In this document: positions 1-37,784 of the stretch, piece after piece
Layout of the letters: each line of letters opens with the position of its first letter
Numbering within the stretch: the first letter of the stretch is position 1
Virus record (IMG/VR): IMGVR_UViG_2529292883_000004
Coordinates: 1 to 37,784 of that record
Reading direction: 5' to 3' (one strand)
DNA length: 37,784 nt
Source of the DNA: a virus
Lineage: Duplodnaviria > Heunggongvirae > Uroviricota > Caudoviricetes
Notes under the pieces: model-generated
The model's database searches: none
What the model saw: the letters and a program-made list of their open reading frames with translations, nothing else
What the model was told of the DNA's origin: nothing
Program-made: the position numbers and the translations under genes

Positions 1-561
1 ATGCCCACTCAAATTTCTGTCGACACTCTTCCTGCAATCACCCACAACCAGGTCCCCGTTATTACAACTGAACTTCTGGCGCAGTTATACGGAACAAAAA
101 TCAAAAACATTTCTGATAACTTTCTGAACAACACGACGCGATTCGTGGTAGGAAAGCATTACTTTAAAATTGAAAAAAACGAATTACGCGAGTTTAAGAA
201 CAGACCCGAAACAATCGGGTTAGTTGGTAAAAATGCCCGTTCCCTTATCCTCTGGACAGAACGTGGCGCAGCCCGCCATGCCAAAATGCTCGAAACCGAT
301 CAGGCATGGGAAGTGTTCGAAAAACTGGAAGACTGTTATTTCAGCCAAAAACAACCACCAGCAACACAAAACTCACCCACCCCAAATGATGGATGCGCAT
401 TACTGATCCACTTTGATAAACACGGTCAGGTAGAGTTCACAGAAAAAGTCCCCGCCGATGCGATGGTATGCACTCTGGAACGGTTTAAATTTTATCTGGA
501 GCAACACGGCTGGCTCGTTGCCCGTAAAGAACAACTGGTGGAAAGGCTGATGCAGCTTTAG
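1..561 (+). CDS. ORF6N-domain protein (antirepressor-like), paralog of 32425..32988
   Basis: 186-aa ORF with ATG at position 1. The C-terminal half is nearly identical to the minus-strand ORF at 32425..32988; the N-terminal motif (ITHNQVPVITTELLAQLYG...RFVVGKHYFKI) is recalled as ORF6N/Bro-N-like. Family assignment is from memory. Confidence 0.55.
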   Translation: MPTQISVDTLPAITHNQVPVITTELLAQLYGTKIKNISDNFLNNTTRFVVGKHYFKIEKNELREFKNRPETIGLVGKNARSLILWTERGAARHAKMLETDQAWEVFEKLEDCYFSQKQPPATQNSPTPNDGCALLIHFDKHGQVEFTEKVPADAMVCTLERFKFYLEQHGWLVARKEQLVERLMQL

Positions 562-746
562 CAGATATAACAAGTGTTTTTTCTCGTATGCACGCGCACA
601 TATGAATTATTGTGGGGCGCATGGGGGAGCTGAAAAGCTCGTCGGTCGGTTTCCCGGTAGTTCCAACCCTGTGCGTCTCTCCACCCGATGATTGGAACCT
701 GACGGTGGTGATAGTTTAAGTTTAGAAACCACTAGAGGACGTCATT

Positions 747-960
747 ATGACAACTCAAATCTCTGTTGAAACCATATCCCCGCTCATCCATAACCAGATT
801 CCTGTTATCACCACCGAACTTTTGGATCAGCTTTAGGTGCCAAGATCAACAACATCAAAGTCAATTACACCCGTAACTCTGAGCGGTTTGTTTGTGGGAG
901 GCACTACTTCAAATTAGAGGGAAATGATTTGCGAGAATTTAAGAACAAACTGCGACAAAA
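747..960 (+). pseudogene. Remnant of a third ORF6N-family copy (N-terminal fragment, frameshifted)
   Basis: ATG at 747 encodes MTTQISVETISPLIHNQIPVITTELLDQL then a stop; similarity resumes in another frame (RFVCGRHYFKLEGNDLREFKN) and then decays. The upstream RBS context resembles that of the 32988 copy. Confidence 0.6.
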
Positions 961-1179
961 CACAACACGTATGAGGCGTGTTGTCGCACGTAAAAGTCTT
1001 AGATTTACTATTAAACCCATGCTTTTATACCCTAACGAATACTTGACAAGATTATCTCCATCTTGGTAGATAAACTTCAGAAGGTTTTTGACAAGTGGAT
1101 TTCTGTTCAGCAGGTCAATAAAGCTCTTCGCTATCATTAGTCAAATGTACAACATAACTGTCTAAATAACGGAGTACTC

Positions 1180-1967
1180 ATGAATTTTACGTTTACTGAC
1201 TCTGGATACACTGAAACAAATAAAAACAATCCCCCTATCATATTCGTTCATGGATTTTTCATGAATAATGAAATGTTCAAATACCAGTTTGACGAACTAA
1301 AAGAAAAACATAGAGTTGTTTGCATTAATGTTCGGGGTTTCGATGCCACCTCCGAAAAAACTGAGCCATTCTCGCTCTATGACATCGTTGATGACATTGT
1401 AAACGTCGCAGACTCACTACAACTGGATAAGTTTATTTTAGGGGGATGTCGATGGGGGGGTATATATCATTACGATTTGCCCTGTCACATCCAGAGCGTT
1501 TGTCAGGACTAATCCTTATGGCAACTCAGGTCGAGCAGGACCCGCCAGAAATTGCATCCAGTTATATGGAACTATGTAATGGATGGCATAACTCACTCAT
1601 AAAAGAAGAGATAATATCCTCATTATTACCCGTTTTCTTTGGAAAGAATATCTCTGAAGCAGAGATATGGAGACAAGTATGGCTACGTCATAAACCTGAA
1701 AACATCAAACCAGCTATGAATGCAATGCTGGAGCGAGACGATATTTCAGATAAAGTTCATACGATCAAAGCGCCCACACTGATTCTTCATGGATCCGTCG
1801 ATACAGGAATACCACCGGAGAAAGCTCTTGAAATGCACAAAATGATCCCGCACTCTGAGCTTGCGATTATACCTGACGCCAATCATGCATTGAATGTCAC
1901 TCATGCAAAAGAAGTAAATACCATAATAAAAAAATGGTTACAAAAACACACTGAGAGTCAAAGTTAA
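1180..1967 (+). pseudogene. Alpha/beta-hydrolase fold gene, frameshifted at a G-run
   Basis: Two overlapping ORFs (1180..1512 and 1446..1967) read as one hydrolase when joined: HGFFMNNEMF near the N-terminus and a nucleophile elbow GG-MSMGG (GxSxG) that straddles the frame break. The break sits at the G5 run 1441..1445, just 5' of ATG 1446. The region is visibly AT-rich. Confidence 0.6.
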
Positions 1968-2116
1968 CTCTTATATGTATAAATAGGTCATAAAAAATCA
2001 CGAAACGATAAATTAATAACAATACACAGGTATATACTTGATTCAAATATGCCTTTTGGTTAGTTTGTCTCTCCTGAAATCCTTTTATACTTATTTTATA
2101 TCGTACTTTGATATAA

Positions 2117-2143
2117 CCGGCATGAACCATGCCGGTTTTCTTT
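2117..2143 (+). terminator. Rho-independent terminator downstream of the hydrolase gene
   Basis: Hairpin ccggcatg-aac-catgccgg followed by ttttcttt on the plus strand. Confidence 0.6.
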
Positions 2144-2206
2144 AAACACGATGCTACAGTAGCCAATATTTTGTTTCACTGAAGCAAAAAAGCTTCTCAG
2201 TAGCCT

Positions 2207-2746
2207 TTATGACGTGACTCTAGGTTCGTCCGGCCAGACTGTCGCGTTGTAGCTCGCCTCATCCGTCACACCACTTAAATCCAGCGCCTGAAGCGCCTTT
2301 ATGTAAGCCAGCCATTCCGTCAGGCTTTCCTTGTCATCATTAGTGATGATGTCCAGCAGAAGCTCTGACTGCCAGAGGCTGATTCTCTCCTTCGCATCCG
2401 ATATCAATGCGCTTCGTTGCGATTCCGCCTTTGCCTGCCACTCCGCTGCTGTCAGCGTTCGCGCAACCACACTCTCCCCGTCGAACACCCAGTTGCCGTC
2501 GATATCCGCACCGTCCGGCAGCGACTCAACCTCAGCAACACTCAGACTGACAGGACAAAGTGCCGACACATCGGTCGAAATACTGCGCACTATACCGTCA
2601 CTGTCATACGCAACTTTGTATGTATCCTCTGCAAACTGCGTCTGGCATTCATACCAGTCCTGACCATCCTCGCTGATGAGATATGTCGCCCACGCCACGG
2701 GCGGGTTTTCCGGGGTGTATTGCCTGAAATTTTTGATGTTTATCAT
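2207..2746 (-). CDS. Tail fiber assembly protein (P2 gpG-like)
   Basis: 179 aa, immediately downstream of the fiber gene. Internal region (SEDGQDWYE...VAYDSDGIV...SVAEVESLPDG...NWVFDGESVVAR...EWQAKAESQRSALISDA) resembles P2 gpG as recalled, and the protein ends with a WPDEP-type tail. Confidence 0.8.
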   Translation of the reverse strand: MINIKNFRQYTPENPPVAWATYLISEDGQDWYECQTQFAEDTYKVAYDSDGIVRSISTDVSALCPVSLSVAEVESLPDGADIDGNWVFDGESVVARTLTAAEWQAKAESQRSALISDAKERISLWQSELLLDIITNDDKESLTEWLAYIKALQALDLSGVTDEASYNATVWPDEPRVTS

Positions 2747-2758
2747 TAGTGCTCTCCT

Positions 2759-3550
2759 TTACAGTGATATCGCATTTATCCATGTACCGTTTATGCAGTA
2801 CTGAATCTGCCTGTAATAAATTCCGCCAATGTTATCTGCTGAATTTGATCCCGTTTCCTGAACAATAATACCTGTGAGCACATTTCCGGAGGAGAGATTA
2901 CTGGTCCACGACACCTCGTTACCGGAAGGCGTGTATGAGCTGGCGCTACTCAGTCTCACTGCCGACACACCGCCCGTCGTCAGCAGGTAACGGGCATCGA
3001 GCGTACTCAGATCCTGGGTTGCCACATCTCCCAGCCCCAGATTTGTTCTGGCCCCTGACGCAGTCGTGGCCCCGGTACCGCCACTGCTCACCGGCAGTGT
3101 GCCGGTCACGCCCAGCGTGACATTCGCACTGCCATCAAAAGTAACTGCACCCGTACTGCCAAGATTTATCTGGATTGTCCGGCCCGTTTTCAGTTTTGTG
3201 GCTGTATCCGCATTGCCCGTCAGGTCACCCGTGAGGGATGTCCCTGTTATCGCGCCGCCGGTGATATTCACCGCGTCACTGTTCTGACCGGCCATCGTAC
3301 CCAGAGCACCAATGGCGGTGTTCACATTCTCCTGTGAGGCAAAATATTTCGATAACGCCTGCCAGAGTTGTGTGTCATCAGTCGGATCCAGCGTCAGCCC
3401 CGCACTCTCCACAACCTTCACCAGCTCCCGCTGAATGAGGTTAAACCACGCCGCCAGCAACGGCGTTGGCTTCAGCCCTGTGGCAGGCGCGCCGTCAGTG
3501 AACTCGTCGTTTTCATCAACATACGGTGTGATATCAGATATTTTCTTCAC
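2759..3550 (-). CDS. Tail fiber protein with P2 gpH-like C-terminal receptor-binding domain
   Basis: The ORF-track start (GTG at 3571) lies inside a hairpin. An in-frame GTG at 3550 has an AAGGAG RBS 6 nt upstream and gives a protein starting MKKISDITPYV. The C-terminus ...YYRQIQYCINGTWINAISL matches the P2 H ending ...KYINGTWYNVAQV; a Gly/Thr-rich middle is present. Confidence 0.8.
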   Translation of the reverse strand: MKKISDITPYVDENDEFTDGAPATGLKPTPLLAAWFNLIQRELVKVVESAGLTLDPTDDTQLWQALSKYFASQENVNTAIGALGTMAGQNSDAVNITGGAITGTSLTGDLTGNADTATKLKTGRTIQINLGSTGAVTFDGSANVTLGVTGTLPVSSGGTGATTASGARTNLGLGDVATQDLSTLDARYLLTTGGVSAVRLSSASSYTPSGNEVSWTSNLSSGNVLTGIIVQETGSNSADNIGGIYYRQIQYCINGTWINAISL

Positions 3551-3595
3551 GCATATCTCCTTACCCGCCACCGGAGCGGCGGGATCCTCCTGTTA

Positions 3596-6500
3596 TTAAA
3601 CCCAGACTGGATAACGCTCAGACAAGATGCTGAAATCGCTCAGGGATACGCAGTTATAAAACGCATCCGCGTAACTCGTCACGCCAGGCAACTTCTCAAT
3701 GAGCGCACATCCGCTTCCCTGCAATGACCGGCAGTTGTAAAAACAACGGTACACACTGGTTATTTGCGGGTACTCTTCCGCCGGGAGAATGTCATTCACA
3801 TCACTCTCCAGCCCTGTGCAACCGTAAAAGGTGCCCTCAAACGTCGTCGCACTGACGCACCCCGCAAACAAGCCGTCGCCCACAGTGGTCAGCCCCGTAC
3901 AACCGTTAAAGGTCTCTCTGAATGTTGTGACGCTGGCGAGTCCTGCAAACAGTCCGTCTGGTATCGTCATCAGCCCCGTGCAACCATCAAAGGTCTGATA
4001 GAACGATGTCACTCCGGTACAGTTTTCAAACAGCCCGGCAGGCAGCACCGCCAGCCCCGTACAGCCGTAAAAAGTCTGACTGAACGTGGTCACAGCAGTG
4101 TTGTTGTCAAACAACCCTTCCGGCAGTGTCTTCAGACCTGTACAGCCCCGGAACGTCCGGTAAAACGACGTCACACGGTTACAGTTATCAAACAATCCTG
4201 CAGGTAACATCGTCAGCCCCGTACAGCCGAAAAACGTATCCTGGAAAGACCCTGCGCTGACACAACGGTCAAATACCGCCTCAGGCACCGTCGTCAGGGC
4301 GGCACACCGGTAAAATGTCCGGTAGAAGGTTGTCACGCCGTGGCTGCTGTCAAACAGCCCTGCAGGTATTGCTGTCAGCTTCGTGCAGCCACTGAAAGTC
4401 TGATAGAACGACGTCACACCTGTACATCCGTCAAATACACTGTCTCCCAGCGTTGTCAGCTTCGTGCAGTCGTAAAATGTGCCTTCGAACGTCGATGCAC
4501 TGCTGCAGCCTGCAAACGCCCTTTCACCCACCGTTACCAGTTCCGTGCAGCCATAAAACGTCCGGAAGAAGGTCGTCACACGACTACAGTTTTCAAACAG
4601 CCCGGCAGGCAGCGCCTTCAGTCTCACACAGTCGCCAAAGGCATAACTGAACGTCGTCACAGAGACGCAGTTGTCAAACAGCCCTGCCGGTATCGCTGTC
4701 AGAGCCGTACAGCCATAAAAAGCACTACTGAACGTGGTCACGGCAGTGCAGCTGTCAAACATCCCTTCCGGCAATGCCGTCAGTCCCCTGCAGTTATAAA
4801 AAGCACTACTGAACGTCGTCACAGCAGTACAACCTGCAAACACTCCCTCTCCTATGGATGTCAGCCCCGTACAGCCGTAAAACGCCCGGTAGAACGTCGT
4901 AACACTGGTACATCCGGCAAACACGCCGTCTCCCACCGTTGTCAGCCCGGCACAACCATAAAAGGTGTCTTCAAACGTTGTGGCACTGACACAACCGGCA
5001 AACACATTGTCGCCCAGCGTTCTCAGCCCGGAACAACCGTAAAAGGTCCGCCTGAAGGTTGTCACACTTACACAGTCTGCAAACAATCCTGACGGTATCG
5101 CGGTCAGGCCCGTGCATTCGTAAAACGCCTCAAAGAAAGTGGTGACACTGGCGCTGTCAGCGAACAACCCTGCCGGTATCGTTGTCAGCCCCCGGCATCC
5201 CGAAAACACCCCCTCAAACGTCGTGGCACCGGTACAGTCTGCAAATAATCTGGCCGGTACCTCCGACAACCCGGTACATTCGCCAAAAGTCTTATAGAAA
5301 GACTTTGCTCCGGTACAACCGGAAAACAACTCTGCAGGAACTTCCGACAGACGGGTACAACGGTAAAATGTCGTATAGAACGTCGTGGCTCCGGTACAAT
5401 CTGCAAACAATTCCGGGGGGACCATTGCCAGTCCTGTACACCCCAAAAACGACCGGTAAAACGATCTGACACCCGAACAACCAGCAAACACGTCAGCCGG
5501 TATCGTGACCAGTCCGGTGCAACCTTCAAATAAGCTTGCGAATGTTGTGGTACCTGTACAACCAGCAAATACTCTGTCACCCACTGTTGTCAGTGCTCTG
5601 CACCCGTAAAACGCGCTGTCAAACGTCGTGACACTGGTGAGTTTTTCAAATAACCCTGCCGGTATCGTTACCAGCCCCGAGCATCCCGAAAACCCCCCCT
5701 CAAACGTCGCAACCTCTGTGCAGTTTGCGAACAATTTTGCCGGTATCGCTGTCAGGGCCGCGCAGCCATAAAACGTCCGGTTGAATGTCGTCACCCCGGT
5801 ACAACTGTCAAACAACCCTTCCGGTATTGCTGTCAGAGCCGTGCAGCCATAAAAGGCATTACTGAACGTGGTCACGGCAGTGCAGCTGTCAAACATCCCT
5901 TCCGGCAATGCCGTCAGTCCCCTGCAGTTATAAAAAGCCTGGAGGAATGTCGTCACCCCGGTGCAGTCTGCAAATATCCCCTGACCTAATGATGTCAGCG
6001 CCTGGCAGCCATAAAAGGCCTGCAAAAACGTTGTGGCACTGGCACATCCGGCAAACACGCTGTTACCCACCGTGCTCAGTTCCCTGCAGTTATAAAAGAC
6101 CCTGTAAAATGTTGTCGCACTGGTGCACCCGGCAAACACATGGTCCCCCACGGCGCTCAGTCCGGTACAACCATAAAAGGTATCCTCAAACGTCGTGGCA
6201 CCGGTGCACCCGGCAAACACGCTCTCACCCACCGCTCTCAGCCCGGTACAGCCGTAAAACGCCTGACGAAAAGTCGTTACGCCTGTGCAGCCGGCAAACG
6301 CGCTGTCACCGACTGCAGTGAGTCCCGTACATTCGTAAAATGCCTGATAGAACGTCGTGGCGCTGGCGCACTCAGCAAACAGCCCCGGAGGTATCGCAGT
6401 CAGTCCTTTACACCGGTAAAATGCACTGTCGAATGCCGTAGCGTTTTTGCAAAAACGGAATGCGCCGCTGTCAATACTCACCAGACTGGGGGTATTACTC

Positions 6501-7939
6501 GCAAGGTAGCTACAGGATTTTTGTCCCGCCGGAAGTTGACGTAGTCTGACCAGGTCGTTGTAAGCCGTGCTGCTGTACCCGTACACCCTGAACCTGACAC
6601 TCCCCGCCGTTCTCACCCTGATTGTCCGGAGCTCCCCGTCTGCCAGTGAGTCGGGTAACAGGATATTCGCCCAGCCCCCGCTGGTTGTCGTTTCAAGCTG
6701 GTCCGCAGCAACATATCCGTCGCCGAAGCTGACACGACAGTTCACCACATCAGCAACACTGACCAGCGCTTTTGACGATGAAGCACAGACCGAATCAAAA
6801 ACCGCCGGCACGTAACAGCTGACCTGTAATGTTGCCGTGTGTCCGCCGTCATTTGTCGTCACCGTCACCACCGCATCACCTTCGCTCACCCCGCACACGG
6901 TCAGTGAACTGTCGCTGTTGACCACCACCGACACCACGCTTTCATCGCTGACCGTCACAGTCCAGCTCCGGTCTTCAGCATTCTCCGGCCAGACATTCAC
7001 CGCAACCGCGACATGCTCATCATTATCAAGCTCCAGCTCAGTGACCGACAGGTTCACACCGCGCACACTCACGATTTTCCGCAGATTTATCACCTCACTG
7101 CGTACCGGTACTGTCACGTCATCCGGCATATCAACGGCAGCCTCTGCATACGCCGAATACCAGCCGTTCGCAAAATCATCATCCTCCATTTCATACGACC
7201 AGTGCCCTTCACTGTCCGTTGTCACTGTCGCCACATACCGCTGTCCCGACGCGGATTTGATGACAACATTCACCGTCCCCCCCGACACCACCACCCCCTC
7301 ATCTGCCGTGAGCGCACCGGAAAGAACGTGTGTGATGTTGTCCCACGCAATGCTCAGGGCGGCGCTGTACGATGACTGCCACTCAAACGTCACCAGCGTA
7401 TGCGCCGGGGCATAACGACGAAACAGGCACTCCAGGTACGCCCGTGAGGTGGTCACCTCATCCCCCGGCGGGGCCACCACCACGGTCCAGTTAAACCGGT
7501 TGTCGTCACTCAGCAGATGCCCGCTCCACGAAAATCCGCACAGTGGTGTGCGGTACTCACGGATAGTGATGCTGTACCCCATCGTCGCCGCAAGCTCCGT
7601 GAAATACGCCACACTCTGCCCGCCTGTCGACAGCAGTTTCGCCAGAATGAATTTTCTGGCCTGCGCCGGGTCTGTGGTGGATGCCTGCGTCCCGCATTCA
7701 TCATTCAGCCCCAGCGAGGCATACCACTCATCAGTGAGCGCATCCGCCGTTTCCGGGAAGGCGCCCGTTATCAGTGCGCACGCATCAGCGTCACTCTGCC
7801 GGTACGCCTGTGCCAGTCCGCGTATCAGCCTGTGCTGCACACTGTCAGGCAGACGGCTCCAGGCAATCCCTGACGGCAGAAGGTTCAGCATCGCGCGCGT
7901 GTAGTCATCATGTGAAAAACGACTCATCTTTTTCCTCAT
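3596..7939 (-). CDS. Giant baseplate-associated protein: Mu gp48/DUF2313-like N-terminal domain + Ig-like domain + ~30 x 27-aa Cys-containing LRR-like repeats
   Basis: 1447-aa ORF whose start overlaps the stop of the J-like gene (7936..7939). The N-terminal ~190 aa resemble Mu gp48-type baseplate proteins as recalled. An Ig-like stretch follows (VTVSDESVVSVVVNSDSSLTVCGVSEGDAVVTVTTNDGGHTATLQVSCY). Then a long array of 27-aa units with consensus about xVFAGCTGxTTFxxxFYGCTGLTxxGD, flavoured like BspA-type LRRs. Confidence 0.85.
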   Translation of the reverse strand: MRKKMSRFSHDDYTRAMLNLLPSGIAWSRLPDSVQHRLIRGLAQAYRQSDADACALITGAFPETADALTDEWYASLGLNDECGTQASTTDPAQARKFILAKLLSTGGQSVAYFTELAATMGYSITIREYRTPLCGFSWSGHLLSDDNRFNWTVVVAPPGDEVTTSRAYLECLFRRYAPAHTLVTFEWQSSYSAALSIAWDNITHVLSGALTADEGVVVSGGTVNVVIKSASGQRYVATVTTDSEGHWSYEMEDDDFANGWYSAYAEAAVDMPDDVTVPVRSEVINLRKIVSVRGVNLSVTELELDNDEHVAVAVNVWPENAEDRSWTVTVSDESVVSVVVNSDSSLTVCGVSEGDAVVTVTTNDGGHTATLQVSCYVPAVFDSVCASSSKALVSVADVVNCRVSFGDGYVAADQLETTTSGGWANILLPDSLADGELRTIRVRTAGSVRFRVYGYSSTAYNDLVRLRQLPAGQKSCSYLASNTPSLVSIDSGAFRFCKNATAFDSAFYRCKGLTAIPPGLFAECASATTFYQAFYECTGLTAVGDSAFAGCTGVTTFRQAFYGCTGLRAVGESVFAGCTGATTFEDTFYGCTGLSAVGDHVFAGCTSATTFYRVFYNCRELSTVGNSVFAGCASATTFLQAFYGCQALTSLGQGIFADCTGVTTFLQAFYNCRGLTALPEGMFDSCTAVTTFSNAFYGCTALTAIPEGLFDSCTGVTTFNRTFYGCAALTAIPAKLFANCTEVATFEGGFSGCSGLVTIPAGLFEKLTSVTTFDSAFYGCRALTTVGDRVFAGCTGTTTFASLFEGCTGLVTIPADVFAGCSGVRSFYRSFLGCTGLAMVPPELFADCTGATTFYTTFYRCTRLSEVPAELFSGCTGAKSFYKTFGECTGLSEVPARLFADCTGATTFEGVFSGCRGLTTIPAGLFADSASVTTFFEAFYECTGLTAIPSGLFADCVSVTTFRRTFYGCSGLRTLGDNVFAGCVSATTFEDTFYGCAGLTTVGDGVFAGCTSVTTFYRAFYGCTGLTSIGEGVFAGCTAVTTFSSAFYNCRGLTALPEGMFDSCTAVTTFSSAFYGCTALTAIPAGLFDNCVSVTTFSYAFGDCVRLKALPAGLFENCSRVTTFFRTFYGCTELVTVGERAFAGCSSASTFEGTFYDCTKLTTLGDSVFDGCTGVTSFYQTFSGCTKLTAIPAGLFDSSHGVTTFYRTFYRCAALTTVPEAVFDRCVSAGSFQDTFFGCTGLTMLPAGLFDNCNRVTSFYRTFRGCTGLKTLPEGLFDNNTAVTTFSQTFYGCTGLAVLPAGLFENCTGVTSFYQTFDGCTGLMTIPDGLFAGLASVTTFRETFNGCTGLTTVGDGLFAGCVSATTFEGTFYGCTGLESDVNDILPAEEYPQITSVYRCFYNCRSLQGSGCALIEKLPGVTSYADAFYNCVSLSDFSILSERYPVWV
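3784..6440. repeat. Imperfect tandem array of 81-bp coding repeats (about 30 units) inside the giant gene
   Basis: An 81-nt periodicity is visible in the DNA (recurring gtacagccgtaaaa-like cores) and as a 27-aa periodicity in the protein. Boundaries are approximate. Confidence 0.8.
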
Positions 7940-9090
7940 GTTGCCCAGGTTATCGTTCCGGTCACCGGCAGCTCTCCCTGCGACAGCGTGATGTTGCTGT
8001 CAGGAGACACCAGAATGAACCCGTCTGTCCCCTCTGTGTCCGCAATGGCGTACCAGAGGTCTGAAAGGTGAATCACCCCGCTGCCGTCCGGTTCACCCAC
8101 GTTGTACAGCACCTCGCTGATGGCACTCTCCACCCGTGCCTTCAGTGCCGCCGTGGCACTGCTCAGCCCCTGTATCTCAAAATCAATGCTTCTGGCCACC
8201 GGCGACATCACGTACACCACCGCTGTGACCGGCTGGTACTGCCGGATATGGTCCGCCACCGTCAGCTGCACCCCCGTGGCTTTCCGGTCCGTCCAGTCCT
8301 CATCCGTTGCCACCCCGTCCGTGCCGTCAGGAAAGCCCCCGGCGTTGTCTTCATCATCTCCGTCCGTCATGATGTAAACACCCACCGTCCCGAACCCCAG
8401 CGCACGGTTCACACACCATGCGCGGGTCACACCGGGAACTTCCAGCGCCCACTGCACATAGTCCGCCGCCGCCCCGCCCTGAGGCGGGTTCTGGTACGCA
8501 TACAGCACGCGCTGGCGGTACGCTTCCTCATCCTCAGTGTCACTGCCGCCGGTGGCGGCACTCACCATCGTCACCGTTGAGTCGATGCCTGACCAGGTGA
8601 CATCCGGTGTCAGGGTCGTTCCGGCATCCGCGTTACCGTCATCACCACCGCCGGTGCGGTCATCCGTCGGGTCCGGCAGCACCGCCGTGATACTCCCCGT
8701 GCCGCTGCCGTCACTGTCAATGCTCACATCCTCATCCAGCGTGTACTGATACCCGTCCGCACGGTTCAGCACCGCCTCCGCGCACACCGTGCTGCCCGGT
8801 GTGCCCGTAAAGCGCACCGCCTCACAGGTGGCCGCCACTGCTGCCCTGCGGATGATGCCCTTCAGTGCCCCCCACGCCGCCAGATACTCCCCGGTGGCCG
8901 TGGCCGGTGTGCACTGCTGCGCTATCCAGTCAAGATAGCCGTAATGCAGATGCGTCATGCCCGCCACGGCATCCGCCAGAATCCCCAGCGTGGAAAACCG
9001 TAGCAGGGCACCGGCCTCATCCAGCTGGCCGGTCACATACGACCGGCTTTTCTCACGCAGTTCGCTTAATCCGGGACGCTCAAACGGCAT
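7936..9090 (-). CDS. Baseplate J-like protein (Mu gp47-like)
   Basis: Start chosen at the ATG at 9090 (MPFERPGL...), which avoids overlap with the upstream gene whose stop is at 9092. Acidic Gly/Asp-rich middle; synteny between the gp46-like and gp48-like genes. Confidence 0.65.
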   Translation of the reverse strand: MPFERPGLSELREKSRSYVTGQLDEAGALLRFSTLGILADAVAGMTHLHYGYLDWIAQQCTPATATGEYLAAWGALKGIIRRAAVAATCEAVRFTGTPGSTVCAEAVLNRADGYQYTLDEDVSIDSDGSGTGSITAVLPDPTDDRTGGGDDGNADAGTTLTPDVTWSGIDSTVTMVSAATGGSDTEDEEAYRQRVLYAYQNPPQGGAAADYVQWALEVPGVTRAWCVNRALGFGTVGVYIMTDGDDEDNAGGFPDGTDGVATDEDWTDRKATGVQLTVADHIRQYQPVTAVVYVMSPVARSIDFEIQGLSSATAALKARVESAISEVLYNVGEPDGSGVIHLSDLWYAIADTEGTDGFILVSPDSNITLSQGELPVTGTITWAT

Positions 9091-9091
9091 C

Positions 9092-9529
9092 TCATACCTC
9101 CCACACCCGGTAAAATTTCTGGTATTCCGTCGTGTCCGCATCCGGACGCTGGTATGCAATGGTCATGTACAGCCGGTCCGGCGGCACTATCCACGCTTCC
9201 ACATCCAGCGAGGCCACCACGCCGTCATCCTTCAGCCACTGCAGCGCCTCCCGGGCGTATGCCTCCGCCTTAAGCGCCACCTGTGTGGTCAGTTTCTGCC
9301 TGCGCAGCAGCCACAGCCGGGAGCCGACCCGGTAGTCCTGCTCAAGGTCACCCCACCATCCGCGCCGGTTGCCGTCATCCGTCTCATCTGATGCATCCGC
9401 CAGCCTGTCCGTGAACAGGCTGATGAGAATGGCCGTCTGCAAATCATTTCCGCAGACAATGTCACCTGTGCCCACGGACCAGTCGCACCGCAGCACCTCT
9501 TCATCGTACAAAAGCGTGATATCGCTCAT
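9092..9529 (-). CDS. Baseplate protein, Mu gp46 / GPW-gp25-like
   Basis: 145 aa with size and position typical of the gp46 family between the spike (V) and J genes. Family recalled from memory. Confidence 0.6.
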   Translation of the reverse strand: MSDITLLYDEEVLRCDWSVGTGDIVCGNDLQTAILISLFTDRLADASDETDDGNRRGWWGDLEQDYRVGSRLWLLRRQKLTTQVALKAEAYAREALQWLKDDGVVASLDVEAWIVPPDRLYMTIAYQRPDADTTEYQKFYRVWEV

Positions 9530-9530
9530 C

Positions 9531-10112
9531 TCACACCGTCTCCGTGGTTGCCTGACTTGTCACCGCGCTGCCGCCGCTCTCCACACCGCTGACCGGGTGG
9601 GTGTGGATGTTGTATGCCTCCCGCAGCGCCTTCAGCGTGGTGCTGTTGGTTTCACAGTTGTCCGTGATATCCCCCGTCACCTTCAGCGACGGCGTTTCAA
9701 GGGTGACCCCGTCCGTCGCCGTCACCTTCAGCGTGGTGGCACTGTTCACCGTCACCGGCTGCCCGGCGGCCTCCACCACAATCCCGTCCTCACCCAGACG
9801 GACGAACTGCCCCCACTGGTTGTACACCACCACCTCACCGCTGCTCAGACCGTTAATCCGGTATGACTGATGGCCGGACGCCACCACCACCGCGCTGCTG
9901 CGGTTACCGGCAAGACTCAGTACCACCACATCCGTTCCGTCGGGCAGCACCGAGGAAAAACCAAACTGCTGAAGAACCGGCGTGTCGCTGCGTACCTCTG
10001 ACGGACTCTGCACCTGCACTGTCTGCACCACACCGCTGTCATCACCCGCCGTCACGCGCCCCACACTCAGCAGTGACACCAGACGGCGAAAAAGCACCTG
10101 TACAGGATTCAT
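9531..10112 (-). CDS. Baseplate assembly protein V / spike (Mu gp45-like)
   Basis: 193 aa, beta-rich, with position between the P-like and gp46-like genes; sequence is typical of gpV-like spikes. Confidence 0.6.
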   Translation of the reverse strand: MNPVQVLFRRLVSLLSVGRVTAGDDSGVVQTVQVQSPSEVRSDTPVLQQFGFSSVLPDGTDVVVLSLAGNRSSAVVVASGHQSYRINGLSSGEVVVYNQWGQFVRLGEDGIVVEAAGQPVTVNSATTLKVTATDGVTLETPSLKVTGDITDNCETNSTTLKALREAYNIHTHPVSGVESGGSAVTSQATTETV

Positions 10113-11197
10113 GACGACACATCCCTTCCGGCCACGCCGGAATAAAAACGGTACGGCTGCACGCTGAACGCCTCCGGCGGCATCAGGACCAGCGATGCCG
10201 TGGTCCCCGTCTCATCGTCACGGCTGAACGTCACCTCAGAGACCAGCCAGTTCAGACTGTCCGCCCTCAGTGCCGGTATGCTCACCGGCACAAAGGTGTT
10301 GGGCTGCCACAGCGCCCCCGCACTGTCACGCCAGCTGTCCACCGTCACATTCAGGGACACTGAACGCCCGTAGCGCCGGTTCATCTCCCAGTTCACCGCC
10401 TGCTGTGCGCACCCCGTCGTCATCAGCGTGCTCTCCACTATCGTCACGTGACGACGGGTGCGCATACTGACGGCTTCCGGGTCACGGGCCGTCGCCAGCA
10501 GCACGCTGTCATAACCGGATGCCGGTGACAGCTCGCTGAGGCTGTTTACCGACACCGACAGGCCGGTGTATTCCGAAAACCGTTCATTCATGCTTCGTGT
10601 GTACTCCGCCTTCTGCAGGTTCACCCCCTGCGTCACCCCGCTGGCTGCCGACGCCGTTCCTGCCCGCGTCAGGAACAGGCTGCCATCCGGCAGGTCGTAA
10701 TACAGCAGCCCCTCATACCGGCAGATGCGGTCGATGATTTGCTGCGACGACTCCCCCCAGTTGATGACAAAATCCGGCACCGTGGTGAAACTGTCGATGT
10801 CTGTCGTCACCGTGATGCCGTACACCGACGCCAGTTTTCTGATGATGGCCAGCGCATCGCCGCCCTTTATCATGTTGTTCTCCCACCAGGCTGCGCAGTC
10901 CACAAGGTCCTGGCACATTCCCCTGCCCGTCACCCGGATATCATGCGACTGCGGCGTCAGGGTGTTCACCCACTGGTCGACATAGCCGGTCATCACCCGG
11001 TCATCACCAATGGATATCGTGCAGCTGCTCCCCGGCGGGGCCAGCTGAAAGCCCTCCTGCGGATACCAGTCCGTCAGCGAAAGCTCAAAATCCGACGGCA
11101 GGCGCTCAATACCCCGCGTCACCCGGATATGGCTCCACCCCGACATGACGGTGTTGTTCACCTTCAGCGTCAGGGTGTCATCTGTGGTTGTACTCAT
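10109..11197 (-). CDS. Baseplate hub / tail protein (Mu P, gp44-like; P2 gpD-like)
   Basis: 362 aa, translationally coupled between the N-like and V-like genes. Assignment is mainly by synteny. Confidence 0.55.
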   Translation of the reverse strand: MSTTTDDTLTLKVNNTVMSGWSHIRVTRGIERLPSDFELSLTDWYPQEGFQLAPPGSSCTISIGDDRVMTGYVDQWVNTLTPQSHDIRVTGRGMCQDLVDCAAWWENNMIKGGDALAIIRKLASVYGITVTTDIDSFTTVPDFVINWGESSQQIIDRICRYEGLLYYDLPDGSLFLTRAGTASAASGVTQGVNLQKAEYTRSMNERFSEYTGLSVSVNSLSELSPASGYDSVLLATARDPEAVSMRTRRHVTIVESTLMTTGCAQQAVNWEMNRRYGRSVSLNVTVDSWRDSAGALWQPNTFVPVSIPALRADSLNWLVSEVTFSRDDETGTTASLVLMPPEAFSVQPYRFYSGVAGRDVSS

Positions 11198-12600
11198 GTG
11201 TTTCTCGCTGTGAAGGAAAGCGGCATGAACGCCGGATGGACGGGAGAGACCGCCTGTACCAGCTCGTCCGCACGCGCGGCGTCCTGATACAGCCGGTTTG
11301 CCAGCGCCAGCGACGGCTGCGGTGAGCGGCTGGTCACCTTCATCACCTCCTGTTGTGACAGATAATTCGTCTGCCAGTGGGTGACAAACTGCGTGTACTG
11401 CGCATTCAGCGCGTCATAACTGTCGTCATCCGTACGGTCAGCCAGTAACAGCAGGACGGTTTCCGTCACCGTGCGGGCTTTCCGCATCACCAACACCGCG
11501 TCGTCGTGACCACGGGGGGAATACTGCATCAGCCGCCACAGCATCGCTCCGGCCCCCAGTGTGCGGATAAGGGCCTGCACCGCCGCAGAGATGGCATTTG
11601 CCGCCTCCCCTTCGTAATACTTCCCGTCTTCCGCCGACGCAATCTCTGCCATGACGCGGATTTTCTCCGTGTCGCTGCCCGTGGCCTCCGCCAGAGTGAT
11701 AATGACCGCCTGTATCGCGGACACTGCACCGGACACGGATGTGATATCCTCCAGCACCGCTGTCGCCGACTCCGCCGCCGACCGGTCCTGCACGGAGCAG
11801 GCCTGAATGGTTTCCAGGATACTGTCATCATCCGCATCCGTGGTGGCAAGCCACGTTGAAAGCGACGAGGCCGTGCTGCCCGACGGCGTGTCACTGCCCC
11901 GACAGTAACGCCCGTAACTGTCCGGGGCATACAGTGATGACACCGTGCTGGTCATGCTGGTCACCGATGTCACCGCCCGCGAAAATATCGTCTTCCACGC
12001 GCTCACCGTGCTCTTTATCGTTTTTACCGCGCCGGTGACACTGTTCATCTCACCGGTAATCGCCGCCAGCGTCACGGTGGCCGTTGTGGTCAGCGTCTGA
12101 TACCACGTCTCCGATGACGTGGAGGTTGTCCCCGTCACCAGCGAAAACGCTTTTTCCCCTGACTCAATGACCGTGAGCGTGAACGAAAACACACGCCCGG
12201 ACTCCACGCCCTCCTCAATACGCAGCCCGCCGTCCGGGACATACACCGTCATCTCACCCAGAGTCGGATGGACCAGCAGACCTCCGCCGGATGTTTCACA
12301 GGCCGCCACCAGGGCATCCCGCTGACTGAACACATCCCCCGCGCTGTACACCAGACTGTCCTGTATCAGGAACCCGCGCAGTGTGAACTTCCGGGTGGCG
12401 CGCCCCAGGTCTTCCACCCAGACCGTATCGCGGTACGGGTATTCATGCACCGCCACCCGGCGACCATACACCCCCTCTCCGGCAATCACGCCGAACGGCA
12501 CGCCACAAAATGACGCCTGGTGAATATGCGACTGCCACTCCCACCCGCCGGAGGAAGACAGCCCCAGGGCGGATGACACCGCGTCTGTGATAATGCCCAT
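11194..12600 (-). CDS. DNA circularization protein N (Mu gp43-like) tail protein
   Basis: Start chosen at the ATG at 12600 (MGIITDAVS...) with a GAGGAG RBS 6 nt upstream; the ORF-track start at 12618 is that RBS itself. N-terminal region resembles the Mu N family as recalled. Confidence 0.65.
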   Translation of the reverse strand: MGIITDAVSSALGLSSSGGWEWQSHIHQASFCGVPFGVIAGEGVYGRRVAVHEYPYRDTVWVEDLGRATRKFTLRGFLIQDSLVYSAGDVFSQRDALVAACETSGGGLLVHPTLGEMTVYVPDGGLRIEEGVESGRVFSFTLTVIESGEKAFSLVTGTTSTSSETWYQTLTTTATVTLAAITGEMNSVTGAVKTIKSTVSAWKTIFSRAVTSVTSMTSTVSSLYAPDSYGRYCRGSDTPSGSTASSLSTWLATTDADDDSILETIQACSVQDRSAAESATAVLEDITSVSGAVSAIQAVIITLAEATGSDTEKIRVMAEIASAEDGKYYEGEAANAISAAVQALIRTLGAGAMLWRLMQYSPRGHDDAVLVMRKARTVTETVLLLLADRTDDDSYDALNAQYTQFVTHWQTNYLSQQEVMKVTSRSPQPSLALANRLYQDAARADELVQAVSPVHPAFMPLSFTARNT

Positions 12601-12610
12601 CTTCTGCTCC

Positions 12611-14569
12611 TCACACATTCATCGCCGTGACCACCGCGCCCCCCTTCACCGTCCGGCGGGTTGTCTGCCCCGTGGCGGTGTTGGTGACGTTAATGTCCAG
12701 CCGGATTTTGTTTTCGCTGAAACCGCGACTGATTTCATCCCGCACGTCAGTCCCTGAACTGCCGGACTGCGGCATGATGATGCTGCCGCCGGATACCTGC
12801 GACATGTACCTGAACACCTTCGGCGAGTAGGTCTGTGTCTCCTGTGGCATCCCCTTCTGTCCGCGAAGCCAGGCGCTCATATTGCCTTCGCCCCAGTTGT
12901 AAGCCTGAAAGGCGCGCTGCATATCACCACCATACTGCGCCATCAGCCCCGCCAGTTTTCTGGCCGCTGCCTCCGAGGCCCGGTAAGGGTTGAATACATC
13001 CATACCGGAAAGGCCATACTCCCGGGCCGTCGGGTCAATGAACTGAAACATCCCCTTTGCCGTGCCGTAACGGGTGAGCGGCCCGACAGCATCCGCCCGC
13101 CCGGAAGACTCCGTCATGGCCAGACCGTACAGCGTGTTTTCCGGCAGGTTGTACTGCTTCTCCAGCGCCGCAAAATGCGCCCGCAGTTCAGGGGTGATAT
13201 CACGACCACCGGCACCGTTTTTTTGTGGTGACGTGACCTGTGACAGGGCCGGAGACACCATAACTTTCGACAGATCGTCATTCAGCATCGTGGTAAGCGC
13301 ATTCAGTCTGTCGGACCGCTGACCGGACAGACGCGTGTGCATCTCCAGGAGATCTGATGTCGCGATATTGTTATCGAGATTGTATCTTTGCCGGGACGTC
13401 AGTGATTTCAGTTGCTCCGGATGGGCATACAGATAACCGCGCAGCTCTGACAGACGGTCACCCGTTTTCTGCTGACTGCTGCGCTGACCGGTCAGGACAT
13501 CGGTCGCCCAGTCCACGGAGGCGGTGACAGCATCACTGCCCAGTACCTTCGCCTTCATCCTGCCGGTGAAACCATCCCACGCGGCTGACAGACGGTTCAG
13601 GTTGCTGTTGGCCTGAACCAGCTTCGCATTCAGACTGTCCGGCATCGACAGCCCCAGACGATCGGACTCCGCCAGCGCCGCATTCAGGTTTTTCGTTCCC
13701 CGCAGCAGCGCCAGTTGTGCATCCGACAGCCCCAGCGCGTCCGCCACCACCTTCTGCGACGAACTGTTCAGTCGCCCGAAGGCATCAATCAGGTTCTGCG
13801 TGCTCTTTTCCAGGTTCACCGTGTGGTCGCTGTTCTCCGCCAGCTTCACACCAAACTGGTTAAGAATGCCCGTGACCTCCGGTGAACGGGTGTTCAGCGC
13901 ATCGTTCAGTGTCGTGAACAATGCACCGGTCTCCGCCTGTGCCTGATCTGCCGACAGGCCCATCAGACGGAACACCCCGGCAAAGCGGCTGAACGCACTC
14001 ACGCTCATTCCGGCGTTCCTTGCGTTCACATCCAGGCTGTATGCCGCTTTCGAAGCATCATAAAGATTACTGACGACCGCCTTCACCGCCATGCCACCGC
14101 CAGCGACCGCAAGCCCCGCAAGACCTCCGCGCCCCAGCGCACTGAACAGCTCTGATGACAGTGCCCCGACATTGCGCAGCGGCGGCACAATATCCCCGAA
14201 ATGCTGTGACGTGTCCTTCCCCAGCCGGGACAGCCGTTCAAAATATCCGGACATCCTGTCCGCATTCTCCTGACTCTCCCTTCCCAGCACCCTGTTACCC
14301 GCCCTGTCTGTGGCCAGCAGCGCGTTCATCAGTAGCGTAACCGAATCGTGGATCTGCGTTATCTTCCCGCCCAGCGCATCCGCCGCACCGGATGCCCCCT
14401 TCAGGGGCATTTCATTTACCGCATCAAGCCCGTCACACAGTTCTGACACGCAGGCCGCCGCCTGCCCTGCGCGACCTGCCAGCGAACCGGCAGCCTCTGA
14501 GGCTCTCAGTAAAAGCGCATCCGCGTTACCCTTTGCATTCAGCTCAAAAACAAAAGCATTACCCGCCAT
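12611..14569 (-). CDS. Tail tape measure protein with C-terminal lytic transglycosylase (SLT) domain
   Basis: Long Ala/Leu/Gly-rich helical protein. The C-terminal part carries an SLT-like signature (GLAMTESSGRADAVGPLTRYGTAKGMFQF...AYNWGEGN). ATG at 14569 has a GAGGAG RBS 5 nt upstream; the ORF-track start is a GTG at 14575. Confidence 0.8.
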   Translation of the reverse strand: MAGNAFVFELNAKGNADALLLRASEAAGSLAGRAGQAAACVSELCDGLDAVNEMPLKGASGAADALGGKITQIHDSVTLLMNALLATDRAGNRVLGRESQENADRMSGYFERLSRLGKDTSQHFGDIVPPLRNVGALSSELFSALGRGGLAGLAVAGGGMAVKAVVSNLYDASKAAYSLDVNARNAGMSVSAFSRFAGVFRLMGLSADQAQAETGALFTTLNDALNTRSPEVTGILNQFGVKLAENSDHTVNLEKSTQNLIDAFGRLNSSSQKVVADALGLSDAQLALLRGTKNLNAALAESDRLGLSMPDSLNAKLVQANSNLNRLSAAWDGFTGRMKAKVLGSDAVTASVDWATDVLTGQRSSQQKTGDRLSELRGYLYAHPEQLKSLTSRQRYNLDNNIATSDLLEMHTRLSGQRSDRLNALTTMLNDDLSKVMVSPALSQVTSPQKNGAGGRDITPELRAHFAALEKQYNLPENTLYGLAMTESSGRADAVGPLTRYGTAKGMFQFIDPTAREYGLSGMDVFNPYRASEAAARKLAGLMAQYGGDMQRAFQAYNWGEGNMSAWLRGQKGMPQETQTYSPKVFRYMSQVSGGSIIMPQSGSSGTDVRDEISRGFSENKIRLDINVTNTATGQTTRRTVKGGAVVTAMNV

Positions 14570-14722
14570 CGCCACTCCTCAGCCTGTTGATCCGCTCTGC
14601 CTGCGACGACCACCAGAGAATTTCCCCTGACGTCAGCCCCCACGCCTCGCGCGGGGACCAGTGAAAGAACCACGTCAGTTCAGCCGCCCTCGCCTGCCAC
14701 TGGCTCAGGCCTCCAGGAAAAA
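14559..14722 (-). other. Putative -1 programmed frameshift site (T TTT TTC) and ~60-codon extension of the chaperone (GT-like product)
   Basis: The minus-strand heptamer T-TTT-TTC (plus coordinates 14716..14722) lies in the chaperone zero frame (ggt ttt ttc). The -1 frame then stays open for about 60 codons (FFPGGLSQWQARAAELTWFFHWSPREAWGLTSGEILWWSSQAERINRLRSGDGG) and stops at 14559..14561, overlapping the tape measure start. Confidence 0.6.
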
Positions 14723-14986
14723 ACCCGTCAGGAACCGCTCACACTTTTTGTAATCGGACACCGCCATGAATTTCAGCGGGGCAGACGGCACGCCCGCCAC
14801 TGCCGCAATCAGCTCACGCATGGCCGCCATTGCGCCCAGTGAGGCGGTATTGCGGTGAAAGTCCTCCGCCTGGAACAGCACCGGCTCTTTCAGGCGAAGC
14901 TCACGGAACTCCGTCCTGGTATCCGGATCCCTTACCGGACGCTTCAGGGTCACCACCAGTTCTTCGGTCTGTTTCTCATTCATCAT
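14705..14986 (-). CDS. Tail assembly chaperone (G-like; Mu gp41-like)
   Basis: 93-aa ORF immediately upstream of the tape measure gene. Carries a canonical slippery heptamer near its 3' end (see next feature). Confidence 0.7.
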   Translation of the reverse strand: MMNEKQTEELVVTLKRPVRDPDTRTEFRELRLKEPVLFQAEDFHRNTASLGAMAAMRELIAAVAGVPSAPLKFMAVSDYKKCERFLTGFFLEA

Positions 14987-15354
14987 CAGCTCTCCGTCAC
15001 TTCCTGCCCTTCAAAACGGGCCGTAAAGGTTGCATCGTTGTTGTCTGTCTCAATCCGGCCAGTCAGCCACATGTTCTGACCGAGAATGGTCTTGCCGTTC
15101 ACCAGATAGGCCGCCACCGTCACATCCGTATATGCCGCAAAATCCTTCAGTGACAGTGAGCCGGAATCACGCACCGTCATCTCGATAAACGGCGCTTTGT
15201 ACGACTCCTTAAAGCCATGTATGCCGCTCATCCCCGTGAGCGTTTCACGCTCGATTTCACCCACGGAATATCTGAACGTTCCGGCCACATTGACCGACAC
15301 GCCGTCAATCGTCACGGTACAGGTGCCCGCTAACGCGTTCTGACTCATCATCAT
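14986..15354 (-). CDS. Tail tube protein (Mu gp40/M-like)
   Basis: 122 aa, immediately downstream of the sheath gene; size and position typical for a myovirus tube protein. Confidence 0.65.
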   Translation of the reverse strand: MMMSQNALAGTCTVTIDGVSVNVAGTFRYSVGEIERETLTGMSGIHGFKESYKAPFIEMTVRDSGSLSLKDFAAYTDVTVAAYLVNGKTILGQNMWLTGRIETDNNDATFTARFEGQEVTES

Positions 15355-15390
15355 CTCCCGTAAAAAAGCCGCCCGCAGGCGGCATCATGG

Positions 15391-16893
15391 TTAATCGCTG
15401 CGGCTGTTCAGCCTGAACTGGTTCAGCACCGCAAAGATGCGTAACTGGTTCATCAGGCGGCCCGGCCACACCACGTTCACGCGGTTCGGGTTGTCACTGT
15501 CACGCTCAACCACCACCTGCTCCGCAAACGCATCCGCATTCTGCACGTAGCCGTTGCTCGCCAGCGTCCGGAACCGGGCGATCAGCTCAGCACGAATAAT
15601 CGCAGGTGTGGCTATCGCAGCCCCTGCCGGAATATTCGCGTCGTCATCTGCCAGCTTCATCCGTCCAAACTTCGAGGTCACCTGTGTGCGCATGTCGCGG
15701 CATACATACATCAGCGTGTACATCGTCTCGATCTGCAGGTAGCTGTCGTCTGCCGCACCGTATCGGTTGGTCTGGTACGTGGTGATGGTATTCTCAAGCG
15801 TCACCGTATCGTCGTCCGACACCGTGAAGGTTGAGATACCGCTGTAGAGAAGCGTGTTCCGCTCCGTCAGGGTGAAACGGCTTGCCAGCGGCGGGGCCAG
15901 CACACCGGATACCGGCAGCGTCTGGGTGGGTCTCGCCGGATCGTTGCGGACCGACTGCGCCAGCGCCCCCACCATCGCGGCGGCATAGTCATATGAGGTG
16001 TTCGGACCGTCATACACGCCCCAGAGTGTCATGTGCTGGTCGTTGCGGCGCTCTCCCTTGTCTGCCAGCTCGCCATAGCTGCCGTTTGCCGCCGTGAAGG
16101 CATGGCCGTAAATTTGTTTGTCCCACGCCCAGCGACCTTCGTCATCCGACAGAAAATCCTTCATGTCGTTGAGCGATGTGGTGTCGGAATACGCCAGGAC
16201 AATGAAATCAAACGTGCGGTCGCCCAGAGAGGCGAGCGCATCCGCAAGGTCCGGCGCACCCTCCCCGCCACTCATCGCCGTGATGGTCAGCGTCAGGCCG
16301 TCCGGGGTGGACTCGCCGCCGGATGACCCGAGATAGTTCAGCCGGATATCAATGGTGTTTCCCGTCTCACCGGCATTTCTGGCCGTAAGCTCAACGGTCG
16401 TGCCATCACGGGGCACGGAGGCCGTCACCGGCAGCCCGGAGGTGGCGTTGATTCTGTCTGCCAGCAGACTGGCAATCTCTGCCCGCGTGTACGCTGGCTT
16501 CACCGTCAGGCGCACGCGGGTGCCTGCGATGTACAGGTAAATGATGCCGGATGCCGTCGACACACTGTCAACAGATATACTGCCTGTGGCCGTCGTCATG
16601 CTGCTGTCATCATCTGCCAGCGGCAGCAGCCAGGTCTCTCCGTAGCTGTCATTTTTAAGGTAGGCCATCAGCATGGTATGCAGCATGGAGCCTTCCCCGC
16701 ACAGCCCGGCAGCCATGGAGGCCGATGAACAGCGGTATGCCGTCCCTGCCGTGGCCGTTCCCGCAGCCGTCATCTGACCAATCAGCAGGGTGCGCTGCGT
16801 CTCCGTGGCGCTGTTCGCCATTGAGTTGTCCACTTCAACATAGAACAGTGGCACACGGAGATTTGACGGGATATTGCTGAACGATACCGTCAT
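15391..16893 (-). CDS. Tail sheath protein (Mu gp39/L-like)
   Basis: 500 aa with an N-terminal MTVSFSNIPSNLRVPLFYVEVDNS-type motif as in contractile tail sheaths; followed by tube and chaperone. Confidence 0.8.
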   Translation of the reverse strand: MTVSFSNIPSNLRVPLFYVEVDNSMANSATETQRTLLIGQMTAAGTATAGTAYRCSSASMAAGLCGEGSMLHTMLMAYLKNDSYGETWLLPLADDDSSMTTATGSISVDSVSTASGIIYLYIAGTRVRLTVKPAYTRAEIASLLADRINATSGLPVTASVPRDGTTVELTARNAGETGNTIDIRLNYLGSSGGESTPDGLTLTITAMSGGEGAPDLADALASLGDRTFDFIVLAYSDTTSLNDMKDFLSDDEGRWAWDKQIYGHAFTAANGSYGELADKGERRNDQHMTLWGVYDGPNTSYDYAAAMVGALAQSVRNDPARPTQTLPVSGVLAPPLASRFTLTERNTLLYSGISTFTVSDDDTVTLENTITTYQTNRYGAADDSYLQIETMYTLMYVCRDMRTQVTSKFGRMKLADDDANIPAGAAIATPAIIRAELIARFRTLASNGYVQNADAFAEQVVVERDSDNPNRVNVVWPGRLMNQLRIFAVLNQFRLNSRSD

Positions 16894-17126
16894 GCATCAC
16901 CCCCTTTCGCCGTGCTGGCAGACGTGCTGCCTGTTGCTGTCGTGGACGCGGTCACTTTGCCGGTGGCTGCCGTGGTGGCCCTGTCAGCCAGTACCACATC
17001 CCCCTGCTTCAGGCGGCGTCGCCAGAACAAATCACGATCCGGCACCTCCGCCCCCTCATCAGGCAGCAGACGTGACGGGTCGCCGGGGTAGCGCACCCTG
17101 CGCCCCGGTACAGGTTTCACAAACAT
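16890..17126 (-). CDS. Mu gp38-like small virion protein (DUF2635-like)
   Basis: Start chosen at the ATG at 17126 (MFVKPVPGRRVRYPGDP...) with an AGGAG RBS 7 nt upstream. The MFVKP...DLFWRRRLKQGDVV pattern resembles the family as recalled. Confidence 0.5.
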   Translation of the reverse strand: MFVKPVPGRRVRYPGDPSRLLPDEGAEVPDRDLFWRRRLKQGDVVLADRATTAATGKVTASTTATGSTSASTAKGGDA

Positions 17127-17139
17127 GGAATTTCTCCTG

Positions 17140-17703
17140 TCAGGTTTCACTGCCGGTTTCATCACCGGCAGACAAATCAAAATGCAGGCGGAATGACGGA
17201 TACACGCCGCGCACGTTCACCTCACGCAGCGGGACAATCTCAGACGGGAAGAAATCCTCCGGCCCCTGGTAGTACTCCAGATCCAGCTCCAGCACCACAA
17301 TACCGGTGTGCGCTTCACCGTCGGAATCCACGCCGATATGCGACCGGATCCTGCTGATTTGCTGAAACTTCATGCGGACGTCCGGATTACCGATGACGGC
17401 ACGCTCTATCGCCTCCTTCATCGCCTCCGCCTCTTCCCACGCCACGCCTGCTGCGTTTTCCGTCTCGTCCCCGCTGTCATACGCCAGCACGCGACCGTCG
17501 ATACGCAGGGTCGTGGTGGTGGTGAACTGCGGCACATGCCGCCCCTGTGACACCTTGTGTTCGGACTGCACGGACACAATGATGAGCGGGTACTGGTCCG
17601 GCATCACCGGCAGGGTGCGCGGGGAATACACCCGACCGCCAAAACCGGAACAGTCGTTCAGTGCCCGGGTGACAATTTTTCTGGCTTCTGCGGTATTCAT
17701 CAC
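17140..17703 (-). CDS. Tail completion / Mu gp37-like protein
   Basis: 187-aa ORF between the FII-like gene and the sheath module. Assignment by synteny only. Confidence 0.4.
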   Translation of the reverse strand: MMNTAEARKIVTRALNDCSGFGGRVYSPRTLPVMPDQYPLIIVSVQSEHKVSQGRHVPQFTTTTTLRIDGRVLAYDSGDETENAAGVAWEEAEAMKEAIERAVIGNPDVRMKFQQISRIRSHIGVDSDGEAHTGIVVLELDLEYYQGPEDFFPSEIVPLREVNVRGVYPSFRLHFDLSAGDETGSET

Positions 17704-18035
17704 TTCACCCTGTTCAGTTCAAGTCGCGTGCCGCCGTGGCTGTCCGGTTGCACATCCCGCACGATATACAGCTCCCCCGTGCGCACGATGAGGAAAATAT
17801 CGCCCTGCTTCGGCTTCACGCGACACGCCGCATCCCGCACGCCCAGCACGGGCAGCGTGGAGTTTGATTCCGTGCCCCCGTCCTCGCCGACAAGCTGCTG
17901 CGTGTACGCCCGGTCAAAAATCCCCGTCAGCCGGTACACCTCACCGCCACGCGGGCGGTGTTCGCATTCCTCACCAAACACCCCGAACAACGGGGACAGC
18001 AGGTTTTTGTCCCAGTCAACCGGTCCGGTCATCAC
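17700..18035 (-). CDS. Head-tail joining protein (lambda gpFII-like)
   Basis: 111 aa; the C-terminal part (QGDIFLIVRTGELYIVRDVQPDSHGG) parallels lambda FII (RGDTLTIGEENFWVDRVSPDDGG) as recalled. Confidence 0.6.
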   Translation of the reverse strand: MMTGPVDWDKNLLSPLFGVFGEECEHRPRGGEVYRLTGIFDRAYTQQLVGEDGGTESNSTLPVLGVRDAACRVKPKQGDIFLIVRTGELYIVRDVQPDSHGGTRLELNRVK

Positions 18036-18201
18036 CCTTCATCTCCGCCAGTGGAACAATCACCCCCAGACGCAGAAGACGCTGCGCCTCGCTTTCGCTC
18101 AGGGTGATCACATTACCCTGCGCCACCCGTTGTCCGTTGTGCTGCACACAACCGCGCAGCACAACATAGTCAACCGGCGCGCCCTTTTTGCCGGACGCCA
18201 T
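18016..18201 (-). CDS. Small hypothetical head-completion protein
   Basis: 61-aa ORF from the ATG at 18201 (MASGKKGAPVDYVVL...), directly after the capsid gene stop, with a GGTGGTG-type RBS. Function unknown. Confidence 0.4.
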   Translation of the reverse strand: MASGKKGAPVDYVVLRGCVQHNGQRVAQGNVITLSESEAQRLLRLGVIVPLAEMKGDDRTG

Positions 18202-18202
18202 C

Positions 18203-19258
18203 TCACACCACCGACGCGCACAGGCACGCATTGACACGGGACGGGATGACAATCGGTGCCGACTGCATCATCAGGAAACGCTGTGCCGGATCCTGCTGAT
18301 CCCACATTTTCGGGGCATAGGCCATCTGGCCGTAATTAAACGCCGGATCCATGATACAGCCGAACGCGCGGGTCCCCATCAGGGCCGCCCCGGTCAGAAT
18401 GACGTTGCCGTCATCCAGCATCGGTTTTTCGGTTCCGTCATCCGGATCGATGAACCAGTCGTTATACAGCCAGAGGTTGAAGTTCCCCCACCTGCCCTTG
18501 TACACCGCACCGGTGTTGATCTGCGTCCCCGGGTTCACCACGTTGCTGGTCGGGTTCAGGGCGGGCATGTTGATGGCGTTCTCACGAATGAAACTGTCGT
18601 TCATGAACGCTGTCCAGGCTGACGGCGTGAAAATCACCTCGGTCGGGTACGCACCGGATTTTTTCAGCATCAGCGTCGCCCACGCCTCAAGGCAGGAGGT
18701 CGGGATCGTGCTGCTTTCCTCAGAAGGCCAGACATCATCCCCGCTCAGTGTCACCGTCAGGTCGCTGTCACGACGAAAATCCACTTCCGTGGTCGGGTAG
18801 CCCTCACCGGCGATCGTCACCTTCGCGTACTGGAGCGCCTGTGCCGCCATCCATTCAAGACGACGGTTCAGCATGTTGATCTGGTCGGCCATCTCGTACT
18901 GGAGGTTCAGCATTGCACGCTCTGCTGGCGTGTACTCACGCCCGCCCAGGCGTTCGCCGATCATACGGCGCACCGGACGAAGCAAATCGGGAACGCGCTT
19001 ATCCTTGATGTAGGCCGGTCTGAAGGTGTTGGTCTGGTACGGCAGGGCCTCAACCATTGGTCCTTCCACCAGAGGGGAGCAGAACGGTGACATACGGCGT
19101 GCGCCCACTTCCACATCAATGGCCACATACTCCGTATCGCTCAGCACGATATTCGGGAAGAAACTGTCCAGCAGCCAGTTCTGAGCCACAAACAGGTTCG
19201 GCACCACCTGCGCCAGAAACGCGGTGTCGTACAGCAGATTAAAGTCTTTTTCGCTCAT
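18203..19258 (-). CDS. Major capsid protein (lambda gpE-like)
   Basis: 351 aa; the C-terminal region (YKGRWGNFNLWLYNDWF...TRAFGCIMDP...RFLMMQSAPIVIPSRVNA) parallels lambda E as recalled. Confidence 0.8.
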   Translation of the reverse strand: MSEKDFNLLYDTAFLAQVVPNLFVAQNWLLDSFFPNIVLSDTEYVAIDVEVGARRMSPFCSPLVEGPMVEALPYQTNTFRPAYIKDKRVPDLLRPVRRMIGERLGGREYTPAERAMLNLQYEMADQINMLNRRLEWMAAQALQYAKVTIAGEGYPTTEVDFRRDSDLTVTLSGDDVWPSEESSTIPTSCLEAWATLMLKKSGAYPTEVIFTPSAWTAFMNDSFIRENAINMPALNPTSNVVNPGTQINTGAVYKGRWGNFNLWLYNDWFIDPDDGTEKPMLDDGNVILTGAALMGTRAFGCIMDPAFNYGQMAYAPKMWDQQDPAQRFLMMQSAPIVIPSRVNACLCASVV

Positions 19259-19313
19259 AAAAATCCCATAAAAAAAGCCGCATCATGCGGCTGTCAGGCT
19301 GTCAGAGGGGAGA

Positions 19314-19715
19314 TCACGGTACCGTGACCGGATTGCGCAGAAAGATTTTCTCTTTCTCCAGCGCCACGCTCAGATCATCAATGTCCCAGCTTTCATCAAA
19401 AATCACCCGGTTTGCGTTGAACTCACCCATCAGGTAGACACCGGCCAGCACATCACCGGACGAGGCATCCGCCATGTCCGCCAGAATCGCCACCGGCGTT
19501 TCGCTGCCGTCCGTCACGCCTGCCCCCTGCTTGCAGAGGGTGTACGCCCCACTTTCCGTGATGCGCCCCAGCACCGTACCGCGCTGATACACCTCGCCAC
19601 CAGTGATGGTCACAGTTTTTGTGACCACCTGAAGCGGTCCGCACAGCAGCTGGTCCGGCTGGTATGCACCGGACCAGTAACCCGGTACCGACGGGTTGTT
19701 TCCGTATGTGCTCAT
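19314..19715 (-). CDS. Head decoration protein (lambda gpD-like)
   Basis: 133 aa between the scaffold and capsid genes; the ...VAILADMADASSGDVLAGVY... pattern resembles the gpD family as recalled. Confidence 0.7.
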   Translation of the reverse strand: MSTYGNNPSVPGYWSGAYQPDQLLCGPLQVVTKTVTITGGEVYQRGTVLGRITESGAYTLCKQGAGVTDGSETPVAILADMADASSGDVLAGVYLMGEFNANRVIFDESWDIDDLSVALEKEKIFLRNPVTVP

Positions 19716-20293
19716 TGCGCTTTACCTCCCGTCGCCTCGTTGTACAGTTTCATGGCGTGCTGTGCCATCGCGTGCGCCTCCGTCGGTGCAGGGCGGACAT
19801 CACGTCCGGTTCCCGGCTGTGGTACATGCTGCATACGGGAAGTCAGTCCGCCTTTCTGGCCTGCGCCCCCTGCCACCGCCGCTTTCATCACGGCTCTGGC
19901 CTGTTTCACACTCATGCGGGTGTTGAAGGCCAGCTCTGCGGCAAGGGCCGGATTTTTCGCTGCATACGGCGTGGCGAAGATGGCTGCGCAGCGATGACGT
20001 TCGCTGGCGCGGGCCTTTTCTTCGTCATCGTCGTCTTCTGCGTTTTCATCGTCGTCGTTATCGTCATCATCCGCACGGGAGCGCGCCTTACGGCTTTCGC
20101 GGCAGTTTTCGTCGTCATCCGCCTGTCCGTCGTCGTCGTTATCGTCGTCATCCGCACGGGAGCGCGCCTTACGGCTTTCGCGACGATCCTCGTCATCCTC
20201 CGCATTCTCCCCGTCGCGTTTGTCCTCCGGATCGTCATCCATTCGCGAACGACCGCCCATGCCTACCAGGTGCATGAAAGAAAATTTACCCAT
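19712..20293 (-). CDS. Putative head scaffolding protein with acidic repeat region
   Basis: 193 aa, translationally coupled to the protease gene (8-nt overlap). Highly acidic N-terminal half containing the duplicated RESRKARSRADDDDNDDD unit; helical Ala-rich C-terminal half. Confidence 0.5.
   Translation of the reverse strand: MGKFSFMHLVGMGGRSRMDDDPEDKRDGENAEDDEDRRESRKARSRADDDDNDDDGQADDDENCRESRKARSRADDDDNDDDENAEDDDDEEKARASERHRCAAIFATPYAAKNPALAAELAFNTRMSVKQARAVMKAAVAGGAGQKGGLTSRMQHVPQPGTGRDVRPAPTEAHAMAQHAMKLYNEATGGKAQ
20051..20182. repeat. In-frame 81-bp tandem duplication inside the scaffold gene
   Basis: Core gtcgtcgttatcgtc(a/g)tcatccgcacgggagcgcgccttacggctttcgcg occurs twice with an 81-bp period. 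Confidence 0.75.
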
Positions 20294-21146
20294 TGTTTGC
20301 TGTCTCCTTTAACAGAAAAGAAAAGGCCTCATCCGGCGACATCACGTCGTCGGCAAGCCCTGCCTGCACCCCTTCGTCAGCCCGCAACGTCCGGGCCTCA
20401 AGTGCACGCACCGCATCCGCGCTGATGCCACGGTTGCGGGCAACGGTTTCGATAAAAAGCGTGCCTGCAGCGTCAGTGTCCGCCTGAAGTGCCGCCTGTG
20501 CCGCCTCACTCAGCGGACGCAGCGGACTGGTCTCCGCCTTCCGGCTGCCGCAGGTGATGATGGTCACGTTCAGCCCCTCATCCTTCATCTGGCGCGACAT
20601 GTCACAGTGCACGTAGATGACACCGACGGATCCCACGCCGCCCGTGCGGGGGACCAGGATCCGGTCGGCGGCGCTGGCAAGGGCATAGGCCGCCGAGTAC
20701 GCCGACTCCGAGAGAATGGCGTGCACCGGTTTCTGCCCGCGACAGGCAAAAATCGTGTCCACCAGATCAAAACACCCGGCCACTTCTCCGCCGGGTGAAT
20801 CGATATCAAGACAGATGCCCTTAACATCAGGGTCGTTAAGCGCCGTCAGAAAATTTCGCCGGATGCCGTCATACCCCGTCATGCCGGAGTAAGGCCGTAG
20901 CGTCCCCAGTTTCTGTACCAGGGTGCCGTGCACGGGAATGATGGCGATCCCTTCCAGAATGTCGTACCCGCTTTCACGGGCGGGACGGCAGAAATCGTCT
21001 TCATCATCGTCATACCAGGCCCCCGTTTTTATCCGGGTGATCCCGAGTCGTTCTGCCAGTGCCGTAACAATGATTTCCGCTTTTCGCGGATGAATGGCCA
21101 GCGGCGTGTTCAGCAGGCGCTGGCTTAACAGTGCAAGTTGATTCAT
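20286..21146 (-). CDS. Head maturation protease, S49 (SppA/ClpP-like) family (lambda gpC-like)
   Basis: 286 aa, immediately downstream of the portal gene, with Gly-rich motifs typical of S49 peptidases (GGEVAGCFD...GGVGSVGVIYVHCDMS). Confidence 0.75.
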   Translation of the reverse strand: MNQLALLSQRLLNTPLAIHPRKAEIIVTALAERLGITRIKTGAWYDDDEDDFCRPARESGYDILEGIAIIPVHGTLVQKLGTLRPYSGMTGYDGIRRNFLTALNDPDVKGICLDIDSPGGEVAGCFDLVDTIFACRGQKPVHAILSESAYSAAYALASAADRILVPRTGGVGSVGVIYVHCDMSRQMKDEGLNVTIITCGSRKAETSPLRPLSEAAQAALQADTDAAGTLFIETVARNRGISADAVRALEARTLRADEGVQAGLADDVMSPDEAFSFLLKETANNG

Positions 21147-22783
21147 GAAACATCAGGCTCCTTCGGCTCTGCCGGGTCACTGCCCGTCGGTGTGGAGGCA
21201 AACTGCTCTGCCTGAAACCAGGAAGGCGGTGTCAGGCCTCTTTCCTTAAAGGCCCGCTCTTCTCGCGCCCGCTGATCGAGAATGTCCTCGAAATCTTCCC
21301 CCACGTTCTCAGCCACTTCGATTTCCAGCGTGGACATGCCGGCCTCCATCGCCAGAATCGCCCCTTTTTTCTCCGCGACCGGATCCACCCAGCCACGCCC
21401 CGGTCCCATCCAGTGGGCACGGGTGTAAGCGGCCCGCGCCGCCAGAAAATCCGGTGCGCCTGCAGGCAGCGGCAAATCCTCTTCTTCGTGCAGCTCTTCC
21501 AGAAACGCCGTCAGCACCGGCTGGGCAAAGCCAACCGCAAACTCATCACGACGGCGGGTCAGTGTTTTCCACGCCTCAAGGAGTGCCGCACGGGCAGAGC
21601 TGTAGTTAACGTCCGACCAGTCCTGTGTCACCTGCTGGGTGGACAGACCCAGTGCAGCGGCAATATTCCTGAGCACCGTGCCCTCGAACTCCTTAAAGTT
21701 ACTGACCGGGCGGGCGGCGCTCACGGCTTTTGGCTCTTCGCCGGGGAACGTGATGGGAATACGCACGCCCGACATCGAAATCCGGTTAGTATCGTGATAC
21801 TTCATGCGCGCATCCTGGTAGCCATTAATCACCTCCGCGTCACTCATCAGATCTTCTGTCAGTTTCGGGTCATAGGGCGACGTGATGAAAAAACCGAACA
21901 TGGCATTGATGATGGCGGCTTCCAGCTCCACCTGGTCGTACTTGATAAGCATTTTCAGACGCTGAACCACGGGATTGAGAATACCGACACCACGATGCTG
22001 GCCCGCACGGTCATGATCAAAGTCATGCACCACCACCGGCCTTCCCCACGACGTTTCACGCGGCACGCGTTCCCAGTGCATCGTGTCACTGCCGCTCCAC
22101 CAGTCCCCCATGTGTGCGGACCGGATGTGATAGGCTACCGGCACCCCGTCCGCGTCAATTTCCACACCGCCACGAATATGCGGCATGTCAAACGCATCGT
22201 TCGGGTTACTCAGCCGGTCGGGGTCAATCACCTGTACCACCGTACCGTAACGCCCGCGACCGGGGGCTATTCTGTCCGGTCGCCAGTGGATGACCGCCAG
22301 CGCATCGCCGTCGATCATCTTGTGGCGGAATGCCAGCCGGAAAAGCTGCGGCAGGGTCTGTCTGCGTTCAAGGTCGCAGTAACACCCGGCATCACTGGCC
22401 CAGTTGCGCCAGTGTGCCTCCACACAGCGCCCGTACTCATCCGCCCAGTCTGCATCAAATGCCCGGTTGCCGGTCATCTCTGCCAGCATCCGGTAGTCAG
22501 GCTTCATCCTCGGGCGAAAAACCACCCCCATGGCATTGTCCAGCAGACGGGTGATACTGCCATTCGCCCAGCCGTCATTGCGGACAAGGTCGCGCATTCT
22601 GGCAACCATACGGTTACGCCAGATATTCACTTCATTGTCCGGTGACCACAGTACCGGGTTCCAGCCCGCCACCGAACCGTGCGAGAAACCGGCAGAGTCG
22701 TAGGGGATCCGCCCGCTGTCATTCAGTGCGCGTTTTTTTTCCGTCTGTTGCGGAAAAGGTCTGCCATTTTTATCGACTATCAT
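21143..22783 (-). CDS. Portal protein (lambda gpB-like)
   Basis: 546 aa, positioned between the W-like gene and the protease gene. Confidence 0.8.
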   Translation of the reverse strand: MIVDKNGRPFPQQTEKKRALNDSGRIPYDSAGFSHGSVAGWNPVLWSPDNEVNIWRNRMVARMRDLVRNDGWANGSITRLLDNAMGVVFRPRMKPDYRMLAEMTGNRAFDADWADEYGRCVEAHWRNWASDAGCYCDLERRQTLPQLFRLAFRHKMIDGDALAVIHWRPDRIAPGRGRYGTVVQVIDPDRLSNPNDAFDMPHIRGGVEIDADGVPVAYHIRSAHMGDWWSGSDTMHWERVPRETSWGRPVVVHDFDHDRAGQHRGVGILNPVVQRLKMLIKYDQVELEAAIINAMFGFFITSPYDPKLTEDLMSDAEVINGYQDARMKYHDTNRISMSGVRIPITFPGEEPKAVSAARPVSNFKEFEGTVLRNIAAALGLSTQQVTQDWSDVNYSSARAALLEAWKTLTRRRDEFAVGFAQPVLTAFLEELHEEEDLPLPAGAPDFLAARAAYTRAHWMGPGRGWVDPVAEKKGAILAMEAGMSTLEIEVAENVGEDFEDILDQRAREERAFKERGLTPPSWFQAEQFASTPTGSDPAEPKEPDVS

Positions 22784-22791
22784 CGCTCACC

Positions 22792-23013
22792 TCAGTAACG
22801 CACGCTCAGAGACCTTCTCGTCCTTATCCCCAGCGCCCGCTGGAGCGTCGCGATCAGCGCCAGCAAATCCGCACTGCTGGCCTGTGAATAAGTCACGGTG
22901 CGCGTGCCGTCCCCCTGTGCATAGGAGAAACTCACGCCACGCCGCCCTGAAAGCAGCTCAATATAGGCCGCCTGAGCTTCATTCAGTGCCGCCTTCAGTT
23001 GTTCTTTTGACAT
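22792..23013 (-). CDS. Head-tail joining protein W-like
   Basis: Starts at the internal ATG (MSKEQLKAALNEAQAAYIELLSG...); about 73 aa, resembling lambda gpW in size and helix pattern, directly after the large terminase gene. Confidence 0.6.
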   Translation of the reverse strand: MSKEQLKAALNEAQAAYIELLSGRRGVSFSYAQGDGTRTVTYSQASSADLLALIATLQRALGIRTRRSLSVRY

Positions 23014-23039
23014 TCCGGCAAACACGCCGGGGGTATTCA

Positions 23040-25019
23040 TCATCGTCTCACTCCTGCAAGCCTCATATGCAGCGGTATTTTCTTACGGGGTGTCTCCGGT
23101 GCTTTTGCGCCCGGCATACTTAAACTGATTTTTTCTTCCGGCTGCGCGGGAGGCGGCTCCATGAATGACAGATCCTGCGCCGCCCGTTCAGCCAGACTGT
23201 TCAGTTTCAGACCGTGATGCAGCAGCCCCTTCAGGGCCGCGTAACCGTACACCATGCAGTCCAGCGCCTCATTCGCCCGCCCGGCAGACAACTCCCAGAC
23301 ACGGTACACCTGCCCGCCGTTCTCCTTACGCACCAGACGCTCAGAGAGCAGCTGACTGAAATAATGCAAATCCAGAAACGACGGAAAATGGATACAGCCT
23401 GCGGCAGGCGCGCCTGCCGGATCCGGCTCAATATGGAGCCGGTGCCTGATGTCGTCCTTCGCGGAGTTCACCCCCAGAATGACGGGGCGGAAGGATTTCC
23501 GGTTGCGGGACGAAACGACACGCGTCGGCCAGACAGGGTTACGTTTACCGCCCGTCGCCGACTCACCTTTTGTCGCCCAGATACGACGCCCGATACGCGC
23601 CTTCGAGAACTCATACACTTTGTTGGTGTGATGACCGCCCGAGTCATGGCAGACCGCCGAGAGCGTCAGCCCGAAACCGTCAGCCCGCCGCCAGACCTGC
23701 TTCAGATACGCATCAAGGCGCTCCCACGGCTCTTCTGTTTCAAGGTCACCAAAAATCATGTCATGCGCAATCACCCAGCATTCTTCGTTCATGCCCCAGC
23801 CGAGAACGGTGATTTCGAAGCGGTCATCCTGCGTATCCACCCCGGCGGTGAGCAGGAGCACGCCATACGGCACCTCCGCCCCCCAGACCTCAACGCGGGC
23901 GATCAGCCGCTGCTCACTCATCGCAAACTCGCCTGCATCCTCGTAAGGCTCGCCCAGCGTGGTATTGATGAATGTCTGGCGCATCAGCGGATCGTCCTTC
24001 ACCCTCAGCCATTCGGCGACCAGATTCGGCCAGGAGGCATTTGAGTGCGGGCTGTAGCCCGTCCAGATATGAAAACCGGCATGCCCCCTGAATGGTGCAC
24101 CGGCGCGCCATTCGCCTTTTTCCAGCATCCCGGGCAGTTCACTGTGCACAATCACACAGCCGTGGTGGCGGCACAGGTAGTAAGCGGTCTCCGGCAGCCC
24201 GTTATCTTCGCTGTCCTTTTCCCACTTGATGCCGTAAGGGGTGCTTTTGCTGCCCCACTCCAGCACCTGATATTCACCGCAGTGAGGACAGGGCACGAAG
24301 TAGCGGCGCTGATCGCTTTCCAGCCAGGCTTTTTCAATACGGCTCACGCCTTTCACGGTTGGCGTTGAGCCGAGAACAATCTTGCGGTTCCAGAAGGTTT
24401 CGGAACGTTTTGTTCCCAGCGCAATCTGATCCCCTTCGGACCCTGCGCCCCCTGCCGGATACCCGTCCACCTCATCAAAAAGGATGATGCGGCATGTGAT
24501 ACGGCGAAAACCGCCGGGGGAGTTGGCCCCGACCAGCGTGAGGTTTGCGCCGTTGGAAAAGGTTTTGCGAAGAATGGTCTGGTTGCTGTTTTTTGCCTTC
24601 GGGTCGCCGCTGATGGCTGCCAGCACCGGCGTGTCGCGCAGCATCGGGGCAATTTCGGTTTTACTGTAGTCTTCGGCATCCTCCACCCTCGGCTGAACCA
24701 CCAGGATGGGGGACGGATCATGTGCCAGGTAATAGCCCACCACATGATCAAGAATTTTCGTGTATCCCACACGGGCTGATTTCATCACAGACACATACGT
24801 GACTGACGGGTCGGTGATGGCATCCATTATGCCGTCCTGATAGGGATAGGAGCGGAATTTCCCCGTCTGGGCACTGGTCTCACGGGACAGTACAGCGAAG
24901 GTGTTGGCCCACTGGCTTAAGGATAATGGCGGCGGAGGCGCAAGATAACGCGGACACGAAAGCAGCGCATCCTCAAACTGTATCTCCGTGGGTTTCGCGC
25001 CTGTCAAATGCAAGTTCAT
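23040..25019 (-). CDS. Terminase large subunit (lambda gpA-like)
   Basis: 659 aa; motifs VMKSARVGYTK, ILFDEVDGYP, CPHCGEYQVLEWG, FHIWTGYSP and NEALDC parallel lambda A as recalled. Confidence 0.9.
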   Translation of the reverse strand: MNLHLTGAKPTEIQFEDALLSCPRYLAPPPPLSLSQWANTFAVLSRETSAQTGKFRSYPYQDGIMDAITDPSVTYVSVMKSARVGYTKILDHVVGYYLAHDPSPILVVQPRVEDAEDYSKTEIAPMLRDTPVLAAISGDPKAKNSNQTILRKTFSNGANLTLVGANSPGGFRRITCRIILFDEVDGYPAGGAGSEGDQIALGTKRSETFWNRKIVLGSTPTVKGVSRIEKAWLESDQRRYFVPCPHCGEYQVLEWGSKSTPYGIKWEKDSEDNGLPETAYYLCRHHGCVIVHSELPGMLEKGEWRAGAPFRGHAGFHIWTGYSPHSNASWPNLVAEWLRVKDDPLMRQTFINTTLGEPYEDAGEFAMSEQRLIARVEVWGAEVPYGVLLLTAGVDTQDDRFEITVLGWGMNEECWVIAHDMIFGDLETEEPWERLDAYLKQVWRRADGFGLTLSAVCHDSGGHHTNKVYEFSKARIGRRIWATKGESATGGKRNPVWPTRVVSSRNRKSFRPVILGVNSAKDDIRHRLHIEPDPAGAPAAGCIHFPSFLDLHYFSQLLSERLVRKENGGQVYRVWELSAGRANEALDCMVYGYAALKGLLHHGLKLNSLAERAAQDLSFMEPPPAQPEEKISLSMPGAKAPETPRKKIPLHMRLAGVRR

Positions 25020-25590
25020 TCAGCGCCTCGTAAATCAGTTCCTGCAATGCCGCCGTGAATCCCTGATCGTCTGTCATCCCCGCCAGCGCCCGCAGACGGG
25101 GACCATGTTCCGGCGCAAGGGCAACAAGGCGCGTCCTCACCCGGGTATACTCCGCCCCGACCCGCTCAATGATGGGTTTCCAGGGAAGCAGTGTCCCTTT
25201 CTTTTCGTCATACTCGAGTTTTGCCAGCAGCGCGAAGTAGTTCTCTTTCATGGTTCTGGCTTCATCGAGCGTCATCATAGCTCCGTGGCTGGCAATGAAC
25301 TGTTCGACCCGTGCTTCTTTCGATACATCAGAGGAGTCATCGTACAGGGCAATGCTGTTACCTTCGTTGTTACCCGGAGTGTTACCTTCGGGTGTTACCC
25401 TGTTACCGAAAGTGTTACCTTTTTGCTCATTTTTTATTCGGGTAACAGTTTTCCGGTAACGCCGGATCCGCTCGTTTGAGGCATCAACATCGATGTCCTC
25501 ACCGTCCAGAACCAGCCAGCCACGGGCCTTCCACGCCGTTACCGTCTTGCGACTGACACCGTGAAGTTTTGCGAATTCCGCCTGATTCAT
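24973..25590 (-). CDS. Terminase small subunit (Nu1-like)
   Basis: 205 aa with an N-terminal HTH (MNQAEFAKLHGVSRKTVTAWKARGWLVL), just upstream of the large subunit gene. Contains a low-complexity GN-rich linker encoded by GGTAAC repeats. Confidence 0.8.
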   Translation of the reverse strand: MNQAEFAKLHGVSRKTVTAWKARGWLVLDGEDIDVDASNERIRRYRKTVTRIKNEQKGNTFGNRVTPEGNTPGNNEGNSIALYDDSSDVSKEARVEQFIASHGAMMTLDEARTMKENYFALLAKLEYDEKKGTLLPWKPIIERVGAEYTRVRTRLVALAPEHGPRLRALAGMTDDQGFTAALQELIYEALNELAFDRRETHGDTV

Positions 25591-25625
25591 CTGTTACCCT
25601 CTGTTACCTGTTACCCAAATTTCAA
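25350..25625. repeat. Array of at least 9 GGTAAC(A) hexamer repeats inside and just upstream of the small terminase gene (candidate terminase-binding, cosB-like sites)
   Basis: Plus strand shows gttacc repeatedly at 25365..25480, and three more copies immediately 5' of the ATG (minus strand gggtaacaggtaacagagggtaacag-ATG). Confidence 0.55.
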
Positions 25626-25821
25626 AATTTTATAGCTAGCGAAACACCGCGCTCGCGCAATGCCCGTGCAATAACTCGCTCAGGAAGGACCCGTTACCCT
25701 GCCAGGCGACAGTGTCGATATCCGTCTGCGGTTTCAAAAATCTCAAGATAACGATAAATCACAATGCCATCACAAAACCCTGTGATGATTTTTTCACGAC
25801 TGATGGTTTTCATATATTTCC

Positions 25822-26025
25822 TCACGTTTCATCAGACAATAACGCAACCAGATGGCAGGTCGCCTCCTTATTGAGAGGGAACACGAGCGTTTCACCTCCT
25901 GTGCGGTGGATATACAATGTCCTGCCCCCGGATTCATCTCTTTCAACATCAAGATATGAAACAACGGGGCGGCATATCGCTATGCCGCGTTCGCTAATGT
26001 GAGTTTTGTTTATGAGGTTATTCAT
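25822..26025 (-). CDS. Hypothetical small protein
   Basis: 67-aa ORF with no recognisable motif; orientation matches the late operon. Coding status uncertain. Confidence 0.25.
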   Translation of the reverse strand: MNNLINKTHISERGIAICRPVVSYLDVERDESGGRTLYIHRTGGETLVFPLNKEATCHLVALLSDET

Positions 26026-26110
26026 GGGAATACTCTCCGAATTAAATACACTTCTGGAAAAGATACCACTCTGAAAAAAACTTCAGTCAGTCCCACAGGA
26101 AATAGAAGAT

Positions 26111-26302
26111 TTGAAGCGAAGAGTTGCTGAACTGGAATCGAACCATTGTTCTGCAACCAGCGCACAATTCTGTCCCAAATGCCAAAGAGCGTCTTTTCAG
26201 CTCGACAGAACTGAAAATGATCCAACATTTGGAGTATTAGGCCTTCAGCGGGACATTTATGTTTGCAGAGAGTGTGGTTACTCTCGCCATGAATCACGTT
26301 AA
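26111..26302 (+). CDS. Hypothetical small zinc-ribbon protein (CxxC...CxxC), opposite strand to the late operon
   Basis: 63-codon ORF with a TTG start and paired CxxC motifs (CPKC ... CREC). It overlaps a minus-strand ORF of odd composition. Only one of the two is likely real. Confidence 0.3.
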   Translation: MKRRVAELESNHCSATSAQFCPKCQRASFQLDRTENDPTFGVLGLQRDIYVCRECGYSRHESR

Positions 26303-26350
26303 TAAAAACGCTGCTGGCACGTTCTTTCTTCAGGGCAGCAATGCCCTGCA

Positions 26351-27016
26351 TCACTTCGCCGTCTTTAAAGCCTGTTCAAGCACCACACTCAGCTCCGTCT
26401 TCATGAGACGCGATGCCATGTTGTGCGCCAGCGCCTGATAACCCAGTACCGGCGTGACCGGCAGTGCATCACCAAAACGTATCAACAGCTTTGGTGAGCG
26501 GCTTTTTTTGCGGGGAGCGCGTGTGCCATTGGGGGAGCGTTTTCTCCGCTTCCTGGTTTTTGCCACTTTTTTCGCTTTCTTACGCTGCCAGACGCCACCA
26601 ACATCCTCACCATAGTTGTTCGTCACCTTACCGATGAACACATCCGGTCTGGCCTTCAGCTGTTGCAGTTTTGCCTTTGGCAGGTTGCCGTATTTGTTCA
26701 GCCGGATATTTTTCGGGTTCAGTACAGCTTTCTGCCCCTCACCGAGATAATGCAGCCCGCCCACCTCAAAGGGTTCAAGGTAAGGCACGGCGGTATCCAT
26801 GATGAACACCCGACCGGTCAGATTGTCCCTTGTTGCCCCTTTTGAGCGCACCGAGTTCACGGTGAACGGCGTCGGGTTATCCAGCTTCCGGCGAAGGTTT
26901 TCTTTCTCTGCCGCTTCAATTTTTCTCACCGTGGCAGTGATGGCGCGCGCAGTGGCAAAACGCACCTGCTTCTGCATTCCCAGAAGCTGTCTGTGAAGGT
27001 CGTTAAGGTCAGCCAT
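26351..27016 (-). CDS. Hypothetical protein with a strongly basic K/R-rich C-terminal segment
   Basis: Start chosen at the ATG at 27016 (MADLNDLHRQ...) with an AGGTGG RBS. Contains KKAKKVAKTRKRRKRSPNGTRAPRKKSRSPK. No family recognised. Confidence 0.55.
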   Translation of the reverse strand: MADLNDLHRQLLGMQKQVRFATARAITATVRKIEAAEKENLRRKLDNPTPFTVNSVRSKGATRDNLTGRVFIMDTAVPYLEPFEVGGLHYLGEGQKAVLNPKNIRLNKYGNLPKAKLQQLKARPDVFIGKVTNNYGEDVGGVWQRKKAKKVAKTRKRRKRSPNGTRAPRKKSRSPKLLIRFGDALPVTPVLGYQALAHNMASRLMKTELSVVLEQALKTAK

Positions 27017-27083
27017 ATTCCACCTTCTCATGCTGCATTATCGCAGCCCCTCACTGAAGGGCTGCCCGGATTAACCAGCAGAA

Positions 27084-27615
27084 TCACACCATTCCGGGCA
27101 AATACATTTGCACTTCATTTGCTGCTCTCTCACGAGCAACATGAAGCAATCTTTTTCGCCCACCAACGCCCCACTTAGCCATTTGGCTTGCGCACTGGCT
27201 TATCGCTTTGGTTTCAGTATTGATGATGTGATCGATTCTATTCAGACGGGACATTGCGCCAACGCCGAGACGGACAACCGTTTTGAAAACTTCATAAACT
27301 TCGATTTCAAATTCCGGCTTAATCCATGCTGCATATCTGATTGCCAAAAGTTCAACACCCCACACACCTGGTTCTGCACCACCTTTGATTATTTTAAGTG
27401 GTTGAATTTTTTTCCAAAGTGCTTTTTTGCACTTTGGCCTCCAGTGCTTTTATGAAGCGTTTTATCTGCGCGCTACGCAAAAACTGGCTTGGGCGCTGTT
27501 GCTCTGTAGCCTCTCCATTTGCAACTGCTGCTGCATGGAGATCGTTTAAGTTGTAGCGTCCGTCCTCATCAATACGAACGGACACACCATTGACAATAAC
27601 TGTTTGGTACTTCAT
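27084..27615 (-). pseudogene. KilA-N domain gene split by a frameshift at a T7/A7 homopolymer
   Basis: ORF 27394..27615 (MKYQTVIVNGVSVRIDEDGRYNLNDLHAAA...) and ORF 27084..27365 (...GVELLAIRYAAWIKPEFEIEVYEV...) together match a KilA-N domain but are in different frames. The junction is at the run of seven T at plus 27407..27413. Confidence 0.6.
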
Positions 27616-27762
27616 CAGTGATCACCTTTTAGTGATGAACCTTGTCACACAGGATTCCGGCCCACAGAAAGGCACCGATCACCAAACCGGCATCCTCAAG
27701 GGTCATCCTGAAAGGTTCTGTGTTCATAAGTCGCGCGTGTGAAGCGCGTTTACTGCGGACAT

Positions 27763-27786
27763 AAAAAAGCCCCGCATCGCGAGGCT
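27763..27786 (-). terminator. Rho-independent terminator after the lysis cassette
   Basis: Minus strand hairpin gcctcgc-gat-gcggggc (one mismatch) followed by tttttt, about 30 nt after the Rz stop. Confidence 0.55.
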
Positions 27787-27817
27787 CATTAAATGGACTT
27801 TGTGATTTGCAAAAAAA

Positions 27818-28255
27818 TTATTTCAGGCACTGAGTTCTGATGTACTCCTGCAGGTAGTTAACCTGCGCGGTTATCCTGTCGATTCCACTTCGGAGACGGT
27901 AATAATTGAGTTCAGCATCTGCTGTAAGTCCTGGGCTTTCTCCATCGCCCATGCTGCTGGCTCCGGTCGTTGACTTTGCACAGGTGGCGGCGACTTGCAG
28001 GCGCTTACGACCAGCAGAAACATCAGCACGGAGGCTTTCGATAGTCGCGTTAGCATTAGCAAGCTCCTTTGTGTATCTGGCGTCAAGTTCTGCTAAATCA
28101 CGTTGACGCTTCTGCATGTCAGCGATTGTGGATGCGGCCTTATCGCGCTGCTCTTTGTAGGTAATGGCATTATTACGGTAATGATTAACAGCCAATGACA
28201 GGCAGACAATGATGCAGAAAACCAGAGGGGAGATAATCGCAGTAACTCTGCTCAT
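27818..28255 (-). CDS. Rz-like i-spanin
   Basis: 145 aa with an N-terminal transmembrane segment ([16 protein letters not shown]) then a coiled-coil-like periplasmic domain; contains an embedded +1-frame lipoprotein ORF. Confidence 0.8.
27871..28056 (-). CDS. Rz1-like o-spanin lipoprotein, embedded in Rz
   Basis: Embedded ORF with signal peptide plus lipobox ([20 protein letters not shown]) followed by a proline-rich segment ([13 protein letters not shown]). Start chosen at the internal ATG. Confidence 0.7.
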
Positions 28256-28270
28256 ATTCAGCCCCTGCTG

Positions 28271-28654
28271 TCAGCGCTTCAGCTGGAAATGTGGTCCGTC
28301 TTTCAGTGTTTTCCAGTCCCCGCCCCATTCGATGGCGATTCCCAGCTCTGCACCAGCCAGCTTAAATGCCTGTGCGATTTTCTCGTACAGAGGCCAGTCC
28401 CATGACACCTGGCTGCCAACGTAGGCCACAACATCCACTGCATCACCGGTCAGGTGACGGCTGTTCATGGTCTGACTTTTTCCTTCCGCGACCAGTTGTT
28501 TCTGGCGCTCTTTCGTGCGCAGACCTTCCGTAATACCAAAATCAACCTCCGTCAGTTCAAGGGCACGGCGAACTACAGCAACCAGCTGTGGTTTAACACC
28601 CTCCAGATTTTTCTCGCTCCGGCGGCTGAATCTGAATTTACCCGACATATTCAC
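28271..28654 (-). CDS. Endolysin, peptidase M15 family (L-alanyl-D-glutamate peptidase-like)
   Basis: 127 aa with an HxxxxxxD...DxxH pattern (SRHLTGDAVDV...WGGDWKTLKDGPHFQL) typical of M15/VanY-like phage endolysins. Confidence 0.75.
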   Translation of the reverse strand: MNMSGKFRFSRRSEKNLEGVKPQLVAVVRRALELTEVDFGITEGLRTKERQKQLVAEGKSQTMNSRHLTGDAVDVVAYVGSQVSWDWPLYEKIAQAFKLAGAELGIAIEWGGDWKTLKDGPHFQLKR

Positions 28655-28926
28655 CTCAACAATGGAAAGATTCTTGTGACGTTCCCGCGTGCGCGTATCA
28701 CCAGCACGCAGAACAGCAGATTAAAAAACACCTCCAGCCAGCCCGTTGCTAACGAGCGACCACACAGATAGCTGAGGGGGGCAAAGGCATACAGCAGCAT
28801 CAGCAGCCAGGCCAGCCATGACATCAGCGGTTTGTGCCTGGAGTCACGACGACGATAAAAAAAGAGCGTCAGCACGATAACCGTGCATAACGCCACATTC
28901 AGCAATCCGGGAAGGTTACTTAACAT
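28651..28926 (-). CDS. Holin/antiholin-like small membrane protein
   Basis: 91 aa with 2-3 hydrophobic helices, between the first holin-like gene and the endolysin. Confidence 0.55.
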   Translation of the reverse strand: MLSNLPGLLNVALCTVIVLTLFFYRRRDSRHKPLMSWLAWLLMLLYAFAPLSYLCGRSLATGWLEVFFNLLFCVLVIRARGNVTRIFPLLR

Positions 28927-29308
28927 TGCCGCCTCCTCCGCCCCGCAGGCGCGAGAACAGACCAGACACCAGTGATGCGATATCCTGCTGGTGGATGAAT
29001 GACATAATCTTTACCGACACCAGCGATACCAGCACCGCACACAATGCATCTGCAGACGTGCCGTCATAACCAGTTTTTGATGCCACCCAGGCTGAAAGCA
29101 AACGCGCACCCAGTACGCCGACGATAAATGACACAAGAAAATGTGCCGCCACCCGCCATGCTGAAAGCGCCTGCGGTATCGTTGCAACAAACAACGCCCC
29201 CGCAAATGCGCCAAACACAATCCCGAAATCCGTTCCGGTAAACAGCCCGAAAACAGTCGCCCCACCGAGCGCAGCAGCTGTGCCGGAACCGGATAAGGGT
29301 TCAGACAT
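28916..29308 (-). CDS. Holin-like membrane protein (first gene of the lysis cassette)
   Basis: Start chosen at the ATG at 29308 (MSEPLSGSG...) with an AGGAG RBS 7 nt upstream. Gly/Ala-rich transmembrane helices. Confidence 0.6.
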   Translation of the reverse strand: MSEPLSGSGTAAALGGATVFGLFTGTDFGIVFGAFAGALFVATIPQALSAWRVAAHFLVSFIVGVLGARLLSAWVASKTGYDGTSADALCAVLVSLVSVKIMSFIHQQDIASLVSGLFSRLRGGGGGNVK

Positions 29309-29348
29309 ACTTTTTCTCCTGTAAATTAAAAAAGGCCACCAGCGGACC

Positions 29349-29395
29349 AAAAAAAACACCACACCAAAGACATCCGCAGATGCCTTTGTGTGGTG
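29349..29395 (-). terminator. Strong rho-independent terminator immediately upstream of the lysis cassette
   Basis: Minus strand caccacacaaag-(loop)-ctttggtgtggtg with a 12-bp stem followed by T8. Confidence 0.65.
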
Positions 29396-29459
29396 TTATT
29401 CAGATTTGATATGTATGGGACGTGGAGCGAATACAAAAAAGCCCGTCAGAACAGGCCTC

Positions 29460-29488
29460 AAAAAAAAGCCAGCTCTGGGGAGGCTGGC
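29460..29488 (-). terminator. Rho-independent terminator
   Basis: Minus strand gccagc-ctccccagag-ctggc followed by T8. Confidence 0.55.
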
Positions 29489-30111
29489 AGGAATGAAAAA
29501 TGACTCTCGAGATTATTCATCACAAAACGGATTACTTTGCGCTGAACAGAATGCTCCTTCATCGTATATTTCTCAACTGGAGAGACTCATTTTCAGATTT
29601 TGTTATCTGTCATATTGACAGTCCCCACTTCTCCGGGGTAGTGAAGTAAGTAGCGTTTGCTTCCTGTAAATGCCCGAGGGTTATCCATGATCTCTTGTAT
29701 AAGGCATTCCTCAGTGGACTAATTTCGGAGTTATCATCCCGTTCAATTTCATCCAGGATCCCCTACTAAATAAGTTCACCATTCTTCAGGTGGCAGTTTC
29801 TTTCAGCCAACCGTGCACTCAACAGCACATTCTTGTCGGACTCAGAATAACTCCTGCAAATGCAACAATGATGGCCGTCGCCCCAATAACCTTGTGCTGC
29901 CCGCATCCGTAAAAAGCGAAGGCCCCAAATTACCAGAATAAAACCGAGCAGATATCCGACCTTCGTTACCGCATGGACTTCATTGTCTCATACACCAGGA
30001 TCAGCGAATTGCAAAGGATGAAGCACGCCCCATGAAGATTCTCCCAAAAACTATAATTGTAAAAACCAAAGTAGTGGAAGCGAGCACTTGTAACCCCGAA
30101 CTTTGAATAAA

Positions 30112-30131
30112 AAAAACCGCCTGGAGCGGCG
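30112..30131 (-). terminator. Rho-independent terminator downstream of the tRNA pair
   Basis: Minus strand accgcc-gctcca-ggcggt followed by T8. Confidence 0.55.
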
Positions 30132-30487
30132 GTTAATGGCATATAAAAACGCATGATTTAATTGTATTCAGAAGTGTCGGGTGCCACCCGAAGCATCCAG
30201 CCCCACAAGGATACTGTGGTTTCCCGCTAAACCGACTCTTTAAACCACCCTCGCACTGAGGAACACCTCTGTAGTGTTTTTACAACACCGGGATAGTGCA
30301 TCATCAGCCCTGCCAGGAAATACTAAATCTCCACCGATAATGCACCATTCCATTGTTGTAAAAAATCAGCACTGAGGCTATAACCGACCTCAAACCATAG
30401 CCTGAGGACCAAAGATGTATTAAAACAACCTGCCCCCACGTAAAAAAACACGCCAGTGCTGTATAATTCGTGTTGCCAGAATAATGA

Positions 30488-30562
<75 letters not shown>

Positions 30563-30565
30563 ATA

Positions 30566-30641
<76 letters not shown>

Positions 30642-30806
30642 ATTGGTTCCTCAGGTGTGGATGAGATGCCCGGATACATAAATTACCCTCCCTTGGAACC
30701 GACGAAGAATAATAATGAATTCCGCTCCTGTTTCAATACAAACAATGTCAGGTATTTAAAACATAATTATACAATATTATAAAAATTAAAAAGTTCGCAA
30801 AAAAAG

Positions 30807-31853
30807 TTAACTATTATTTCTTATTTCATCAACCGTTTGATTAAACCTGTCCGTTTCCAGCTCTACACCAATAGCTCTACGTTCCAGAGAGAGCGCAGCC
30901 TTTATAGTCGCCCCCGATCCCATAAAAAAGTCTGCAACCAGTTCCCCCGGACGACTGCTGGCTGTAATTATCTGCCGCAACATATCTGCTGGCTTCTCAC
31001 ACGGATGTTTACCCGGATAATACTGCACAGGTTTGTGCGTCCAGACATCCGTATAAGGAACGGCAGCTGATACGGAAAAATAACGCCGCAAAGATTTATA
31101 CTCTTCCAGCAGGCTGACATATTGCCGGTTCAGTTCGCTGTATGTGCTGACCAGATGGTGGTGTGGCTTTTCCAGTTCTCCGCGTTGATGTTTTTCTGCT
31201 GCAACACGCACAAACAACGCCTGAAGCTTTCTGTAATCAGCTTCGTTCGGTAACTGCCACTGGCTGGCACCAAACCAGTGCGAAGCCATGTTTTTCTTTC
31301 CGGTAGCTTCCGCTATCTGTTTCGGCGTTATTCCCAGTGATTCACGCGCATCACGAAAGTAAGAAATCAGCGGGGCCATGACATGCTGTTTTAGCTCGCG
31401 CCCCTTTGCCGCATAGCCGTCATTTTTGGGCTGGTATGGCCCCTGATAATGTTCTGCAAACAGAATGCGTTCTGTTGCAGGGAAATACGCCCGCAGGCTT
31501 TCCTTGTTGCATCCGTTCCAGCGTCCGGACGGCTTCGCCCAGATAATGTGGTTCAGCACATTAAAGCGTTCACGCATCATGATTTCGATATCAGATGCCA
31601 GACGATGACCACAGAACAGGTAGAGACTTCCGGCAGGTTTCAGTACCCGCCAGAATTGCGTCAGACACTGATCCAGCCATTTCAGGTAATCATCGTCGCC
31701 CTTCCACTGGTTATCCCAGCCCTGGGGCTTCACTTTAAAGTATGGCGGGTCTGTGACTATCAGATCGACAGAATTTTCCGGTAAGGTCTGGATAAATTCC
31801 AGGCAATCAGCGTTGATTAACTCACAACTGGATATTTTTACAGTATTAGCCAT
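30807..31853 (-). CDS. Orphan DNA N6-adenine methyltransferase (beta-class, DPPY motif first)
   Basis: 348 aa. Motif IV (LIVTDPPYF) is near the N-terminus and an FxGxG SAM-binding motif (ADFFMGSGAT) near the C-terminus. No adjacent restriction endonuclease gene. Confidence 0.8.
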   Translation of the reverse strand: MANTVKISSCELINADCLEFIQTLPENSVDLIVTDPPYFKVKPQGWDNQWKGDDDYLKWLDQCLTQFWRVLKPAGSLYLFCGHRLASDIEIMMRERFNVLNHIIWAKPSGRWNGCNKESLRAYFPATERILFAEHYQGPYQPKNDGYAAKGRELKQHVMAPLISYFRDARESLGITPKQIAEATGKKNMASHWFGASQWQLPNEADYRKLQALFVRVAAEKHQRGELEKPHHHLVSTYSELNRQYVSLLEEYKSLRRYFSVSAAVPYTDVWTHKPVQYYPGKHPCEKPADMLRQIITASSRPGELVADFFMGSGATIKAALSLERRAIGVELETDRFNQTVDEIRNNS

Positions 31854-32003
31854 AGATCAATAAGCACTTCTCTGATAGGCTCATACCGCTTTTGCGCAAA
31901 GCAGATGGGCCTGAGGTTTGCTTGTGACCCCAACGCATGAGCAGATGGCTGGCAGGTGCCGCTAACACCCACCAGCCGCCCATTACCACAAATAAAAAAG
32001 CCT

Positions 32004-32201
32004 TCACTGCGGAAGGCGTCTGTAACAACCGAACTGATAATCTGCCAGGCCCGCCATAACAAGCTGGGTCAGTATTAACTGGCAGCGCTCGCGTGAAAGG
32101 TAAGTATTCTGCGCAATCTCCCCGACGGTCGCCGGTTCGGTGACGCTTAATTCATTAAACACCACTCTGGCGGTTTCGGTCATATCCTGCTGTTTTAGCA
32201 T
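32004..32201 (-). CDS. Small winged-helix-like DNA-binding protein (hypothetical)
   Basis: Start chosen at the ATG at 32201 (MLKQQDMTETARVVFNELS...) with an AAGGGA RBS; about 65 aa. The VGEIAQNTYLSRERCQLILTQLVMAGL segment looks like an HTH. Confidence 0.45.
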   Translation of the reverse strand: MLKQQDMTETARVVFNELSVTEPATVGEIAQNTYLSRERCQLILTQLVMAGLADYQFGCYRRLPQ

Positions 32202-32424
32202 GTCTTTTTCCCTTTTCTGGTTAACGTGACATACCAATAACTCTTGTCAAAAAAGCCAGCAAGCTGAAAGGCCGATATTCGCAACCACCAGCGCGTTTAA
32301 CGTCCTGTGTCGCTTTTGGGGCACAAAAAACCCCCTAGGCGGCGGGTTTAAGCTGTGTGGCGTAGTAACCATTCTTAACAGGATATTCAACTTTTTACGA
32401 TCGTAAAGCGTTCAGGAAAAATTT

Positions 32425-32988
32425 TTAAAGCCGCATCAGTCGTTCCAGCAGCTGCTCTTTACGGGCAACGATCCAGCCGCGTTGTTCCAGATAAAATTTG
32501 AACCGTTCCAGAGTGCATACCATCGCATCGGCGGGTACTTTTTCCGTGAAGTCGACCTGACCGTGTTTATCAAAGTGGATCAGTAATGCGCATCCATCAT
32601 TTTCGGTGGGGGAGTTTTGTGTTGCTGGTGGCTGTTTCTGGCTGAAATAACAGTCTTCCAGTTTTTCGAACACATCCCACGCCTGATCGGTTTCCAGCAT
32701 TTTGGCATGACGGGCTGCTCCGCGTTCTGTCCAGAGGATGAGGGAGCGGGCTTTGGGAGAGATGGGATTTTGTGAGTAGTTTAAAGCTACCCGCAATTCT
32801 TTAAGGTCATTACCAACAACTTTGAAAAAGTGTTTCCCTTCAACGAAGCGTACTTTGTTCTCATGATGATTCTGGCGAATACGCACCGGCTCAGTGCGGT
32901 AAAGCTGCGCCAAAAGTTCGGTGGTAATAACAGGAATCTGGTTATGGGTGATCGGGGAGAGAGTTTCAACAGAAATTTGAGTTGTCAT
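32425..32988 (-). CDS. ORF6N-domain protein (antirepressor-like), first gene after the late promoter
   Basis: 187 aa; C-terminal half nearly identical to ORF 1..561, N-terminal middle divergent. Preceded by cagagggtgtcattATG. Confidence 0.6.
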   Translation of the reverse strand: MTTQISVETLSPITHNQIPVITTELLAQLYRTEPVRIRQNHHENKVRFVEGKHFFKVVGNDLKELRVALNYSQNPISPKARSLILWTERGAARHAKMLETDQAWDVFEKLEDCYFSQKQPPATQNSPTENDGCALLIHFDKHGQVDFTEKVPADAMVCTLERFKFYLEQRGWIVARKEQLLERLMRL

Positions 32989-33146
32989 AATGACACCCTC
33001 TGATGGTTTCTTAATAACTCACCACCGACGACGCCAATCGTCTGGTGGTGAACTGTGCAGGGTTGGCGTAACCGGGAAACCGACCGGCGCGGATCTCTCC
33101 GCCCCCACACAGCCCACCATAATTCAGATGTGCGCGTGCATACGAC

Positions 33147-33172
33147 AATAAAAAACACGCTCGCGGCGTGTA
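33147..33172 (-). terminator. tR'-like rho-independent terminator just downstream of the late promoter
   Basis: Minus strand acacgc-cgcga-gcgtgt followed by tttttatt, about 60-70 nt downstream of the candidate pR'. Confidence 0.55.
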
Positions 33173-33231
33173 TCTGTCGCGGTCTCTATCCAGGACGCCA
33201 ATCCCGACGCCAGATTTTGCTGGCGCGTGAG

Positions 33232-33262
33232 GAATATAGCCCCGGACAATGTGTCTGGTCAA
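33232..33262 (-). promoter_or_regulatory. Candidate late promoter pR' (with presumed Q-utilisation region) directly after Q
   Basis: Minus strand TTGACC (plus 33257..33262), 18-19 nt spacer, TATATT (plus 33232..33237), beginning 5 nt after the Q stop codon. Confidence 0.45.
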
Positions 33263-33266
33263 GCGC

Positions 33267-33662
33267 CTACATAATTCGTTCTACGTATCGGTCCATCTCC
33301 AGTCGGATATCAAGCATCATCAACATGCCATCAATAACCCCTTCCGCTTTCTGCAGGCGCTTGCCAATACAGGTATCCGAACACCCATGCTTTCGTGCCA
33401 ACCCCATAAAAGTCATTCCACCTACGTAATAATCCACCAACAAATCGTGCAAATCCTGATTTTTCTTGTTCAACCGGGCCATACAGCCACAAATTATCAT
33501 TGCATCATCATCAGAACACTGAGGGCGTGATTTCACTTTCGGCGGGATTAATCCTTTAAAACCAGCAGCGATTGACGCCCATGACACATCTTCGTGATTG
33601 TTTGCAGCCCATGCTCCCCACCGCTCCATAACCTGCTGAATATCACGCGCCATCGTTATCAC
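33267..33662 (-). CDS. Late-gene antitermination protein Q (phage 82 / QuuD-like family)
   Basis: 131 aa; [26 protein letters not shown]...[17 protein letters not shown]...[11 protein letters not shown] resembles 82-type Q as recalled. Followed by a promoter-terminator pair. Confidence 0.85.
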
Positions 33663-34020
33663 CTGTAATTTCGTAAATCTTCACACCCAACCGGCCACCA
33701 GGAACAAGCTGACCGCGCACAATATTGATTTCATCAAACTGCTCGTCGTCTATGAGTAGTCCGGCATGCGTCAGCGCATCCAGTGGTGCTTTCAGGATAT
33801 TGTCCAGGTCACGACGGCGCTTATCCGGTGGCTCTGCAATAATCTTTATCGCCAGCCTTCCGGACAGGTTTAATTTCAACCGCTGCTGGCGAACAATTAG
33901 CGCCACATCACGGCGATAACGCTTTCCGGCCTCCGAGATGAAATACGTATTGCCATGACGTCGCCAGTAGGTATTCACCGTCGGCGGGTAAGGCAAAACA
34001 AATTCTATGCGTTCAGTCAT
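33643..34020 (-). CDS. rusA: Holliday junction resolvase RusA
   Basis: 125 aa; motifs [12 protein letters not shown] and [29 protein letters not shown] match the RusA family. Immediately upstream of Q, as in lambdoid nin regions. Confidence 0.85.
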
Positions 34021-34061
34021 TCATGCTTTCCACTTCAGGACACCCGAATTTCTCGCGTGCA

Positions 34062-35075
34062 TTAAAAAACGATCAGCAACAACAGCTGGCTGCCGTGTTT
34101 TTCTTCAAAATCTTTTACCCCGACGTGCAGTTCGTTATGACATTTACGGCACAGCGGAATAACAAACAAATCATCAGCCTTTGTTCCCATCCCTCCCAGT
34201 CCATGACCAATGATGTGATGCGGATCATCTGCCTGATTACCGCACGTCATGCATTTCTGTGTTTTTACCCAGCGCGTGTATACAGGCATCTCTTCCCGTT
34301 GTGGTTTCTGGCGCTGGAGATACTGAGCCGGTGACTCCGGATCAACGGCAATGCTGACCACCGTCTTTTCCTGTGGCGGGTTTTGCTGGTGGGCGTGAGG
34401 CAGCGGCGCAAGATTTTTTGTGCGCTGCTTCAGTATGCTGGTGGCGGTCTGCTCTCCCGGTACGATGTCGCTTTCACGGTACATTGAGCGGATTTTTTCC
34501 GCACGCAACCCCAGCGAACGACGTAATACCGCTTCCGGTAGCGCGTCCGCCACCTGATTGCGGACCGCCCACCAGGATAATTCAGCCAGAGATAATTCAC
34601 GCTCCTGCGTACCGCTTATTGCGTGACCGATGACGTCAATCATCCATGCTGCCAGGTTTTGATGAGCAAGTTGCTCTAGTGATTCGGCTGTCTGGTCACG
34701 CAACTGGTTGTCGCAGTGCCAACACAACACCATTGCGCCGGTACCATAACGGTGAATGACGGTTTCGCTGTGATGATAATCGCCGTGTGGCCACTGGCAG
34801 GATTTAATATGGCGCAACAGCCAGTCAGACAATGCACCAGCACCACCAGCAGCACGAATCACCCGTGCGTTACTGAAAAACGGCAGCAATGTTTTGTCTT
34901 CCACCAACGGCTGGCGAACGGCAGGCACGACCCCGGACGGCAGACTGCGCATGCTTTTTGGTTCCGGCTCCACCAGCACCCGGGGATTGTGAAATACCTG
35001 CATGGATTCACGACCTGGCTTAAGGACCACCAGCCCGAGTTCCGGTACCAGAACCGGTCGAAGTAATACCCGCAC
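34062..35075 (-). CDS. DUF968-like protein with C-terminal Cys/His cluster (YdfU-like, nin-region)
   Basis: Start chosen at the GTG at 35075 with a GGAGG RBS; the ORF-track N-terminal 42 aa look like out-of-frame junk. C-terminus CMTCGN...HHIIGHGLGGMGTKADD...PLCRKCHNELH. Family recalled from memory. Confidence 0.6.
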   Translation of the reverse strand: MRVLLRPVLVPELGLVVLKPGRESMQVFHNPRVLVEPEPKSMRSLPSGVVPAVRQPLVEDKTLLPFFSNARVIRAAGGAGALSDWLLRHIKSCQWPHGDYHHSETVIHRYGTGAMVLCWHCDNQLRDQTAESLEQLAHQNLAAWMIDVIGHAISGTQERELSLAELSWWAVRNQVADALPEAVLRRSLGLRAEKIRSMYRESDIVPGEQTATSILKQRTKNLAPLPHAHQQNPPQEKTVVSIAVDPESPAQYLQRQKPQREEMPVYTRWVKTQKCMTCGNQADDPHHIIGHGLGGMGTKADDLFVIPLCRKCHNELHVGVKDFEEKHGSQLLLLIVF

Positions 35076-35076
35076 G

Positions 35077-35355
35077 TTACCTCCAGATCCGTTGCTGGAA
35101 TGTGCGGGACGGACGCGGTGGGCGTTCAGAGTAAGGCAGTCTGACTGAGATGATCCAGTGTCGGAAGTCGAGGCTGAGGTCTTTCTGAAACTCGTAACCA
35201 CGTCTGCGGTAGTTCTGAATCAGCCATTCGGCCTGTTCTTCAGTGCATGGATCATGCTGGAACCAGTCAGATTTGAATGCATGAGAACGCCGCCCGCGCC
35301 TGCTGGCAAGGACGGCGAGATTATCAGAATTGTGATGTTTGGTATTGTGCGCCAT
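35077..35355 (-). CDS. Hypothetical protein, translationally coupled to the DUF968 gene
   Basis: 92-aa ORF whose TAA stop lies within the RBS of the next gene. No family recognised. Confidence 0.4.
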   Translation of the reverse strand: MAHNTKHHNSDNLAVLASRRGRRSHAFKSDWFQHDPCTEEQAEWLIQNYRRRGYEFQKDLSLDFRHWIISVRLPYSERPPRPSRTFQQRIWR

Positions 35356-35426
35356 TGGTTTTCTCTGCTGGCGCAGCAGGTGTCAGGTGTTCAGGCTGAC
35401 GTGCGAATTGTAAACCAGGATGCTCA

Positions 35427-35454
35427 GAAAAAACAAAACCCGCCGAAGCGGGTT
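35427..35454 (-). terminator. Rho-independent terminator after the HTH/ImmA gene
   Basis: Minus strand aacccgc-ttcg-gcgggtt followed by ttttgtttttt, 5 nt after the stop codon. The 21-nt core aaaacccgccgaagcgggtta is identical to the copy at 37270..37290. Confidence 0.7.
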
Positions 35455-35458
35455 ATGC

Positions 35459-36580
35459 CTAGTGAATTTTGCCTCTAAGAGTTCGGTAAGATTGTAGTGA
35501 AACAACATCACCACTTCCTGGCAGTTCATGAACCGCAGGAAGATCATCTCCTACTAACTCATAAAAAATGTCCACTTCTATATCCATTTCATCAGCTATA
35601 CGCTGTGGGTCGTATCCTAACTCTTCAAATAAAAACGATAAAGCCCGACGGAATAACTCAGGACGCTCATGAGGGATTAGATAATCTTCTTTTTCATCAA
35701 TAGCTTCCCCTTTCCGTTTCAACCCCATAAATGCAGTTCTGTACTGCTCATCAGTCAAAAGTCCTAATTGATGAGCCCTGTAAACAATGGCAGCCTTACT
35801 TACTTTCCATGTCAACTTAAATTGGCTTAGTCCCTGCCAATTTATCCTCCCCCCCACAGGTCTTGGAAAATATTTCGCCATCGACGTTCTGGGAAGCAAC
35901 AGAGCAGAGGCAAAGCGGTTTGCCTGGGATTCAGTTAATCTATCCCCAGTAGAAATTCCTTCATGAAGAATCAAATGGGCAACCTCATGAGCAATATCAA
36001 AGCGTTGCCTACAAGGTGAATTTTTAGCTGTATTTCGAACAATAAAAGGCCTTCGTAGAGGAACAGACAGTGCATCTACTTCATCCGAAACGGAGTCAAA
36101 TGAAGTAACAAACGCCCCAAGTTTCTCGGCAAGGCGAGTCATATTTTCAATTGGGCCAAAGCCTAAGCCCCACTCAATACGACATTTTTCTGCCGCTCGC
36201 TCGATATCTTCTTGTGTATGGACACGAAATTCAGGAAATCGAACAGGTGACAAATTAAGGTTATCTTCAAATACATCAATAAAACGACGATAAAACTCAG
36301 CCTTAGCGAGTGTTGATAGCTTCGTTGACATCCTTGTCGAGGCGCGTTTACGAAAATGTACAATCTCTTCATTAACAGGAGAATGTTCCTGCCCTTCGAA
36401 AAAGGCGGGCTTCACGCGCAAAACCTCGGCTAATTTATTTATAAGCTCTGGGGATGGAGTAGCTGAACCAGACTCCAGTCGCTGTACATACTGGCGTGTT
36501 TTTTCAACCTTCTCAGCAACCTGCTCCAGAGATAGCTCGTGATACAGACGAGCAAGTCTTAAATTAGTACCGTTAAACAC
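35459..36580 (-). CDS. Fused HTH-XRE DNA-binding domain + ImmA/IrrE-family (COG2856-like) zinc metallopeptidase
   Basis: 373 aa. N-terminus LRLARLYHELSLEQVAEKVEKTRQYVQRLESG is a typical XRE HTH. Central HEVAHLILH is an HExxH zinc-peptidase motif in an ImmA/IrrE-like context. Probable GTG start. AT-rich. Confidence 0.75.
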   Translation of the reverse strand: MFNGTNLRLARLYHELSLEQVAEKVEKTRQYVQRLESGSATPSPELINKLAEVLRVKPAFFEGQEHSPVNEEIVHFRKRASTRMSTKLSTLAKAEFYRRFIDVFEDNLNLSPVRFPEFRVHTQEDIERAAEKCRIEWGLGFGPIENMTRLAEKLGAFVTSFDSVSDEVDALSVPLRRPFIVRNTAKNSPCRQRFDIAHEVAHLILHEGISTGDRLTESQANRFASALLLPRTSMAKYFPRPVGGRINWQGLSQFKLTWKVSKAAIVYRAHQLGLLTDEQYRTAFMGLKRKGEAIDEKEDYLIPHERPELFRRALSFLFEELGYDPQRIADEMDIEVDIFYELVGDDLPAVHELPGSGDVVSLQSYRTLRGKIH

Positions 36581-36590
36581 ATTTCACCCA

Positions 36591-37184
36591 CTATTTGCTA
36601 TTTTGTTTCTTTTCCTTCTCAGTCTTAGACGCACTGATAGGTTCTAGTTCGATAGGTACCGGTGCTGGAGGTACATCATCGACAGAGTTCAGCATAACAA
36701 CACGGTCCGCACCATATGTCCAAGTTGACACGATCTCACCAAACACGTTATAGCCATTAAAAATGACTCTACCACCCTCGCCTTCAAATTCAGGCTTTTC
36801 AACCACAAAGCGATGCATAGTTGGAGTGGTCTCCTCTGACTCAAAGAGTCGATCAGCATCATTTCTTTTGAAAAAACCGCGTTTCTTGGGGTTATCTGCG
36901 TCATCAGTAAAGAAACGAATAGGGACATTCCCAATTGAAAACGTAAGATCCATGCCAGGATTAAGTAGTCTTAACCAGTCATATGTCTTTCGTATGCACA
37001 TTTGTAGCAACGCCTGCCGCTGACGCCCAAATGTACAACCACCACGAGTGTAATTATCATCATAGGGCGATGACAATAACTCATGAGTAATATCCTGTAT
37101 CCTGAGCAACTCCTCAGCTATAATGGTTAAACGATCCTCTGTTAACTCAGGAAAGAACTCCCAAGGGAATGGATGGTTCTGCAT
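36591..37184 (-). CDS. Hypothetical protein (unknown function), first gene of the two-gene module
   Basis: Start chosen at the ATG at 37184 (MQNHPFPWEFFPEL...) with a GGAG RBS 8 nt upstream; 197 aa. Its stop is 10 nt before the HTH/ImmA start. No recognisable motif. AT-rich. Confidence 0.6.
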   Translation of the reverse strand: MQNHPFPWEFFPELTEDRLTIIAEELLRIQDITHELLSSPYDDNYTRGGCTFGRQRQALLQMCIRKTYDWLRLLNPGMDLTFSIGNVPIRFFTDDADNPKKRGFFKRNDADRLFESEETTPTMHRFVVEKPEFEGEGGRVIFNGYNVFGEIVSTWTYGADRVVMLNSVDDVPPAPVPIELEPISASKTEKEKKQNSK

Positions 37185-37227
37185 AGACACTTCTCCGCCT
37201 AATCCGTGCAAAAAACGACTTTTGTCA

Positions 37228-37264
37228 ACCAAGATATTGGTGCATATTCATAATTTTGTCAACC
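37228..37264 (-). promoter_or_regulatory. Candidate promoter/operator of the two-gene module
   Basis: Minus strand TTGACA, 17 nt spacer, CAATAT. Two direct copies of GGTTGACAA about 34 bp apart (plus ttgtcaacc at 37222..37230 and 37256..37264) are candidate operator half-sites. Confidence 0.4.
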
Positions 37265-37265
37265 A

Positions 37266-37289
37266 ATAAAAAACCCGCCGAAGCGGGTT
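37266..37289 (-). terminator. Rho-independent terminator insulating the module from upstream (IS-side) transcription
   Basis: Minus strand aacccgc-ttcg-gcgggtt followed by tttttt; same 21-nt core as the terminator at 35427..35454. Confidence 0.65.
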
Positions 37290-37345
37290 AAGTGCGGGTG
37301 CGTTGAGGATGCCTGACACATCAGAGGTGGCGAGGGATTTCTCCC

Positions 37346-37784
37346 CATAAGCGCTAACTTAAGGGTTGTGGTATTACGCCTGATATGATTTAACGTGCCG
37401 ATGAATTACTCTCACGATAACTGGTCAGCAATTCTGGCCCATATTGGTAAGCCCGAAGAACTGGATACTTCGGCACGTAATGCCGGGGCTCTAACCCGCC
37501 GCCGCGAAATTCGTGATGCTGCAACTCTGCTACGTCTGGGGCTGGCTTACGGCCCCGGGGGGATGTCATTACGTGAAGTCACTGCATGGGCTCAGCTCCA
37601 TGACGTTGCAACATTATCTGACGTGGCTCTCCTGAAGCGGCTGCGGAATGCCGCCGACTGGTTTGGCATACTTGCCGCACAAACACTTGCTGTACGCGCC
37701 GCAGTTACGGGTTGTACAAGCGGAAAGAGATTGCGTCTTGTCGATGGAACAGCAATCAGTGCGCCCGGGGGCGGCGAGCGCTGA
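37346..37784 (+). mobile_element. IS186 (IS4 family) left end, partial - runs off the window
   Basis: Sequence cataagcgctaacttaagggttg at 37346..37368 is recalled as the IS186 terminal inverted repeat. The downstream ORF matches the IS186 transposase N-terminus as recalled. Confidence 0.7.
37401..37784 (+). CDS. IS186 transposase (InsL-like), N-terminal part
   Basis: ATG at 37401 gives MNYSHDNWSAILAHIGKPEELDTSARNAGALTRRREIRDAATLLRLGLAYGPGG...LRLVDGTAISAPGG. An in-frame TGA coincides with the last 3 nt of the window, so the copy is either truncated/frameshifted or the residue-level recollection is imperfect. Confidence 0.7.
   Translation: MNYSHDNWSAILAHIGKPEELDTSARNAGALTRRREIRDAATLLRLGLAYGPGGMSLREVTAWAQLHDVATLSDVALLKRLRNAADWFGILAAQTLAVRAAVTGCTSGKRLRLVDGTAISAPGGGER

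Follow-up and report, generated by a model that had tools for sequence, protein, structure and literature searches.

Three ORF6N gene copies in one prophage are probably copies of a mobile antirepressor cassette controlled by C4 and IsrK RNAs

Introduction

The stretch of DNA analysed here, called the window, is 37,784 nucleotides long, and its positions 37784..22425 correspond at 100% to one locus (L023) of the source genome OU349842.1. It carries three copies of an ORF6N-family gene, of which two are intact, lie in opposite orientations far apart and resemble each other only in blocks, while the third is broken. This raises the question of what the three copies are, where their mosaic resemblance arose, and whether the inverted pair acts on the DNA between its members. 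A preliminary description of the sequence had proposed recombination between the paralogs, a possible inversion of the region that they flank and, alternatively, a left copy that belongs to a neighbouring element.

Results

Three ORF6N copies with a block-wise resemblance

The three genes were located by open reading frame calls and by alignments to homologues.

1..561, plus strand: copy A, intact ORF6N antirepressor-like gene, 186 aa (ORF call; Pfam ORF6N, 73.5 bits)
32425..32988, minus strand: copy B, intact ORF6N antirepressor-like gene, 187 aa, the first gene past the Q-proximal leader (ORF call; Pfam ORF6N, 71 bits)
747..955, plus strand: copy C, 5' remnant of an ORF6N ant gene (alignments to intact homologues; annotated as a frameshifted ORF6N pseudogene in relatives)

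A and B match the Pfam family ORF6N (PF10543) with E-values of about 1e-20 each, at a gathering cut-off of 27.8 bits, and both are members of it. Copy C has its ATG at 747 and a deletion of one nucleotide relative to intact homologues, which leads to a TAG at 834-836. The resulting 29-aa fragment is too short to be scored against ORF6N, but past the TAG the reading continues in the +2 frame, and the frame-corrected C aligns with intact ORF6N Ant proteins. The likeness to intact ant genes stops at about 955, before a hydrolase cargo gene. Thus, there are indeed three ORF6N copies, the third of them frameshifted. Moreover, A and B bracket the tail, head, lysis, tRNA and methylase genes, so that the pair flanks the late and structural region as previously noted.

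A repeat finder links the two ends of the window by inverted repeats. Positions 232-560 match 32426-32754 over 329 nt at 91%, and positions 1-95 match 32894-32988 at 79%, whereas the segment from about nt 96 to nt 231 of the gene is unalignable. In a global DNA alignment, A and B have 23-30 matches per 30 columns at both ends and 13-20, with many gaps, between about nt 96 and 231. At the protein level 25 of the 30 N-terminal residues are identical and so are 101 of 109 in the C-terminal part, compared with about 31% of residues ~31-77. The divergence is therefore not uniform; the nucleotide alignment shows mosaic blocks with recombination breakpoints, and the near-identical C-terminal halves, similar starts and divergent middle that had been described are borne out. 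Two further repeats lie outside A. One joins the remnant and its leader to B (721-835 and 32900-33014, 88%), and the other joins 577-695 to 33034-33152 (76%).

All three copies follow a C4 antisense RNA gene

A tRNA was considered as an explanation of the conserved non-coding block at 577-695 and rejected, as ARAGORN calls tRNAs only at 30488-30641. We scanned the DNA with Rfam at gathering thresholds for C4 (RF01695, GA 45), IsrK (RF01394) and the c4-a1b1 motif (RF03163). All three ORF6N copies follow a C4 gene that scores at or above the gathering threshold, and A and B head complete cassettes. The elements in the window are as follows.

33267..33662, minus strand: antiterminator Q gene, directly upstream of cassette B (ORF call; PF06530 in the gene table of the source genome)
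33233..33262, minus strand: sigma-70 promoter of cassette B (TTGACC, 18-nt spacer, TATATT), 5 nt past the Q stop codon
33239..33187, minus strand: c4-a1b1 motif of cassette B with the a1 and b1 sites, overlapping IsrK (RF03163, 50.5 bits)
33226..33150, minus strand: IsrK small RNA and intrinsic terminator of cassette B (RF01394, 75.5 bits; the element spans 33150..33239)
33041..33124, minus strand: C4 antisense RNA gene of cassette B (RF01695, 66.7 bits; canonical fold of -44.5 kcal/mol)
32989..33040, minus strand: leader of B, with a2 (GATTGGCGT, 33039..33031), b2 (GAAACC, 33010..33005) and Shine-Dalgarno sequence (33000..32996)
577..604, plus strand: start of cassette C, where B-type homology resumes at the T-run of the IsrK terminator (alignments)
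605..688, plus strand: C4 antisense RNA gene of cassette C (RF01695, 53.8 bits)
689..746, plus strand: leader of the remnant, with a2 (GATTGGAAC, 690-698), b2 (GAAACC, 725-730) and Shine-Dalgarno sequence (734-739)

The promoter of cassette B is judged strong and is kept in eight other cassettes, and the terminator of its IsrK is recognised independently of Rfam. An upstream ORF of 57 codons (33158..32985, minus strand) ends in the TGA of an ATGA that overlaps the start codon of B. The upstream regulatory region of A is missing from the window because the window starts exactly at the ATG of A, and we therefore turned to the source genome. There, the left context (locus L032) reads, in order, trp-yciGFE, a leftover 3' fragment of ompW, a promoter (TTGACA/TATATT), IsrK (72.7 bits), C4 (78.9 bits) and the ATG of A; the two RNAs, at 12799-12988 of that locus, lie just outside the window. 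Strain E24377A shows this same arrangement, again with isrK and C4 upstream of A. Cassette C begins right past the stop codon of A, without a promoter and without the body of IsrK. Thus, IsrK with an intrinsic terminator precedes B and A but not C. Only B is located directly past Q (promoter at 33262, Q stop at 33267), whereas A and C are found beside the ompW junction.

The remnant had been noted to share its upstream RBS context with B. Leader and ribosome-binding site are common to both, and this shared context is the C4 target site; an annotation restricted to genes misses the RNA switch behind it. The C4 genes of A and B both fold canonically (A, -49 kcal/mol). The C4 of the remnant differs from the intact C4 of phage STEC1589 by three substitutions, two of which break pairs of the outer stem, and its fold is poorer (-32.3 kcal/mol). 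Together with the frameshift, this indicates that the remnant is decaying in both its RNA and its protein part.

The C4 recognition sites covary and reassort between cassettes

We extracted nine cassettes and compared eight of them, namely B, C, A and those of Gifsy-1, phi24B, STEC1589, pPE4 and the P1-like RCS47. The ninth, of phi330, was left out as its IsrK and C4 are identical to those of B. RNAduplex energies for entire stem-loops failed to tell cognate and non-cognate pairs apart, owing to spurious pairing of the stems, and pairing was scored instead by counting exact complements in the loops only. The bulge of C4 (a') is perfectly complementary over 7 nt to its own leader in all eight cassettes, and to the second hairpin loop of its own IsrK in all seven cassettes that have an IsrK. 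The loop of the second C4 hairpin (b') has a complement of 6-8 nt that either lies a few bases ahead of the Shine-Dalgarno sequence or overlaps it. It also has one of 6-8 nt in the IsrK of five of the seven cassettes; in the other two, B and STEC1589, just 4 nt match, since b1 there reads GAGACC and not GAAACC. The arrangement is thus that of immI, in which a' and b' of C4 are complementary both to a2 and b2 at the ribosome-binding site and to a1 and b1 upstream.

The a sites fall into four types (GGCGU, GGAAC, AGCAC and GAGAC) and the b sites into five, and a and b types reassort among the cassettes. B combines GGCGU with GAAACC, A combines GGAAC with GUACGGA, and the remnant is a hybrid that has the a type of A and the b type of B. 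When the C4 of A is set against the leader of B, or the C4 of B against the leader of A, the matches reach only 4-5 and 4 nt, and these pairs are non-cognate. Since A and B have different a and b recognition sequences, their two circuits should not cross-talk.

Comparison with Gifsy-1, P1/P7 and Stx phages

Among the closest described counterparts of the cassettes is the antQ-isrK-orf45-anrP locus of the Salmonella prophage Gifsy-1 (Hershko-Shalev et al., 2016; PMC4825925). There, part of the transcription that starts at the isrK promoter passes the IsrK terminator and gives a long RNA that is translationally silent. IsrK acting in trans turns on the translation of anrP, whose product increases antQ operon expression and triggers induction of the phage. 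The stop and start codons overlap as ATGA, and "orf45" is conserved in its nucleotide but not in its protein sequence (PMC4825925). Gifsy-1 and cassette B have in common the succession of Q, promoter, IsrK with terminator, an element of about 85 nt, the ATGA overlap and an ORF6N protein of 187 aa, and the Rfam C4 of Gifsy-1 falls exactly at "orf45" (2623-2706 of locus L005). The DNA of cassette A is 81% identical to the isrK-anrP region of Gifsy-1 and about 85% to the ant regions of Stx phages. AnrP (STM2616, 187 aa) shares 69% identity with A and 55% with B, and has a middle segment of A's type. However, in its last 70 residues AnrP resembles A and B only distantly (40-41% DNA identity), the b recognition sequence of Gifsy-1 is AUCACC instead of GAAACC or GUACGGA, and, unlike in Gifsy-1, the window has three copies in one prophage, one of which is far from Q.

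The immI region of P1 and P7 (c4-icd-ant) has a C4 of the same Rfam family, whose a' and b' likewise pair with a2 and b2 near the ribosome-binding site and have a1 and b1 counterparts upstream. In P1, C4 blocks the translation of ant, and Ant binds the C1 repressor (PMC8198154). The c4 genes of P1 and P7 are specificity variants with compensating changes (Citron and Schuster, 1990, as summarised in PMC8198154), and the non-cognate sites of A and B follow the pattern that this summary gives for P1 and P7. The Ant of the P1-like RCS47 has its ORF6N core in common with B (67% over 102 aa). The differences are that in immI icd lies between c4 and ant, whereas the gap between C4 and the ATG is only 52-58 nt here, RCS47 having the longer spacer of the P1 type; that A and B are without the C-terminal KilAC domain (ANT, PF03374); and that the cassettes lie past Q or beside the attachment site and not in a C1-controlled operon.

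Finally, the nin-region ant genes of Stx phages (phi24B, Min27, phi330 and STEC1589) have the order promoter-IsrK-C4-ORF6N and occur as tandem ant units, each past a C4-like RNA. The C4 of STEC1589 is 96% identical to that of remnant C. In contrast to A and B, the Stx proteins end in a P22_AR_C domain, and their cassettes lie upstream of Q.

A probable mobile module in three copies

We consider it likely, with a probability of about three in four, that the three genes are copies of one mobile phage module, an ORF6N antirepressor cassette controlled by C4 and IsrK that undergoes block exchange in the phage pool. The module would consist of a promoter, the IsrK leader RNA, the C4 antisense RNA, a leader with the C4 targets and the antirepressor gene. 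B would be the complete cassette past Q, as in Gifsy-1, A a complete cassette in a cargo region with its RNA part just beyond the window, and C the tandem second unit, consisting of C4, leader and the 5' end of ant, in decay. If the cassettes work like their homologues in P1 immI and Gifsy-1, most transcripts begun at the cassette promoter would end at the IsrK terminator. RNA that reads through would give rise to C4, whose a' and b' loops would pair with a2 and b2 near the ribosome-binding site and so keep the antirepressor from being translated, and the decoy sites a1 and b1 of IsrK could relieve this block. Once made, the protein would be expected, again by homology, to inactivate a phage repressor. 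The mosaic would result from repeated block exchange among the ant alleles of lambdoid, Stx, Gifsy and P1-like phages, with the conserved flanks of ant serving as crossover sites.

The feature is thus real and was correctly observed, and it is explained by a known system together with ordinary phage mosaicism. C4/IsrK-controlled antirepressor genes and mosaic phage genes are both well documented already, and the feature on its own matters little. What the locus offers is a single place in which IsrK, the "orf45" of Gifsy-1 and the C4 of P1 are clearly seen to be components of one three-site system whose recognition sequences reassort as well as covary.

The left flank and the ompW prophage

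The left copy had alternatively been assigned to a neighbouring element. We compared the left flank with a prophage of strain PapM-36-2, which starts with the leftover 3' fragment of ompW and continues with cassette A, remnant C, the hydrolase, tail-fibre assembly and a Mu-like tail. The remainder consists of head and lysis genes, Q, early genes, xis, int and an intact ompW, whose 3' end is supplied by the phage and is 78% identical to the leftover fragment. Cassette A occupies a cargo region that has the tail-fibre genes on one side and the ompW attachment site on the other, and the hydrolase is often found as cargo at this end in other prophages too. The slot past Q holds a kinase and a phosphatase in E24377A, a CPBP protease in PapM-36-2 and the ORF6N gene in the prophage of the window. 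The exact A protein, found in 1,394 blocks of the collection, always lies beside yciE/ompW', ahead of two unrelated prophage bodies, one with the Mu-like tail and the hydrolase and the other of a dinI/Lom/J type. No sequenced virion with the left flank joined to the hydrolase was found in the phage database, where the cassette part alone was matched, and no other genome with the prpE-IS fragment-prophage junction was found.

From these data one could argue that the left flank (A, its C4 and remnant C with its C4) remained at the ompW site from another, older element. The identical cassette ahead of two unrelated bodies speaks for this, and so does the second body type, in which the homology breaks off at nt 646, within the second C4, and gives way to a sequence like the 3' end of ssrA, followed by dinI. 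Moreover, the order promoter-IsrK-C4-ant-C4-ant is the architecture of a nin or post-Q region and not of tail-end cargo, and B with its Q/RusA/DUF968 block is missing from the closest ompW prophages. However, the cassette of PapM-36-2 is inside a complete prophage bounded by ompW' and int-xis-ompW, and neither a second ompW-like att copy nor a second integrase was found in the window. In addition, the cassette would adjoin attP-int in the circular phage genome, and it could therefore travel with the integration module. We thus regard an older element as a possible origin, but one with a clearly minor chance of being correct. In short, a second prophage next door is not supported, but the earlier proposal has some truth in it, as the left copy keeps to the ompW junction whichever prophage body follows. 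Cassette A is tied to this junction, inside an att-bounded prophage, and has a history distinct from those of the late region and B; an origin of the cassette as a relic is possible.

Antirepressor or another kind of regulator

The mobile-module reading takes the proteins to be antirepressors. Homologues in Stx and P1-like phages are annotated as Ant, and the B protein is already present in NCBI as "ORF6N domain-containing protein". In a domain scan A, B, AnrP and the alleles of strains C8 and A8 have ORF6N alone, the proteins of phi24B, phi330 and STEC1589 have ORF6N and P22_AR_C, and that of RCS47 has ORF6N and ANT/KilAC. The C-terminal domain of A and B has no match in Pfam. An AlphaFold2 model built with 46 homologues reaches a pLDDT of about 80-90 for residues 11-110 and of 36-57 for residues 116-187. 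Foldseek searches of the PDB with this model returned nothing below E = 0.8, and a profile search of PDB sequences nothing below E = 0.36. Because the C-terminal domain has neither a Pfam match nor a structural relative and is poorly modelled, we infer the function from homologues, whose C-terminal domains differ: by analogy with them, A and B would inactivate a phage repressor.

The proteins might instead be regulators that bind DNA, or toxins, of some other sort. The ORF6N domain has relatives among the DNA-binding domains of the KilA-N type. The sole structural hint from the model, and a faint one, was the APSES DNA-binding domain of Mbp1 (rank 32, not significant), and the uncharacterised C-terminal domain leaves room for such a role. 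Against this stand AnrP, which has the whole ORF6N domain in common with A, raises transcription of the antQ operon and induces Gifsy-1 (PMC4825925), and the P1-like Ant with its shared ORF6N core. We therefore consider a function other than that of an antirepressor unlikely.

The prophage has lost its immunity region, and any repressor targeted by A or B must consequently be encoded elsewhere. It is tempting to speculate that a defective, immunity-less prophage could serve as a hub that induces others in trans through two circuits that do not cross-talk, in which the middle segment of the protein would set the repressor target and the RNA loops the signal, while the hybrid C4 of the remnant could couple the two. 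We hold this scenario to be quite doubtful.

The mosaic was made outside this genome

The synonymous divergence of A and B is not the same in all blocks. For codons 1-30 of the two genes dS is 0.95 and for the core and C-terminus 0.33, whereas the middle is saturated (pS 0.90, dN 0.9). Unequal constraint on the protein could not produce such a pattern, and the blocks must therefore have different histories.

The relatives of the single blocks are found in various phages. The promoter, IsrK, C4 and leader of A are 91-95% identical to those of phage pPE4, its N-terminal and middle blocks are 96-98% identical to the post-Q allele of strain A8, and its middle block is 96-97% identical to Gifsy-1 and phi24B. 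In the C-terminal block A shares 97% identity with strain C8 and 91% with B. For B, the IsrK and C4 that it shares with phi330 are 93-96% identical to those of strain 401651. Two strains carry natural recombinants. In strain A8 the gene past Q links a 5' half of the A type to a 3' end of the B type, followed by the downstream genes of B. In strain C8 the orthologous ompW-side locus, with flanks of at least 95% identity, has a patch from about -60 to +231 replaced by another allele.

A search of the protein collection yielded 4,787 clusters at E <=1e-10. We analysed 118 full-length proteins, made up of 114 of the best 120 matches and of A of the window, AnrP and the C8 and A8 alleles. In this set residues 30-77 fall into 19 types at 80% identity, and the N-terminus, the core and the C-terminus have one dominant type each. 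All four combinations of middle and C-terminal types occur for several pairs of types among these 118 homologues. The middle of the ORF6N domain thus behaves as an exchangeable hypervariable cassette, which provides a testable handle on antirepressor specificity in strains with several prophages.

Could A and B have become mosaic by recombining with, or converting, each other within this genome, as the preliminary description suggested? Their 329-nt arms, with identical runs of 48, 35 and 35 nt, are long enough for RecA-dependent exchange, and dS is lower in the common 3' block than in the N-terminal block. However, the A of the window differs by only 2 nt from that of E24377A and by 1 nt from that of PapM-36-2. 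Both of these genomes are without B, and none of the sites at which they differ from the window shows a conversion towards B. The 3' end of the post-Q allele of A8 is closer to B (94%) than A is, and the exact B protein occurs in only two contigs, which, set against the abundance of A in the collection, indicates that the sequence of A predates its meeting with B. An exchange between the two genes here is therefore very unlikely. The recombinational nature of the mosaic stands, but not the two partners proposed for it: it is real and was made in the phage gene pool, since A is near-identical in genomes without B and bears no trace of conversion towards it, and other phages have closer relatives of every block of both genes.

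The inverted pair and the late region

That the inverted pair works as a switch for the 32-kb late region, or regularly causes its inversion, is most improbable: the orientation and flanking position of the pair are as described, and its 48-nt identical run exceeds the minimum of roughly 25-30 nt for recombination by RecA, but the arms differ at 29 of 330 positions, and a divergence of nine per cent strongly depresses homologous recombination when mismatch repair is active. Two chimeric junction queries, built for the predicted inversion products, were searched in 5,426 complete E. coli genomes. For the junction of the att side, the 5' part of A, the 3' part of B and the methylase side, no contiguous match with the 200 nt of the att side was found in these genomes, and the matches obtained are post-Q loci with A-type alleles. 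For the reciprocal junction, of Q, the 5' part of B, the 3' part of A and the C4/C'/hydrolase segment (C' being the remnant), no place covering at least 80% was found in the same set. The force of this search is limited, as the source strain alone carries the pair. No site-specific invertase was called next to either arm. Programmed inversions of the Gin/Cin/Pin type have short inverted sites of crossover beside a serine invertase and occur in both orientations in populations, whereas the arms here are diverged gene copies of 329 nt with neither an invertase called beside them nor a recovered junction. A RecA-dependent inversion at low frequency is possible, and nothing points to a function for it. 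The inverted orientation is probably a by-product of where the cassettes landed. As the exact B is confined to its two contigs, the A and B pair is essentially specific to the source strain, and only one arrangement of it is known.

Right end of the prophage and its chromosomal junction

The 30-37 kb part of the window includes the following features outside the post-Q slot, the position after gene Q whose content varies among relatives:

30488-30641: tRNA-Gly(UCC) and tRNA-Thr(UGU) genes, with the methyltransferase gene on one side and the lysis genes on the other
32004-32237: small conserved ORF between B, the intact ORF6N gene after Q, and the methyltransferase gene
35459..36580, minus strand: HTH_3 and Peptidase_M78 (ImmA/IrrE-type) gene
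36591..37232, minus strand: unannotated gene (213 aa) adjoining the preceding one
37395-37784, at the window end: truncated IS186/IS421-family transposase ORF (129 aa)

Approximately 110 nt past the transposase ORF, the source genome continues with the chromosomal sequence downstream of prpE, followed by prpE, prpD and prpC (L023, the matching source-genome locus, 1-5204). Because the window ends in this transposase fragment, followed by prp chromosomal sequence, the hok, replication, immunity and integrase modules are missing from the prophage. The junction between prp, the IS fragment and the prophage has no match among the other complete genomes of the collection. The prophage links trp/yciE to the prp region, which in K-12 is about 1 Mb distant.

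The pair formed by the HTH_3 and Peptidase_M78 gene and the 213-aa gene lies between DUF968/RusA/Q on one side and the IS fragment on the other, and is also kept in strain 401651. The small ORF, whose 65-aa product is annotated in relatives (WP_000917767.1) and which is followed by a terminator-like hairpin (32017..32000), is common to all related prophages examined, independent of the content of the post-Q slot.

Left end and possible C4-like elements in other phages

Near the left end, a frameshift splits one gene:

1180-1967: alpha/beta-fold hydrolase, overlapping ORFs 1180..1512 and 1446..1967

Its counterpart in the related ompW-site prophage of PapM-36-2 is unbroken (789 nt). An unrelated prophage of APEC O1 has a homologue at its tail-fibre end, with 88% DNA identity.

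EHEC-type genomes that share the A cassette (L014, 10600-10670) have a fusion past the ORF6N gene A: the second C4 antisense RNA gene is represented by its 5' half, which is joined to GGTTCAACTCCCGCCAGCTCCACCA, a perfect match to the ssrA/tmRNA 3' end; dinI comes next. This fusion resembles another phage's att-type junction within the C4 gene.

Stx phages contain Rfam sRNA-Xcc1 matches of 68-73 bits (L003 4958-5048 and L004 4644-4727). In tandem arrays, these directly precede the second antirepressor-like gene, Rha or Ant. This position equals that of C4 before the first gene, and the sRNA-Xcc1 elements may therefore represent C4-like regulators of a second class.

Repeats in a tail gene and the head gene region

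One tail gene is rich in repeats:

3596..7939, minus strand: 1447-aa tail protein, annotated in relatives as leucine-rich repeat protein

Its numerous, diverged 81-nt (27-codon) repeats span 3851-6418, and their copy number varies between relatives, with protein lengths of 609 to 1470 aa. The head gene region contains an 81-nt tandem duplication (20028-20189; 85% identical), in which GTC/ATC codons are abundant on the minus strand.

Follow-up and report, generated by a model that had tools for sequence, protein, structure and literature searches.

An alpha/beta hydrolase gene in a tailed-phage genome (IMG/VR record IMGVR_UViG_2529292883_000004, Caudoviricetes) is interrupted at a run of G residues where its nucleophile elbow should be encoded. 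Such a lesion raises the question of whether the gene is a recent pseudogene, a slippage-prone gene that switches phase, or an intact gene misread through a homopolymer sequencing error, three options that a preliminary description, made from the sequence alone, had left side by side. In the analysis reported here, which covers the whole 37,784-nucleotide stretch (the window) and its relatives in Escherichia coli, the first two options are favored together and the third is argued against. The allele in the window most likely owes its frameshift to a real and recent slippage event in a hypermutable pair of poly-G runs, and would represent a reversible null of a prophage esterase moron.

Two overlapping open reading frames in different frames make up the two halves of one 262-aa alpha/beta hydrolase. 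The features of the interrupted gene are as follows:

1180-1512, plus strand: N-terminal fragment ORF of 110 aa, of which residues 1-89 are hydrolase sequence
1446-1967, plus strand: C-terminal hydrolase part of 173 aa, with its stop codon at 1965-1967
1441-1445, plus strand: poly-G tract 1, G5 here and G6 in intact alleles, coding for Gly88-Gly89 before the nucleophile
1454-1460, plus strand: poly-G tract 2, G7, coding for Gly93-Gly94 after the nucleophile serine
1449-1451, plus strand: catalytic codon TCG (Ser91), in the C-terminal part
1800-1802, plus strand: catalytic codon GAT (Asp208), in the C-terminal part
1884-1886, plus strand: catalytic codon CAT (His236), in the C-terminal part

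The order of the sequence around the lesion is ...TTTATTTTA GGGGG ATGTCGAT GGGGGGG TATATA..., and positions 1426-1470 are spelled out as GATAAGTTTATTTTA-GGGGG-ATGTCGAT-GGGGGGG-TATATATCA. The N-terminal fragment contains the HG oxyanion motif as residues 24-25; past the G5 run it is out of frame and reads CRWGGIYHYDLPCHIQSVCQD until its stop. The frame of 1446-1967 joins the N-terminal part only when 1 nt is added at tract 1, the site of a 1-nt deletion in this window. As had been recognized at the outset, a single additional G in the run at 1441-1445 rejoins the halves: in silico repair yields a 789-nt ORF of 262 codons with the elbow LGGMSMGGY restored, the product reading ...KFILGGMSMGGYISLRFA... 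around it. The preliminary description gave tract 1 alone, and the G7 run at 1454-1460 was absent from it. The AT-rich character that it attributed to the gene was borne out, with 39.3% GC in the hydrolase gene against 54.6% in the whole window and 52-63% in the neighboring tail genes. Twin G runs are not expected by chance in a gene of this composition, as a pair of G runs, each 5 nt or longer and together inside 20 nt, occurred in 0.0001 of mononucleotide shuffles of the hydrolase gene and any G run of at least 7 in 0.006 of them.

The repaired protein is a member of the alpha/beta-hydrolase fold that lies outside every curated enzyme family. Pfam Abhydrolase_1 (PF00561) matches it with E = 1.1e-27 (97.7 bits; gathering cut-off 25.8) over profile positions 1-244 of 245, and each actual fragment in the window covers part of this domain only. 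It possesses the G-x-S-x-G elbow and a Ser-Asp-His triad, and in a 27-homologue alignment G89, S91, G93, G94, D208 and H236 are invariant, with H24 and G25 nearly so; in the actual window sequence this elbow does not share the frame of the N-terminal part. An AlphaFold2 model (pLDDT 92.7, pTM 0.92) displays the canonical core with a helical cap at approximately residues 123-184, and Foldseek aligned it to the Thermogutta esterase 4UHD with E = 8.7e-25, a TM score of 0.89 and an rmsd of 2.1. The closest solved relatives are the structures of this Thermogutta terrifontis esterase, TtEst (4UHC/4UHD; sequence E = 1.9e-36, about 30% identity), followed by aryl esterases, a feruloyl esterase and enol-lactonases. 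The protein resembles TtEst in its fold, helical cap, elbow (LGG-x-S-M-GGY) and Ser-Asp-His triad, and differs from it in its prophage moron context. PHROGs labels the hydrolase as an esterase/lipase. A specific enzyme assignment did not emerge, since all NCBIfam equivalogs considered (PcaD, BioH, RutD, MenH and the macrolide esterases EstT/EstX) scored far under their cut-offs, for example 108.6 versus 255.85 for PcaD, 91.4 versus 206.95 for BioH and 69 versus 420 for macro_16_ester, and the fold search returned generic esterases and lactonases only. The absence of an N-terminal signal-like segment in the hydrolase sequence points to a cytoplasmic location, and the protein is probably a cytoplasmic short-chain carboxylesterase or lactonase-like enzyme, so that esterase chemistry would be expected of the ON protein. 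A role in a defense system was also considered and is unsupported, the hydrolase having matched none of the PADLOC defense-system models at E <= 0.01.

Errors in 454 and nanopore data classically fall in homopolymers, and the G5 run could in principle be a sequencing or assembly error in a strain that is truly G6 and carries an intact gene. In keeping with this, the exact allele of the window is known in G5 form only, and its repaired 262-aa version is absent from a collection of 15 billion proteins. However, 4512 nt of the window recur without a difference in OU349842.1, a 5.19-Mb chromosome, and the same 110-aa product occurs on two contigs, OU349842.1 and a second, shorter one. The 110-aa fragment is also an exact protein match to EHO02167.1 of E. 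coli E101, which probably comes from this second G5 contig. The presence of G5 in two assemblies makes a sequencing error unlikely. In addition, the long ORFs of the window (1447, 659, 654 and 546 aa) are unbroken, which indicates that homopolymer errors are not rife in the assembly, and complete genomes, Sanger-finished ones among them, show real variation at the run. Taken with these observations, an artifact at the run is quite improbable.

Comparison with intact orthologs gave a direct view of this variation. Tract 1 is G6 and the gene intact in the complete genomes of PapM-36-2, C8 and ST2350; in those of E24377A and DS26-1 it is G8, and the gene, broken as it is at G5 in the window, is annotated as two CDSs. 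Further lengths were read in finished genomes, namely G7 in UGEL01000003 and OZ039621 and G5 in OU349842.1. To survey the run lengths more widely, the truncated product expected for each tract length was derived and searched as an exact sequence in the 15-billion-protein collection, after which the encoding contigs were fetched and the tract lengths read in DNA. The states recovered, given as tract 1-tract 2, are listed below.

5-7: 2 contigs; the state of the window, OFF; read in fetched DNA
6-7: 42 contigs for protein P0001; ON; read in fetched DNA
7-7: 48 + 2 + 2 contigs; read in fetched DNA
8-7: 42 + 41 contigs; read in fetched DNA
9-7: 4 + 1 contigs; in frame with one extra Gly; read in fetched DNA, and recovered in a second background by exact protein look-up after being predicted
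10-8: 6 contigs; read in fetched DNA
9-8-7: 3-4 contigs; a 16-nt tandem duplication of ATGTCGAT+G8 between the runs; read in fetched DNA
6-6: 21 contigs; predicted first, then found by exact protein look-up
6-8: 3 contigs; predicted first, then found by exact protein look-up
8-6: 1 + 2 contigs; predicted first, then found by exact protein look-up
7-8: 1 contig; predicted first, then found by exact protein look-up
10-7: 1 contig; predicted first, then found by exact protein look-up
7-6: 1 contig; predicted first, then found by exact protein look-up

At least 13 tract configurations thus exist among near-identical alleles, with tract 1 ranging from G5 to G10 (G5, G6, G7, G8, G9 and G10 all being found in related E. 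coli assemblies), tract 2 from G6 to G8, and one form carrying the 16-nt duplication; the contigs counted cannot be taken as independent isolates, and the singleton states 7-8, 10-7, 8-6 and 7-6 come from short-read assemblies and may be assembly errors. Length heterogeneity, which the preliminary description had proposed to look for, is present among these relatives. The 16-nt duplication is templated by tracts 1 and 2 together. States 4-7, 11-7, 9-8, 9-6, 8-8, 5-8, 12-7, 3-7, 11-8 and 9-10 were looked up by protein and not found. A 23-mer spanning the tract was absent from the species-representative genomes scanned, and a scan of metagenomes with it returned one contig, which was already known; the IMG/VR carriers are four contigs, two of them 8-7 and two C8-type.

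Lengths of G5, G7, G8 and G10 at tract 1 lead to a truncated protein, and G6 and G9 to read-through. Both the frame and the serine are kept by 6-7 and 9-7 only, and most sampled carriers are OFF. In the main background the ON share is about 46 of about 173 contigs (again non-independent isolates), and a neutral walk expects about one third. Restoration of the frame does not always restore the elbow: the 7-6 allele WP_097427319.1 (P0073) encodes 262 aa in a restored frame in which GMSMG has become GDVDG, without the serine, and RefSeq labels it an intact alpha/beta fold hydrolase. A nonsense allele of the hydrolase (P0037) was found on 11 contigs. RefSeq presents the halves in E24377A and DS26-1 as two 'alpha/beta fold hydrolase' genes with no pseudogene flag.

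The course of events proposed for the window is as follows. The all-GGG glycines around the serine write the elbow as two runs, G6-ATGTCGAT-G7 when intact, and strand slippage during replication would add or remove bases within them. Tract 1 of the window has most likely lost one G in this way, giving G5. Ribosomes would then leave the frame at codon 90, just before the serine, and read 21 unrelated codons before a stop. The 173-codon remainder could start at an ATG directly after the run, ahead of which no Shine-Dalgarno was seen in the sequence; it misses strands one to four as well as the oxyanion HG, and is expected to be inactive. The G5 allele would accordingly be a heritable null (OFF), and one +1 slip would restore ON; a comparable return to frame, from 8-7 to 9-7, appears to have taken place in related lineages. 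Loss of function is likely in the OFF alleles generally.

A full-length enzyme could also be produced from the G5 allele by recoding, through either programmed -1 ribosomal frameshifting or transcriptional slippage. Exactly LGGMSMGG would result if the ribosome slipped by -1 on A-GGG-GGA, and the long runs of relatives (G8-G10) could permit some polymerase slippage. Known transcriptional slippage involves runs of at least 9 A or T. The heptamer here is preceded by A and so is not a canonical X-XXY-YYZ site, and no conserved stimulatory structure was seen on reading the sequence. Recoding is rejected because the G6 orthologues are already in frame and because the shift required varies by allele, being -1 for G5 and G8 and +1 for G7 and G10; its probability is accordingly minimal.

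If the G5 state is a genuine slippage product, as is preferred here, the pace of such events relative to ordinary substitution becomes the next issue. When the runs were repaired in silico, 71 loci collapsed into 16 nucleotide haplotypes of the hydrolase gene, and the commonest 789-nt haplotype, identical elsewhere, carries six states (6-7, 6-6, 7-7, 8-7, 9-7 and 9-8-7). Nearly all OFF alleles, once repaired in the same way, encode the exact ON protein and contain no secondary lesions, which implies that the OFF alleles are young; since the whole region is too young, the secondary-lesion test cannot separate decay from switching. The flank comparison took in 3200 nt to the left but only 640 nt to the right, where IS insertions and rearranged tail genes made wider stretches unusable. 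Different tract states occur in pairs of loci that are separated by 0-2 substitutions across 3812 ungapped flanking columns:

L025 (8-7) versus L042, L043 and L045 (9-7)
L032 (6-7) versus L060 (6-6)
L044 (9-7) versus L052 (9-8-7)
L065 (7-7) versus L071 and L077 (8-7)

Fitch parsimony on a neighbor-joining tree of 58 loci, sampled by state with up to 10 per state, counted 21 tract-state changes (minimum 7; shuffled mean 35), a rough figure given that the flank tree is affected by recombination, with 354 substitution steps on 214 variable sites among the 3812 columns. The same tree has 11 ON/OFF changes, and events at the tract site are approximately 200 times those per ordinary nucleotide. Tract lengths change much faster than point substitutions accumulate, and in effect mutation turns the locus ON and OFF like a switch. 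Tract states nevertheless largely follow clades, so switching is too slow to randomise them inside a lineage, which speaks against a very high rate and suggests a moderate one.

Whether this switching has been selected is a separate question. Under a selected contingency locus, the synonymous GGG codons would allow lysogens to switch the esterase stochastically and reversibly at high frequency, as a form of bet-hedging. Codon choice is one argument for it: 4 of the 12 glycine codons of the hydrolase are GGG, all of them flanking the serine within the elbow, and the other eight are GGA or GGT. The pure runs are synonymous differences from sister alleles, in which the first Gly pair is GGGGGA, GGTGGA or GGGGGG and the second is GGCGGA, or is spelled GGGAGGG in C8 and ST2350. 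Seven fetched alleles, in six tract spellings, have one or both runs interrupted, and each of them is annotated intact. Mononucleotide runs of at least 5 nt are indel hot spots in E. coli, with 8-bp G:C runs as rare outliers (PMC8510543), and the intactness of the interrupted-run alleles fits this known length-dependence of slippage. Selection for switching would also agree with the appearance, in two or more backgrounds, of in-frame 9-7 out of OFF 8-7, the otherwise perfect ORF retained by OFF alleles, and the appreciable frequency of both ON and OFF.

Several observations nevertheless weigh against a selected switch. The intact state is only G6/G7, which is short for high-rate switching in mismatch-repair-proficient E. 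coli, the states are clade-consistent, and the ON fraction approximates the neutral-walk value. There are an in-frame allele without the serine and an allele with a nonsense mutation, as well as an IS insertion next to the gene; the gene has no known phenotype, no PADLOC match and no obvious surface-exposed or phage-facing role; and four GGG codons could be a matter of chance in one lineage. A selected contingency locus is consequently regarded as rather unlikely. Weak selection on the gene is suggested by the serine-less in-frame allele, the nonsense allele and the ON share near one third, and the analysis leans towards switching as an unselected by-product of the runs under such weak selection.

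The surroundings of the gene bear on what kind of element is being switched. The structural genes of the prophage (tail fiber assembly, tail fibers, baseplate, sheath, major head, portal and terminase) all lie on the minus strand, so the earlier statement that the hydrolase is opposite to the prophage genes holds for these; it does not extend to the ORF6N anti-repressor-like gene at 1-561 on the plus strand (PHROG 2379, 2.6e-93), which shares the hydrolase strand. The ORF6N protein has a weak match to the PADLOC candidate PDC-S05 only. A short degenerate second ORF6N copy lies at about 748-950 and corresponds to a frameshifted ORF6N fragment in the annotation of relatives. The nearest loci are E. 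coli prophages inside ompW, adjoining trpA-yciGFE, in the order ompW remnant, ORF6N gene, ORF6N fragment, hydrolase, convergent tail-fiber-assembly gene, tail fiber and a leucine-rich-repeat tail protein of about 1450 aa.

More distant alleles (84-89% nucleotide identity) occupy the same relative place at the tail-fiber end, convergent with the tail-fiber-assembly gene, in prophages integrated at icd, zinT, prfC, dusA and bioA/ybhB; these loci (L006-L010) belong to E. coli FHI_NMBU_03, APEC O1, 16F5M1D1, 2015C-4136CT1 and A25. Six integration sites, in different prophages, thus carry the hydrolase module, and the cassette is a moron, that is, a self-contained and horizontally shuffled accessory gene. 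In some of L006-L010 a 40-aa ORF annotated as 'ferredoxin' is located upstream of the cassette. Similar to other morons at tail-fiber ends, it is AT-rich, has its own promoter-like region and terminator, and runs opposite to the late genes, and, as in prophage morons, it sits between a tail-fiber-assembly gene and the attachment site. Unlike known lysogenic-conversion genes, it has no assigned host phenotype and no defense-model match.

The putative signals that accompany the gene are listed below.

1043-1072, plus strand: putative sigma-70 promoter, with -35 TTGACA at 1043-1048, an 18-nt spacer and an extended -10
1064-1072, plus strand: extended -10 of the putative promoter, TGg at 1064-1066 and TAGATA at 1067-1072, read from the sequence
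1171-1174, plus strand: Shine-Dalgarno GGAG, 5 nt ahead of the ATG at 1180, kept in all aligned alleles
2115-2147, plus strand: intrinsic terminator, with a stem-loop at 2115-2137 and the T-rich tail TTTCTTT

The block at 1043-1072 probably acts as the hydrolase promoter. It is proposed on the basis of conservation and direct reading of the sequence: the block does not vary among 7 alleles that share just 84-89% identity in their coding regions, and among these the 200 nt upstream of the hydrolase ATG (window 980-1180) are on average about 93% identical, which suggests a conserved regulatory region that may move with the gene. A consensus promoter scan reported nothing upstream of the hydrolase, having missed 1043-1072 since the -10 hexamer lacks T at its sixth position. 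A second TTGACA occurs at 1087-1092 within the conserved upstream region. The terminator had been placed at 2117..2143 in the preliminary description; it is real, with a minimum free energy of -16.8 kcal/mol for the RNA and z = -6.2 against shuffles, although those coordinates were slightly off. Its hairpin has a 10-bp stem with 6 G-C pairs and a 3-nt loop, and it lies about 150 nt past the stop codon of the hydrolase, in the interval where this gene and the tail-fiber-assembly gene converge. A terminator-like hairpin is also present at 962-984 on the minus strand, flanked by the ORF6N fragment on one side and the promoter region of the hydrolase on the other.

The structural module (8000-24000) has 59-63% GC, the left early/regulatory part (26000-37784) 47-50% and the accessory end 33-44%, and the prophage is a compositional mosaic; a search against a phage collection matched the lysis region only (phiP27, about 90%). 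An IS element of the Transposase_mut family is inserted about 120 nt past the hydrolase stop in L044, L052 and L053, and takes the place of the tail-fiber-assembly gene region in some 9-7 and 9-8-7 lineages. The 1447-aa tail protein (3596-7939, minus strand) contains many FY-x-C-x-x-L leucine-rich repeats, and the Pfam records for the copies in relatives list a Mu Gp48-like N-terminus, Big_2 and LRR_5 repeats. Its size is 1065, 1442, 1443 or 1470 aa among otherwise near-identical prophages, which suggests repeat-number variation in a receptor-binding protein.

Homopolymeric-tract phase variation has been described for the poly-G contingency genes (phasome) of Campylobacter jejuni (PMC6321876) and for the 7C tract of Mycobacterium tuberculosis glpK (10.1101/717272). 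As in these systems, a G/C run lies in the coding region, indels of +/-1 shift the frame, ON and OFF forms coexist naturally, lengths outpace substitutions, and the frame can be restored (8-7 to 9-7). The present locus differs from them in its E. coli host, its short ON-state runs (G6 and G7) and the arrangement of two adjacent runs flanking a catalytic serine, and unlike the poly-G contingency genes it encodes a putative cytoplasmic prophage esterase rather than a surface-modifying or restriction-modification gene. It shares a run of at least 5 nt, a null frameshift and the lack of further lesions with ordinary E. coli homopolymer hot spots and young pseudogenes (PMC8510543), but is set apart from ordinary hot spots by 13 states at one site, six of them on one haplotype, and by a run-templated duplication. 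An in-frame tract, frame switching and ON/OFF polymorphism among close relatives are features of SSR phase variation; they are sequence-level features, on which the locus is described as a candidate and not classed as an established phase-variable gene.

Phase variation in E. coli is usually described in terms of inversion and methylation switches rather than repeat slippage, and, to our knowledge, few repeat-driven switches are known in this species. A literature search for this hydrolase locus found no description of it. The most informative outcome of the analysis is the natural hypervariability of the twin poly-G site that encodes the catalytic elbow, which provides a natural and well-documented coding poly-G pair with at least 13 length states and with ON and OFF both common. 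It also carries a lesson for annotation, in that split halves are called separate genes and a serine-less, frame-restored allele is called intact. Should the switching be only neutral decay, the gene would be an ordinary young pseudogene at a mutational hot spot. If it were instead a true contingency locus, it would imply a bet-hedging advantage for phage or host, for example in phage-phage conflict or in gut ester/lactone metabolism. If experiments confirm the switching, the locus would offer a tractable system for studying homopolymer slippage under natural conditions and the role of a widespread prophage esterase.

Follow-up and report, generated by a model that had tools for sequence, protein, structure and literature searches.

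An apparently ordinary, lineage-specific intercistronic stem-loop between the gp48-LRR and tail fibre genes of a lambdoid E. coli prophage

REP elements and terminator stem-loops are known barriers to mRNA decay, and hairpins with C(UNCG)G tetraloops were reportedly described in the intercistronic regions of phage T4 by Tuerk et al. in 1988. Stable stem-loops impede the 3′ exonucleases of E. coli (review PMC2777011). Leader hairpins also form part of the split translation-initiation regions of T4 genes 25 and 38 (Nivinskas et al. 1999; Malys and Nivinskas 2009, as reviewed in PMC3014915), which are recognised by a hairpin that cuts the spacing to a functional 5–11 nt, the spacing reported for gene 25 being 11 nt (PMC3014915).

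Here we describe a hairpin at the junction of a baseplate gene and a tail fibre gene within a 37,784-nt stretch of viral DNA, the whole of which is referred to below as the window. The window represents an E. coli prophage of the lambdoid type that has a Mu-type tail, and its minus strand encodes a Q antiterminator (33267-33662; PF06530, E = 2.5e-52; annotated likewise in the EC12 relative), holins, endolysin, Rz, terminase, portal, capsid, sheath and tube. The initial annotation had placed the hairpin between a giant baseplate gene and a fibre gene, and these neighbours can now be named as gp48-LRR and tail fibre. The gp48-LRR gene comes after gp43/44/45/46/47-type baseplate genes, and its product carries an N-terminal Mu gp48-type baseplate wedge domain and a Big_2 domain followed by approximately 30 BspA-type LRR repeats with a repeat unit of 27 aa (81 nt). 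Relatives differ strongly in this hypervariable array, where as many as 32 columns per 50 nt vary, and the last ∼250 nt of the LRR gene, the spacer and the 5′ end of the fibre gene are conserved; the E24377A copy of the protein is only 844 aa long. The features of the junction and its surroundings are as follows.

3596..7939, minus strand: gp48-LRR gene (1447 aa), upstream neighbour of the hairpin, recognised from domain evidence
3593..3598, minus strand: tandem stops TAA TAA of the gp48-LRR gene, read from the sequence
3585..3590, minus strand: second SD-like motif, AGGAGG, between the tandem stops and the hairpin, read from the sequence and invariant in relatives
3564..3583, minus strand: stem-loop predicted by folding, with 5′ arm 3583-3576 CCCGCCGC, loop 3575-3572 UCCG and 3′ arm 3571-3564 GUGGCGGG
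3557..3562, minus strand: Shine-Dalgarno (SD) sequence AAGGAG of the fibre gene, read from the sequence
3548..3550, minus strand: fibre start codon GTG, as placed by PGAP annotation and N-terminal alignment (ATG in locus L010)
2759..3550, minus strand: tail fibre gene (263 aa), downstream neighbour of the hairpin, identified from homologues
2207..2746, minus strand: tail-fibre assembly protein gene, the last gene of the late operon, recognised from domain evidence

Because the genes lie on the minus strand, the hairpin is read in the mRNA as 5′-CCCGCCGC UCCG GUGGCGGG-3′, and the junction as a whole (hairpin in round brackets) as ...CCA GUC UGG GUU UAA UAA C AGGAGG AU (CCCGCCGC UCCG GUGGCGGG) U AAGGAG AUAUGC GUG AAG AAA AUA.... 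The stem begins 12 nt past the stop codon of the gp48-LRR gene (10 nt in the common allele). Between 14575 and 3596, the stretch that runs from the tape-measure gene to the LRR gene, most junctions are overlaps of 1–8 nt and a single one is a 1-nt gap; whether gp46 and gp47 overlap depends on the choice of start. The gap of 45 nt between the gp48-LRR gene and the fibre gene is the exception, and is the only uncoupled junction in the baseplate/fibre block.

The position of the hairpin relative to the fibre gene depends on where that gene starts. It had been described as overlapping the apparent fibre start, which is correct only for the mechanical ORF start, an in-frame GTG (3571) that falls within the 3′ arm and is out of frame in all relatives owing to an extra G. 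PGAP annotates the 263-aa form of the fibre in all E. coli relatives, and close and distant fibre homologues all begin M-x-K-I/V. The real fibre start is therefore GTG 3550 rather than 3571, and the hairpin lies outside the coding sequence. The accompanying statement that the hairpin lies just 5′ of the AAGGAG ribosome-binding site (RBS) of a GTG start is accurate, since AAGGAG begins 1 nt after the stem and ends 6 nt before GTG 3550.

The inverted repeat at 3564..3583 is present in the sequence and was recovered by folding as a stem-loop in the late mRNA, on the minus (coding) strand. Its geometry differs from the 6-bp stem and 8-nt loop originally given: that stem is real, but in the predicted fold it is lengthened by one G-U and one C-G pair, so that the stem comprises 8 bp (7 G-C and one G-U) and carries a UNCG-type tetraloop, UCCG, closed by C-G. 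The minimum free energy (MFE) is −17.6 kcal/mol, with this structure accounting for 87% of the ensemble, and none of 200 dinucleotide shuffles matched its stability (z = −3.3). The hairpin also forms in a 101-nt context; the structure of the extended region around it is not unusual (z = −1.0). Ranked against every 30-nt window of the two strands, it comes within the top 0.14%, yet roughly two dozen hairpins in the window have comparable stability, most of them inside genes, and it stands at only about 24th place. Among sense-strand hairpins of compact size (24 nt) in the late operon it is the third strongest. The hairpin is strong but not unique, and the notable thing about it is its position rather than its strength. 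It shares with the C(UNCG)G hairpins that are said to occur in T4 a tetraloop of the UNCG class, C(UCCG)G, and an intercistronic position in a phage mRNA, and differs from the extra-stable UUCG loop in that its loop is UCCG. At position 3567 the window allele lacks one G that relatives have in a run at the foot of the stem, giving a stem of 8 rather than 10 bp; the missing G may reflect a genuine 1-nt deletion or else a sequencing error in the homopolymer.

There is no U-tract 3′ of the stem on either strand, the tail being UAAGGAGAUAUG, and a terminator scan did not report the hairpin site, though it did report U-tract sites elsewhere. We therefore agree with the initial annotation, which had argued from the missing T-tract that the hairpin is not a terminator: an intrinsic (Rho-independent) terminator combines a GC-rich stem-loop, which is found here, with a U-rich tract, which is not. 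U-tract terminators do occur in the late operon on the minus strand, at 15383-15368, at 19292-19276 (terminator scan) and at 27765-27788, as would be expected if Q-modified polymerase reads through them. The first two are likewise GC-rich, similar in size and situated in late-operon intergenic gaps; the hairpin differs from them in having no U-tract and in standing only 1 nt away from the SD of the gene that follows. Given the missing U-tract and the encoded Q antiterminator, any role of the hairpin would be post-transcriptional, and a transcriptional role for such a U-less hairpin is very unlikely.

Comparative searches recovered the hairpin-bearing LRR-type junction in 6 of 5426 complete E. 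coli genomes, four IMG/VR contigs and two metagenome contigs. The hairpin is kept in 12/12 LRR-type relatives, usually with the one extra G, which extends the stem to 10 bp and its stability to −20.4 kcal/mol. Among these relatives the spacer has changed from TAATAA to TAATGA in three loci (L002, L140 and L009), the G indel lengthens the stem and does not break it, and locus L010 retains the hairpin despite a 4-nt deletion in the SD/spacer together with the change of GTG to ATG. Divergence near the junction amounts to only 0–3 variable columns per 50 nt; the LRR-type relatives are too alike for covariation to be obtained from them, and the invariance of the hairpin 20-mer carries no information because the relatives are nearly identical at the junction. 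More diverged homologues of the junction were sought in phages (megablast and tblastn), in E. coli genomes (near and distant modes), in IMG/VR (by fibre and by LRR C-terminus), in metagenomes (by fibre N-terminus) and in a 5.8-billion protein database (by LRR C-terminus). All junction homologues recovered from these databases were either nearly identical or belonged to hairpin-less junction types, and the protein database yielded only distant BspA-type LRR proteins and no further junctions.

The closest of these other junction types is found in a sister lineage (EC12, 2015C-4136CT1, L011-L013 and L135) whose fibre is 90% identical at the N-terminus and 88% over the whole protein. In this lineage another gene precedes the fibre gene, the stop of the one overlapping the start of the other as TGATG, and the hairpin is missing. 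In distant phages whose fibres have the N-terminal domain in common with this one, the gap is AU-rich and unstructured (Citrobacter phiNP, Serratia BZS1) or almost non-existent, and in Klebsiella P2-like phages, which carry an analogous gpI-LRR fusion, the junctions overlap and are coupled. The hairpin was absent from every other junction type that we looked at.

The hairpin looks like an ordinary lineage-specific intercistronic stem-loop, and the explanation that we tentatively prefer, while placing it somewhat below an even chance, is a modest post-transcriptional role as a decay barrier for the upstream segment of the message and/or as a boundary that keeps the fibre RBS open. The setting would be that of a stem-loop in a Q-antiterminated late mRNA, at the one uncoupled junction between baseplate and fibre genes. 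Going by established ribosome dimensions and the reach of the mRNA channel, a stem that begins 12 nt after the stop would lie beyond the footprint of the terminating ribosome, would not be melted by it and would thus stay folded. It would then block 3′-to-5′ exonucleases (PNPase, RNase II) and stabilise the upstream baseplate/LRR segment after a downstream cut, and by locking its own GC-rich arms it would keep the fibre SD and GUG within open, AU-rich sequence where ribosomes could initiate independently. The structure, its position, the missing U-tract, the fibre start and the distribution of the hairpin among junction types are observed, and any effect on RNA decay or translation is inferred. 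The position is that of the decay-barrier class, a stable stem-loop 3′ of a cistron and probably outside the ribosome footprint. With REP-type and terminator stabilisers the hairpin shares a stable GC-rich stem-loop just past the upstream stop in a polycistronic message, for which a U-tract is not required; it differs from REP-type stabilisers in being single-copy and outside the dispersed REP/BIME families.

In favour of such a punctuating role we count the stable GC-rich stem, its place in the exceptional 45-nt gap, the enrichment of compact hairpins in intergenic parts of the operon (see below) and the survival of the stem in relatives while the spacer around it has changed; against it we count the EC12/2015C lineage, in which the fibre gene works without a hairpin, the hairpin-free junctions of distant relatives and of the Klebsiella phages, and the unremarkable structure of the extended region. 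In silico, predicted SD accessibility is 0.75 for the wild type, 0.55–0.57 when a single arm is disrupted and 0.76 in the compensatory double mutant, and deletion of the whole hairpin lowers it only to 0.69, all of these values being context-dependent. In this model, predicted RBS accessibility barely depends on the hairpin. The earlier suggestion that the hairpin might modulate fibre translation or mRNA processing is plausible and gained no support from our computations, in view of the missing covariation, the absence of the hairpin from the sister lineage and distant relatives, and the small difference in SD accessibility upon deletion. The opposite arrangement, an operator hairpin that sequesters the RBS, was rejected, as the SD and GUG lie outside the stem and the mean unpaired probability of the SD is 0.75.

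Almost as likely as a punctuating role, and likewise below an even chance, is that the hairpin is a functionless GC-rich palindrome that was brought along with, or originated at, the recombination joint between the LRR module and the fibre module, and that persists only because its known copies diverged very recently. Homology between LRR-type and EC12-type loci begins within a few nt of the fibre start codon, which puts the hairpin exactly at the module boundary. Several further observations agree with such a relic: the hairpin is confined to one almost clonal lineage and is missing from the other junction types examined, the window has approximately two dozen hairpins of similar strength, mostly intragenic, and the predicted effect on the RBS is minimal. 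On the other hand, the 45-nt gap makes up 0.1% of the window, so that placement of a top-ranking hairpin there by chance is unlikely, and the sole indel seen changes the length of the stem without disrupting it. Strong compact hairpins are also enriched in the intergenic gaps of the operon, which again argues against a relic: with a first gene map, 4/9 compact sense-strand hairpins of −15 kcal/mol or below were intergenic (p ∼0.001), intergenic sequence being ∼5–6% of the operon, but that map was built from ORFs of at least 90 aa and overstated the enrichment. With one hairpin reassigned to a small ORF and another treated as ambiguous, a hand estimate gives p ∼0.01; the reassigned hairpin, at 18139, lies inside a small DUF7210-type ORF, and the ambiguous one is that at 14635, whose gap may be partly coding (see below).

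The AGGAGG at 3590-3585, which the initial annotation did not mention and which has no start codon at a usable spacing, raises the question of a tandem or split RBS. The folded hairpin would bring AGGAGG beside AAGGAG/GUG as a ribosome landing (standby) site and so raise translation of the fibre above that of the 4.3-kb upstream gene. We consider this improbable, and give as little credence to its extension, by analogy with T4, into a composite initiation region that would free fibre synthesis from its dependence on a poorly translated LRR gene and boost it, and that would have arisen at the insertion of the LRR module as the equivalent, in enterobacterial lambdoid phages, of the split RBS of T4 genes 25 and 38. 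Two SD-like motifs do flank the stem exactly, and in Mu/P2-type baseplates fibres are expected in more copies per virion than gp48, which would suit a stronger fibre initiation site. With a 10-bp stem the effective AGGAGG-to-GUG spacing is 12 nt, near the 11 nt of T4 gene 25; in the window allele, however, it is 15 nt. The locus shares with T4 genes 25 and 38 a leader hairpin of a baseplate/fibre gene that lies between an SD-like motif and the start and is confined to one phage lineage. The T4-type regions have no canonical SD at normal spacing, whereas here a canonical AAGGAG stands downstream of the hairpin at the optimal spacing of 6 nt before GTG 3550, and the upstream motif is 12–15 nt from the start. 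With this canonical SD present, the gene has no need of a split site, and comparison with relatives lends the idea no support.

We regard as highly improbable the reading of the hairpin as a weak pause or attenuator site, or as the terminator of an antisense (plus-strand) transcript arising from a promoter-like site at 3321-3348. The GC-rich stem would suit either function, and the sigma-70-like match on the plus strand lies ∼215 nt upstream of the hairpin. Promoter-like matches are nevertheless below the chance level (4 found against 9.3 expected), both strands lack the U-tract, and a pause would have to act on a late operon that is transcribed by Q-modified, termination-resistant polymerase. 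The idea that the hairpin promotes frameshifting or stop-codon read-through where the LRR gene ends, to yield an LRR-fibre fusion, can be dismissed as having virtually no chance of being correct: although the LRR and fibre ORFs of the window share one frame with only TAA TAA between them and a GGGUUUA heptamer occurs at 3603-3597, programmed −1 frameshifting calls for an in-phase heptamer 5–9 nt before the structure and for conservation of the downstream frame, and the fusion is excluded because the shared frame is not conserved, the extra G of the relatives altering the relationship of LRR to fibre frame, and because the heptamer is out of phase (zero frame UGG GUU UAA), besides lying 13 nt from the stem and being followed by two consecutive stops.

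Several other classes of element were considered and rejected. The hairpin 20-mer is present as a single copy in the window even when 3 mismatches are allowed, and no copies sharing a consensus were found, which rules out a REP/BIME element or another dispersed or mobile palindrome. Exact matches in 185,579 species genomes were limited to 37 scattered single occurrences in high-GC taxa, none of them in enterics, and the five viral matches comprised the same prophage lineage and one unrelated high-GC contig. In this contig (L092, 829-848) the identical 20-mer has a longer stem and is intergenic, just 5′ of an SD and start, a layout that, from the sequence, we take to be a chance or convergent example. 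Rfam returned matches at chance level only (E ≥ 3.5), far below gathering scores. A target-site hairpin of a DGR was rejected on account of the absence of any TR-like direct repeat of the 3′ end of the gene and of any RT domain in the 29 proteins scanned, which make up a lambdoid/Mu-tail gene set. Chromohalobacter phage YPCBV-1 (L146, 3169-3201) carries a DGR, with Avd annotated, beside a distant fibre homologue, and is unrelated to the window. An invertible fibre locus of the Mu G-segment type was likewise rejected, as the left-end ORFs encode an ORF6N protein and a split alpha/beta hydrolase and include neither an invertase nor alternative fibre segments; no inverted repeats that would suit a recombination site flank the fibre locus.

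By itself the hairpin matters little. If functional, it would be another case of punctuation by RNA structure, setting the expression ratio between a giant LRR host-range protein and a tail fibre, and would show a new module junction gaining expression signals of its own. The practical outcome for annotation is that the fibre start is fixed at GTG 3550 and not at 3571, and that the hairpin is not to be annotated as a terminator.

Other structures and repeats in the window deserve mention in their own right. The strongest compact sense-strand hairpin of the operon, at 14635-14658 on the minus strand (−19.4 kcal/mol, without a U-tract), sits in the gap of 129 nt that separates the tape-measure gene from the gene for the tail assembly chaperone, and is identical in the EC12 relative despite a diverged 3′ flank. 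The gap may encode a frameshift extension of the chaperone, which would make this hairpin a candidate stimulator of a G/GT-type chaperone frameshift. A second hairpin, at 27042-27065 on the minus strand (−19 kcal/mol), lies directly 5′ of ATG 27031 with an SD-like GAGGGG within its 3′ arm, and may be an RBS-sequestering structure. ORF6N-domain genes at 1-561 (plus strand) and 32425-32988 (minus strand) form, with their flanks (1-835 and 32426-33152), inverted copies ∼32 kb apart that are up to 91% identical over 329 nt and bracket the whole late region; such copies might allow inversion, or might stem from a duplication. Downstream of the fibre-assembly gene, an alpha/beta-hydrolase moron at 1180-1967 on the plus strand consists of two overlapping ORFs and is apparently frameshifted, the gene being intact (∼789 nt) in several relatives. 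Finally, an 81-nt tandem duplication with 85% identity occurs at 20028-20189, in a stretch rich in GAC/GAT-type codons within the ORF at 19712-20293.

What the first reader, a model, noticed from the sequence alone, without database searches (positions are those of the whole stretch)
3596..7939. Giant chimeric baseplate protein: gp48-like wedge domain fused to an Ig-like domain and ~30 Cys-containing LRR-like repeats
Where a Mu-type baseplate would carry a ~200-aa gp48 protein, this prophage encodes a 1447-aa protein. Its N-terminal ~190 aa look gp48/DUF2313-like; the rest is an Ig-like domain and a ~2.6-kb array of 27-aa repeats (xVFAGCTGxTTFxxxFYGCTGLTxxGD). A conventional P2 H-like fiber and assembly protein follow. 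This suggests a second, modular receptor-binding or host-range appendage anchored directly in the baseplate. The 81-bp in-frame repeats could expand or contract by recombination without breaking the frame. I do not recognise this architecture as a described tail protein family.
Basis: partly seen in the sequence, partly recalled or inferred. Interest (0 to 1): 0.8.

Follow-up and report, generated by a model that had tools for sequence, protein, structure and literature searches.

The report
Baseplate wedge protein with LRR arm
A prophage of E. coli has fused its small outer baseplate wedge protein to a 1,250-residue arm of three Ig-like domains and a 33-turn leucine-rich-repeat rod; related phages carry the same arm, where it is the fastest-diverging part of the tail, so it is probably an undescribed kind of host-recognition appendage.

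Summary
Window 3596-7939 (minus strand) is one intact 1447-aa ORF. Its probable start is ATG 7927, giving 1443 aa.

Layout:
- aa 1-190: Mu gp48 wedge domain (Pfam PF10076; solved Mu gp48, PDB 9ki1).
- aa 191-465: three Ig-like domains.
- aa 466-1447: capped solenoid with 33 gap-free 27-aa repeats of the BspA/LRR_5/PARCEL type. AlphaFold2 mean pLDDT is 89.

The gene sits where gp48 sits, after Baseplate_J/gp47. A 263-aa tail fibre and its chaperone follow.

The array is not an artefact. Repeats are only 59% identical at DNA level, and the gene recurs at 98.5-99.2% identity in complete E. coli genomes.

The same Ig-plus-LRR-plus-cap arm is grafted onto two other outer-wedge families: P2 gpI in Klebsiella-type prophages (71 IMG/VR loci) and PF11041 Phage_Wedge1. 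In the P2 set the anchor domain and gpJ stay 94-99% identical (gpJ 83% in one locus), while the LRR rod falls to 44%. That is a host-range-cassette signature.

Best reading: six monomeric adhesin arms per baseplate. Binding and ligand are inferred, not shown. The family is catalogued (phrog_9915, "leucine-rich repeat protein") but I found no description. I rate it a new variant of a known kind.

The parts
3596..7939 (-). Whole gene: gp48(BW3)-Ig x3-LRR wedge/arm protein. 1447 aa from ATG 7939; probable start ATG 7927, 1443 aa; stop codon 3596-3598.
   Evidence: PGAP start in E. coli C8
7370..7939 (-). aa 1-190: Mu gp48 / BW3 wedge anchor domain. The Mu fibre-docking-loop region aligns without deletion.
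   Evidence: Pfam PF10076 E 8e-21; phrog_203 baseplate wedge E 8e-45; PDB 9ki1_a Mu gp48 E 5e-14 over residues 7-175 of 180
7085..7369 (-). aa ~191-285: first Ig-like beta-sandwich (weak Big_13).
   Evidence: AF2 pLDDT 81-91; Big_13 E 0.0026, below cut-off; tandem-Ig Foldseek hits
6815..7084 (-). aa ~286-375: Big_2 Ig-like domain.
   Evidence: Pfam PF02368 E 4e-7; AF2 pLDDT ~90
6545..6814 (-). aa ~376-465: third beta-sandwich domain that always precedes the LRR in this module family.
   Evidence: AF2; homologous segment in Klebsiella gp35, P0159, P0075, P0016
6464..6544 (-). aa 466-492: degenerate N-terminal capping repeat.
3791..6463 (-). aa 493-1383: 33 repeats of 27 aa (81 bp), BspA/LRR_5/DUF285/PARCEL type. 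One solenoid coil per repeat.
   Evidence: LRR_5 E 3e-35; TIGR02167 77 bits; AF2 mean pLDDT 89.2; Foldseek LRR hits
3599..3790 (-). aa 1384-1447: C-terminal cap (two degenerate repeats plus helices), conserved across the module family.
7936..9159 (-). Upstream gene: Baseplate_J / gp47 (BW2). Its stop overlaps ATG 7939.
   Evidence: Pfam PF04865 E 2e-55
9092..12618 (-). gp46 (9092-9529), gp45 spike (9531-10112), gp44 hub (10109-11197) and gp43 DNA_circ_N (11194-12618): the rest of the Mu-type baseplate operon.
2759..3571 (-). Downstream tail fibre. 270 aa from GTG 3571; probable start GTG 3550 after AAGGAG, 263 aa.
   Evidence: PHROG tail-fibre families; PDB tail fibres 8vbx, 9cuy and weak Mu S N-terminus
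2207..2746 (-). Tail fibre assembly chaperone.
   Evidence: Pfam Caudo_TAP E 2e-25

Best explanation
**What it is.** The gene encodes the outermost wedge subunit of a Mu-type simple contractile-tail baseplate. This subunit is BW3, the class of Mu gp48 and P2 gpI. It has been extended at its C-terminus by a 1,250-residue arm.

**How it is built.**
- The N-terminal 190 residues build into the wedge as in Mu. Mu has one BW3 per wedge, so there would be six per virion. In Mu, BW3 forms a three-helix bundle with two gp47 and carries the loop that docks the trimeric tail fibre.
- From the end of that domain, three Ig-like domains form a stalk.
- The stalk carries a capped beta-solenoid of 33 BspA/PARCEL-type leucine-rich repeats. 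At about 4.8 A rise per coil and ~35 coils, the rod would be ~17 nm long. That length is inferred, not measured.

**What it most likely does.** Six monomeric arms project from the baseplate rim beside the conventional fibres. They act as an accessory adhesin or host-recognition module. They would bind a cell-surface structure through the variable residues of the repeat, chiefly positions 12-13, 4 and 26-27.

**How specificity changes.** Specificity and reach change in two ways. In E. coli alleles, in-register recombination between the 81-bp repeats changes copy number. Across phage lineages, the whole arm is exchanged behind a conserved anchor.

**Shown.** Domain identities, gene position, predicted fold, allelic repeat-number change, module exchange, and the divergence pattern.

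**Inferred.** Virion incorporation, stoichiometry, projection geometry, and binding function. The ligand is unknown.
For: - **Anchor identity.**
  - Pfam PF10076 scores above its gathering cut-off, and phrog_203 (baseplate wedge) matches.
  - The solved Mu gp48 (9ki1) matches end to end.
  - Gene order is gp43-gp44-gp45-gp46-gp47-[this gene]-fibre-chaperone.
- **Role of gp48 in Mu.** The Mu cryo-EM paper PMC11915804 places BW3 at the baseplate periphery, one copy per wedge. Its loop at residues 133-155 docks fibre gp49.
- **Arm fold.**
  - Three Ig-like domains have pLDDT 80-93 and match tandem-Ig structures.
  - The solenoid has mean pLDDT 89.2, with one coil and three short strands per 27 aa.
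  - Foldseek hits are TLRs, SHOC2 and BspA-type 4fs7 and 4gt6.
- **Core and surface pattern.** F2, F11, F15, C18 and L21 are invariant in 33 of 33 repeats. Positions 12-13 reach 2.9 bits of entropy.
- **Repeat plasticity.** Alleles have 33 (window, C8, L008), 34 (DS26-1, L010), 20 (L009: repeats 1-9 then 23-33) and 18 repeats (E24377A). All are in frame and in register.
- **Modularity within the lineage.** Sister E. coli gp48 proteins of 278-681 aa carry other C-terminal modules. P0016 has the same arm with about 5 repeats.
- **Modularity across anchors.** The same arm, with a homologous C-cap, is fused to two other anchors (cap alignment).
  - Tail_P2_I in Klebsiella phage ST16-OXA48phi5.4 gp35.
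  - PF11041 Phage_Wedge1 in an E217/Pam3-like prophage.
- **Cassette signature.** In 41 P2-type IMG/VR loci, identity to the reference by segment is as follows.
  - gpI anchor: 94-99%.
  - gpJ: 95-100%, with 83% in one locus.
  - Ig/beta stalk: down to 70%.
  - LRR rod: down to 44%.
  - Fibre: 82-93%.
Against: - No experiment shows that the protein is in virions or binds anything.
- Characterised phage receptor-binding proteins are nearly always trimeric fibres or spikes. An LRR solenoid is a monomeric fold.
- A conventional fibre and chaperone are present, so the arm is not obviously needed for adsorption.
- The Mu-anchored LRR form is rare: 6 of 5426 complete E. coli genomes.
- The gp48 domain itself was modelled with low confidence in isolation, pLDDT 40-70. 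Retention of the fibre-docking loop therefore rests on alignment only.
- High divergence of the arm could also reflect relaxed constraint on a non-essential decoration.
- In the P2-type set, repeat number is constant at 1006-1009 aa. Copy-number change is therefore not a general feature of the family.
Confidence: 0.55

Rival explanations
1. Structural, non-recognition role. The arms would form a skirt, strut or spacer around the baseplate. They might set stand-off distance, shield the fibres or the spike, or stabilise the pre-contraction state. They would not bind a specific receptor.
For: - T4 gp7, the analogue of BW3, is a large multi-domain scaffold rather than a receptor binder (established knowledge, not tested here).
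- Ig-like domains on virions are often decorations; Foldseek hits include N4 capsid decoration and lambda gpV.
- A normal fibre is present.
Against: - A purely structural strut would be expected to co-evolve with its partners and stay conserved. Instead the arm drops to 44% identity behind a 94-99% identical anchor.
- It tolerates 18 to 34 repeats.
- It is replaced by unrelated modules in sister prophages.
Confidence: 0.2
2. Adhesion to something other than the bacterial host. The target could be gut mucus, animal-cell surfaces or biofilm matrix, as proposed for Ig-like capsid decorations and as known for BspA-type LRR adhesins of bacteria. This would keep virions where hosts are found.
For: - The repeat belongs to the BspA/LRR_5/PARCEL surface-protein family.
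- Ig-like domains are present.
- Carrier strains come from guts of cow, human, baboon and pigeon.
Against: - The arm is placed on the baseplate rim next to the fibres, not on the capsid or tail tube.
- The cassette-like divergence tracks closely related prophages, which fits bacterial surface diversity better than conserved animal targets.
- No direct evidence exists either way.
Confidence: 0.15
3. A non-functional accident. A repeat element inserted into or fused with gp48 in a decaying prophage and persists without function. Alternatively, the array is an assembly artefact.
For: - E24377A carries a shortened allele in a visibly degraded prophage.
- The Mu-anchored form is rare in E. coli.
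- PARCEL repeats are described as horizontally mobile (PMC2996958).
Against: - The ORF is intact in every allele despite rearrangements, always in frame.
- The window prophage has complete head, tail and lysis modules.
- The same architecture arose on three anchor families and is kept at constant length in the 41 full-length P2-type loci measured, out of 71 found.
- Repeats are 59% identical, so they assemble unambiguously, and the gene is present in closed genomes.
Confidence: 0.05

Closest known systems
Phage Mu gp48 (BW3; PDB 9ki1; Pfam PF10076 Phage_Mu_Gp48/DUF2313; E. coli YmfQ family)
   Same: The N-terminal 190 aa are homologous over the whole length of Mu gp48. The gene occupies the same slot after gp47. 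It presumably has the same wedge position and fibre-docking role.
   Different: Mu gp48 is 180 aa and ends where this protein's arm begins. Here 1,250 further residues (3 Ig-like domains plus a 33-coil LRR plus a cap) are covalently attached.
Klebsiella phage ST16-OXA48phi5.4 gp35 'tail protein I' and about 70 IMG/VR relatives (phrog_9915, function unknown)
   Same: It has the same arm: Big_2, a beta domain, a 27-aa-period LRR and a homologous C-cap. Identity to window aa 295-1166 is 31%. It holds the same gene position after the gp47/gpJ homologue and before the fibre.
   Different: The anchor is P2 gpI (PF09684), not Mu gp48. It has one fewer Ig-like domain and roughly 20 repeats. Length is constant at 1006-1009 aa. 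A 70-aa ORF lies between it and the fibre. It is uncharacterised.
PF11041 (DUF2612/Phage_Wedge1)-anchored arm proteins P0159 (1147 aa) and P0075 (806 aa)
   Same: They share the Ig, Big_2, beta-domain, LRR and cap module and the position after Baseplate_J in an enterobacterial prophage.
   Different: This is a third, unrelated-by-Pfam wedge anchor, in an E217/Pam3-type tail. Both come from metagenome-type assemblies only.
T4 gp7 (and large gp7-like subunits of extracellular contractile injection systems)
   Same: It is a BW3-class wedge subunit enlarged by extra domains at the baseplate periphery (from established knowledge; not tested here).
   Different: No sequence similarity was detected. 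The extra domains of T4 gp7 hold other baseplate proteins and are not LRR or Ig arrays.
BspA-type LRR_5 / DUF285 / TIGR02167 'PARCEL' surface proteins (e.g. PDB 4fs7, 4gt6; PMC2996958)
   Same: They share the repeat family, solenoid fold and sequence-variable amphipathic repeat. Tandem copy number is variable.
   Different: Those are cell-surface proteins or lipoproteins of bacteria and protists. This one has no export signal and is fused to a virion wedge protein. The dyad symmetry that gives PARCEL its name was not detectable here.
LRR-bearing proteins in other phages (Phapecoctavirus tuntematon gp128 'tail protein'; jumbo-phage 'BspA family LRR surface proteins')
   Same: They carry the LRR_5-type solenoid. 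In tuntematon it lies at the C-terminus of the last gene of the tail-fibre cluster.
   Different: They are not fused to a wedge subunit. All are uncharacterised.

Membership tests
Mu gp48 / BW3 baseplate wedge subunit (PF10076) | Sequence match to the family profile above the curated threshold | tested here: met
   74.8 bits against a gathering cut-off of 37.4, aa 16-186 covering profile positions 2-148 of 150; phrog_203 E 8e-45
Mu gp48 / BW3 baseplate wedge subunit (PF10076) | Homology to the structurally solved Mu gp48 over its whole length | tested here: met
   9ki1_a E 5e-14, chain residues 7-175 of 180
Mu gp48 / BW3 baseplate wedge subunit (PF10076) | Gene position directly after Baseplate_J/gp47 and before the tail fibre in a gp43-gp47 operon | tested here: met
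   start codon overlaps or abuts the gp47 stop
Mu gp48 / BW3 baseplate wedge subunit (PF10076) | N-terminal helix joins two gp47 in the wedge core bundle; loop docks the fibre N-terminus | tested here: inconclusive
   Helices are predicted at the N-terminus, but pLDDT is 40-70 for the isolated domain. The loop region aligns without deletion but is not conserved in sequence. No complex prediction was possible.
BspA-type LRR_5 / DUF285 / TIGR02167 (PARCEL) repeat proteins | Profile match above curated threshold | tested here: met
   LRR_5 121.3 bits against 27.7; TIGR02167 77 bits against 30
BspA-type LRR_5 / DUF285 / TIGR02167 (PARCEL) repeat proteins | Solenoid fold with one coil per repeat | tested here: met
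   AF2 mean pLDDT 89.2 with 27-residue periodic strands; Foldseek hits to TLRs, SHOC2, 4fs7 and 4gt6 at E 1e-9 to 1e-11. This is a prediction, not an experimental structure.
BspA-type LRR_5 / DUF285 / TIGR02167 (PARCEL) repeat proteins | Dyad (palindromic) symmetry of the repeat-coding DNA | tested here: not met
   Best reverse-complement match of the 81-nt profile is 0.339, against 0.321 +/- 0.013 (max 0.380) for column shuffles
BspA-type LRR_5 / DUF285 / TIGR02167 (PARCEL) repeat proteins | Cell-surface or lipoprotein export context | tested here: not met
   The N-terminus is the gp48 domain, not a signal or lipoprotein peptide, and the gene lies in a phage tail operon
Phage receptor-binding tail fibre / tailspike | Trimeric fibre or spike architecture, often with a dedicated chaperone | tested here: not met
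   The predicted fold is Ig domains plus an LRR solenoid, which are monomeric folds. The chaperone downstream follows the separate 263-aa fibre. Oligomeric state was not tested.
Phage receptor-binding tail fibre / tailspike | Demonstrated binding to a host receptor; determines host range | not testable with these tools
   Only indirect evidence: cassette-like divergence and repeat-number alleles

The most novel reading that the evidence does not exclude
The arm would be a new class of phage host-recognition device. It is a monomeric leucine-rich-repeat receptor built covalently into the baseplate wedge, six per virion, rather than a trimeric fibre or spike. Its specificity would evolve by in-register shuffling, duplication and deletion of 27-aa repeats and by whole-arm exchange between Mu-, P2- and E217-type baseplates. 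In the common Klebsiella/Enterobacter P2-like prophages, this arm rather than the fibre would be the main host-range determinant.
Probability: 0.4. Interest if true: 0.75.

Novelty: new variant of a known kind. Interest (0 to 1): 0.6.

Why it matters
- Host range of contractile-tailed phages is usually ascribed to trimeric fibres and spikes. Engineering and prediction tools look for those.
- If a wedge subunit can carry a long monomeric LRR binder, a whole class of specificity determinants is being overlooked. Databases label them 'tail protein I', 'leucine-rich repeat protein' or 'unknown function'.
- The overlooked set includes P2-like prophages of Klebsiella, a priority pathogen for phage therapy and for tailocin design.
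- An LRR rod is a tunable scaffold whose length and surface change unit by unit. It could offer a simple route to retarget phages or tailocins.
- The natural 18, 20, 33 and 34-repeat alleles give a ready-made series to test how arm length affects adsorption.

Tried and rejected
- **Homologue searches.**
  - The word-index search with the full-length protein returned only 3 hits at E <= 1e-20. With the C-terminal 145 aa it returned 6 short fragments. Repeats and fragmented assemblies defeat that index.
  - The exhaustive representative search with aa 5-492 was swamped by Big_2 arrays. It still yielded the key PF11041-anchored relatives.
- **PARCEL dyad symmetry.** I tested the repeat DNA and it was not above shuffled controls. 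The long antisense ORFs inside the gene are best explained by composition. I did not pursue them.
- **Assembly artefact.** Rejected. Repeats are diverged and the gene is present in closed genomes.
- **'Mu-like prophage'.** Rejected for the element as a whole. The head and packaging genes are lambda-type: gpA terminase, lambda portal, S49 protease and capsid E.
- **Literature.** Searches on LRR/BspA/DUF285/LRR_5 combined with baseplate, tail, prophage, receptor-binding protein or Klebsiella found no description of a wedge-LRR fusion. A SPLASH preprint that mentions LRR_5 was irrelevant.
- **Model geometry.** Arm length and curvature could not be measured and are estimated only.

Full report
**1. 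Observation**

Window 3596..7939 carries, on the minus strand, one uninterrupted ORF of 1447 codons.
- The first ATG (7939) overlaps the stop of the upstream gene as ATGA.
- A second ATG at 7927 is preceded by AGGA at a proper distance. It is the start used in RefSeq and in all homologues (MSRF..., 1443 aa).

Pfam gives three families above or near their cut-offs:
- Phage_Mu_Gp48 (PF10076) at aa 16-186, E 8e-21, 74.8 bits against a cut-off of 37.4.
- Big_2 at aa 292-373, E 4e-7.
- LRR_5 (BspA type), E 3e-35.

PHROGs gives phrog_203 'baseplate wedge subunit' for aa 4-195. It also gives a very strong match (1089 bits) to phrog_9915, a family of unknown function.

The repeat array:
- Tandem Repeats Finder reports period-81 arrays.
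- Written in register, the protein has 33 repeats of exactly 27 residues (aa 493-1383) without a single indel.
- The consensus is LFAxCTxVTTFxxxFYGCTGLTxxPxG.
- The array is preceded by one degenerate repeat and followed by a 64-residue cap.
- F2, F11, F15, C18 and L21 are invariant in all 33 repeats. Positions 12 and 13 are the most variable, at 2.9 bits.
- The protein is 154 kDa and acidic (pI 4.6), with 74 cysteines.

**2. Not an artefact**

- The repeats are only 59% identical on average at the DNA level (range 42-94%). A single 79-nt exact duplicate lies 14 repeats apart. Such an array assembles unambiguously.
- The same gene is found over its full length at 98.5-99.2% identity in three complete E. 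coli genomes: C8 from a cow, ST2350 from a human, and PapM-36-2 from a baboon. It is annotated 'leucine-rich repeat protein'.
- It also occurs in an IMG/VR contig.

**3. Context**

The gene is the sixth of a Mu-type baseplate operon:
- gp43 (DNA_circ_N)
- gp44 hub
- gp45 spike
- gp46
- gp47 (Baseplate_J)
- this gene

Upstream lie a tape-measure protein with an SLT domain, tail chaperone, tube and sheath.

Downstream lie a short tail fibre and a Caudo_TAP chaperone.
- The fibre is 270 aa from GTG 3571. The probable start is GTG 3550 after AAGGAG, giving 263 aa as in RefSeq.
- It matches solved tail fibres: 8vbx gp47 at E 2e-14 and 9cuy short tail fibre. It matches the N-terminus of Mu fibre protein S only weakly, at E 0.0017.
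- It has no Pfam family, so 'P2 H-like' is not established.

The element as a whole is not Mu-like.
- Packaging and head genes are lambda-type: gpA terminase, lambda-family portal, S49 protease and capsid E.
- There is a holin, M15 endolysin and Rz cassette.
- In the related genomes the prophage sits next to a truncated ompW beside yciE-yciF (trpA-trpB also lie in the C8 stretch), or next to ssrA.

**4. Anatomy**

The anchor domain:
- The solved Mu gp48 (PDB 9ki1 chain a, 180 aa) aligns from residue 7 to 175 with aa 14-187 of the 1447-aa ORF, E 5e-14.
- So the Mu protein ends where the extension starts.

What gp48 does in Mu, according to the Mu cryo-EM paper PMC11915804:
- It is the third wedge protein (BW3).
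- There is one copy per wedge.
- It lies at the baseplate periphery.
- Its N-terminus forms the three-helix core bundle with two gp47.
- Its loop at residues 133-155 docks the N-terminus of the trimeric fibre.

AlphaFold2 on aa 5-546, with 12 homologues:
- The gp48 domain has low confidence (pLDDT 40-70). This is expected for a subunit that folds within a bundle.
- Three well-predicted beta-sandwich domains (aa ~190-285, ~290-375, ~376-465) have pLDDT 80-93.
- Foldseek matches these only to tandem Ig-like arrays.

AlphaFold2 on aa 376-1447:
- Mean pLDDT is 89.2.
- The model is a continuous solenoid with one coil per 27 residues and three short strands per coil, at repeat positions 10-12, 15-16 and 23-24. 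It ends in a partly helical cap.
- Foldseek against the PDB returns LRR proteins only: TLR13, TLR8, TLR7, TLR3, SHOC2 and the BspA-type proteins 4fs7 and 4gt6. E-values are 1e-9 to 1e-11 with low TM-scores, so the local architecture matches but the curvature differs.

Repeat family:
- NCBIfam names the repeat TIGR02167, 'PARCEL repeat-containing surface protein' (77 bits against a cut-off of 30).
- This is the DUF285/BspA-like family described by Roske et al. (PMC2996958).
- I tested the dyad symmetry of the coding DNA that gives PARCEL its name. It was not above shuffled controls.
- Instead the repeat shows an internal 13/14-residue half-repeat: FAGCTGVT against FYGCTGLT.

**5. Repeat number really changes**

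I mapped each 81-bp unit of related alleles onto the window's 33 units.

| Allele | Repeats | Composition |
|---|---|---|
| Window, C8, IMG/VR L008 | 33 | units 1-33 |
| DS26-1, IMG/VR L010 | 34 | 1-20, three diverged units, a near-perfect second copy of 9-18, then 33 |
| 'numer 3' | 33 | same type as DS26-1, minus one unit |
| IMG/VR L009 | 20 | 1-9 joined to 23-33 |
| E24377A (degraded prophage) | 18 | 1-4, 6-18, 33; the Ig region is also deleted in frame |

Every junction is in the 27-residue register and the frame is never broken.

**6. The arm is a mobile module**

Close E. coli relatives of the gp48 domain carry different C-terminal additions:
- nothing but short peptide repeats (278 aa)
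- one Ig-like domain (285 aa)
- an Ig-like domain plus QEPLVIN-type repeats (388 aa)
- an Ig-like domain plus several Big_2 domains (547 aa)
- in P0016 (681 aa), the same Ig, Big_2, beta-domain, LRR and cap arm with only about five repeats

In strain EC12, the 389-aa form is followed by an extra 354-aa gene of unknown function before the same fibre.

The same arm is also fused to two other outer-wedge families. It has the same 27-residue period and a clearly homologous C-cap.
- **P2 gpI (PF09684).** Klebsiella phage ST16-OXA48phi5.4 gp35 is 1008 aa and annotated 'tail protein I'. It is 31% identical to window aa 295-1166.
- **PF11041 (DUF2612, now Phage_Wedge1).** P0159 is 1147 aa. It lies directly after Baseplate_J in an E217/Pam3-type prophage next to prfC-osmY.

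The P2-type form is common: 71 loci in IMG/VR. phrog_9915 is essentially this family.

**7. Divergence pattern**

I measured identity to the reference phage, segment by segment, in 41 full-length P2-type loci.

| Segment | Identity to reference |
|---|---|
| gpJ | 95-100% (83% in one locus, L031) |
| gpI anchor | 94-99% |
| Ig/beta stalk | down to 70% |
| LRR rod | down to 44% |
| C-cap | down to 44% |
| Downstream fibre | 82-93% |

- There is a sharp mosaic boundary right behind the anchor.
- The arm is the most divergent component of an otherwise nearly identical baseplate, more divergent than the fibre.
- Host-range cassettes of phage tails show this pattern.
- Arm length is constant in this set (1006-1009 aa). 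Copy-number change is therefore a feature of the E. coli Mu-type alleles, not of the whole family.

**8. Mechanism proposed**

Shown:
- The protein is a BW3 wedge subunit carrying a covalent Ig-stalk and LRR-rod arm.
- The arm varies by repeat recombination and by module exchange.

Inferred from the Mu structure:
- Six copies per virion sit at the baseplate rim, with the fibre still docking on the anchor.
- The arm starts at the anchor's C-terminus.

Inferred from general LRR geometry (about 4.8 A rise per coil):
- The rod is ~17 nm long on a ~10 nm stalk, comparable to or longer than a 263-aa fibre.

Inferred from family behaviour and the divergence pattern:
- The arm is an accessory adhesin or host-recognition device that uses the variable repeat positions.
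- I put this at about 0.55.

Rivals:
- A non-binding structural skirt or spacer (0.2).
- Adhesion to mucus or other non-host material (0.15).
- A functionless fusion or artefact (0.05).

The many cysteines (C5 and C18 of each repeat) are probably a buried ladder replacing the asparagine ladder of classical LRRs, because virions assemble in the reducing cytoplasm. That is inference only.

**9. Comparison with what is known, and novelty**

- Membership in the gp48/BW3 family and in the LRR_5/PARCEL repeat family is met by profile thresholds and by structure or prediction.
- The PARCEL-defining DNA palindromy and the cell-surface export context are not met.
- It is not a member of the trimeric fibre or spike class, although it may work like one.
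- Enlarged BW3-class subunits are known (T4 gp7). BspA-type LRR proteins are annotated in many phages: phage G, Aeromonas D3, Klebsiella jumbo phages, crAss-like phages, and a Phapecoctavirus tail-cluster protein. None of these is characterised.
- In the searchable literature I found no description of a wedge-LRR fusion. A 2020 jumbo-phage paper stated that PARCEL domains had not been described in phages (PMC7765460).
- The architecture is therefore catalogued but undescribed. I rate it a new variant of a known kind, with moderate-to-high interest (0.6).
- The function is unproven. The comparative signal is strong, though, and the family is common in Klebsiella-type P2-like prophages.

Noticed in passing
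window 14986-25590 and 27818-29362: The prophage is a hybrid. It has lambda-type packaging and head genes (gpA terminase, lambda-family portal, S49 protease, capsid E) and a holin, M15 endolysin and Rz lysis cassette. These are joined to a Mu-type contractile tail and baseplate. It is not a transposable Mu-like phage.
   Followed up: partly
window 1180-1967 (+): The alpha/beta-fold hydrolase cargo gene downstream of the tail genes is split into two overlapping ORFs (110 aa and 173 aa), as in strains DS26-1 and E24377A. In E. coli C8 and EC12 it is a single ~800-bp gene. This is probably a frameshifted moron.
   Followed up: partly
window 3564-3583 (-): A GC-rich hairpin (CCCGCC-N8-GGCGGG) without a T-run sits in the 45-nt gap between the arm gene's stop and the probable fibre start (GTG 3550). 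It overlaps the alternative GTG 3571. It could modulate translation of the fibre.
   Followed up: no
L085 3574-5830 (E. coli EC12, NZ_CP070229.1): A sister prophage has a 389-aa gp48 ending in QEPLVIN-type 17-aa repeats. An extra 354-aa protein of unknown function (phrog_8291) follows before the same 263-aa fibre. This may be a non-covalent counterpart of the fused arm.
   Followed up: partly
L002 8469-8681 and L006 11448-11672: In the P2-type and Phage_Wedge1-type relatives, a conserved 70-74-aa ORF (phrog_11426, unknown function) lies between the arm gene and the fibre. It has no counterpart in the window.
   Followed up: no
P0169 (1310 aa, Logan assembly): This protein has the gp48 domain at its C-terminus (aa 1126-1309) rather than its N-terminus. 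It may be a gp47-gp48-type fusion or another arrangement.
   Followed up: no
window 3764-7904 (+), several ORFs of 130-250 aa antisense to the arm gene: Long open frames run on the strand opposite the repeat gene; one antisense frame has only 19 stops in 1448 codons. The PARCEL paper notes such antisense ORFs. No dyad symmetry was detectable here, so composition is the likelier cause.
   Followed up: partly
L001, L003, L005 against L004: Near-identical prophages sit at two different chromosomal sites. In C8, DS26-1 and E24377A the site is beside a truncated ompW next to yciE-yciF (trpA-trpB also lie in the C8 stretch). In strain 'numer 3' the site is next to ssrA.
   Followed up: no
window 32425-32988 (-); L001 4413-5364: An ORF6N-domain (antirepressor-like) gene lies in the early region of the window. 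In the related prophages of C8, DS26-1 and E24377A, ORF6N genes also lie in the cargo region beyond the tail genes, one of them a frameshifted pseudogene. I did not check the matching left end of the window (ORF 1-561).
   Followed up: no

What the first reader, a model, noticed from the sequence alone, without database searches (positions are those of the whole stretch)
14559..14986. Canonical -1 programmed frameshift site in the tail assembly chaperone
The slippery heptamer T-TTT-TTC sits in the zero frame 4 codons before the chaperone stop. The -1 frame then stays open for about 60 codons with protein-like composition and ends overlapping the tape measure start. This is the conserved G/GT arrangement and supports the annotation of the flanking genes.
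Basis: seen in the sequence. Interest (0 to 1): 0.5.

Follow-up and report, generated by a model that had tools for sequence, protein, structure and literature searches.

The report
Tail chaperone -1 frameshift site (P2-type)
This E. coli prophage carries the standard slippery-sequence trick by which tailed phages make a short and a long version of their tail assembly chaperone from one gene; it is real and conserved but ordinary, although databases do not annotate the long product.

Summary
On the minus strand a 93-aa tail assembly chaperone gene (14986..14705, Pfam Phage_TAC_7) lies between the tail tube gene and the tape measure gene. An in-frame T_TTT_TTC (14723..14717) sits 3 sense codons before its stop, overlapped by a second in-frame heptamer, G_GGT_TTT. 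The -1 frame then runs 52 codons to a TAA (14561..14559) that overlaps the tape measure start.

The heptamer and the open frame alone are not beyond chance: TTTTTTC occurs 17 times in the window, and 3 of 31 other in-frame heptamers have an equally long -1 frame. Three other results make the case:
- **Homology:** the -1 peptide resembles the P2 E' domain, and the profile alignment to P2 E+E' puts the two slip sites in register.
- **Conservation:** T6N is kept at the same codon position in all 98 related loci, down to about 38% identity, including at synonymous sites.
- **Coding signature and access:** the -1 ORF varies by codon position like a coding sequence, and in this window it has no start codon.

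The predicted products, 93 and 142 aa, match P2 E and E+E' (91 and 142 aa). This is a new, unannotated member of a known kind. It is closest to P2 E/E+E' rather than Mu, which shifts by -2. The frameshift itself was not demonstrated here.

The parts
14986..15354 (-). Tail tube gene (122 aa). Its TGA stop (14988..14986) overlaps the chaperone ATG by one base.
   Evidence: Pfam PF10618 Tail_tube, E=1.5e-33; ORF list; sequence.
14705..14986 (-). Zero-frame tail assembly chaperone ORF, 93 aa (92 aa if the second ATG at 14983 is used). It is the equivalent of P2 gpE and lambda gpG.
   Evidence: Pfam PF10109 Phage_TAC_7, 29.7 bits against a cut-off of 25. phrog_166 'tail protein', E=1.1e-14. The exact sequence is in public databases as 'phage tail assembly protein', seen on 117 contigs.
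14717..14726 (-). Slippery tract G_GGT_TTT_TTC: two overlapping in-frame heptamers, G_GGT_TTT (14726..14720) and T_TTT_TTC (14723..14717). This is the proposed site of the -1 shift.
   Evidence: T6N is invariant at this position in 69 of 69 non-redundant relatives. The preceding codon always ends in T (GGT, AGT, TCT or CGT) and the Phe codon is always TTT. Closer relatives carry T_TTT_TTT or GTT_TTT_TTC.
14559..14717 (-). -1 frame extension (E'-like): 52 codons plus the TAA stop (14561..14559). It has no ATG, GTG or TTG anywhere in the open -1 frame.
   Evidence: Pfam PF06528 Phage_P2_GpE, E=9e-4 and 19.2 bits, below the cut-off of 23. phrog_10636, E=1.7e-10. 28 plausible homologue clusters, after setting aside 2 repeat proteins from the 30 hits, in a library of 1.84 billion proteins. 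Entropy by codon position is 0.61/0.53/1.13.
14559..14986 (-). Predicted frameshift fusion CDS, join(14986..14717, 14717..14559). The product is 142 aa and reads ...KKCERFLTGFF|PGGLSQWQ...RSGDGG.
   Evidence: Built. It is the same length as P2 gpE+E' (142 aa). The exact fusion sequence is absent from a collection of 15 billion proteins and is not annotated in RefSeq or GenBank relatives.
12611..14575 (-). Tape measure gene with a C-terminal lytic transglycosylase domain. The start is ATG 14569 (preceded by GAGGAG at 14580..14575) or GTG 14575. It overlaps the end of the -1 ORF by 11 or 17 nt.
   Evidence: Pfam SLT, E=3.7e-19, and a weak PhageMin_Tail match. RefSeq start in the relative L001. 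Sequence.

Best explanation
**What it is.** This is the tail assembly chaperone frameshift cassette of a contractile-tailed E. coli prophage. The prophage has a lambda-type head module and a tail module with Mu-like gene order.

**How it most likely works.**
- Most ribosomes translate the 93-aa chaperone and stop at TGA 14707..14705.
- A minority slip back one base on the tract G_GGU_UUU_UUC. Most likely this happens with tRNA-Phe in both the P and A sites on U_UUU_UUC.
- Those ribosomes read 52 further codons in the -1 frame and finish at a TAA inside the first codons of the tape measure gene. The result is a 142-aa fusion protein.

**Proposed function.** By analogy with lambda gpG/gpGT and P2 gpE/gpE+E', the shared N-terminal part would coat the tape measure protein. 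The rare C-terminal E'-like domain would recruit tail tube subunits. The fixed shift frequency would then set the ratio of the two products. Neither product is expected in the mature virion.

**Shown here:** the anatomy of the site, the homology of both parts, and the conservation of the slip site and of the -1 coding sequence.

**Inferred:** that the shift occurs, that it is ribosomal, its frequency, and the binding partners.
For: 1. **Position.** The ORF pair lies between the tube and tape measure genes.
2. **In-frame heptamers.** U_UU.U_UU.C belongs to the H_HH.U_UU.Y class, which is among the most efficient -1 motifs measured in E. coli. R_RR.U_UU.Y motifs, which include G_GG.U_UU.U, are also shift-prone (PMC4066793).
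3. **Homology.** The N-terminal part matches PF10109 above the cut-off. The -1 part matches PF06528 at E=9e-4 and phrog_10636 at E=1.7e-10, and its homologues pass the PF06528 cut-off. hhalign against P2 E+E' gives E=1.4e-5 across both parts with the slip sites aligned.
4. **Same dimensions and junction as P2.** The products are 93/142 aa here against 91/142 aa in P2. In both, the stop of the -1 ORF overlaps the tape measure start, and most relatives share P2's ATGAGTAA junction.
5. **Conservation.** All 98 related loci keep an in-frame T6N or T7 at the homologous codon position, with TAC identity to the window from 100% down to 32-46%. Nucleotide-level selection is visible in the 69 non-redundant sequences. 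The preceding codon is GGT, AGT, TCT or CGT (and GAT, GTT or TGT in L098-L100) and never ends in another base. The Phe codon is TTT in 69 of 69, although TTC is used freely four codons upstream.
6. **Coding signature.** Entropy by codon position in the -1 extension is 0.61/0.53/1.13, against 0.66/0.55/1.23 in the zero-frame part. Third-position variation is damped only in the short doubly coding overlap.
7. **No independent access.** The -1 ORF has no ATG, GTG or TTG in this window. A start codon at or before codon +8 is missing in 29 of 67 relatives, whereas the slip site is never missing.
Against: - No protein or ribosome data exist for this element, so the shift is inferred.
- There is no stimulatory RNA structure 3' of the site. 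The local fold scores z=+0.46, and the consensus fold over 15 diverged relatives has 2 pairs and -0.7 kcal/mol. This is also reported for P2 (PMC3091744). It means efficiency cannot be argued from structure.
- The SD-like GAGG found 11-12 nt upstream in 60 of 62 relatives with T6G or T6A is missing in this clade, which has GAGCGG or GAACGG.
- The window's own -1 peptide scores below the Pfam gathering cut-off (19.2 against 23 bits).
- The heptamer and a 52-codon open -1 frame are each common by chance.
- A slip on either heptamer, or insertion of one U by RNA polymerase, would give the identical protein. The exact event therefore cannot be read from the sequence.
Confidence: 0.85

Rival explanations
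1. Transcriptional slippage. RNA polymerase occasionally adds one extra U while copying the T6 run. A fraction of mRNAs then encodes the 142-aa fusion directly, and ribosomes do not shift.
For: The shift site is a homopolymer run. Closer relatives carry T7 runs (L098, L100 and L099), which slip more readily. One inserted U gives exactly the same protein (derived from the sequence). PMC4066793 notes that UUUUUUU is under-represented in E. coli genes in all frames, possibly because of transcriptional slippage.
Against: From my own knowledge of the slippage literature, not tested here, efficient slippage by E. coli RNA polymerase generally needs runs of about 8-9 or more. The run is exactly six T's in 69 of 69 non-redundant relatives and never drifts longer in the T6G/A clades. 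In all cases the run keeps the X_XXY_YYZ codon register. The homologous sites in P2 and Mu are annotated as translational frameshifts. In relatives, an SD-like element sits at the spacing known to stimulate ribosomal -1 shifting.
Confidence: 0.07
2. The -1 ORF is an independent small gene, translated from its own start and not fused to the chaperone.
For: Gene callers have often called this frame as a stand-alone protein of 36-82 aa in other genomes. phrog_10636 is a family of such calls. 38 of 67 relatives have an ATG, GTG or TTG at or before codon +8.
Against: In this window the whole open -1 frame holds no ATG, GTG or TTG. Start codons in relatives are sporadic, whereas the slip site is universal. 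The P2 homologue is made as a fusion (PMC3091744).
Confidence: 0.03
3. Chance or relic. The heptamer and the open -1 frame are coincidental or no longer used, and only the 93-aa chaperone is made.
For: In-frame slippery heptamers occur about once per 310 codons in this window. 3 of 31 others are followed by an equally long open -1 frame. No stimulatory element was found in this clade.
Against: The homology of the -1 peptide to the E' family, the fixation of synonymous sites in the heptamer and the coding-type codon-position pattern across relatives at about 38-100% identity are not compatible with chance. Even the decayed copy in Serratia symbiotica keeps the site and the ORF.
Confidence: 0.03

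Closest known systems
Bacteriophage P2 gpE / gpE+E' (-1 frameshift at T_TTT_TTG in the FETUD tail operon; Christie et al. 2002, cited through PMC3091744 and GenBank AF063097)
   Same: - The ORF pair lies between the tube gene (FII) and the tape measure gene (T).
- The slip is by -1 on a T6N heptamer at a Gly-Phe-(Leu/Phe) position near the end of the short ORF.
- Product sizes are 91/142 aa in P2 and 93/142 aa here.
- The E' stop overlaps the tape measure start.
- No 3' RNA structure is present.
- The Pfam families are the same, PF10109 plus PF06528, and hhalign gives E=1.4e-5 with the slip sites aligned.

   Different: - The last base of the heptamer is C, not G, so the zero-frame residue is Phe, not Leu.
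- An extra overlapping G_GGT_TTT heptamer is present.
- Only 3 codons, rather than 6, separate the heptamer from the stop.
- Sequence identity to P2 is only about 20%.
- The surrounding tail module has Mu-like gene order (DUF2635, sheath, tube, chaperone, tape measure with SLT domain, DNA circularisation protein), not the P2 order.
Phage lambda gpG / gpGT (-1 frameshift at G_GGA_AAG)
   Same: The logic is the same: a short abundant chaperone and a rare frameshift-extended form made from one start, encoded between the major tail gene and the tape measure gene. A 30:1 ratio is needed for tail assembly. The extension binds the tail shaft subunit, and neither product is in the virion (PMC5009743).
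   Different: The heptamer and the tRNAs involved differ. Lambda has a non-contractile tail. I did not compare lambda gpG or gpGT with this protein directly, and the Pfam scans of the chaperone and the fusion returned only PF10109 and PF06528.
Phage Mu gp41 / gp41-42 tail assembly chaperone (-2 frameshift)
   Same: The tail module has the same gene order. The Pfam description of PF10109 names Mu protein 41 alongside P2 E.
   Different: Mu shifts by -2 on a G-rich site. In this window the -2/+1 frame is closed by stops. The Mu fusion protein shows no detectable similarity to this family profile (hhalign probability 0.1%).
Citrobacter phage phiNP and Serratia phage vB_SspM_BZS1 (the nearest isolated phages)
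   Same: The fusion protein is about 43% identical by tblastn, matched in two pieces in two frames. Gene order is the same. The in-frame heptamers are T_TTT_TTG (phiNP) and T_TTT_TTA (BZS1), each followed by a 51-54-codon -1 ORF.
   Different: Their GenBank records annotate only the short chaperone. The BZS1 paper does not mention a tail frameshift (PMC7556043). They carry the SD-like GAGGA upstream, which this window lacks.

Membership tests
Tailed-phage tail assembly chaperone frameshift pair (G/GT type, Xu-Hendrix-Duda 2004) | Two overlapping ORFs lie between the major tail (tube) gene and the tape measure gene. | tested here: met
   Tube 15354..14986, chaperone 14986..14705, -1 ORF to 14559, tape measure from 14569/14575.
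Tailed-phage tail assembly chaperone frameshift pair (G/GT type, Xu-Hendrix-Duda 2004) | [quoted passage not shown] | tested here: met
   T_TTT_TTC and G_GGT_TTT are in X_XXY_YYZ register, 3-4 codons before the stop.
Tailed-phage tail assembly chaperone frameshift pair (G/GT type, Xu-Hendrix-Duda 2004) | The downstream ORF has no initiation site of its own and can be reached only by shifting. | tested here: met
   There is no ATG, GTG or TTG in the 59-codon open -1 frame of the window.
Tailed-phage tail assembly chaperone frameshift pair (G/GT type, Xu-Hendrix-Duda 2004) | The shift site and both reading frames are conserved among relatives. | tested here: met
   All 98 related loci keep the site, and the -1 ORF shows coding-type variation by codon position.
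Tailed-phage tail assembly chaperone frameshift pair (G/GT type, Xu-Hendrix-Duda 2004) | A fusion protein is made at a low fixed ratio and is needed for tail assembly. | not testable with these tools
   This needs protein detection and genetics.
P2 gpE / gpE+E' family | The N-terminal domain belongs to Pfam PF10109 (Phage_TAC_7). | tested here: met
   29.7 bits against a cut-off of 25, E=6.4e-7. All 13 aligned relatives match, with a best E-value of 3.9e-11.
P2 gpE / gpE+E' family | The -1 extension belongs to Pfam PF06528 (Phage_P2_GpE). | tested here: inconclusive
   The window peptide scores 19.2 bits, E=9e-4, below the cut-off of 23. Its homologues P0025, P0027 and P0035 score 23.9-28.8 bits, above the cut-off. 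hhalign against P2 E+E' aligns the E' part.
P2 gpE / gpE+E' family | The shift is by -1 on T_TTT_TTG. | tested here: not met
   The heptamer here is T_TTT_TTC. 59 of 69 non-redundant relatives have T_TTT_TTG, 3 have T_TTT_TTA and 7 have T_TTT_TTC. The direction (-1) and the position are the same.
P2 gpE / gpE+E' family | The end of the E' frame overlaps the tape measure start, and the products are about 91 and 142 aa. | tested here: met
   The overlap is 11 nt and the products are 93 and 142 aa. In P2 the overlap is 8 nt and the products are 91 and 142 aa.
Mu gp41 / gp41-42 chaperone | The shift is by -2 into the +1 frame on a G-rich site. | tested here: not met
   The +1/-2 frame after the chaperone has stops, while the -1 frame is the open and conserved one. 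The Mu shift is annotated as -2.
Mu gp41 / gp41-42 chaperone | Detectable sequence similarity to the Mu gp41 fusion protein. | tested here: not met
   hhalign probability 0.1%, E=0.6.

The most novel reading that the evidence does not exclude
The Escherichia clade that includes this window has re-tuned the signal. The wider family uses U_UUU_UUG or U_UUU_UUA together with an SD-like GAGG 11-12 nt upstream, where the Glu codon is fixed as GAG. This clade instead uses Phe-Phe heptamers (U_UUU_UUC here, U_UUU_UUU or a U7C run in relatives at 71-80% identity). Those are intrinsically shiftier in E. coli. The window's closest relatives have also lost the SD-like element and gained an overlapping G_GGU_UUU. 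If true, this would be a natural case of compensatory evolution between the slippery motif and a 5' stimulator that holds the chaperone ratio constant. The U7 variants might also contribute through transcriptional slippage.
Probability: 0.2. Interest if true: 0.35.

Novelty: new member of a known kind. Interest (0 to 1): 0.2.

Why it matters
The main value is for annotation. The 142-aa fusion product is missing from RefSeq and GenBank records of this prophage lineage and of its nearest isolated phages. It is also absent from a collection of 15 billion proteins, and gene callers elsewhere mis-call the -1 frame as stray small ORFs.

The finding also confirms the identity of the neighbouring tube, chaperone and tape measure genes. 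It adds a family with Mu-like gene order and a P2-type -1 signal to the catalogue of chaperone frameshifts. The family offers a natural series of heptamer variants (U6G, U6A, U6C and U7, with or without an upstream SD-like element) that could be used to study how frameshift efficiency is tuned. It does not change the understanding of the mechanism.

Tried and rejected
- **3' stimulatory RNA structure: none found.** The 57 nt after the heptamer fold no better than shuffled sequence (z=+0.46). The strong hairpin in the 97-nt fold starts about 55 nt downstream, which is too far away, and the whole fold scores z=-1.5. RNAalifold over 15 diverged relatives gives only 2 invariant pairs.
- **Similarity to the Mu gp41 fusion: none**.
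- **Near-identical DNA in the phage collection: none**. Only two phages match at protein level.
- **Word-index protein searches.** The fusion query returned only 7 close short chaperones. The -1 peptide query returned nothing. The full HMMER search was needed to find homologues.
- **Two hits set aside.** P0022 and P0041 are tandem-repeat proteins that match through many weak stretches.
- **Solved structures.** The only hit was a chloroplast PSRP-3 protein at E=0.0035, which I treated as chance.
I did not model the two halves separately.
- **The P2 frameshift paper (PMC135442) is not held**. P2 facts come from the GenBank record and from PMC3091744.
- **The GGAGG just 3' of the heptamer** is not conserved even within the clade (GGAAG in L004 and L016), so I rejected it as a signal.
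Full report
**1. What is in the sequence**

The genes of this region lie on the minus strand. The ORF list and Pfam scan give this order:
- tail sheath, 16893..15391 (PF04984, PF17482)
- tail tube, 15354..14986 (PF10618, E=1.5e-33)
- a 93-aa ORF, 14986..14705, that matches PF10109 'Phage tail assembly chaperone proteins, E, or 41 or 14' (29.7 bits, cut-off 25)
- a 654-aa tape measure protein with an SLT lytic transglycosylase domain, 14575..12611
- a DNA circularisation protein, 12618..11194

Read on the minus strand, the end of the chaperone is CTG ACG GGT TTT TTC CTG GAG GCC TGA. T_TTT_TTC (14723..14717) is therefore in X_XXY_YYZ register, three sense codons before the stop. It is overlapped by a second in-frame heptamer, G_GGT_TTT.

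The -1 frame is open for 59 codons, 52 of them after the slip point. It ends at TAA 14561..14559, inside the first codons of the tape measure gene. That gene starts at ATG 14569 with GAGGAG five bases upstream; this is the start RefSeq uses in relatives. A slip on either heptamer, or an extra U in the mRNA, gives the same 142-aa product...KKCERFLTGFFPGGLSQWQ...RSGDGG.

**2. Is it more than chance?**

On its own it is not.
- TTTTTTC occurs 17 times in the window.
- 35 minus-strand ORFs that I picked as likely genes hold 33 in-frame X_XXY_YYZ heptamers in 10,213 codons.
- 3 of the 31 heptamers outside this site are followed by a -1 frame open for 52 codons or more.

The claim had to be tested through homology and conservation.

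**3. Homology of the -1 peptide**

- The 52-residue extension matches Pfam PF06528 (Phage_P2_GpE, the E' part of P2 gpE+E') at E=9e-4. At 19.2 bits this is below the gathering score of 23.
- It matches phrog_10636 at E=1.7e-10.
- A full HMMER search of 1.84 billion representative proteins found 30 hits at E<=1e-3. Two are repetitive proteins that I set aside. Most of the rest are 36-82-aa stand-alone calls of the same frame in other genomes, many beginning with the 'FF' read from the T-run. One is a 134-aa fused form.
- Three of these homologues pass the PF06528 cut-off.
- A profile of 13 reconstructed fusion proteins aligns with P2 gpE+E' over 124 columns (hhalign E=1.4e-5, probability 80%). 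The alignment spans both parts and puts the Gly-Phe-Leu/Phe slip positions in register.
- The products are 93 and 142 aa here and 91 and 142 aa in P2. In both, the -1 stop overlaps the tape measure start.

**4. Conservation**

The region is 93-97% identical to prophages in 8 of 5,426 complete E. coli genomes. Scans with a chaperone alignment brought in 10 genomic and 80 viral loci from Edwardsiella, Salmonella, Providencia, Kluyvera, Citrobacter and Serratia. To these I added the phages phiNP and BZS1 and three relatives at 71-80% identity.

Every locus keeps an in-frame T6N or T7 at the homologous position, followed by a 51-55-codon -1 ORF. There are two apparent exceptions:
- L078 has an N in the assembly directly after TTTTTTG.
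- L014 is a decayed copy in Serratia symbiotica that still has TTTTTTA and the -1 ORF.

Among 69 non-redundant sequences:
- The Phe codon is TTT in 69 of 69.
- The preceding codon is GGT, AGT, TCT or CGT, so it always ends in T.
- The last base of the heptamer is G in 59, C in 7 (this clade only) and A in 3.

In the three closer relatives the preceding codon is GAT, GTT or TGT.

Entropy by codon position in the -1 extension is 0.61/0.53/1.13. In the zero-frame chaperone it is 0.66/0.55/1.23. The -1 ORF therefore evolves as a coding sequence in that frame.

The open -1 frame has no ATG, GTG or TTG in the window. Start codons are sporadic in relatives.

**5. Mechanism**

The best explanation is a programmed -1 ribosomal frameshift of the P2 E/E+E' type.

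In E. coli the H_HH.U_UU.Y heptamers, which include U_UU.U_UU.C, are among the most efficient -1 motifs. UUY A-site codons shift better than UUA or UUG. R_RR.U_UU.Y motifs such as G_GG.U_UU.U are also shift-prone (PMC4066793). The tract in this window should therefore be at least as slippery as the P2-type T_TTT_TTG.

No 3' stimulatory structure exists, either locally or as a conserved fold. The same is reported for P2 (PMC3091744).

In 60 of 62 relatives with T6G or T6A there is an SD-like GAGG 11-12 nt upstream. The Glu codon at that position is always GAG, against a GAG:GAA ratio of 242:170 elsewhere in these genes. This points to a 5' stimulator like the one I recall for E. coli dnaX (my own knowledge, not tested here). 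The window's clade lacks it, with GAGCGG or GAACGG instead.

The functional reading comes from lambda and P2. The abundant short form and the N-terminal part of the long form coat the tape measure protein. The rare extension recruits tube subunits. Neither form is in the virion (PMC5009743; P2 GenBank notes). That step is an inference and was not tested here.

**6. Rivals**

- *Transcriptional slippage* on the T-run would give the same protein, and it gains some weight from the T7 runs in close relatives. Against it, the run is exactly six T's in all 69 other sequences, and the homologous sites in P2 and Mu are annotated as translational.
- *Independent translation of the -1 ORF* is excluded in this window by the lack of any start codon.
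- *Chance* is excluded by sections 3 and 4.

**7. Comparison with what is known**

The element works like lambda G/GT and is a diverged member of the P2 E/E+E' family. It is not of the Mu type:
- Mu's chaperone shifts by -2.
- The -2/+1 frame here is closed by stops.
- The Mu fusion protein has no detectable similarity to this family profile.

Only the gene order of the tail module is Mu-like. The head module is lambda-like, with gpA terminase, a lambda-family portal and an S49 protease.

**8. Novelty and verdict**

The frameshift is a textbook feature. What is new is small:
- The long product is not annotated in RefSeq or GenBank for this lineage or for its nearest phages.
- The exact fusion sequence is absent from a collection of 15 billion proteins, while the short form is present on 117 contigs.
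- This clade uses a Phe-Phe heptamer variant (U6C or U7) rather than U6G.

I rate it a new member of a known kind, of low interest (0.2). Confidence that a frameshift fusion is made and used is about 0.85.

Noticed in passing
window 26363-26369 (minus strand), genes 27031..26351 and 26354..26022: An in-frame T_TTA_AAG lies 3 codons before the stop of a 226-aa hypothetical gene. U_UU.A_AA.G is listed among the most efficient E. coli -1 motifs in PMC4066793. Its -1 frame is the frame of the next 110-aa hypothetical gene, which overlaps it by 4 nt, so a slip would fuse the two products. Neither protein has a Pfam match, and RefSeq calls both hypothetical. Conservation of the heptamer was not tested.
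   Followed up: partly
window 26073-26079 and 12638-12644 (minus strand): Two more in-frame heptamers near gene ends have long open -1 frames. TTTTTTC lies 16 codons before the stop of gene 26354..26022, with 83 open codons. GGGGGGC lies 8 codons before the tape measure stop, with 50 open codons that are not in the frame of the next gene. Both are probably chance.
   Followed up: no
related loci L005-L094; window 14734-14739: An SD-like GAGG/AGGAG lies 11-12 nt upstream of the T6G or T6A heptamer in 60 of 62 non-redundant relatives. The Glu codon there is fixed as GAG, against GAG:GAA of 242:170 elsewhere. The window's clade has GAGCGG or GAACGG instead. This may be a 5' frameshift stimulator that this clade has lost.
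   Followed up: partly
L098, L099, L100 (relatives with 71-80% chaperone identity): The slip site is a T7 run in these loci: GAT_TTT_TTT, TGT_TTT_TTT or GTT_TTT_TTC. The E'-like -1 ORF of 52-55 codons is conserved. Runs of this length are more prone to transcriptional slippage and to indel mutation.
   Followed up: partly
L078 (IMG/VR) and L014 (Serratia symbiotica): L078 has an N inserted directly after TTTTTTG, which artificially fuses the two frames. This looks like an assembly or 'frameshift correction' artefact. L014 is a chaperone pseudogene with an upstream frame disruption that still keeps TTTTTTA and the -1 ORF.
   Followed up: yes
window 30488-30641 (minus strand): Two adjacent tRNA genes lie inside the prophage: tRNA-Gly(TCC) and tRNA-Thr(TGT).
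   Followed up: no
window 33041-33239 and 605-688: Rfam matches above gathering score: isrK Hfq-binding RNA (33150-33226), C4 antisense RNA (33041-33124, with a second copy at 605-688) and its a1/b1 target (33187-33239). From my recollection this resembles the phage P1/P7 antisense-RNA immunity module; I did not test that.
   Followed up: no
window 4593-6381 (ORF 7939..3596) and 20025-20203 (ORF 20293..19712): Arrays of 81-nt (27-aa) tandem repeats run through the 1,447-aa ORF downstream of the baseplate genes, which is presumably a tail fibre or other large repeat protein. Two copies of an 81-nt repeat lie in a very acidic 193-aa ORF between the S49 protease gene and the next ORF downstream, 19715..19314.
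   Followed up: no
protein library hits P0023-P0051: Gene callers in many genomes have called the E'-like -1 frame as stand-alone 36-82-aa proteins that start at fortuitous codons. This is a systematic mis-annotation of the frameshift extension.
   Followed up: partly

Follow-up and report, generated by a model that had tools for sequence, protein, structure and literature searches.

Probable cosB repeats of a lambda-type cos site lie before and within the small-terminase gene of a tailed-phage genome, where they may overprint the protein's linker

The window, that is, the whole stretch of 37,784 nucleotides analysed here (IMG/VR record IMGVR_UViG_2529292883_000004, Caudoviricetes), encodes on its minus strand the two terminase genes, terS and terL, and carries, inside terS and in the short non-coding region before it, an array of GGTAAC hexamers. 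The features of the locus are given below by coordinate, with positions in bp counted from the predicted left end of the chromosome.

23040..25019, minus strand: terL, lambda gpA type (Pfam GpA_ATPase, 1.3e-76; GpA_nuclease, 7.1e-81)
24973..25590, minus strand: terS, 205 aa; predicted N-terminal winged helix-turn-helix (HTH) 1-47, GN linker 48-90, helical C-terminal domain
25357..25419, minus strand: distal direct array of six GGTAACA, bp 245-307, spacings 12, 8, 13, 12, 12; copies at 25414-25419, 25402-25407, 25394-25399, 25381-25386, 25369-25374 and 25357-25362
25441..25460, GGTAAC on the plus strand: inverted pair, 14 bp apart, both within terS; copies at 25455-25460 (bp 204-209) and 25441-25446 (bp 218-223)
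25538..25543, minus strand: GGTAAC within the HTH-coding part (AAG ACG GTA ACG = K-T-V-T)
25592..25615, minus strand: proximal candidate cosB sites, tandem GGTAACAGGTAACA (bp 49-62) and a third GGTAACA (bp 66-72); hexamers at 25610-25615, 25603-25608 and 25593-25598
25616..25651, minus strand: I2-like spacer CGCGGTGTTTCGCTAGCTATAAAATTTTGAAATTTG between cosN and the first repeat
25652..25663, minus strand: predicted cosN, 12-nt 5' cohesive end GCATTGCGCGAG
25686..25692, minus strand: cosQ-like heptamer GGGTCCT
25693..25698, minus strand: extra GGTAAC, abutting the cosQ-like heptamer on the left

The product of terS, whose start codon lies at bp 74, matches PHROG 57 "terminase small subunit" (E 7e-28). 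The initial annotation had called it Nu1-like, which is apt in a loose sense: pairwise alignment with lambda Nu1 shows similarity over the N-terminal HTH alone (E 7e-4, 24% identity), and the Pfam search returned no Nu1 (Phage_Nu1) match at E <= 0.01, the sole match of TerS, to HTH_28, lying below the cut-off with an E of 0.008. AlphaFold models residues 1-47 as a helix-turn-helix with a beta hairpin and a further helix (pLDDT 81-84), residues 48-90 as a disordered linker (pLDDT ~30) and, after these, a helical C-domain. A Foldseek comparison of the whole model with the PDB found nothing significant, and the part that aligns is confined to the first 45-50 residues, which match Xis, BldC and winged HTH proteins of the MerR type (E >= 0.38, not significant), so the assignment of the winged HTH fold rests on the secondary structure of the AlphaFold model. 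When the TerS alignment was used as a profile to search the PDB sequences, the only matches were spurious ones to cellulases. As modelled, TerS would share with the Nu1 family an N-terminal winged HTH followed by a region of oligomerisation and TerL binding.

GGTAAC occurs 27 times in the whole window, against 12.9 +/- 3.6 in shuffled sequences, none of which (0/100) reaches 27. Twelve copies fall within 25357-25615, where the background rate predicts ~0.09 (Poisson P ~4e-22); these twelve, like the copy at 25693, are part of the terS region on the minus strand, and ten of the twelve have the orientation of terS while two are inverted. The true repeat unit is the heptamer GGTAACA. The initial annotation, which had reported at least nine clustered GGTAAC(A) copies, was right about the cluster and in placing three of them immediately 5' of the start codon at 25590, the third of which lies directly against the ATG and overlaps the region of ribosome binding. 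It had also assigned six copies to a GN linker. The six copies of the distal array do encode the GN-rich segment GNTFGNRVTPEGNTPGNNEGNS, five of them as Gly-Asn and the one at 25394-25399, read in another frame (agG GTA ACa), as Arg-Val-Thr. It had missed the two inverted copies, which encode R-Y-R-K-T-V-T (R-Y-R and T-V-T singly), and the copy inside the HTH-coding part. The latter is present in Serratia phage BZS1 and in one further relative (L014), is absent from phiNP and from L013, which carry ACGGTCACC, and is probably incidental. The copy at 25693 is probably no part of the system, because, of 82 distinct cos regions of the GGTAAC class, only 10 have the hexamer in the 120 bp on the left side of cosQ. 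A full-text literature search for the tandem GGTAACAGGTAACA found no paper containing it.

The non-coding region is laid out like the cos site of lambda. The heptamer GGGTCCT begins 29 nt ahead of the nick predicted at cosN. It is identical to lambda bp 48473-48479, which we take to be the lambda cosQ and whose distance to the lambda nick, counted from their first base, is 30 nt in a cosQ-anchored ungapped comparison. The heptamer is kept in every related cos region compared, and cosQ is conserved among lambda-like phages (PMC4669245). The predicted cosN was assigned by homology, GCATTGCGCGAG sharing 10 of 12 bases with the BZS1 overhang GCATTGCGCGCC, which was established from virion reads with PhageTerm and by comparing sequenced virion ends with the prophage junction, and which places the BZS1 ends at the corresponding 12-mer, 62 bp before the start of terS (PMC7556043). 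The mismatches fall at bp 11-12, in the half of cosN that is variable among lambda-like phages (PMC4669245). The virion ends of the present prophage are accordingly predicted at 25652-25663. A different 12-mer, AGGTCGCC at ~25855-25866, was considered as a lambda-like cosN and rejected, since the BZS1 end places the homologue at the former position. The I2-like spacer is collinear with lambda bp 13-48 (CGCGGGTTTTCGCTATTTATGAAAATTTTCC) and is conserved across all the motif classes described below; it contains the region's only near-match to the IHF consensus, conserved and with one mismatch (25620-25632), which alone is not significant, the scan of the whole window giving 18 matches against 20 expected, with no excess over chance. 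The first repeat tandem lies close to the position of R3 in N15 and lambda. This anatomy is homologous to the cos sites of lambda and BZS1, and the cosQ heptamer, cosN, I2 and a TerL of the gpA type together indicate a lambda-type cos in the window.

The initial annotation had named conservation in related phages as a check on the array, and the array is indeed conserved. A megablast search of the region against the phage collection gave no match, and tblastn found phiNP, BZS1 and four weak matches. The TerS of BZS1 is ~55-58% identical, and its repeats have a layout identical in kind to that of the window, although the paper describing the phage makes no mention of repeats (PMC7556043). GGTAAC is the top hexamer beside terS down to 30% protein identity, and it is found next to terS also in GC-rich Burkholderia, Pseudomonas, Pandoraea, Acetobacteraceae and Devosia. 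In relatives with a long leader (L121, L063, L082) every site is non-coding: two direct, two inverted and three to four direct copies precede the ATG, with the 11-13 bp spacing kept, and the TerS proteins have no GN linker. An inverted pair 12-13 bp apart occupies the equivalent place of the layout in the long-leader relatives and in the GTCCCA class.

A cos-anchored scan of viral contigs revealed that cosQ and cosN are constant across classes and that the repeat at bp 46-62 is GGTAACA, GTCCCA, GTTCGCA, GTTTCA, GTCCGCA or GTTACAC, with the first site at bp 46-49 in all six. Among the ~135 related cos regions compared, each motif pairs with its own TerS HTH (80/81, 31/35 and 8/11 matched, no off-diagonal pairings), counts that overstate independence because the HTH signatures were defined after viewing the same data and many of the loci are phylogenetically related. 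A two-by-two comparison of recombinant loci is cleaner evidence than these class counts. Two loci (L036, L038) resemble the window in TerL (76-81%) and in the TerS C-domain (57-61%), have a different N-domain (45-47%) and carry GTCCCA repeats, whereas two others (L063, L121) share the N-domain (79-81%) and GGTAAC with the window, yet their TerL is only 32% identical. In these sequences the motif co-varies strictly with the N-terminal HTH of TerS, and not with TerL, the TerS C-domain or the upstream gene.

Such co-variation bears on the alternative that the repeats are operators for a protein other than TerS, a late-gene regulator or a host factor, which would control the transcription or translation of terS-terL. 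Repeats within and before a gene are typical of autoregulatory operators, and the overlap of the third proximal copy with the ribosome-binding region and start codon would suit this role, but we regard it as improbable: besides the motif tracking the TerS HTH, a promoter scan found no sigma-70-type promoter on the terS strand near the repeats, and the distance of the first site from cosN is fixed in all classes, which a packaging role explains and a transcriptional role does not. Furthermore, a host factor could not switch motif within one host genus, and the loci of Xenorhabdus and Photorhabdus carry both the GGTAAC and the GTCCCA classes. The separate regulator that the initial annotation had offered as an alternative is unnecessary to explain the data.

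The coding copies are constrained at the nucleotide level. Gly-Asn is written GGTAAC in 179 of 208 cases (86%) in terS and in 7 of 63 (11%) in the adjacent terL (Fisher 2e-28), and the codon after Gly-Asn begins with A in 234 of 241 cases. Arginine following Gly-Asn is encoded by AGR 34 times and by CGN once, against an AGR share of 79/572 Arg codons elsewhere in those genes. In the terS homologues the hexamer also occurs out of frame (n=34) and inverted, as Val-Thr (n=96), so the site is kept in coding, out-of-frame, inverted and non-coding contexts alike. These codon choices point to selection on the DNA. Since the intragenic sites are translated as well (GGT-AAC = Gly-Asn, GTT-ACC = Val-Thr), the sequence of the linker would be largely dictated by the DNA sites, and in three other short-leader classes the linker dipeptides are the translation of the class's own motif:

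TGCGAAC encodes Ala-Asn, and GTTCGCA Val-Arg
TGAAAC encodes Glu-Thr, and GTTTCA Val-Ser
TGCGGAC encodes Ala-Asp

It could be argued that the array is instead a by-product of a slippage-prone, low-complexity (Gly-Asn)n linker, in which case the DNA itself would have no function and the upstream copies would be fortuitous or belong to the ribosome-binding site. The linker is indeed predicted to be disordered, and the copy number of the distal array varies among E. coli prophages, even between close relatives (TerS of 201-251 aa). Slippage would hardly account, however, for a heptamer that non-coding DNA retains at a constant distance from cosN and that also occurs inverted and out of frame, for synonymous codons that are almost unused, for the rare AGR codons after the motif, for relatives in which the complete set of sites precedes the gene and TerS lacks a GN linker, or for dipeptide repeats that differ between classes, each matching its own DNA motif; this explanation is thus very unlikely.

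Hexamer clusters inside a small-terminase gene are also reminiscent of P1 pac and of the intragenic pac sites of P22 and SPP1; P1 pac consists of clusters of the hexamer TGATCA/G within pacA, which flank the cut, are regulated by Dam methylation and serve headful packaging. The array shares with P1 pac the presence of several hexamer copies inside the small-terminase gene as a candidate packaging recognition signal, but a pac-type site for headful packaging, outside any cos, is scarcely credible here, given that TerL is of the lambda gpA type, that the cosQ heptamer, cosN and I2 are collinear with lambda, that the cut would lie outside the clusters and yield cohesive ends, as predicted from the fixed 12-nt 5' ends of the relative BZS1 (PMC7556043), and that the hexamers have no GATC. 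Of the two kinds of terminase recognition site suggested by the initial annotation, the cosB reading has strong comparative support and the pac-like one fails, the site being a cos.

We therefore consider it highly likely that the GGTAAC(A) repeats constitute cosB in a cos site of the lambda type, and are candidate recognition sites for the N-terminal winged HTH of TerS, because of the repeats at the R3 position, the mapped ends of BZS1, the co-variation with the HTH and the retention at the nucleotide level. What appears to be new in this locus is that the distal cosB-type sites overprint the linker of TerS. Read along the minus strand, the proposed site would start with cosQ and, after 29 nt, cosN, continue through the I2-like spacer to the tandem as the R3 equivalent and the third copy at bp 66, and proceed through the terS start and the HTH-coding segment to the inverted sites and the six direct sites, ~12 bp apart. 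TerS bound at the proximal tandem would position TerL to nick cosN ~48 bp away, as at R3 of lambda and N15, and an oligomeric TerS would make many weak contacts with the distal inverted and direct sites. The intervening DNA would probably be looped or wrapped, stabilising the initiation complex, the counterparts being R2 and R1 with IHF in lambda and, as has been proposed, rR2 in N15. Such looping or wrapping is a conjecture, because the IHF-consensus scan found no lambda I1-like site between the proximal and distal repeats; the physical binding of TerS and its stoichiometry are likewise inferred. Because the chromosome end and the start of terS are just 74 bp apart, the distal half of cosB would fall inside the gene.

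The cos site of lambda (cosQ-cosN-I2-cosB with R3, I1, R2 and R1, served by gpNu1 and gpA) has in common with the present one the GGGTCCT heptamer 29-30 nt before the nick, a 12-nt 5' overhang (predicted here), a homologous I2, a first TerS site near bp 49, sites in both orientations, a gpA-type TerL and a TerS with an N-terminal winged HTH (also predicted here). Packaging specificity would likewise reside in pairs of TerS N-domain and cosB, as between lambda and 21. In contrast to the three 16-bp R sequences of lambda, the present repeats number 11-13 copies of the 7-bp GGTAACA, a motif that bears no relation to the R sequence found at this position in lambda and is unlike GGTACA; the window is without a detected I1-type IHF site, its TerS falls outside Pfam Nu1, and terS starts at bp 74 rather than 191, so that the distal part of the predicted cosB is intragenic and encodes a linker. 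The "simple" cosB of N15 comprises R3 at bp 48-59 and a remote inverted rR2 in the TerS gene at bp 249-260 (PMC4669245). Both N15 and the window have a proximal site at about bp 48 and, ~150-200 bp further, inverted copies in the TerS gene (here at bp 204-223). The single intragenic copy of N15 has been proposed to be dispensable, whereas here there are eight to nine, ordered as an inverted pair and a direct array, which would set the amino-acid repeats of the linker; the motif sequences are unrelated. Winged HTH proteins of the MerR/excisionase type (lambda and Pukovnik Xis, BldC), which bind direct repeats head to tail, provide the closest folds to the modelled N-domain of TerS, and the presumed sites are similarly direct repeats about one helical turn apart; these proteins act in recombination or transcription, not in packaging. 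By analogy, it may be speculated that TerS binds as a head-to-tail filament. As for the geometry of the proximal sites, two HTH domains could not both fit on the same side of the helix at a tandem spacing of 7 bp.

More tentatively, the proximal sites, the HTH segment and the distal sites in linker codons might form, throughout this widespread family of phages, one contiguous, self-contained "packaging-specificity cassette", in which the linker repeats (GN/VT, AN/VR, ET/VS or AD/VR, depending on the motif) passively translate the protein's binding sites; the cassette would be exchangeable as a unit between terminase lineages, and TerS bound in its own gene might feed back on terS-terL expression. 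This is a possibility we hold to be rather less probable than not, but if it is true, recombination could not separate site and protein, because they are physically interleaved, and the locus would be an unusually clear case of a cis-acting DNA signal dictating protein sequence.

The predicted cosB fills in a missing element for a large and barely annotated group of phages, temperate ones and prophages found in Enterobacterales, Burkholderiales, Pseudomonas and a number of Alphaproteobacteria, whose TerS carries the name "RNA polymerase sigma-70" in RefSeq. With at least six natural predicted packaging specificities on one constant cosQ-cosN core, this group offers a system for studying how the TerS HTH reads DNA and may be of use in the design of orthogonal cosmid or transduction systems. 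A packaging signal that overprints a coding region and fixes both codon choice and amino-acid repeats would also be an unusually clear instance of overlapping codes, which matter for gene recoding, for dN/dS analyses and for the reading of low-complexity linkers.

The GGTAAC hexamer occurs 27 times across the 37.8-kb window, against 12.9 ± 3.6 expected from dinucleotide-preserving shuffles, and 12 of these copies are packed into 25357-25615, an interval for which 0.09 would be expected from the background rate (Poisson P ~4e-22). The repeat array reported in the initial annotation is thus borne out, although its inventory overlooked two inverted copies. Every copy of the cluster, as well as a 13th at 25693-25698, lies within the minus-strand gene region. 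Three GGTAACA copies stand immediately 5' of the terS ATG on the minus strand (GGGTAACAGGTAACAGAGGGTAACAG-ATG), one GGTAAC copy lies inside the HTH-coding part of terS, the two inverted copies are translated as R-Y-R-K-T-V-T, and six direct copies are translated as GNTFGNRVTPEGNTPGNNEGNS, five of them as Gly-Asn codons and one, in another frame, as Arg-Val-Thr. With distances in bp from the predicted left chromosome end at cosN, read on the minus strand, and with direct (>) and inverted (<) copies marked, the site map is 49> 56> 66> ATG(74) ... 204< 218< / 245> 257> 265> 278> 290> 302>. The relevant features of the window are as follows.

23040-25019, minus strand: terL of the lambda gpA type (Pfam GpA_ATPase 1.3e-76, GpA_nuclease 7.1e-81)
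24973-25590, minus strand: terS, 205 aa (PHROG 57 "terminase small subunit", 7e-28)
25652-25663, minus strand: predicted cosN, GCATTGCGCGAG, counterpart of the BZS1 overhang
25686-25692, minus strand: cosQ-like GGGTCCT, starting 29 nt before the predicted nick
25693-25698: 13th GGTAAC copy, left of cosQ
26022-26354, minus strand: 110-aa ORF of the RefSeq annotation, in place of the following ORF
26111-26302, plus strand: 63-aa ORF with two CxxC pairs (weak zinc-ribbon match, A2L_zn_ribbon E 6e-4, below cut-off)
26351-27031, minus strand: minor tail protein homologue (PHROG 1924, 6.7e-50), just upstream of cos and apart from the structural genes
27084-27365 and 27394-27615, minus strand: ORF pair, one matching the N-terminal part of KilA-N (E 5.6e-8) and the other its C-terminal part (E 8e-4)

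The description of the small terminase as Nu1-like holds for the HTH only: the window TerS does not belong to Pfam Nu1, and its similarity to lambda Nu1 (24% identity, pairwise E 7e-4) is confined to that domain. In the AlphaFold model, residues 1-47 form a confident winged HTH (pLDDT 81-84), a disordered linker follows (residues 48-90, pLDDT ~30), and helices make up the C-domain, which is modelled at low confidence. Foldseek aligned the N-domain alone, to MerR/excisionase-type wHTH proteins (Pukovnik Xis, BldC, RacA) and to the lambda-like TerS complex 6hlk, none of these matches being significant. The TerS family comprises 548 matches of 193-251 aa, the length tracking the number of GN repeats; in NCBI/UniRef most are entered by their sources as "RNA polymerase subunit sigma-70", almost certainly a misannotation spread from the HTH. 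In some E. coli prophages, including L003 (EC12; 1740-1930), the array is expanded and TerS reaches 237-251 aa (P0001, P0007, P0008) through duplication of a unit with one inverted and about three direct sites (KKTVTR-x-KNEQKGN-x-LGNRVTPEGN), so the number of cosB copies is labile in evolution.

Among 80 genome loci, GGTAAC is the most over-represented hexamer beside terS, down to 30% protein identity, and this holds in the GC-rich hosts Burkholderia, Pseudomonas, Pandoraea, Acetobacteraceae and Devosia. In 61 distinct GGTAAC-type terS genes, Gly-Asn is written GGTAAC in 179/208 cases (86%), compared with 7/63 (11%) in the adjacent terL (Fisher 2e-28); the hexamer also occurs 34 times in the x-Val-Thr frame and 96 times inverted as Val-Thr (GTT-ACC). 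Across 79 distinct genes, a larger sample, A opens the codon after in-frame GGTAAC in 234/241 cases, so the actual motif is the heptamer GGTAACA, of which the hexamer initially noted is a part. In these genes, Arg following GGTAAC is encoded by the rare AGR 34 times and by CGN once; from residue 101 onwards, in the C-terminal part, AGR accounts for 79 of 572 Arg codons. Ser following GGTAAC is encoded by AGY 15 times and never by TCN. Successive copies are mostly 12 bp apart, whether the DNA is coding (123 cases) or non-coding (27 cases, with some at 11 and 13 bp), and coding is not what sets this distance. These patterns show that the constraint on the repeats acts at the DNA level and not at the protein level.

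Long-leader relatives (L121, L063, L061, L082 and others) share the TerS HTH and have no GN linker, and all their sites are non-coding, upstream of terS. The map of L121 is 48> 55> / 136< 148< / 164> 176> 189> 201> / ATG at 210. As in the window, a tandem of direct sites is followed by a spacer, then by an inverted pair and finally by a direct array, so the layout is preserved. In the window, the HTH-coding segment fills the spacer and the distal sites double as linker codons.

Among cultured phages, Serratia phage vB_SspM_BZS1 and Citrobacter phage phiNP are nearest (TerS ~55-59% identical), and a few E. coli prophages are almost identical to the window. All cos sequences and both lambda ends were aligned by anchoring on GGGTCC. 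Lambda carries GGGTCCT, its cosQ, at bp 48473-48479, starting 30 nt before the nick; the window resembles lambda in this motif, in its distance to the nick (29 nt) and in the collinear I2 segment past cosN (lambda CGCGGGTTTTCGCTATTTATGAAAATTTTCC, window CGCGGTGTTTCGCTAGCTATAAAATTTTGAAATTTG). The virion ends of BZS1 were mapped with PhageTerm on virion reads and by comparing sequenced virion ends with the prophage junction, giving a 12-nt 5' overhang, GCATTGCGCGCC (PMC7556043). From the mapped end, terS of BZS1 begins at bp 75, and the window terS begins at bp 74 from the predicted left end. Given this collinearity of cosQ, cosN and I2, and with the first GGTAACA tandem at bp 49-62, the repeats start about where cosB should. 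In N15, R3 lies at bp 48-59, "positioned similarly to R3-lambda", and rR2 is an inverted accessory copy within the TerS gene at bp 249-260 (Feiss laboratory, PMC4669245); N15 and the window both have a proximal site near bp 48 and an inverted copy inside the TerS gene. Since only 10/82 GGTAAC-class cos regions have an equivalent of the copy at 25693-25698, it is probably outside the core of the system. In Xenorhabdus loci (L013, L075, L024), 2-3 extra copies occur 21-43 bp left of cosQ, on the future right-end side, and might have a role in termination or be recombination remnants. Three Pandoraea loci (L073, L074, L076) retain the cosQ-like GGGTCCTTCC, TTTTGAAATTTG and the GGTAAC tandem; their cosN position departs from GCATTGCGCG (e.g. 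GCAGGGCGGGAGCG), so the cohesive end may have changed within one cosB class.

Around cos, the PHROG 1924 gene keeps its place in all motif classes, and the position of a minor-tail-type gene by cos is also remarked on for BZS1 (PMC7556043). It is separated from cosQ by ~650 bp (25700-26350) missing in the related E. coli prophages L003 and L004, where the gene ends ~20 bp before GGTAAC/cosQ; this segment may be a moron-type insertion. Its minus-strand small ORFs of 67 aa (25822-26025) and 43 aa (25694-25825) have no Pfam or PHROG match. The KilA-N ORF pair looks like a single gene broken by a frameshift or stop codon.

An IMG/VR scan anchored on cosQ...cosN only, which selected cos regions without reference to TerS, yielded together with the genome loci ~135 distinct cos regions with a recognisable repeat. 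The core is common to all, but the repeat occupying bp 46-62 sorts them into six classes, and each class has a TerS HTH of its own. In three further short-leader classes, the distal sites again fall inside the TerS linker, whose repeated dipeptides literally translate the class motif.

Repeat classes, TerS HTH signatures and translations of the sites in the two orientations
GGTAACA: VS(R/K)KTxTxWK; GGTAAC, Gly-Asn; GTTACC, Val-Thr
(AT)GTCCCA: V(D/N)RKT(I/V)xRWI
GTTCGCA(C): SDxLVR(R/K)A; TGCGAAC, Ala-Asn; GTTCGCA, Val-Arg-Ser/Thr
GTTTCA: VSHTAVSKW; TGAAAC, Glu-Thr; GTTTCA, Val-Ser
GTCCGCA: CDEKQVRRA; TGCGGAC, Ala-Asp; GTCCGCA, Val-Arg-Thr
GTTACAC: no defined HTH signature, TerS marked by LCEALGW only

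The linker sequence thus appears slaved to the DNA sites, and a linker as disordered as that modelled can tolerate any DNA-dictated sequence. In the GTTACAC-class viral contigs L103 and L157, a low-complexity N-terminal extension of TerS, rich in GVT/NVT/AVT, appears to overlap the sites, and the signature LCEALGW, at about bp 200-215, suggests a DNA-binding domain placed further downstream; sites and domains would then be arranged in a third way.

No off-diagonal pairings of motif and HTH were found (80/81, 31/35 and 8/11 matched, the rest lacking a recognisable signature); since the signatures were drawn up post hoc and many loci in the counts are kin, a two-by-two comparison is the cleaner test. 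In TerL (76-81%), the TerS C-domain (57-61%) and the upstream gene (54-63%), L036 and L038 resemble the window as closely as BZS1 does, but their TerS N-domain is 45-47% identical, against 77-87% in enterobacterial short-leader GGTAAC loci, and their repeats are GTCCCA. Conversely, the window has its N-domain (79-81%) and GGTAAC repeats in common with L063 and L121, whose TerL is only 32% and whose TerS C-domain is 33% identical. The repeat motif therefore tracks the TerS N-terminal domain and nothing else, and these specificity swaps point to TerS as its reader; the lambda versus 21 packaging specificity was defined by the same logic (PMC4669245).

A separate regulator is an unlikely reader of the repeats, since the motif goes with the TerS N-domain and a fixed distance separates the first site from cosN; autoregulation by TerS could be an additional function. 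An origin of the repeats at the protein level or by slippage only is contradicted by the codon constraint, the non-coding layout in long-leader relatives and the linker dipeptides matching each class motif. The cos anatomy, together with the fixed ends of BZS1, rules out a pac site. In the reading we favor, with TerS as the reader, its wHTH domains would bind GGTAACA, and TerS on the tandem at bp 49-62 would place TerL on cosN. The inverted pair and 12-bp array, ~140-250 bp further in, would offer added multivalent contacts to an oligomeric, flexible-linker TerS, the intervening DNA being looped or wrapped in a manner comparable to the lambda R3-I1-R2 hairpin (PMC4669245) and to wrapping models of ring-shaped small terminases (PMC7617512). 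Neither an I1-like IHF site nor a promoter on the terS strand was found.

The sequence data show the anatomy itself, a cos core homologous to those of lambda and BZS1, a constraint that acts on the nucleotides, and a repeat motif that co-varies strictly with the TerS N-domain. The repeats are not mentioned in the BZS1 paper (PMC7556043), and none of the papers searched in full text contains the tandem sequence. Already known are cosB with its R sites, the swapping of packaging specificity and, in N15, one remote site within a gene (rR2). The sequences point to a new form of cosB with 11-13 heptamer copies in an ordered direct/inverted layout, whose distal half overprints terS and sets the linker repeats, recurring in four specificity classes, and to a breadth, also new, of natural specificity classes built upon one cosQ-cosN core.

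Follow-up and report, generated by a model that had tools for sequence, protein, structure and literature searches.

The slot between the lysis genes and the terminase often carries morons in lambdoid phages. Tail completion proteins (TCPs) form a class that, to our knowledge, is poorly understood, and we know of only one TCP that has been located in a virion. We take lambda gpZ, HK97 gp10, SPP1 gp16.1 and 80alpha gp51 to be members of this class. In the neck of 80alpha, a single TCP copy occupies the lumen, where its two helices form a bundle with tape-measure protein N-termini, a loop caps the DNA end, and a positive face is turned towards the DNA (PMC11661146). Head-tail joining and proper DNA routing both depend on SPP1 gp16.1, and in Mu and P2 the TCP genes are encoded away from the canonical slot (PMC11099176).

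Here we describe a locus that brings both subjects together. It lies in a stretch of 37,784 nucleotides of phage DNA (IMG/VR record IMGVR_UViG_2529292883_000004), hereafter the window. The explanation that we propose has three parts, and we regard it as likely to hold as a whole: a 221-aa protein encoded upstream of cos is the TCP of the phage, a two-gene cassette of 646 bp sits beside cos, and a 110-aa ORF in the same segment is a shadow of one of the cassette genes.

Organization of the right end

The ORF listing and the family scans of the window place the late operon on the minus strand. Read from right to left, the order is holins, endolysin, Rz, KilA-N, 221-aa gene, small ORFs, cos-like region, terS and terL. 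Beyond terL come a lambda-like head module and the genes of a contractile tail like that of Mu, among them DUF2635, sheath, tube and assembly chaperone. The genes that surround the segment under study, which is the final 1.2 kb ahead of cos, are the following:

28916-29362 and 28651-28926, minus strand: two holins, from family scans
28271-28654, minus strand: M15 endolysin
27818-28255, minus strand: Rz
27394-27615 and 27084-27365, minus strand: split KilA-N gene
24973-25590, minus strand: terS
23040-25019, minus strand: GpA-type terL
25591..25699, unstranded: cos region, from repeats and a conserved motif; the intergenic cos-like stretch reaches 25821

This interval makes up the right end of a temperate phage that packages from cos, has a terminase and head of lambda type, and carries a contractile tail of Mu type. 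No Rfam family was found in 25400-27300. Within the cos region, the sequence TGTTACC occurs three times at 25592-25615 and a fourth GTTACC is found at 25693-25698; these repeats look like cosB-type terS sites, as far as can be predicted. Between them lies a motif, GCGCGCAATGCCCGTGCAATA...GGAAGGACCC (25650-25692), which is conserved in the E. coli prophage L002, in phage phiNP and in an Ewingella prophage. The deposited right terminus of the linear Serratia phage BZS1 falls inside this motif, at approximately 25664 in window coordinates.

A probable gpZ-like protein encoded upstream of cos

The 221-aa gene and its relevant elements are located as follows:

26351..27016, minus strand: predicted TCP gene, 221 aa, lambda gpZ / HK97 gp10 class; last structural gene before cos
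27020..27026, minus strand: Shine-Dalgarno AAGGTGG for the 221-codon start at 27016, read from the sequence
26489..26587, minus strand: basic loop, codons 144-176, within the apical beta domain; proposed DNA-facing surface

An alternative version of the ORF, with 226 codons, begins at 27031. The 221-codon start is preferred because homologs begin MADL (more generally, MADL/MAxL) and because it is preceded by the Shine-Dalgarno sequence listed above.

The sequence-only reading of this DNA had noted an extremely K/R-rich tail and no recognisable family. The richness in K and R stands, with 18 such residues in 33 and zero D/E, and is conserved in close homologs; its placement in a tail does not, as the basic stretch is an internal loop (144-176) that is followed by a conserved beta-strand and then by a 28-residue C-terminal helix. 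The net charge of the loop is +18 in the window protein and positive in 65 of 65 diverse family members (median, +8), while that of the whole protein is +29, with a family median of +23 (65 members). As for the family, a match to phrog_1924 ('minor tail protein') was found at E 6.7e-50, covering residues 6-226 and positions 6-237 of the 237 in the profile, along with a match to phrog_27 ('tail completion or Neck1') at E 9.4e-4. More than 1277 homologs were detected in a database clustered at 90%, and a search of 1.84 billion representatives with the family profile yielded 2884 clusters at E<=1e-3. The claim that the protein belongs to no family must therefore be dropped, even if Pfam and NCBIfam searches gave no match. 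No stated experimental basis was found for the 'minor tail protein' label, be it that of phrog_1924 or that on the Rhodobacter phages.

Structure prediction was performed with AF2. A first model, built with 29 close homologs, had a pLDDT of 59.6 and was left out of fold searching. When the alignment was made of 65 sequences, distant representatives included, pLDDT was 91.8 and pTM was 0.78. In the model, helix 4-44 leads into a beta domain that spans 56-182, and helix 193-220 closes the chain. The TCP fold is arranged in this way, with two long helices, one at each terminus and packed together, and a beta element or extended loop between them. In BFVD, the models matched by Foldseek bear the names HK97 gp10 family, Neck Ne1 or tail component. 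The best structural match of the model is the solved TCP of 80alpha, with 105 of its 109 residues covered; in the Foldseek search of the PDB nothing reached significance, and 9mu2_P appeared at E 3.2.

Profile comparisons point to a remote, marginal link with lambda gpZ. The alignment of the 221-aa family with gpZ by hhalign is collinear and extends over the full length (E 1.1e-3), and when all lambda ORFs were searched with the family HMM, gpZ was the sole match (E 3.2e-4), neither Nu1 nor FI being retrieved. Pfam Minor_tail_Z was weakly matched by 8 of the 65 family members, with a best E of 4.7e-4 that is below threshold. The curated TCP models PF04883, PF06763 and TIGR01725 gave no above-threshold match to the 221-aa protein. 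No profile similarity between the family and HK97 gp10 was found, the PDB sequences searched with the family profile gave no match, and comparison with Mu gpG yielded nothing significant (hhalign E 0.018, restricted to the N-terminus).

In the neck cluster of the window (16890-18035), which holds genes for an FII-like protein, a 187-aa protein and a DUF2635 protein, no second TCP candidate was detected. The 187-aa protein was considered as a paralog of the 221-aa family and rejected on comparison; similarity between this protein and Mu gp37 was not detectable either.

On the basis of the fold model, the BFVD matches, the links to gpZ and the lack of another TCP candidate in the neck cluster, we conclude that the 221-aa protein is most probably the TCP of the phage, and that it is closest to the gpZ type. 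Profile and structure searches had been proposed by the sequence-only reading as a check on its view of the protein; their outcome suggests a routine virion component, of the TCP class.

Linkage of the gene to cos and terminase

The 221-aa gene lies outside the head-closure/tail-terminator slot that is canonical in siphophages, upstream of cos and terS. All ten contexts examined show the same placement: the gene directly precedes terS/GpA-type terL or stands at the right cos end. In E. coli prophages, the gene is found beside terminase and cos both in the presence and in the absence of the small ORFs. Terminase- or cos-adjacent homologs are also found in Citrobacter phiNP, Serratia BZS1, the Ewingella prophage and one IMG/VR contig, as well as in Acetobacter phiAP1 and a Ralstonia phage. 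Homologs are likewise placed in the Rhodobacter and Dinoroseobacter siphophages RcCronus and R4C, which have cos ends (PMC8601537). The linkage spans Alpha-, Beta- and Gammaproteobacteria, whatever the tail type, and such constancy of association with cos and terminase is what is distinctive here. To judge from these comparisons, the gene is a fixed, syntenic late gene and not a sporadic insert.

Strict linkage has a second side, as it keeps alive a minority view in which the 221-aa protein is an accessory of DNA packaging (a cos-binding protein or terminase cofactor, in a position like that of HK97 gp74) and not a virion TCP. Constant proximity to cos and to terS/GpA-type terL, across proteobacterial classes and tail types, would fit a packaging role equally well; the strongly basic character of the protein (net charge, +29) and the location of its gene away from the canonical TCP position also speak for it. 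However, a solved TCP tops the structural matches and the viral models matched are those of HK97 gp10 and Ne1; the only lambda protein retrieved is gpZ, and not Nu1 or FI; and TCP genes in non-canonical positions have precedents in Mu and P2 (PMC11099176). We consider a packaging factor improbable, and a TCP the better interpretation.

If the protein is a TCP, the 80alpha neck provides the analogy from which we infer its location in the virion, its stoichiometry and its contact with DNA. One copy would probably reside in the neck lumen, and the apical beta domain with its K/R loop would be turned towards the DNA end that is packaged last, the right cos end, and keep hold of it. Such a hold on the DNA end might permit productive head-tail joining and also DNA routing upon infection. 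The positive loop and the positive net charge of the family fit a DNA-facing role. Because the family is always encoded beside cos, an additional reading is that it may cap the right cohesive end in a sequence-specific manner, a role that is said to have been proposed once for lambda gpZ.

The zinc-ribbon gene and its stop codon

Between the 221-aa gene and cos, the small ORFs are arranged on both strands:

26024..26302, plus strand: coiled-coil and zinc-ribbon gene of 92 codons, predicted pseudogene in the window; antisense to the late operon, with eight full-length homologs
26072..26074, plus strand: in-frame TGA at codon 17, in place of an invariant Trp (TGG)
26111..26302, plus strand: 63-codon CxxC...CxxC ORF, the one noted first; the part of the predicted pseudogene after the first in-frame TTG beyond the stop
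25822..26025, minus strand: p67, a 67-aa gene and divergent partner; intact, in a conserved head-to-head register
26022..26354, minus strand: 110-aa ORF, predicted to be a spurious shadow opposite the zinc-ribbon gene; no diverged homologs, frame closed in relatives

The zinc-ribbon frame is open for 92 codons from the ATG at 26024, save for the single TGA at 26072-26074, and a GAGG Shine-Dalgarno sequence stands 6 nt upstream. When the frame was read through the TGA, eight full-length homologs were found (91-96 aa, 51-65% identity), with Salmonella, Photorhabdus, Ewingella, and metagenome and read-archive assemblies as sources. Their pN values (0.20-0.35) are low compared with pS, which is saturated (0.77-0.93). 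The existence of these homologs and the low pN argue that the zinc-ribbon gene is real, and that the 110-aa ORF on the opposite strand is its shadow.

Codon 17 encodes Trp in eight of the eight full-length homologs. The TGA found at this codon in the window is common to seven of the other eight E. coli-type alleles; the eighth (L031) has kept TGG and presents an independent CGA->TGA change at codon 32. In the window, the zinc-ribbon gene is apparently a pseudogene. Of the candidates set against each other in the earlier reading, the plus-strand zinc ribbon is the one to prefer over the overlapping minus-strand ORF, as indicated by the homologs, the pN/pS values and the closure of the antisense frame in relatives, yet the gene seems to be inactive in this phage.

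One might argue that the gene is still functional, either because near-cognate tRNA-Trp reads past the UGA or because translation restarts at TTG 26111, which would give a 63-aa product with the zinc ribbon only. The TGA replaces TGG and is followed by A, the rest of the frame is open, AGGA is present 11 nt upstream of the TTG, and most E. coli alleles hold the TGA state. A restart would lose, however, the 16 N-terminal residues, where conservation in the family is highest. Furthermore, variant sites among the E. coli zinc-ribbon alleles are nonsynonymous in 6 cases and synonymous in 2; the allele that keeps Trp17 has a second, independent nonsense mutation; and the partner gene, p67, has been disrupted twice. 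Together these observations form a pattern of relaxed constraint. Residual function is thus doubtful in our opinion, and we favour a pseudogene.

A moron-like cassette with overlapping start codons

The zinc-ribbon gene and p67 are the two genes of an accessory cassette, listed here with two hairpins:

25700..26345, no strand assigned: accessory (moron-like) cassette, 646 bp, from the indel relative to cassette-less relatives
25767..25788, terminator-like score on both strands: hairpin at the left cassette edge, downstream of p67
26331..26348, between the convergent ends of the zinc-ribbon and TCP genes: 7-bp hairpin CAGGGCA-GCAA-TGCCCTG, read from the sequence and not followed by a T-run

Homology with the E. 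coli prophage L002, which has no cassette, stops at 25699 and restarts at 26346; the two points are separated by 14 bp in L002, and the flanking DNA is 95-97% identical. The cassette is also absent from phiNP. In Ewingella, it occupies the same slot as in the window; in Salmonella, its place is among HicAB modules, with Q on one side and the holin gene on the other; and in another contig, from IMG/VR, it lies upstream of the TCP gene. Its orientation is constant in five independent contexts: p67 reads in the direction of the late operon, to which the zinc-ribbon gene is antisense. An indel that is found in several slots and bears a gene antisense to the late operon has the hallmarks of a moron, and the cassette appears to be a moron-like mobile module.

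The start codons of p67 and the zinc-ribbon gene overlap by 2 nt (CATG), and the Shine-Dalgarno sequence of each gene sits within the first five codons of its partner; that of p67, GGAGAG, is found within zinc-ribbon codons 4-5. ORFs of the p67 type, head to head with a zinc-ribbon gene, are present in Salmonella, Ewingella, Photorhabdus, Xenorhabdus, Arsenophonus and several IMG/VR contigs, and the CATG register of p67 is conserved at more than 10 loci. The small ORFs had been described as mutually exclusive. This is correct for the 110-aa ORF and the zinc-ribbon gene, but not for the 67-aa ORF, which overlaps the zinc-ribbon gene by only 2 nt at the starts, both genes being conserved.

Four independent disruptions of cassette genes were counted among nine E. 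coli alleles. Two of these alleles carry a p67 that is broken by a frameshift or by a nonsense change; the p67 of the window is undamaged. The loss of the zinc-ribbon gene in the window (W17 -> stop) suggests that the cassette is a decaying remnant there, and decay seems to be under way in the E. coli-type lineage.

Mobility of the moron-like cassette has consequences for the idea that this region is a moron slot. The idea gains support for the small ORFs, which make an indel of 646 bp in DNA that is otherwise 95-97% identical and reside in varied slots, but fails for the 221-aa gene, whose position is fixed. A role of the 221-aa protein as a lysogenic-conversion product expressed in the lysogen, as the sequence-only reading had it, is hard to sustain. 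Location between the lysis genes and the terminase, and lack of a Pfam family, would speak for such a product. Against it, the position of the gene is invariable in every related phage examined, including phages with a proven lytic cycle; the gene is co-oriented with the late operon; the scanned interval has no promoter-like site upstream of it on the minus strand, the only such sites being on the plus strand (25791-25918); and the protein has a TCP fold. A TCP remains the preferred interpretation, and a conversion gene is very unlikely.

The shadow ORF

A search of 5.8 billion proteins found no homolog of the 110-aa ORF below 96% identity, and its antisense frame is closed in the Salmonella, Ewingella and L010 homologs of the cassette. 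The ORF appears to be a non-coding shadow of the zinc-ribbon gene. The opposite possibility, that the 110-aa ORF is the real gene and the plus-strand ORF is fortuitous, can be dismissed as extremely unlikely: even though it is the longest uninterrupted ORF of the segment, abuts the 221-aa gene in operon fashion and has been annotated by PGAP in one relative (L001; NZ_CP035879), it has no homolog under 96% identity, its frame is closed in diverged relatives, and the opposite frame, with its eight full-length homologs, is under strong purifying selection. In terms of annotation, the 110-aa CDS called by PGAP should be removed, while the pseudogene and its 67-aa partner, now unannotated, should be added.

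Possible functions of the divergent pair

Searches of PADLOC, NCBIfam, Pfam, PHROGs and PDB sequences gave no usable assignment for p67 or the zinc-ribbon protein. Matches to Lar (restriction alleviation) were weak and not significant (E 0.04-0.13). The zinc ribbon of IS1595-type transposases, PF12760, was matched by seven of the eight zinc-ribbon homologs with a best E of 1.8e-5, which is below the gathering threshold. Homologs also match positions 1-68 of the 205 in phrog_8828 ('HNH endonuclease'), with E down to 2.5e-11, and no Pfam HNH match was obtained for them.

Several candidates were considered and rejected:

(i). A degenerate HNH nuclease related to the cos-proximal gp74 of HK97 was discarded because the HNH motif is absent and the hhalign comparison with gp74 gave E 0.59.

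(ii). Type II toxin-antitoxin modules consist of two co-directional genes in one operon, usually with a stop/start overlap. In the cassette, the genes are divergent, the overlap is start/start, and no toxin-antitoxin or defence family was matched.

(iii). An operator role is not proposed for a palindrome that lies ahead of the zinc-ribbon gene, as it was found in only three of nine homologs with a seed length of at least 6.

Promoter scans gave no site that exceeded chance expectation, nor one whose position was conserved in the homologs.

The likeliest reading, to which we attach low confidence, is that the prophage produces the zinc-ribbon protein as an accessory protein that forms a dimer and binds nucleic acid. 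The combination of a coiled coil and a zinc ribbon, the head-to-head overlap and the fixed orientation relative to late transcription suggest that expression of the two genes may be mutually exclusive. Tentatively, late read-through transcription might silence the zinc-ribbon gene by antisense interference and at the same time express p67, and p67 could be a partner or an antagonist of the zinc-ribbon protein; the expression switch and the partner relationship are both read from the gene arrangement alone.

A bolder proposal is that the pair would be a previously undescribed accessory system of prophages, concerned for instance with defence, exclusion or anti-defence. Through the head-to-head overlap of their start codons and 5' ends, the two genes would be set up for mutually exclusive expression: the lysogen would produce the zinc-ribbon protein, which would be shut off, and opposed by p67, upon late read-through. 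If so, the repeated independent knockouts in E. coli would mean that this protein is costly. We view such a system as speculative and rather unlikely; a cap for the cos end is the more modest of the two proposals. In any case, the cassette offers, in little space, a pair of conserved divergent genes whose start codons overlap.

Comparison with known systems

The cassette resembles classical lambdoid morons (bor, lom, HK97 gp15, stx) in that it is a late-region indel between near-identical prophages, has a gene antisense to late transcription and is found in several slots. In contrast with those morons, which are single genes with a promoter and a terminator of their own, it is made of two head-to-head genes whose starts overlap, and it seems to be inactivated in the window. 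The zinc-ribbon protein shares a four-Cys ribbon with IS1595-type transposases and with the N-terminal module of phrog_8828, but has neither a transposase nor an HNH catalytic domain.

For the 221-aa protein, a practical consequence is that a widespread family of 'hypothetical proteins' for which Pfam and NCBIfam have no model can now be labelled as gpZ-like TCPs. A large TCP clade with an exaggerated basic loop and linkage to cos and terminase may also be a handy system for tests of cohesive-end recognition.

Compared with gp51 of 80alpha (PDB 9mu2 chain P; HK97 gp10 family), the 221-aa protein is twice as long and shows 14% identity; it has, in addition, a beta domain of roughly 125 residues and a K/R loop of 33. 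Packaging is headful in 80alpha, whereas the window phage uses cos. Lambda gpZ (PF06763) is closer: both proteins have a helix at each end, an additional beta domain and a stretch of basic residues, share a G-x-W-x-x-QR motif and a hydrophobic strand ahead of the C-terminal helix, and come from cos phages with a GpA-type terminase. They differ in that identity is only about 20%, with the 221-aa protein under the Pfam threshold, and the Arg/Lys run is placed elsewhere. Gene position differs too: the gpZ gene lies between FII and U, while the 221-aa gene is upstream of cos and terS, in a phage whose tail is contractile and Mu-like. For a displaced TCP gene in a contractile-tailed phage, Mu gpG and P2 gpS provide precedents, and the tail module of the window is also Mu-like.

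Mosaic structure upstream of the tail completion protein gene

The tail completion protein (TCP) gene, which lies between the lysis gene Rz and the cos region, is bordered on its upstream side by the following features:

27036-27062: GC-rich 7-bp hairpin (GCAGCCC...GGGCTGC), directly upstream of the TCP gene
27084-27615, minus strand: KilA-N-type ORF pair with family matches to KilA-N / phrog_129
30488-30641, minus strand: two tRNA genes, tRNA-Gly(tcc) and tRNA-Thr(tgt), upstream of the lysis cassette

A stretch of 31 nt that spans the hairpin is 100% identical to Stx2e phage phiP27, and the adjoining 33 nt are 100% identical to P22-like Salmonella phages. These matches indicate a mosaic junction. 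Rz and the TCP gene are separated by two neighbouring ORFs of 73 aa and 93 aa in differing frames, which match the N-terminal and the C-terminal half of KilA-N / phrog_129, an arrangement that looks like a frameshifted pseudogene of a KilA-N-type regulator. Both tRNA genes are also annotated in an E. coli relative.

The TCP allele of E. coli ST2350 (NZ_CP031321) carries a compensated pair of frameshifts within the K/R-rich basic loop, and the resulting protein (P0004, 222 aa) has an altered loop sequence that retains its basic character. This allele suggests that the loop tolerates changes in sequence provided that charge is kept.

The p67/zinc-ribbon cassette and the cos-like region

Next to the TCP gene lies a cassette made of p67 and the zinc-ribbon gene, arranged head-to-head with start codons that overlap in CATG. 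Relevant features are:

25969-25988: perfect 8+8 palindrome, GCGGCATA-TCGC-TATGCCGC, within p67 codons 13-20
25591-25699: cos-like region with TGTTACC repeats and a conserved motif
6001-6267 of a Cupriavidus pampae (betaproteobacterium) locus: zinc-ribbon homolog, 47% identity

The zinc-ribbon ATG is found around 45 nt downstream of the palindrome. Salmonella and Photorhabdus homologs harbor different palindromes at the same site (7+7, CTTACAT/ATGTAAG, and 6+6), and the remaining homologs have none there. The palindrome could be an operator, an RNA hairpin or a product of chance.

In two Salmonella prophage contigs, the intact cassette occupies the stretch from Q to the holin gene, with a HicA/HicB pair on one side and another HicB-like gene on the other. 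This stretch looks like a hotspot for small accessory modules. The C. pampae homolog has no ORF facing it head-to-head through CATG in the corresponding register, so the pairing may be specific to Enterobacterales.

In the cos-like region, three TGTTACC repeats adjoin the terS start, and a fourth copy, GTTACC, is located at 25693-25698. The motif GCGCGCAATGCCCGTGCAATA...GGAAGGACCC is common to Citrobacter phage phiNP, an Ewingella prophage and E. coli relatives, and the deposited right end of the linear Serratia phage BZS1 maps within it, at ~25664 in the window.
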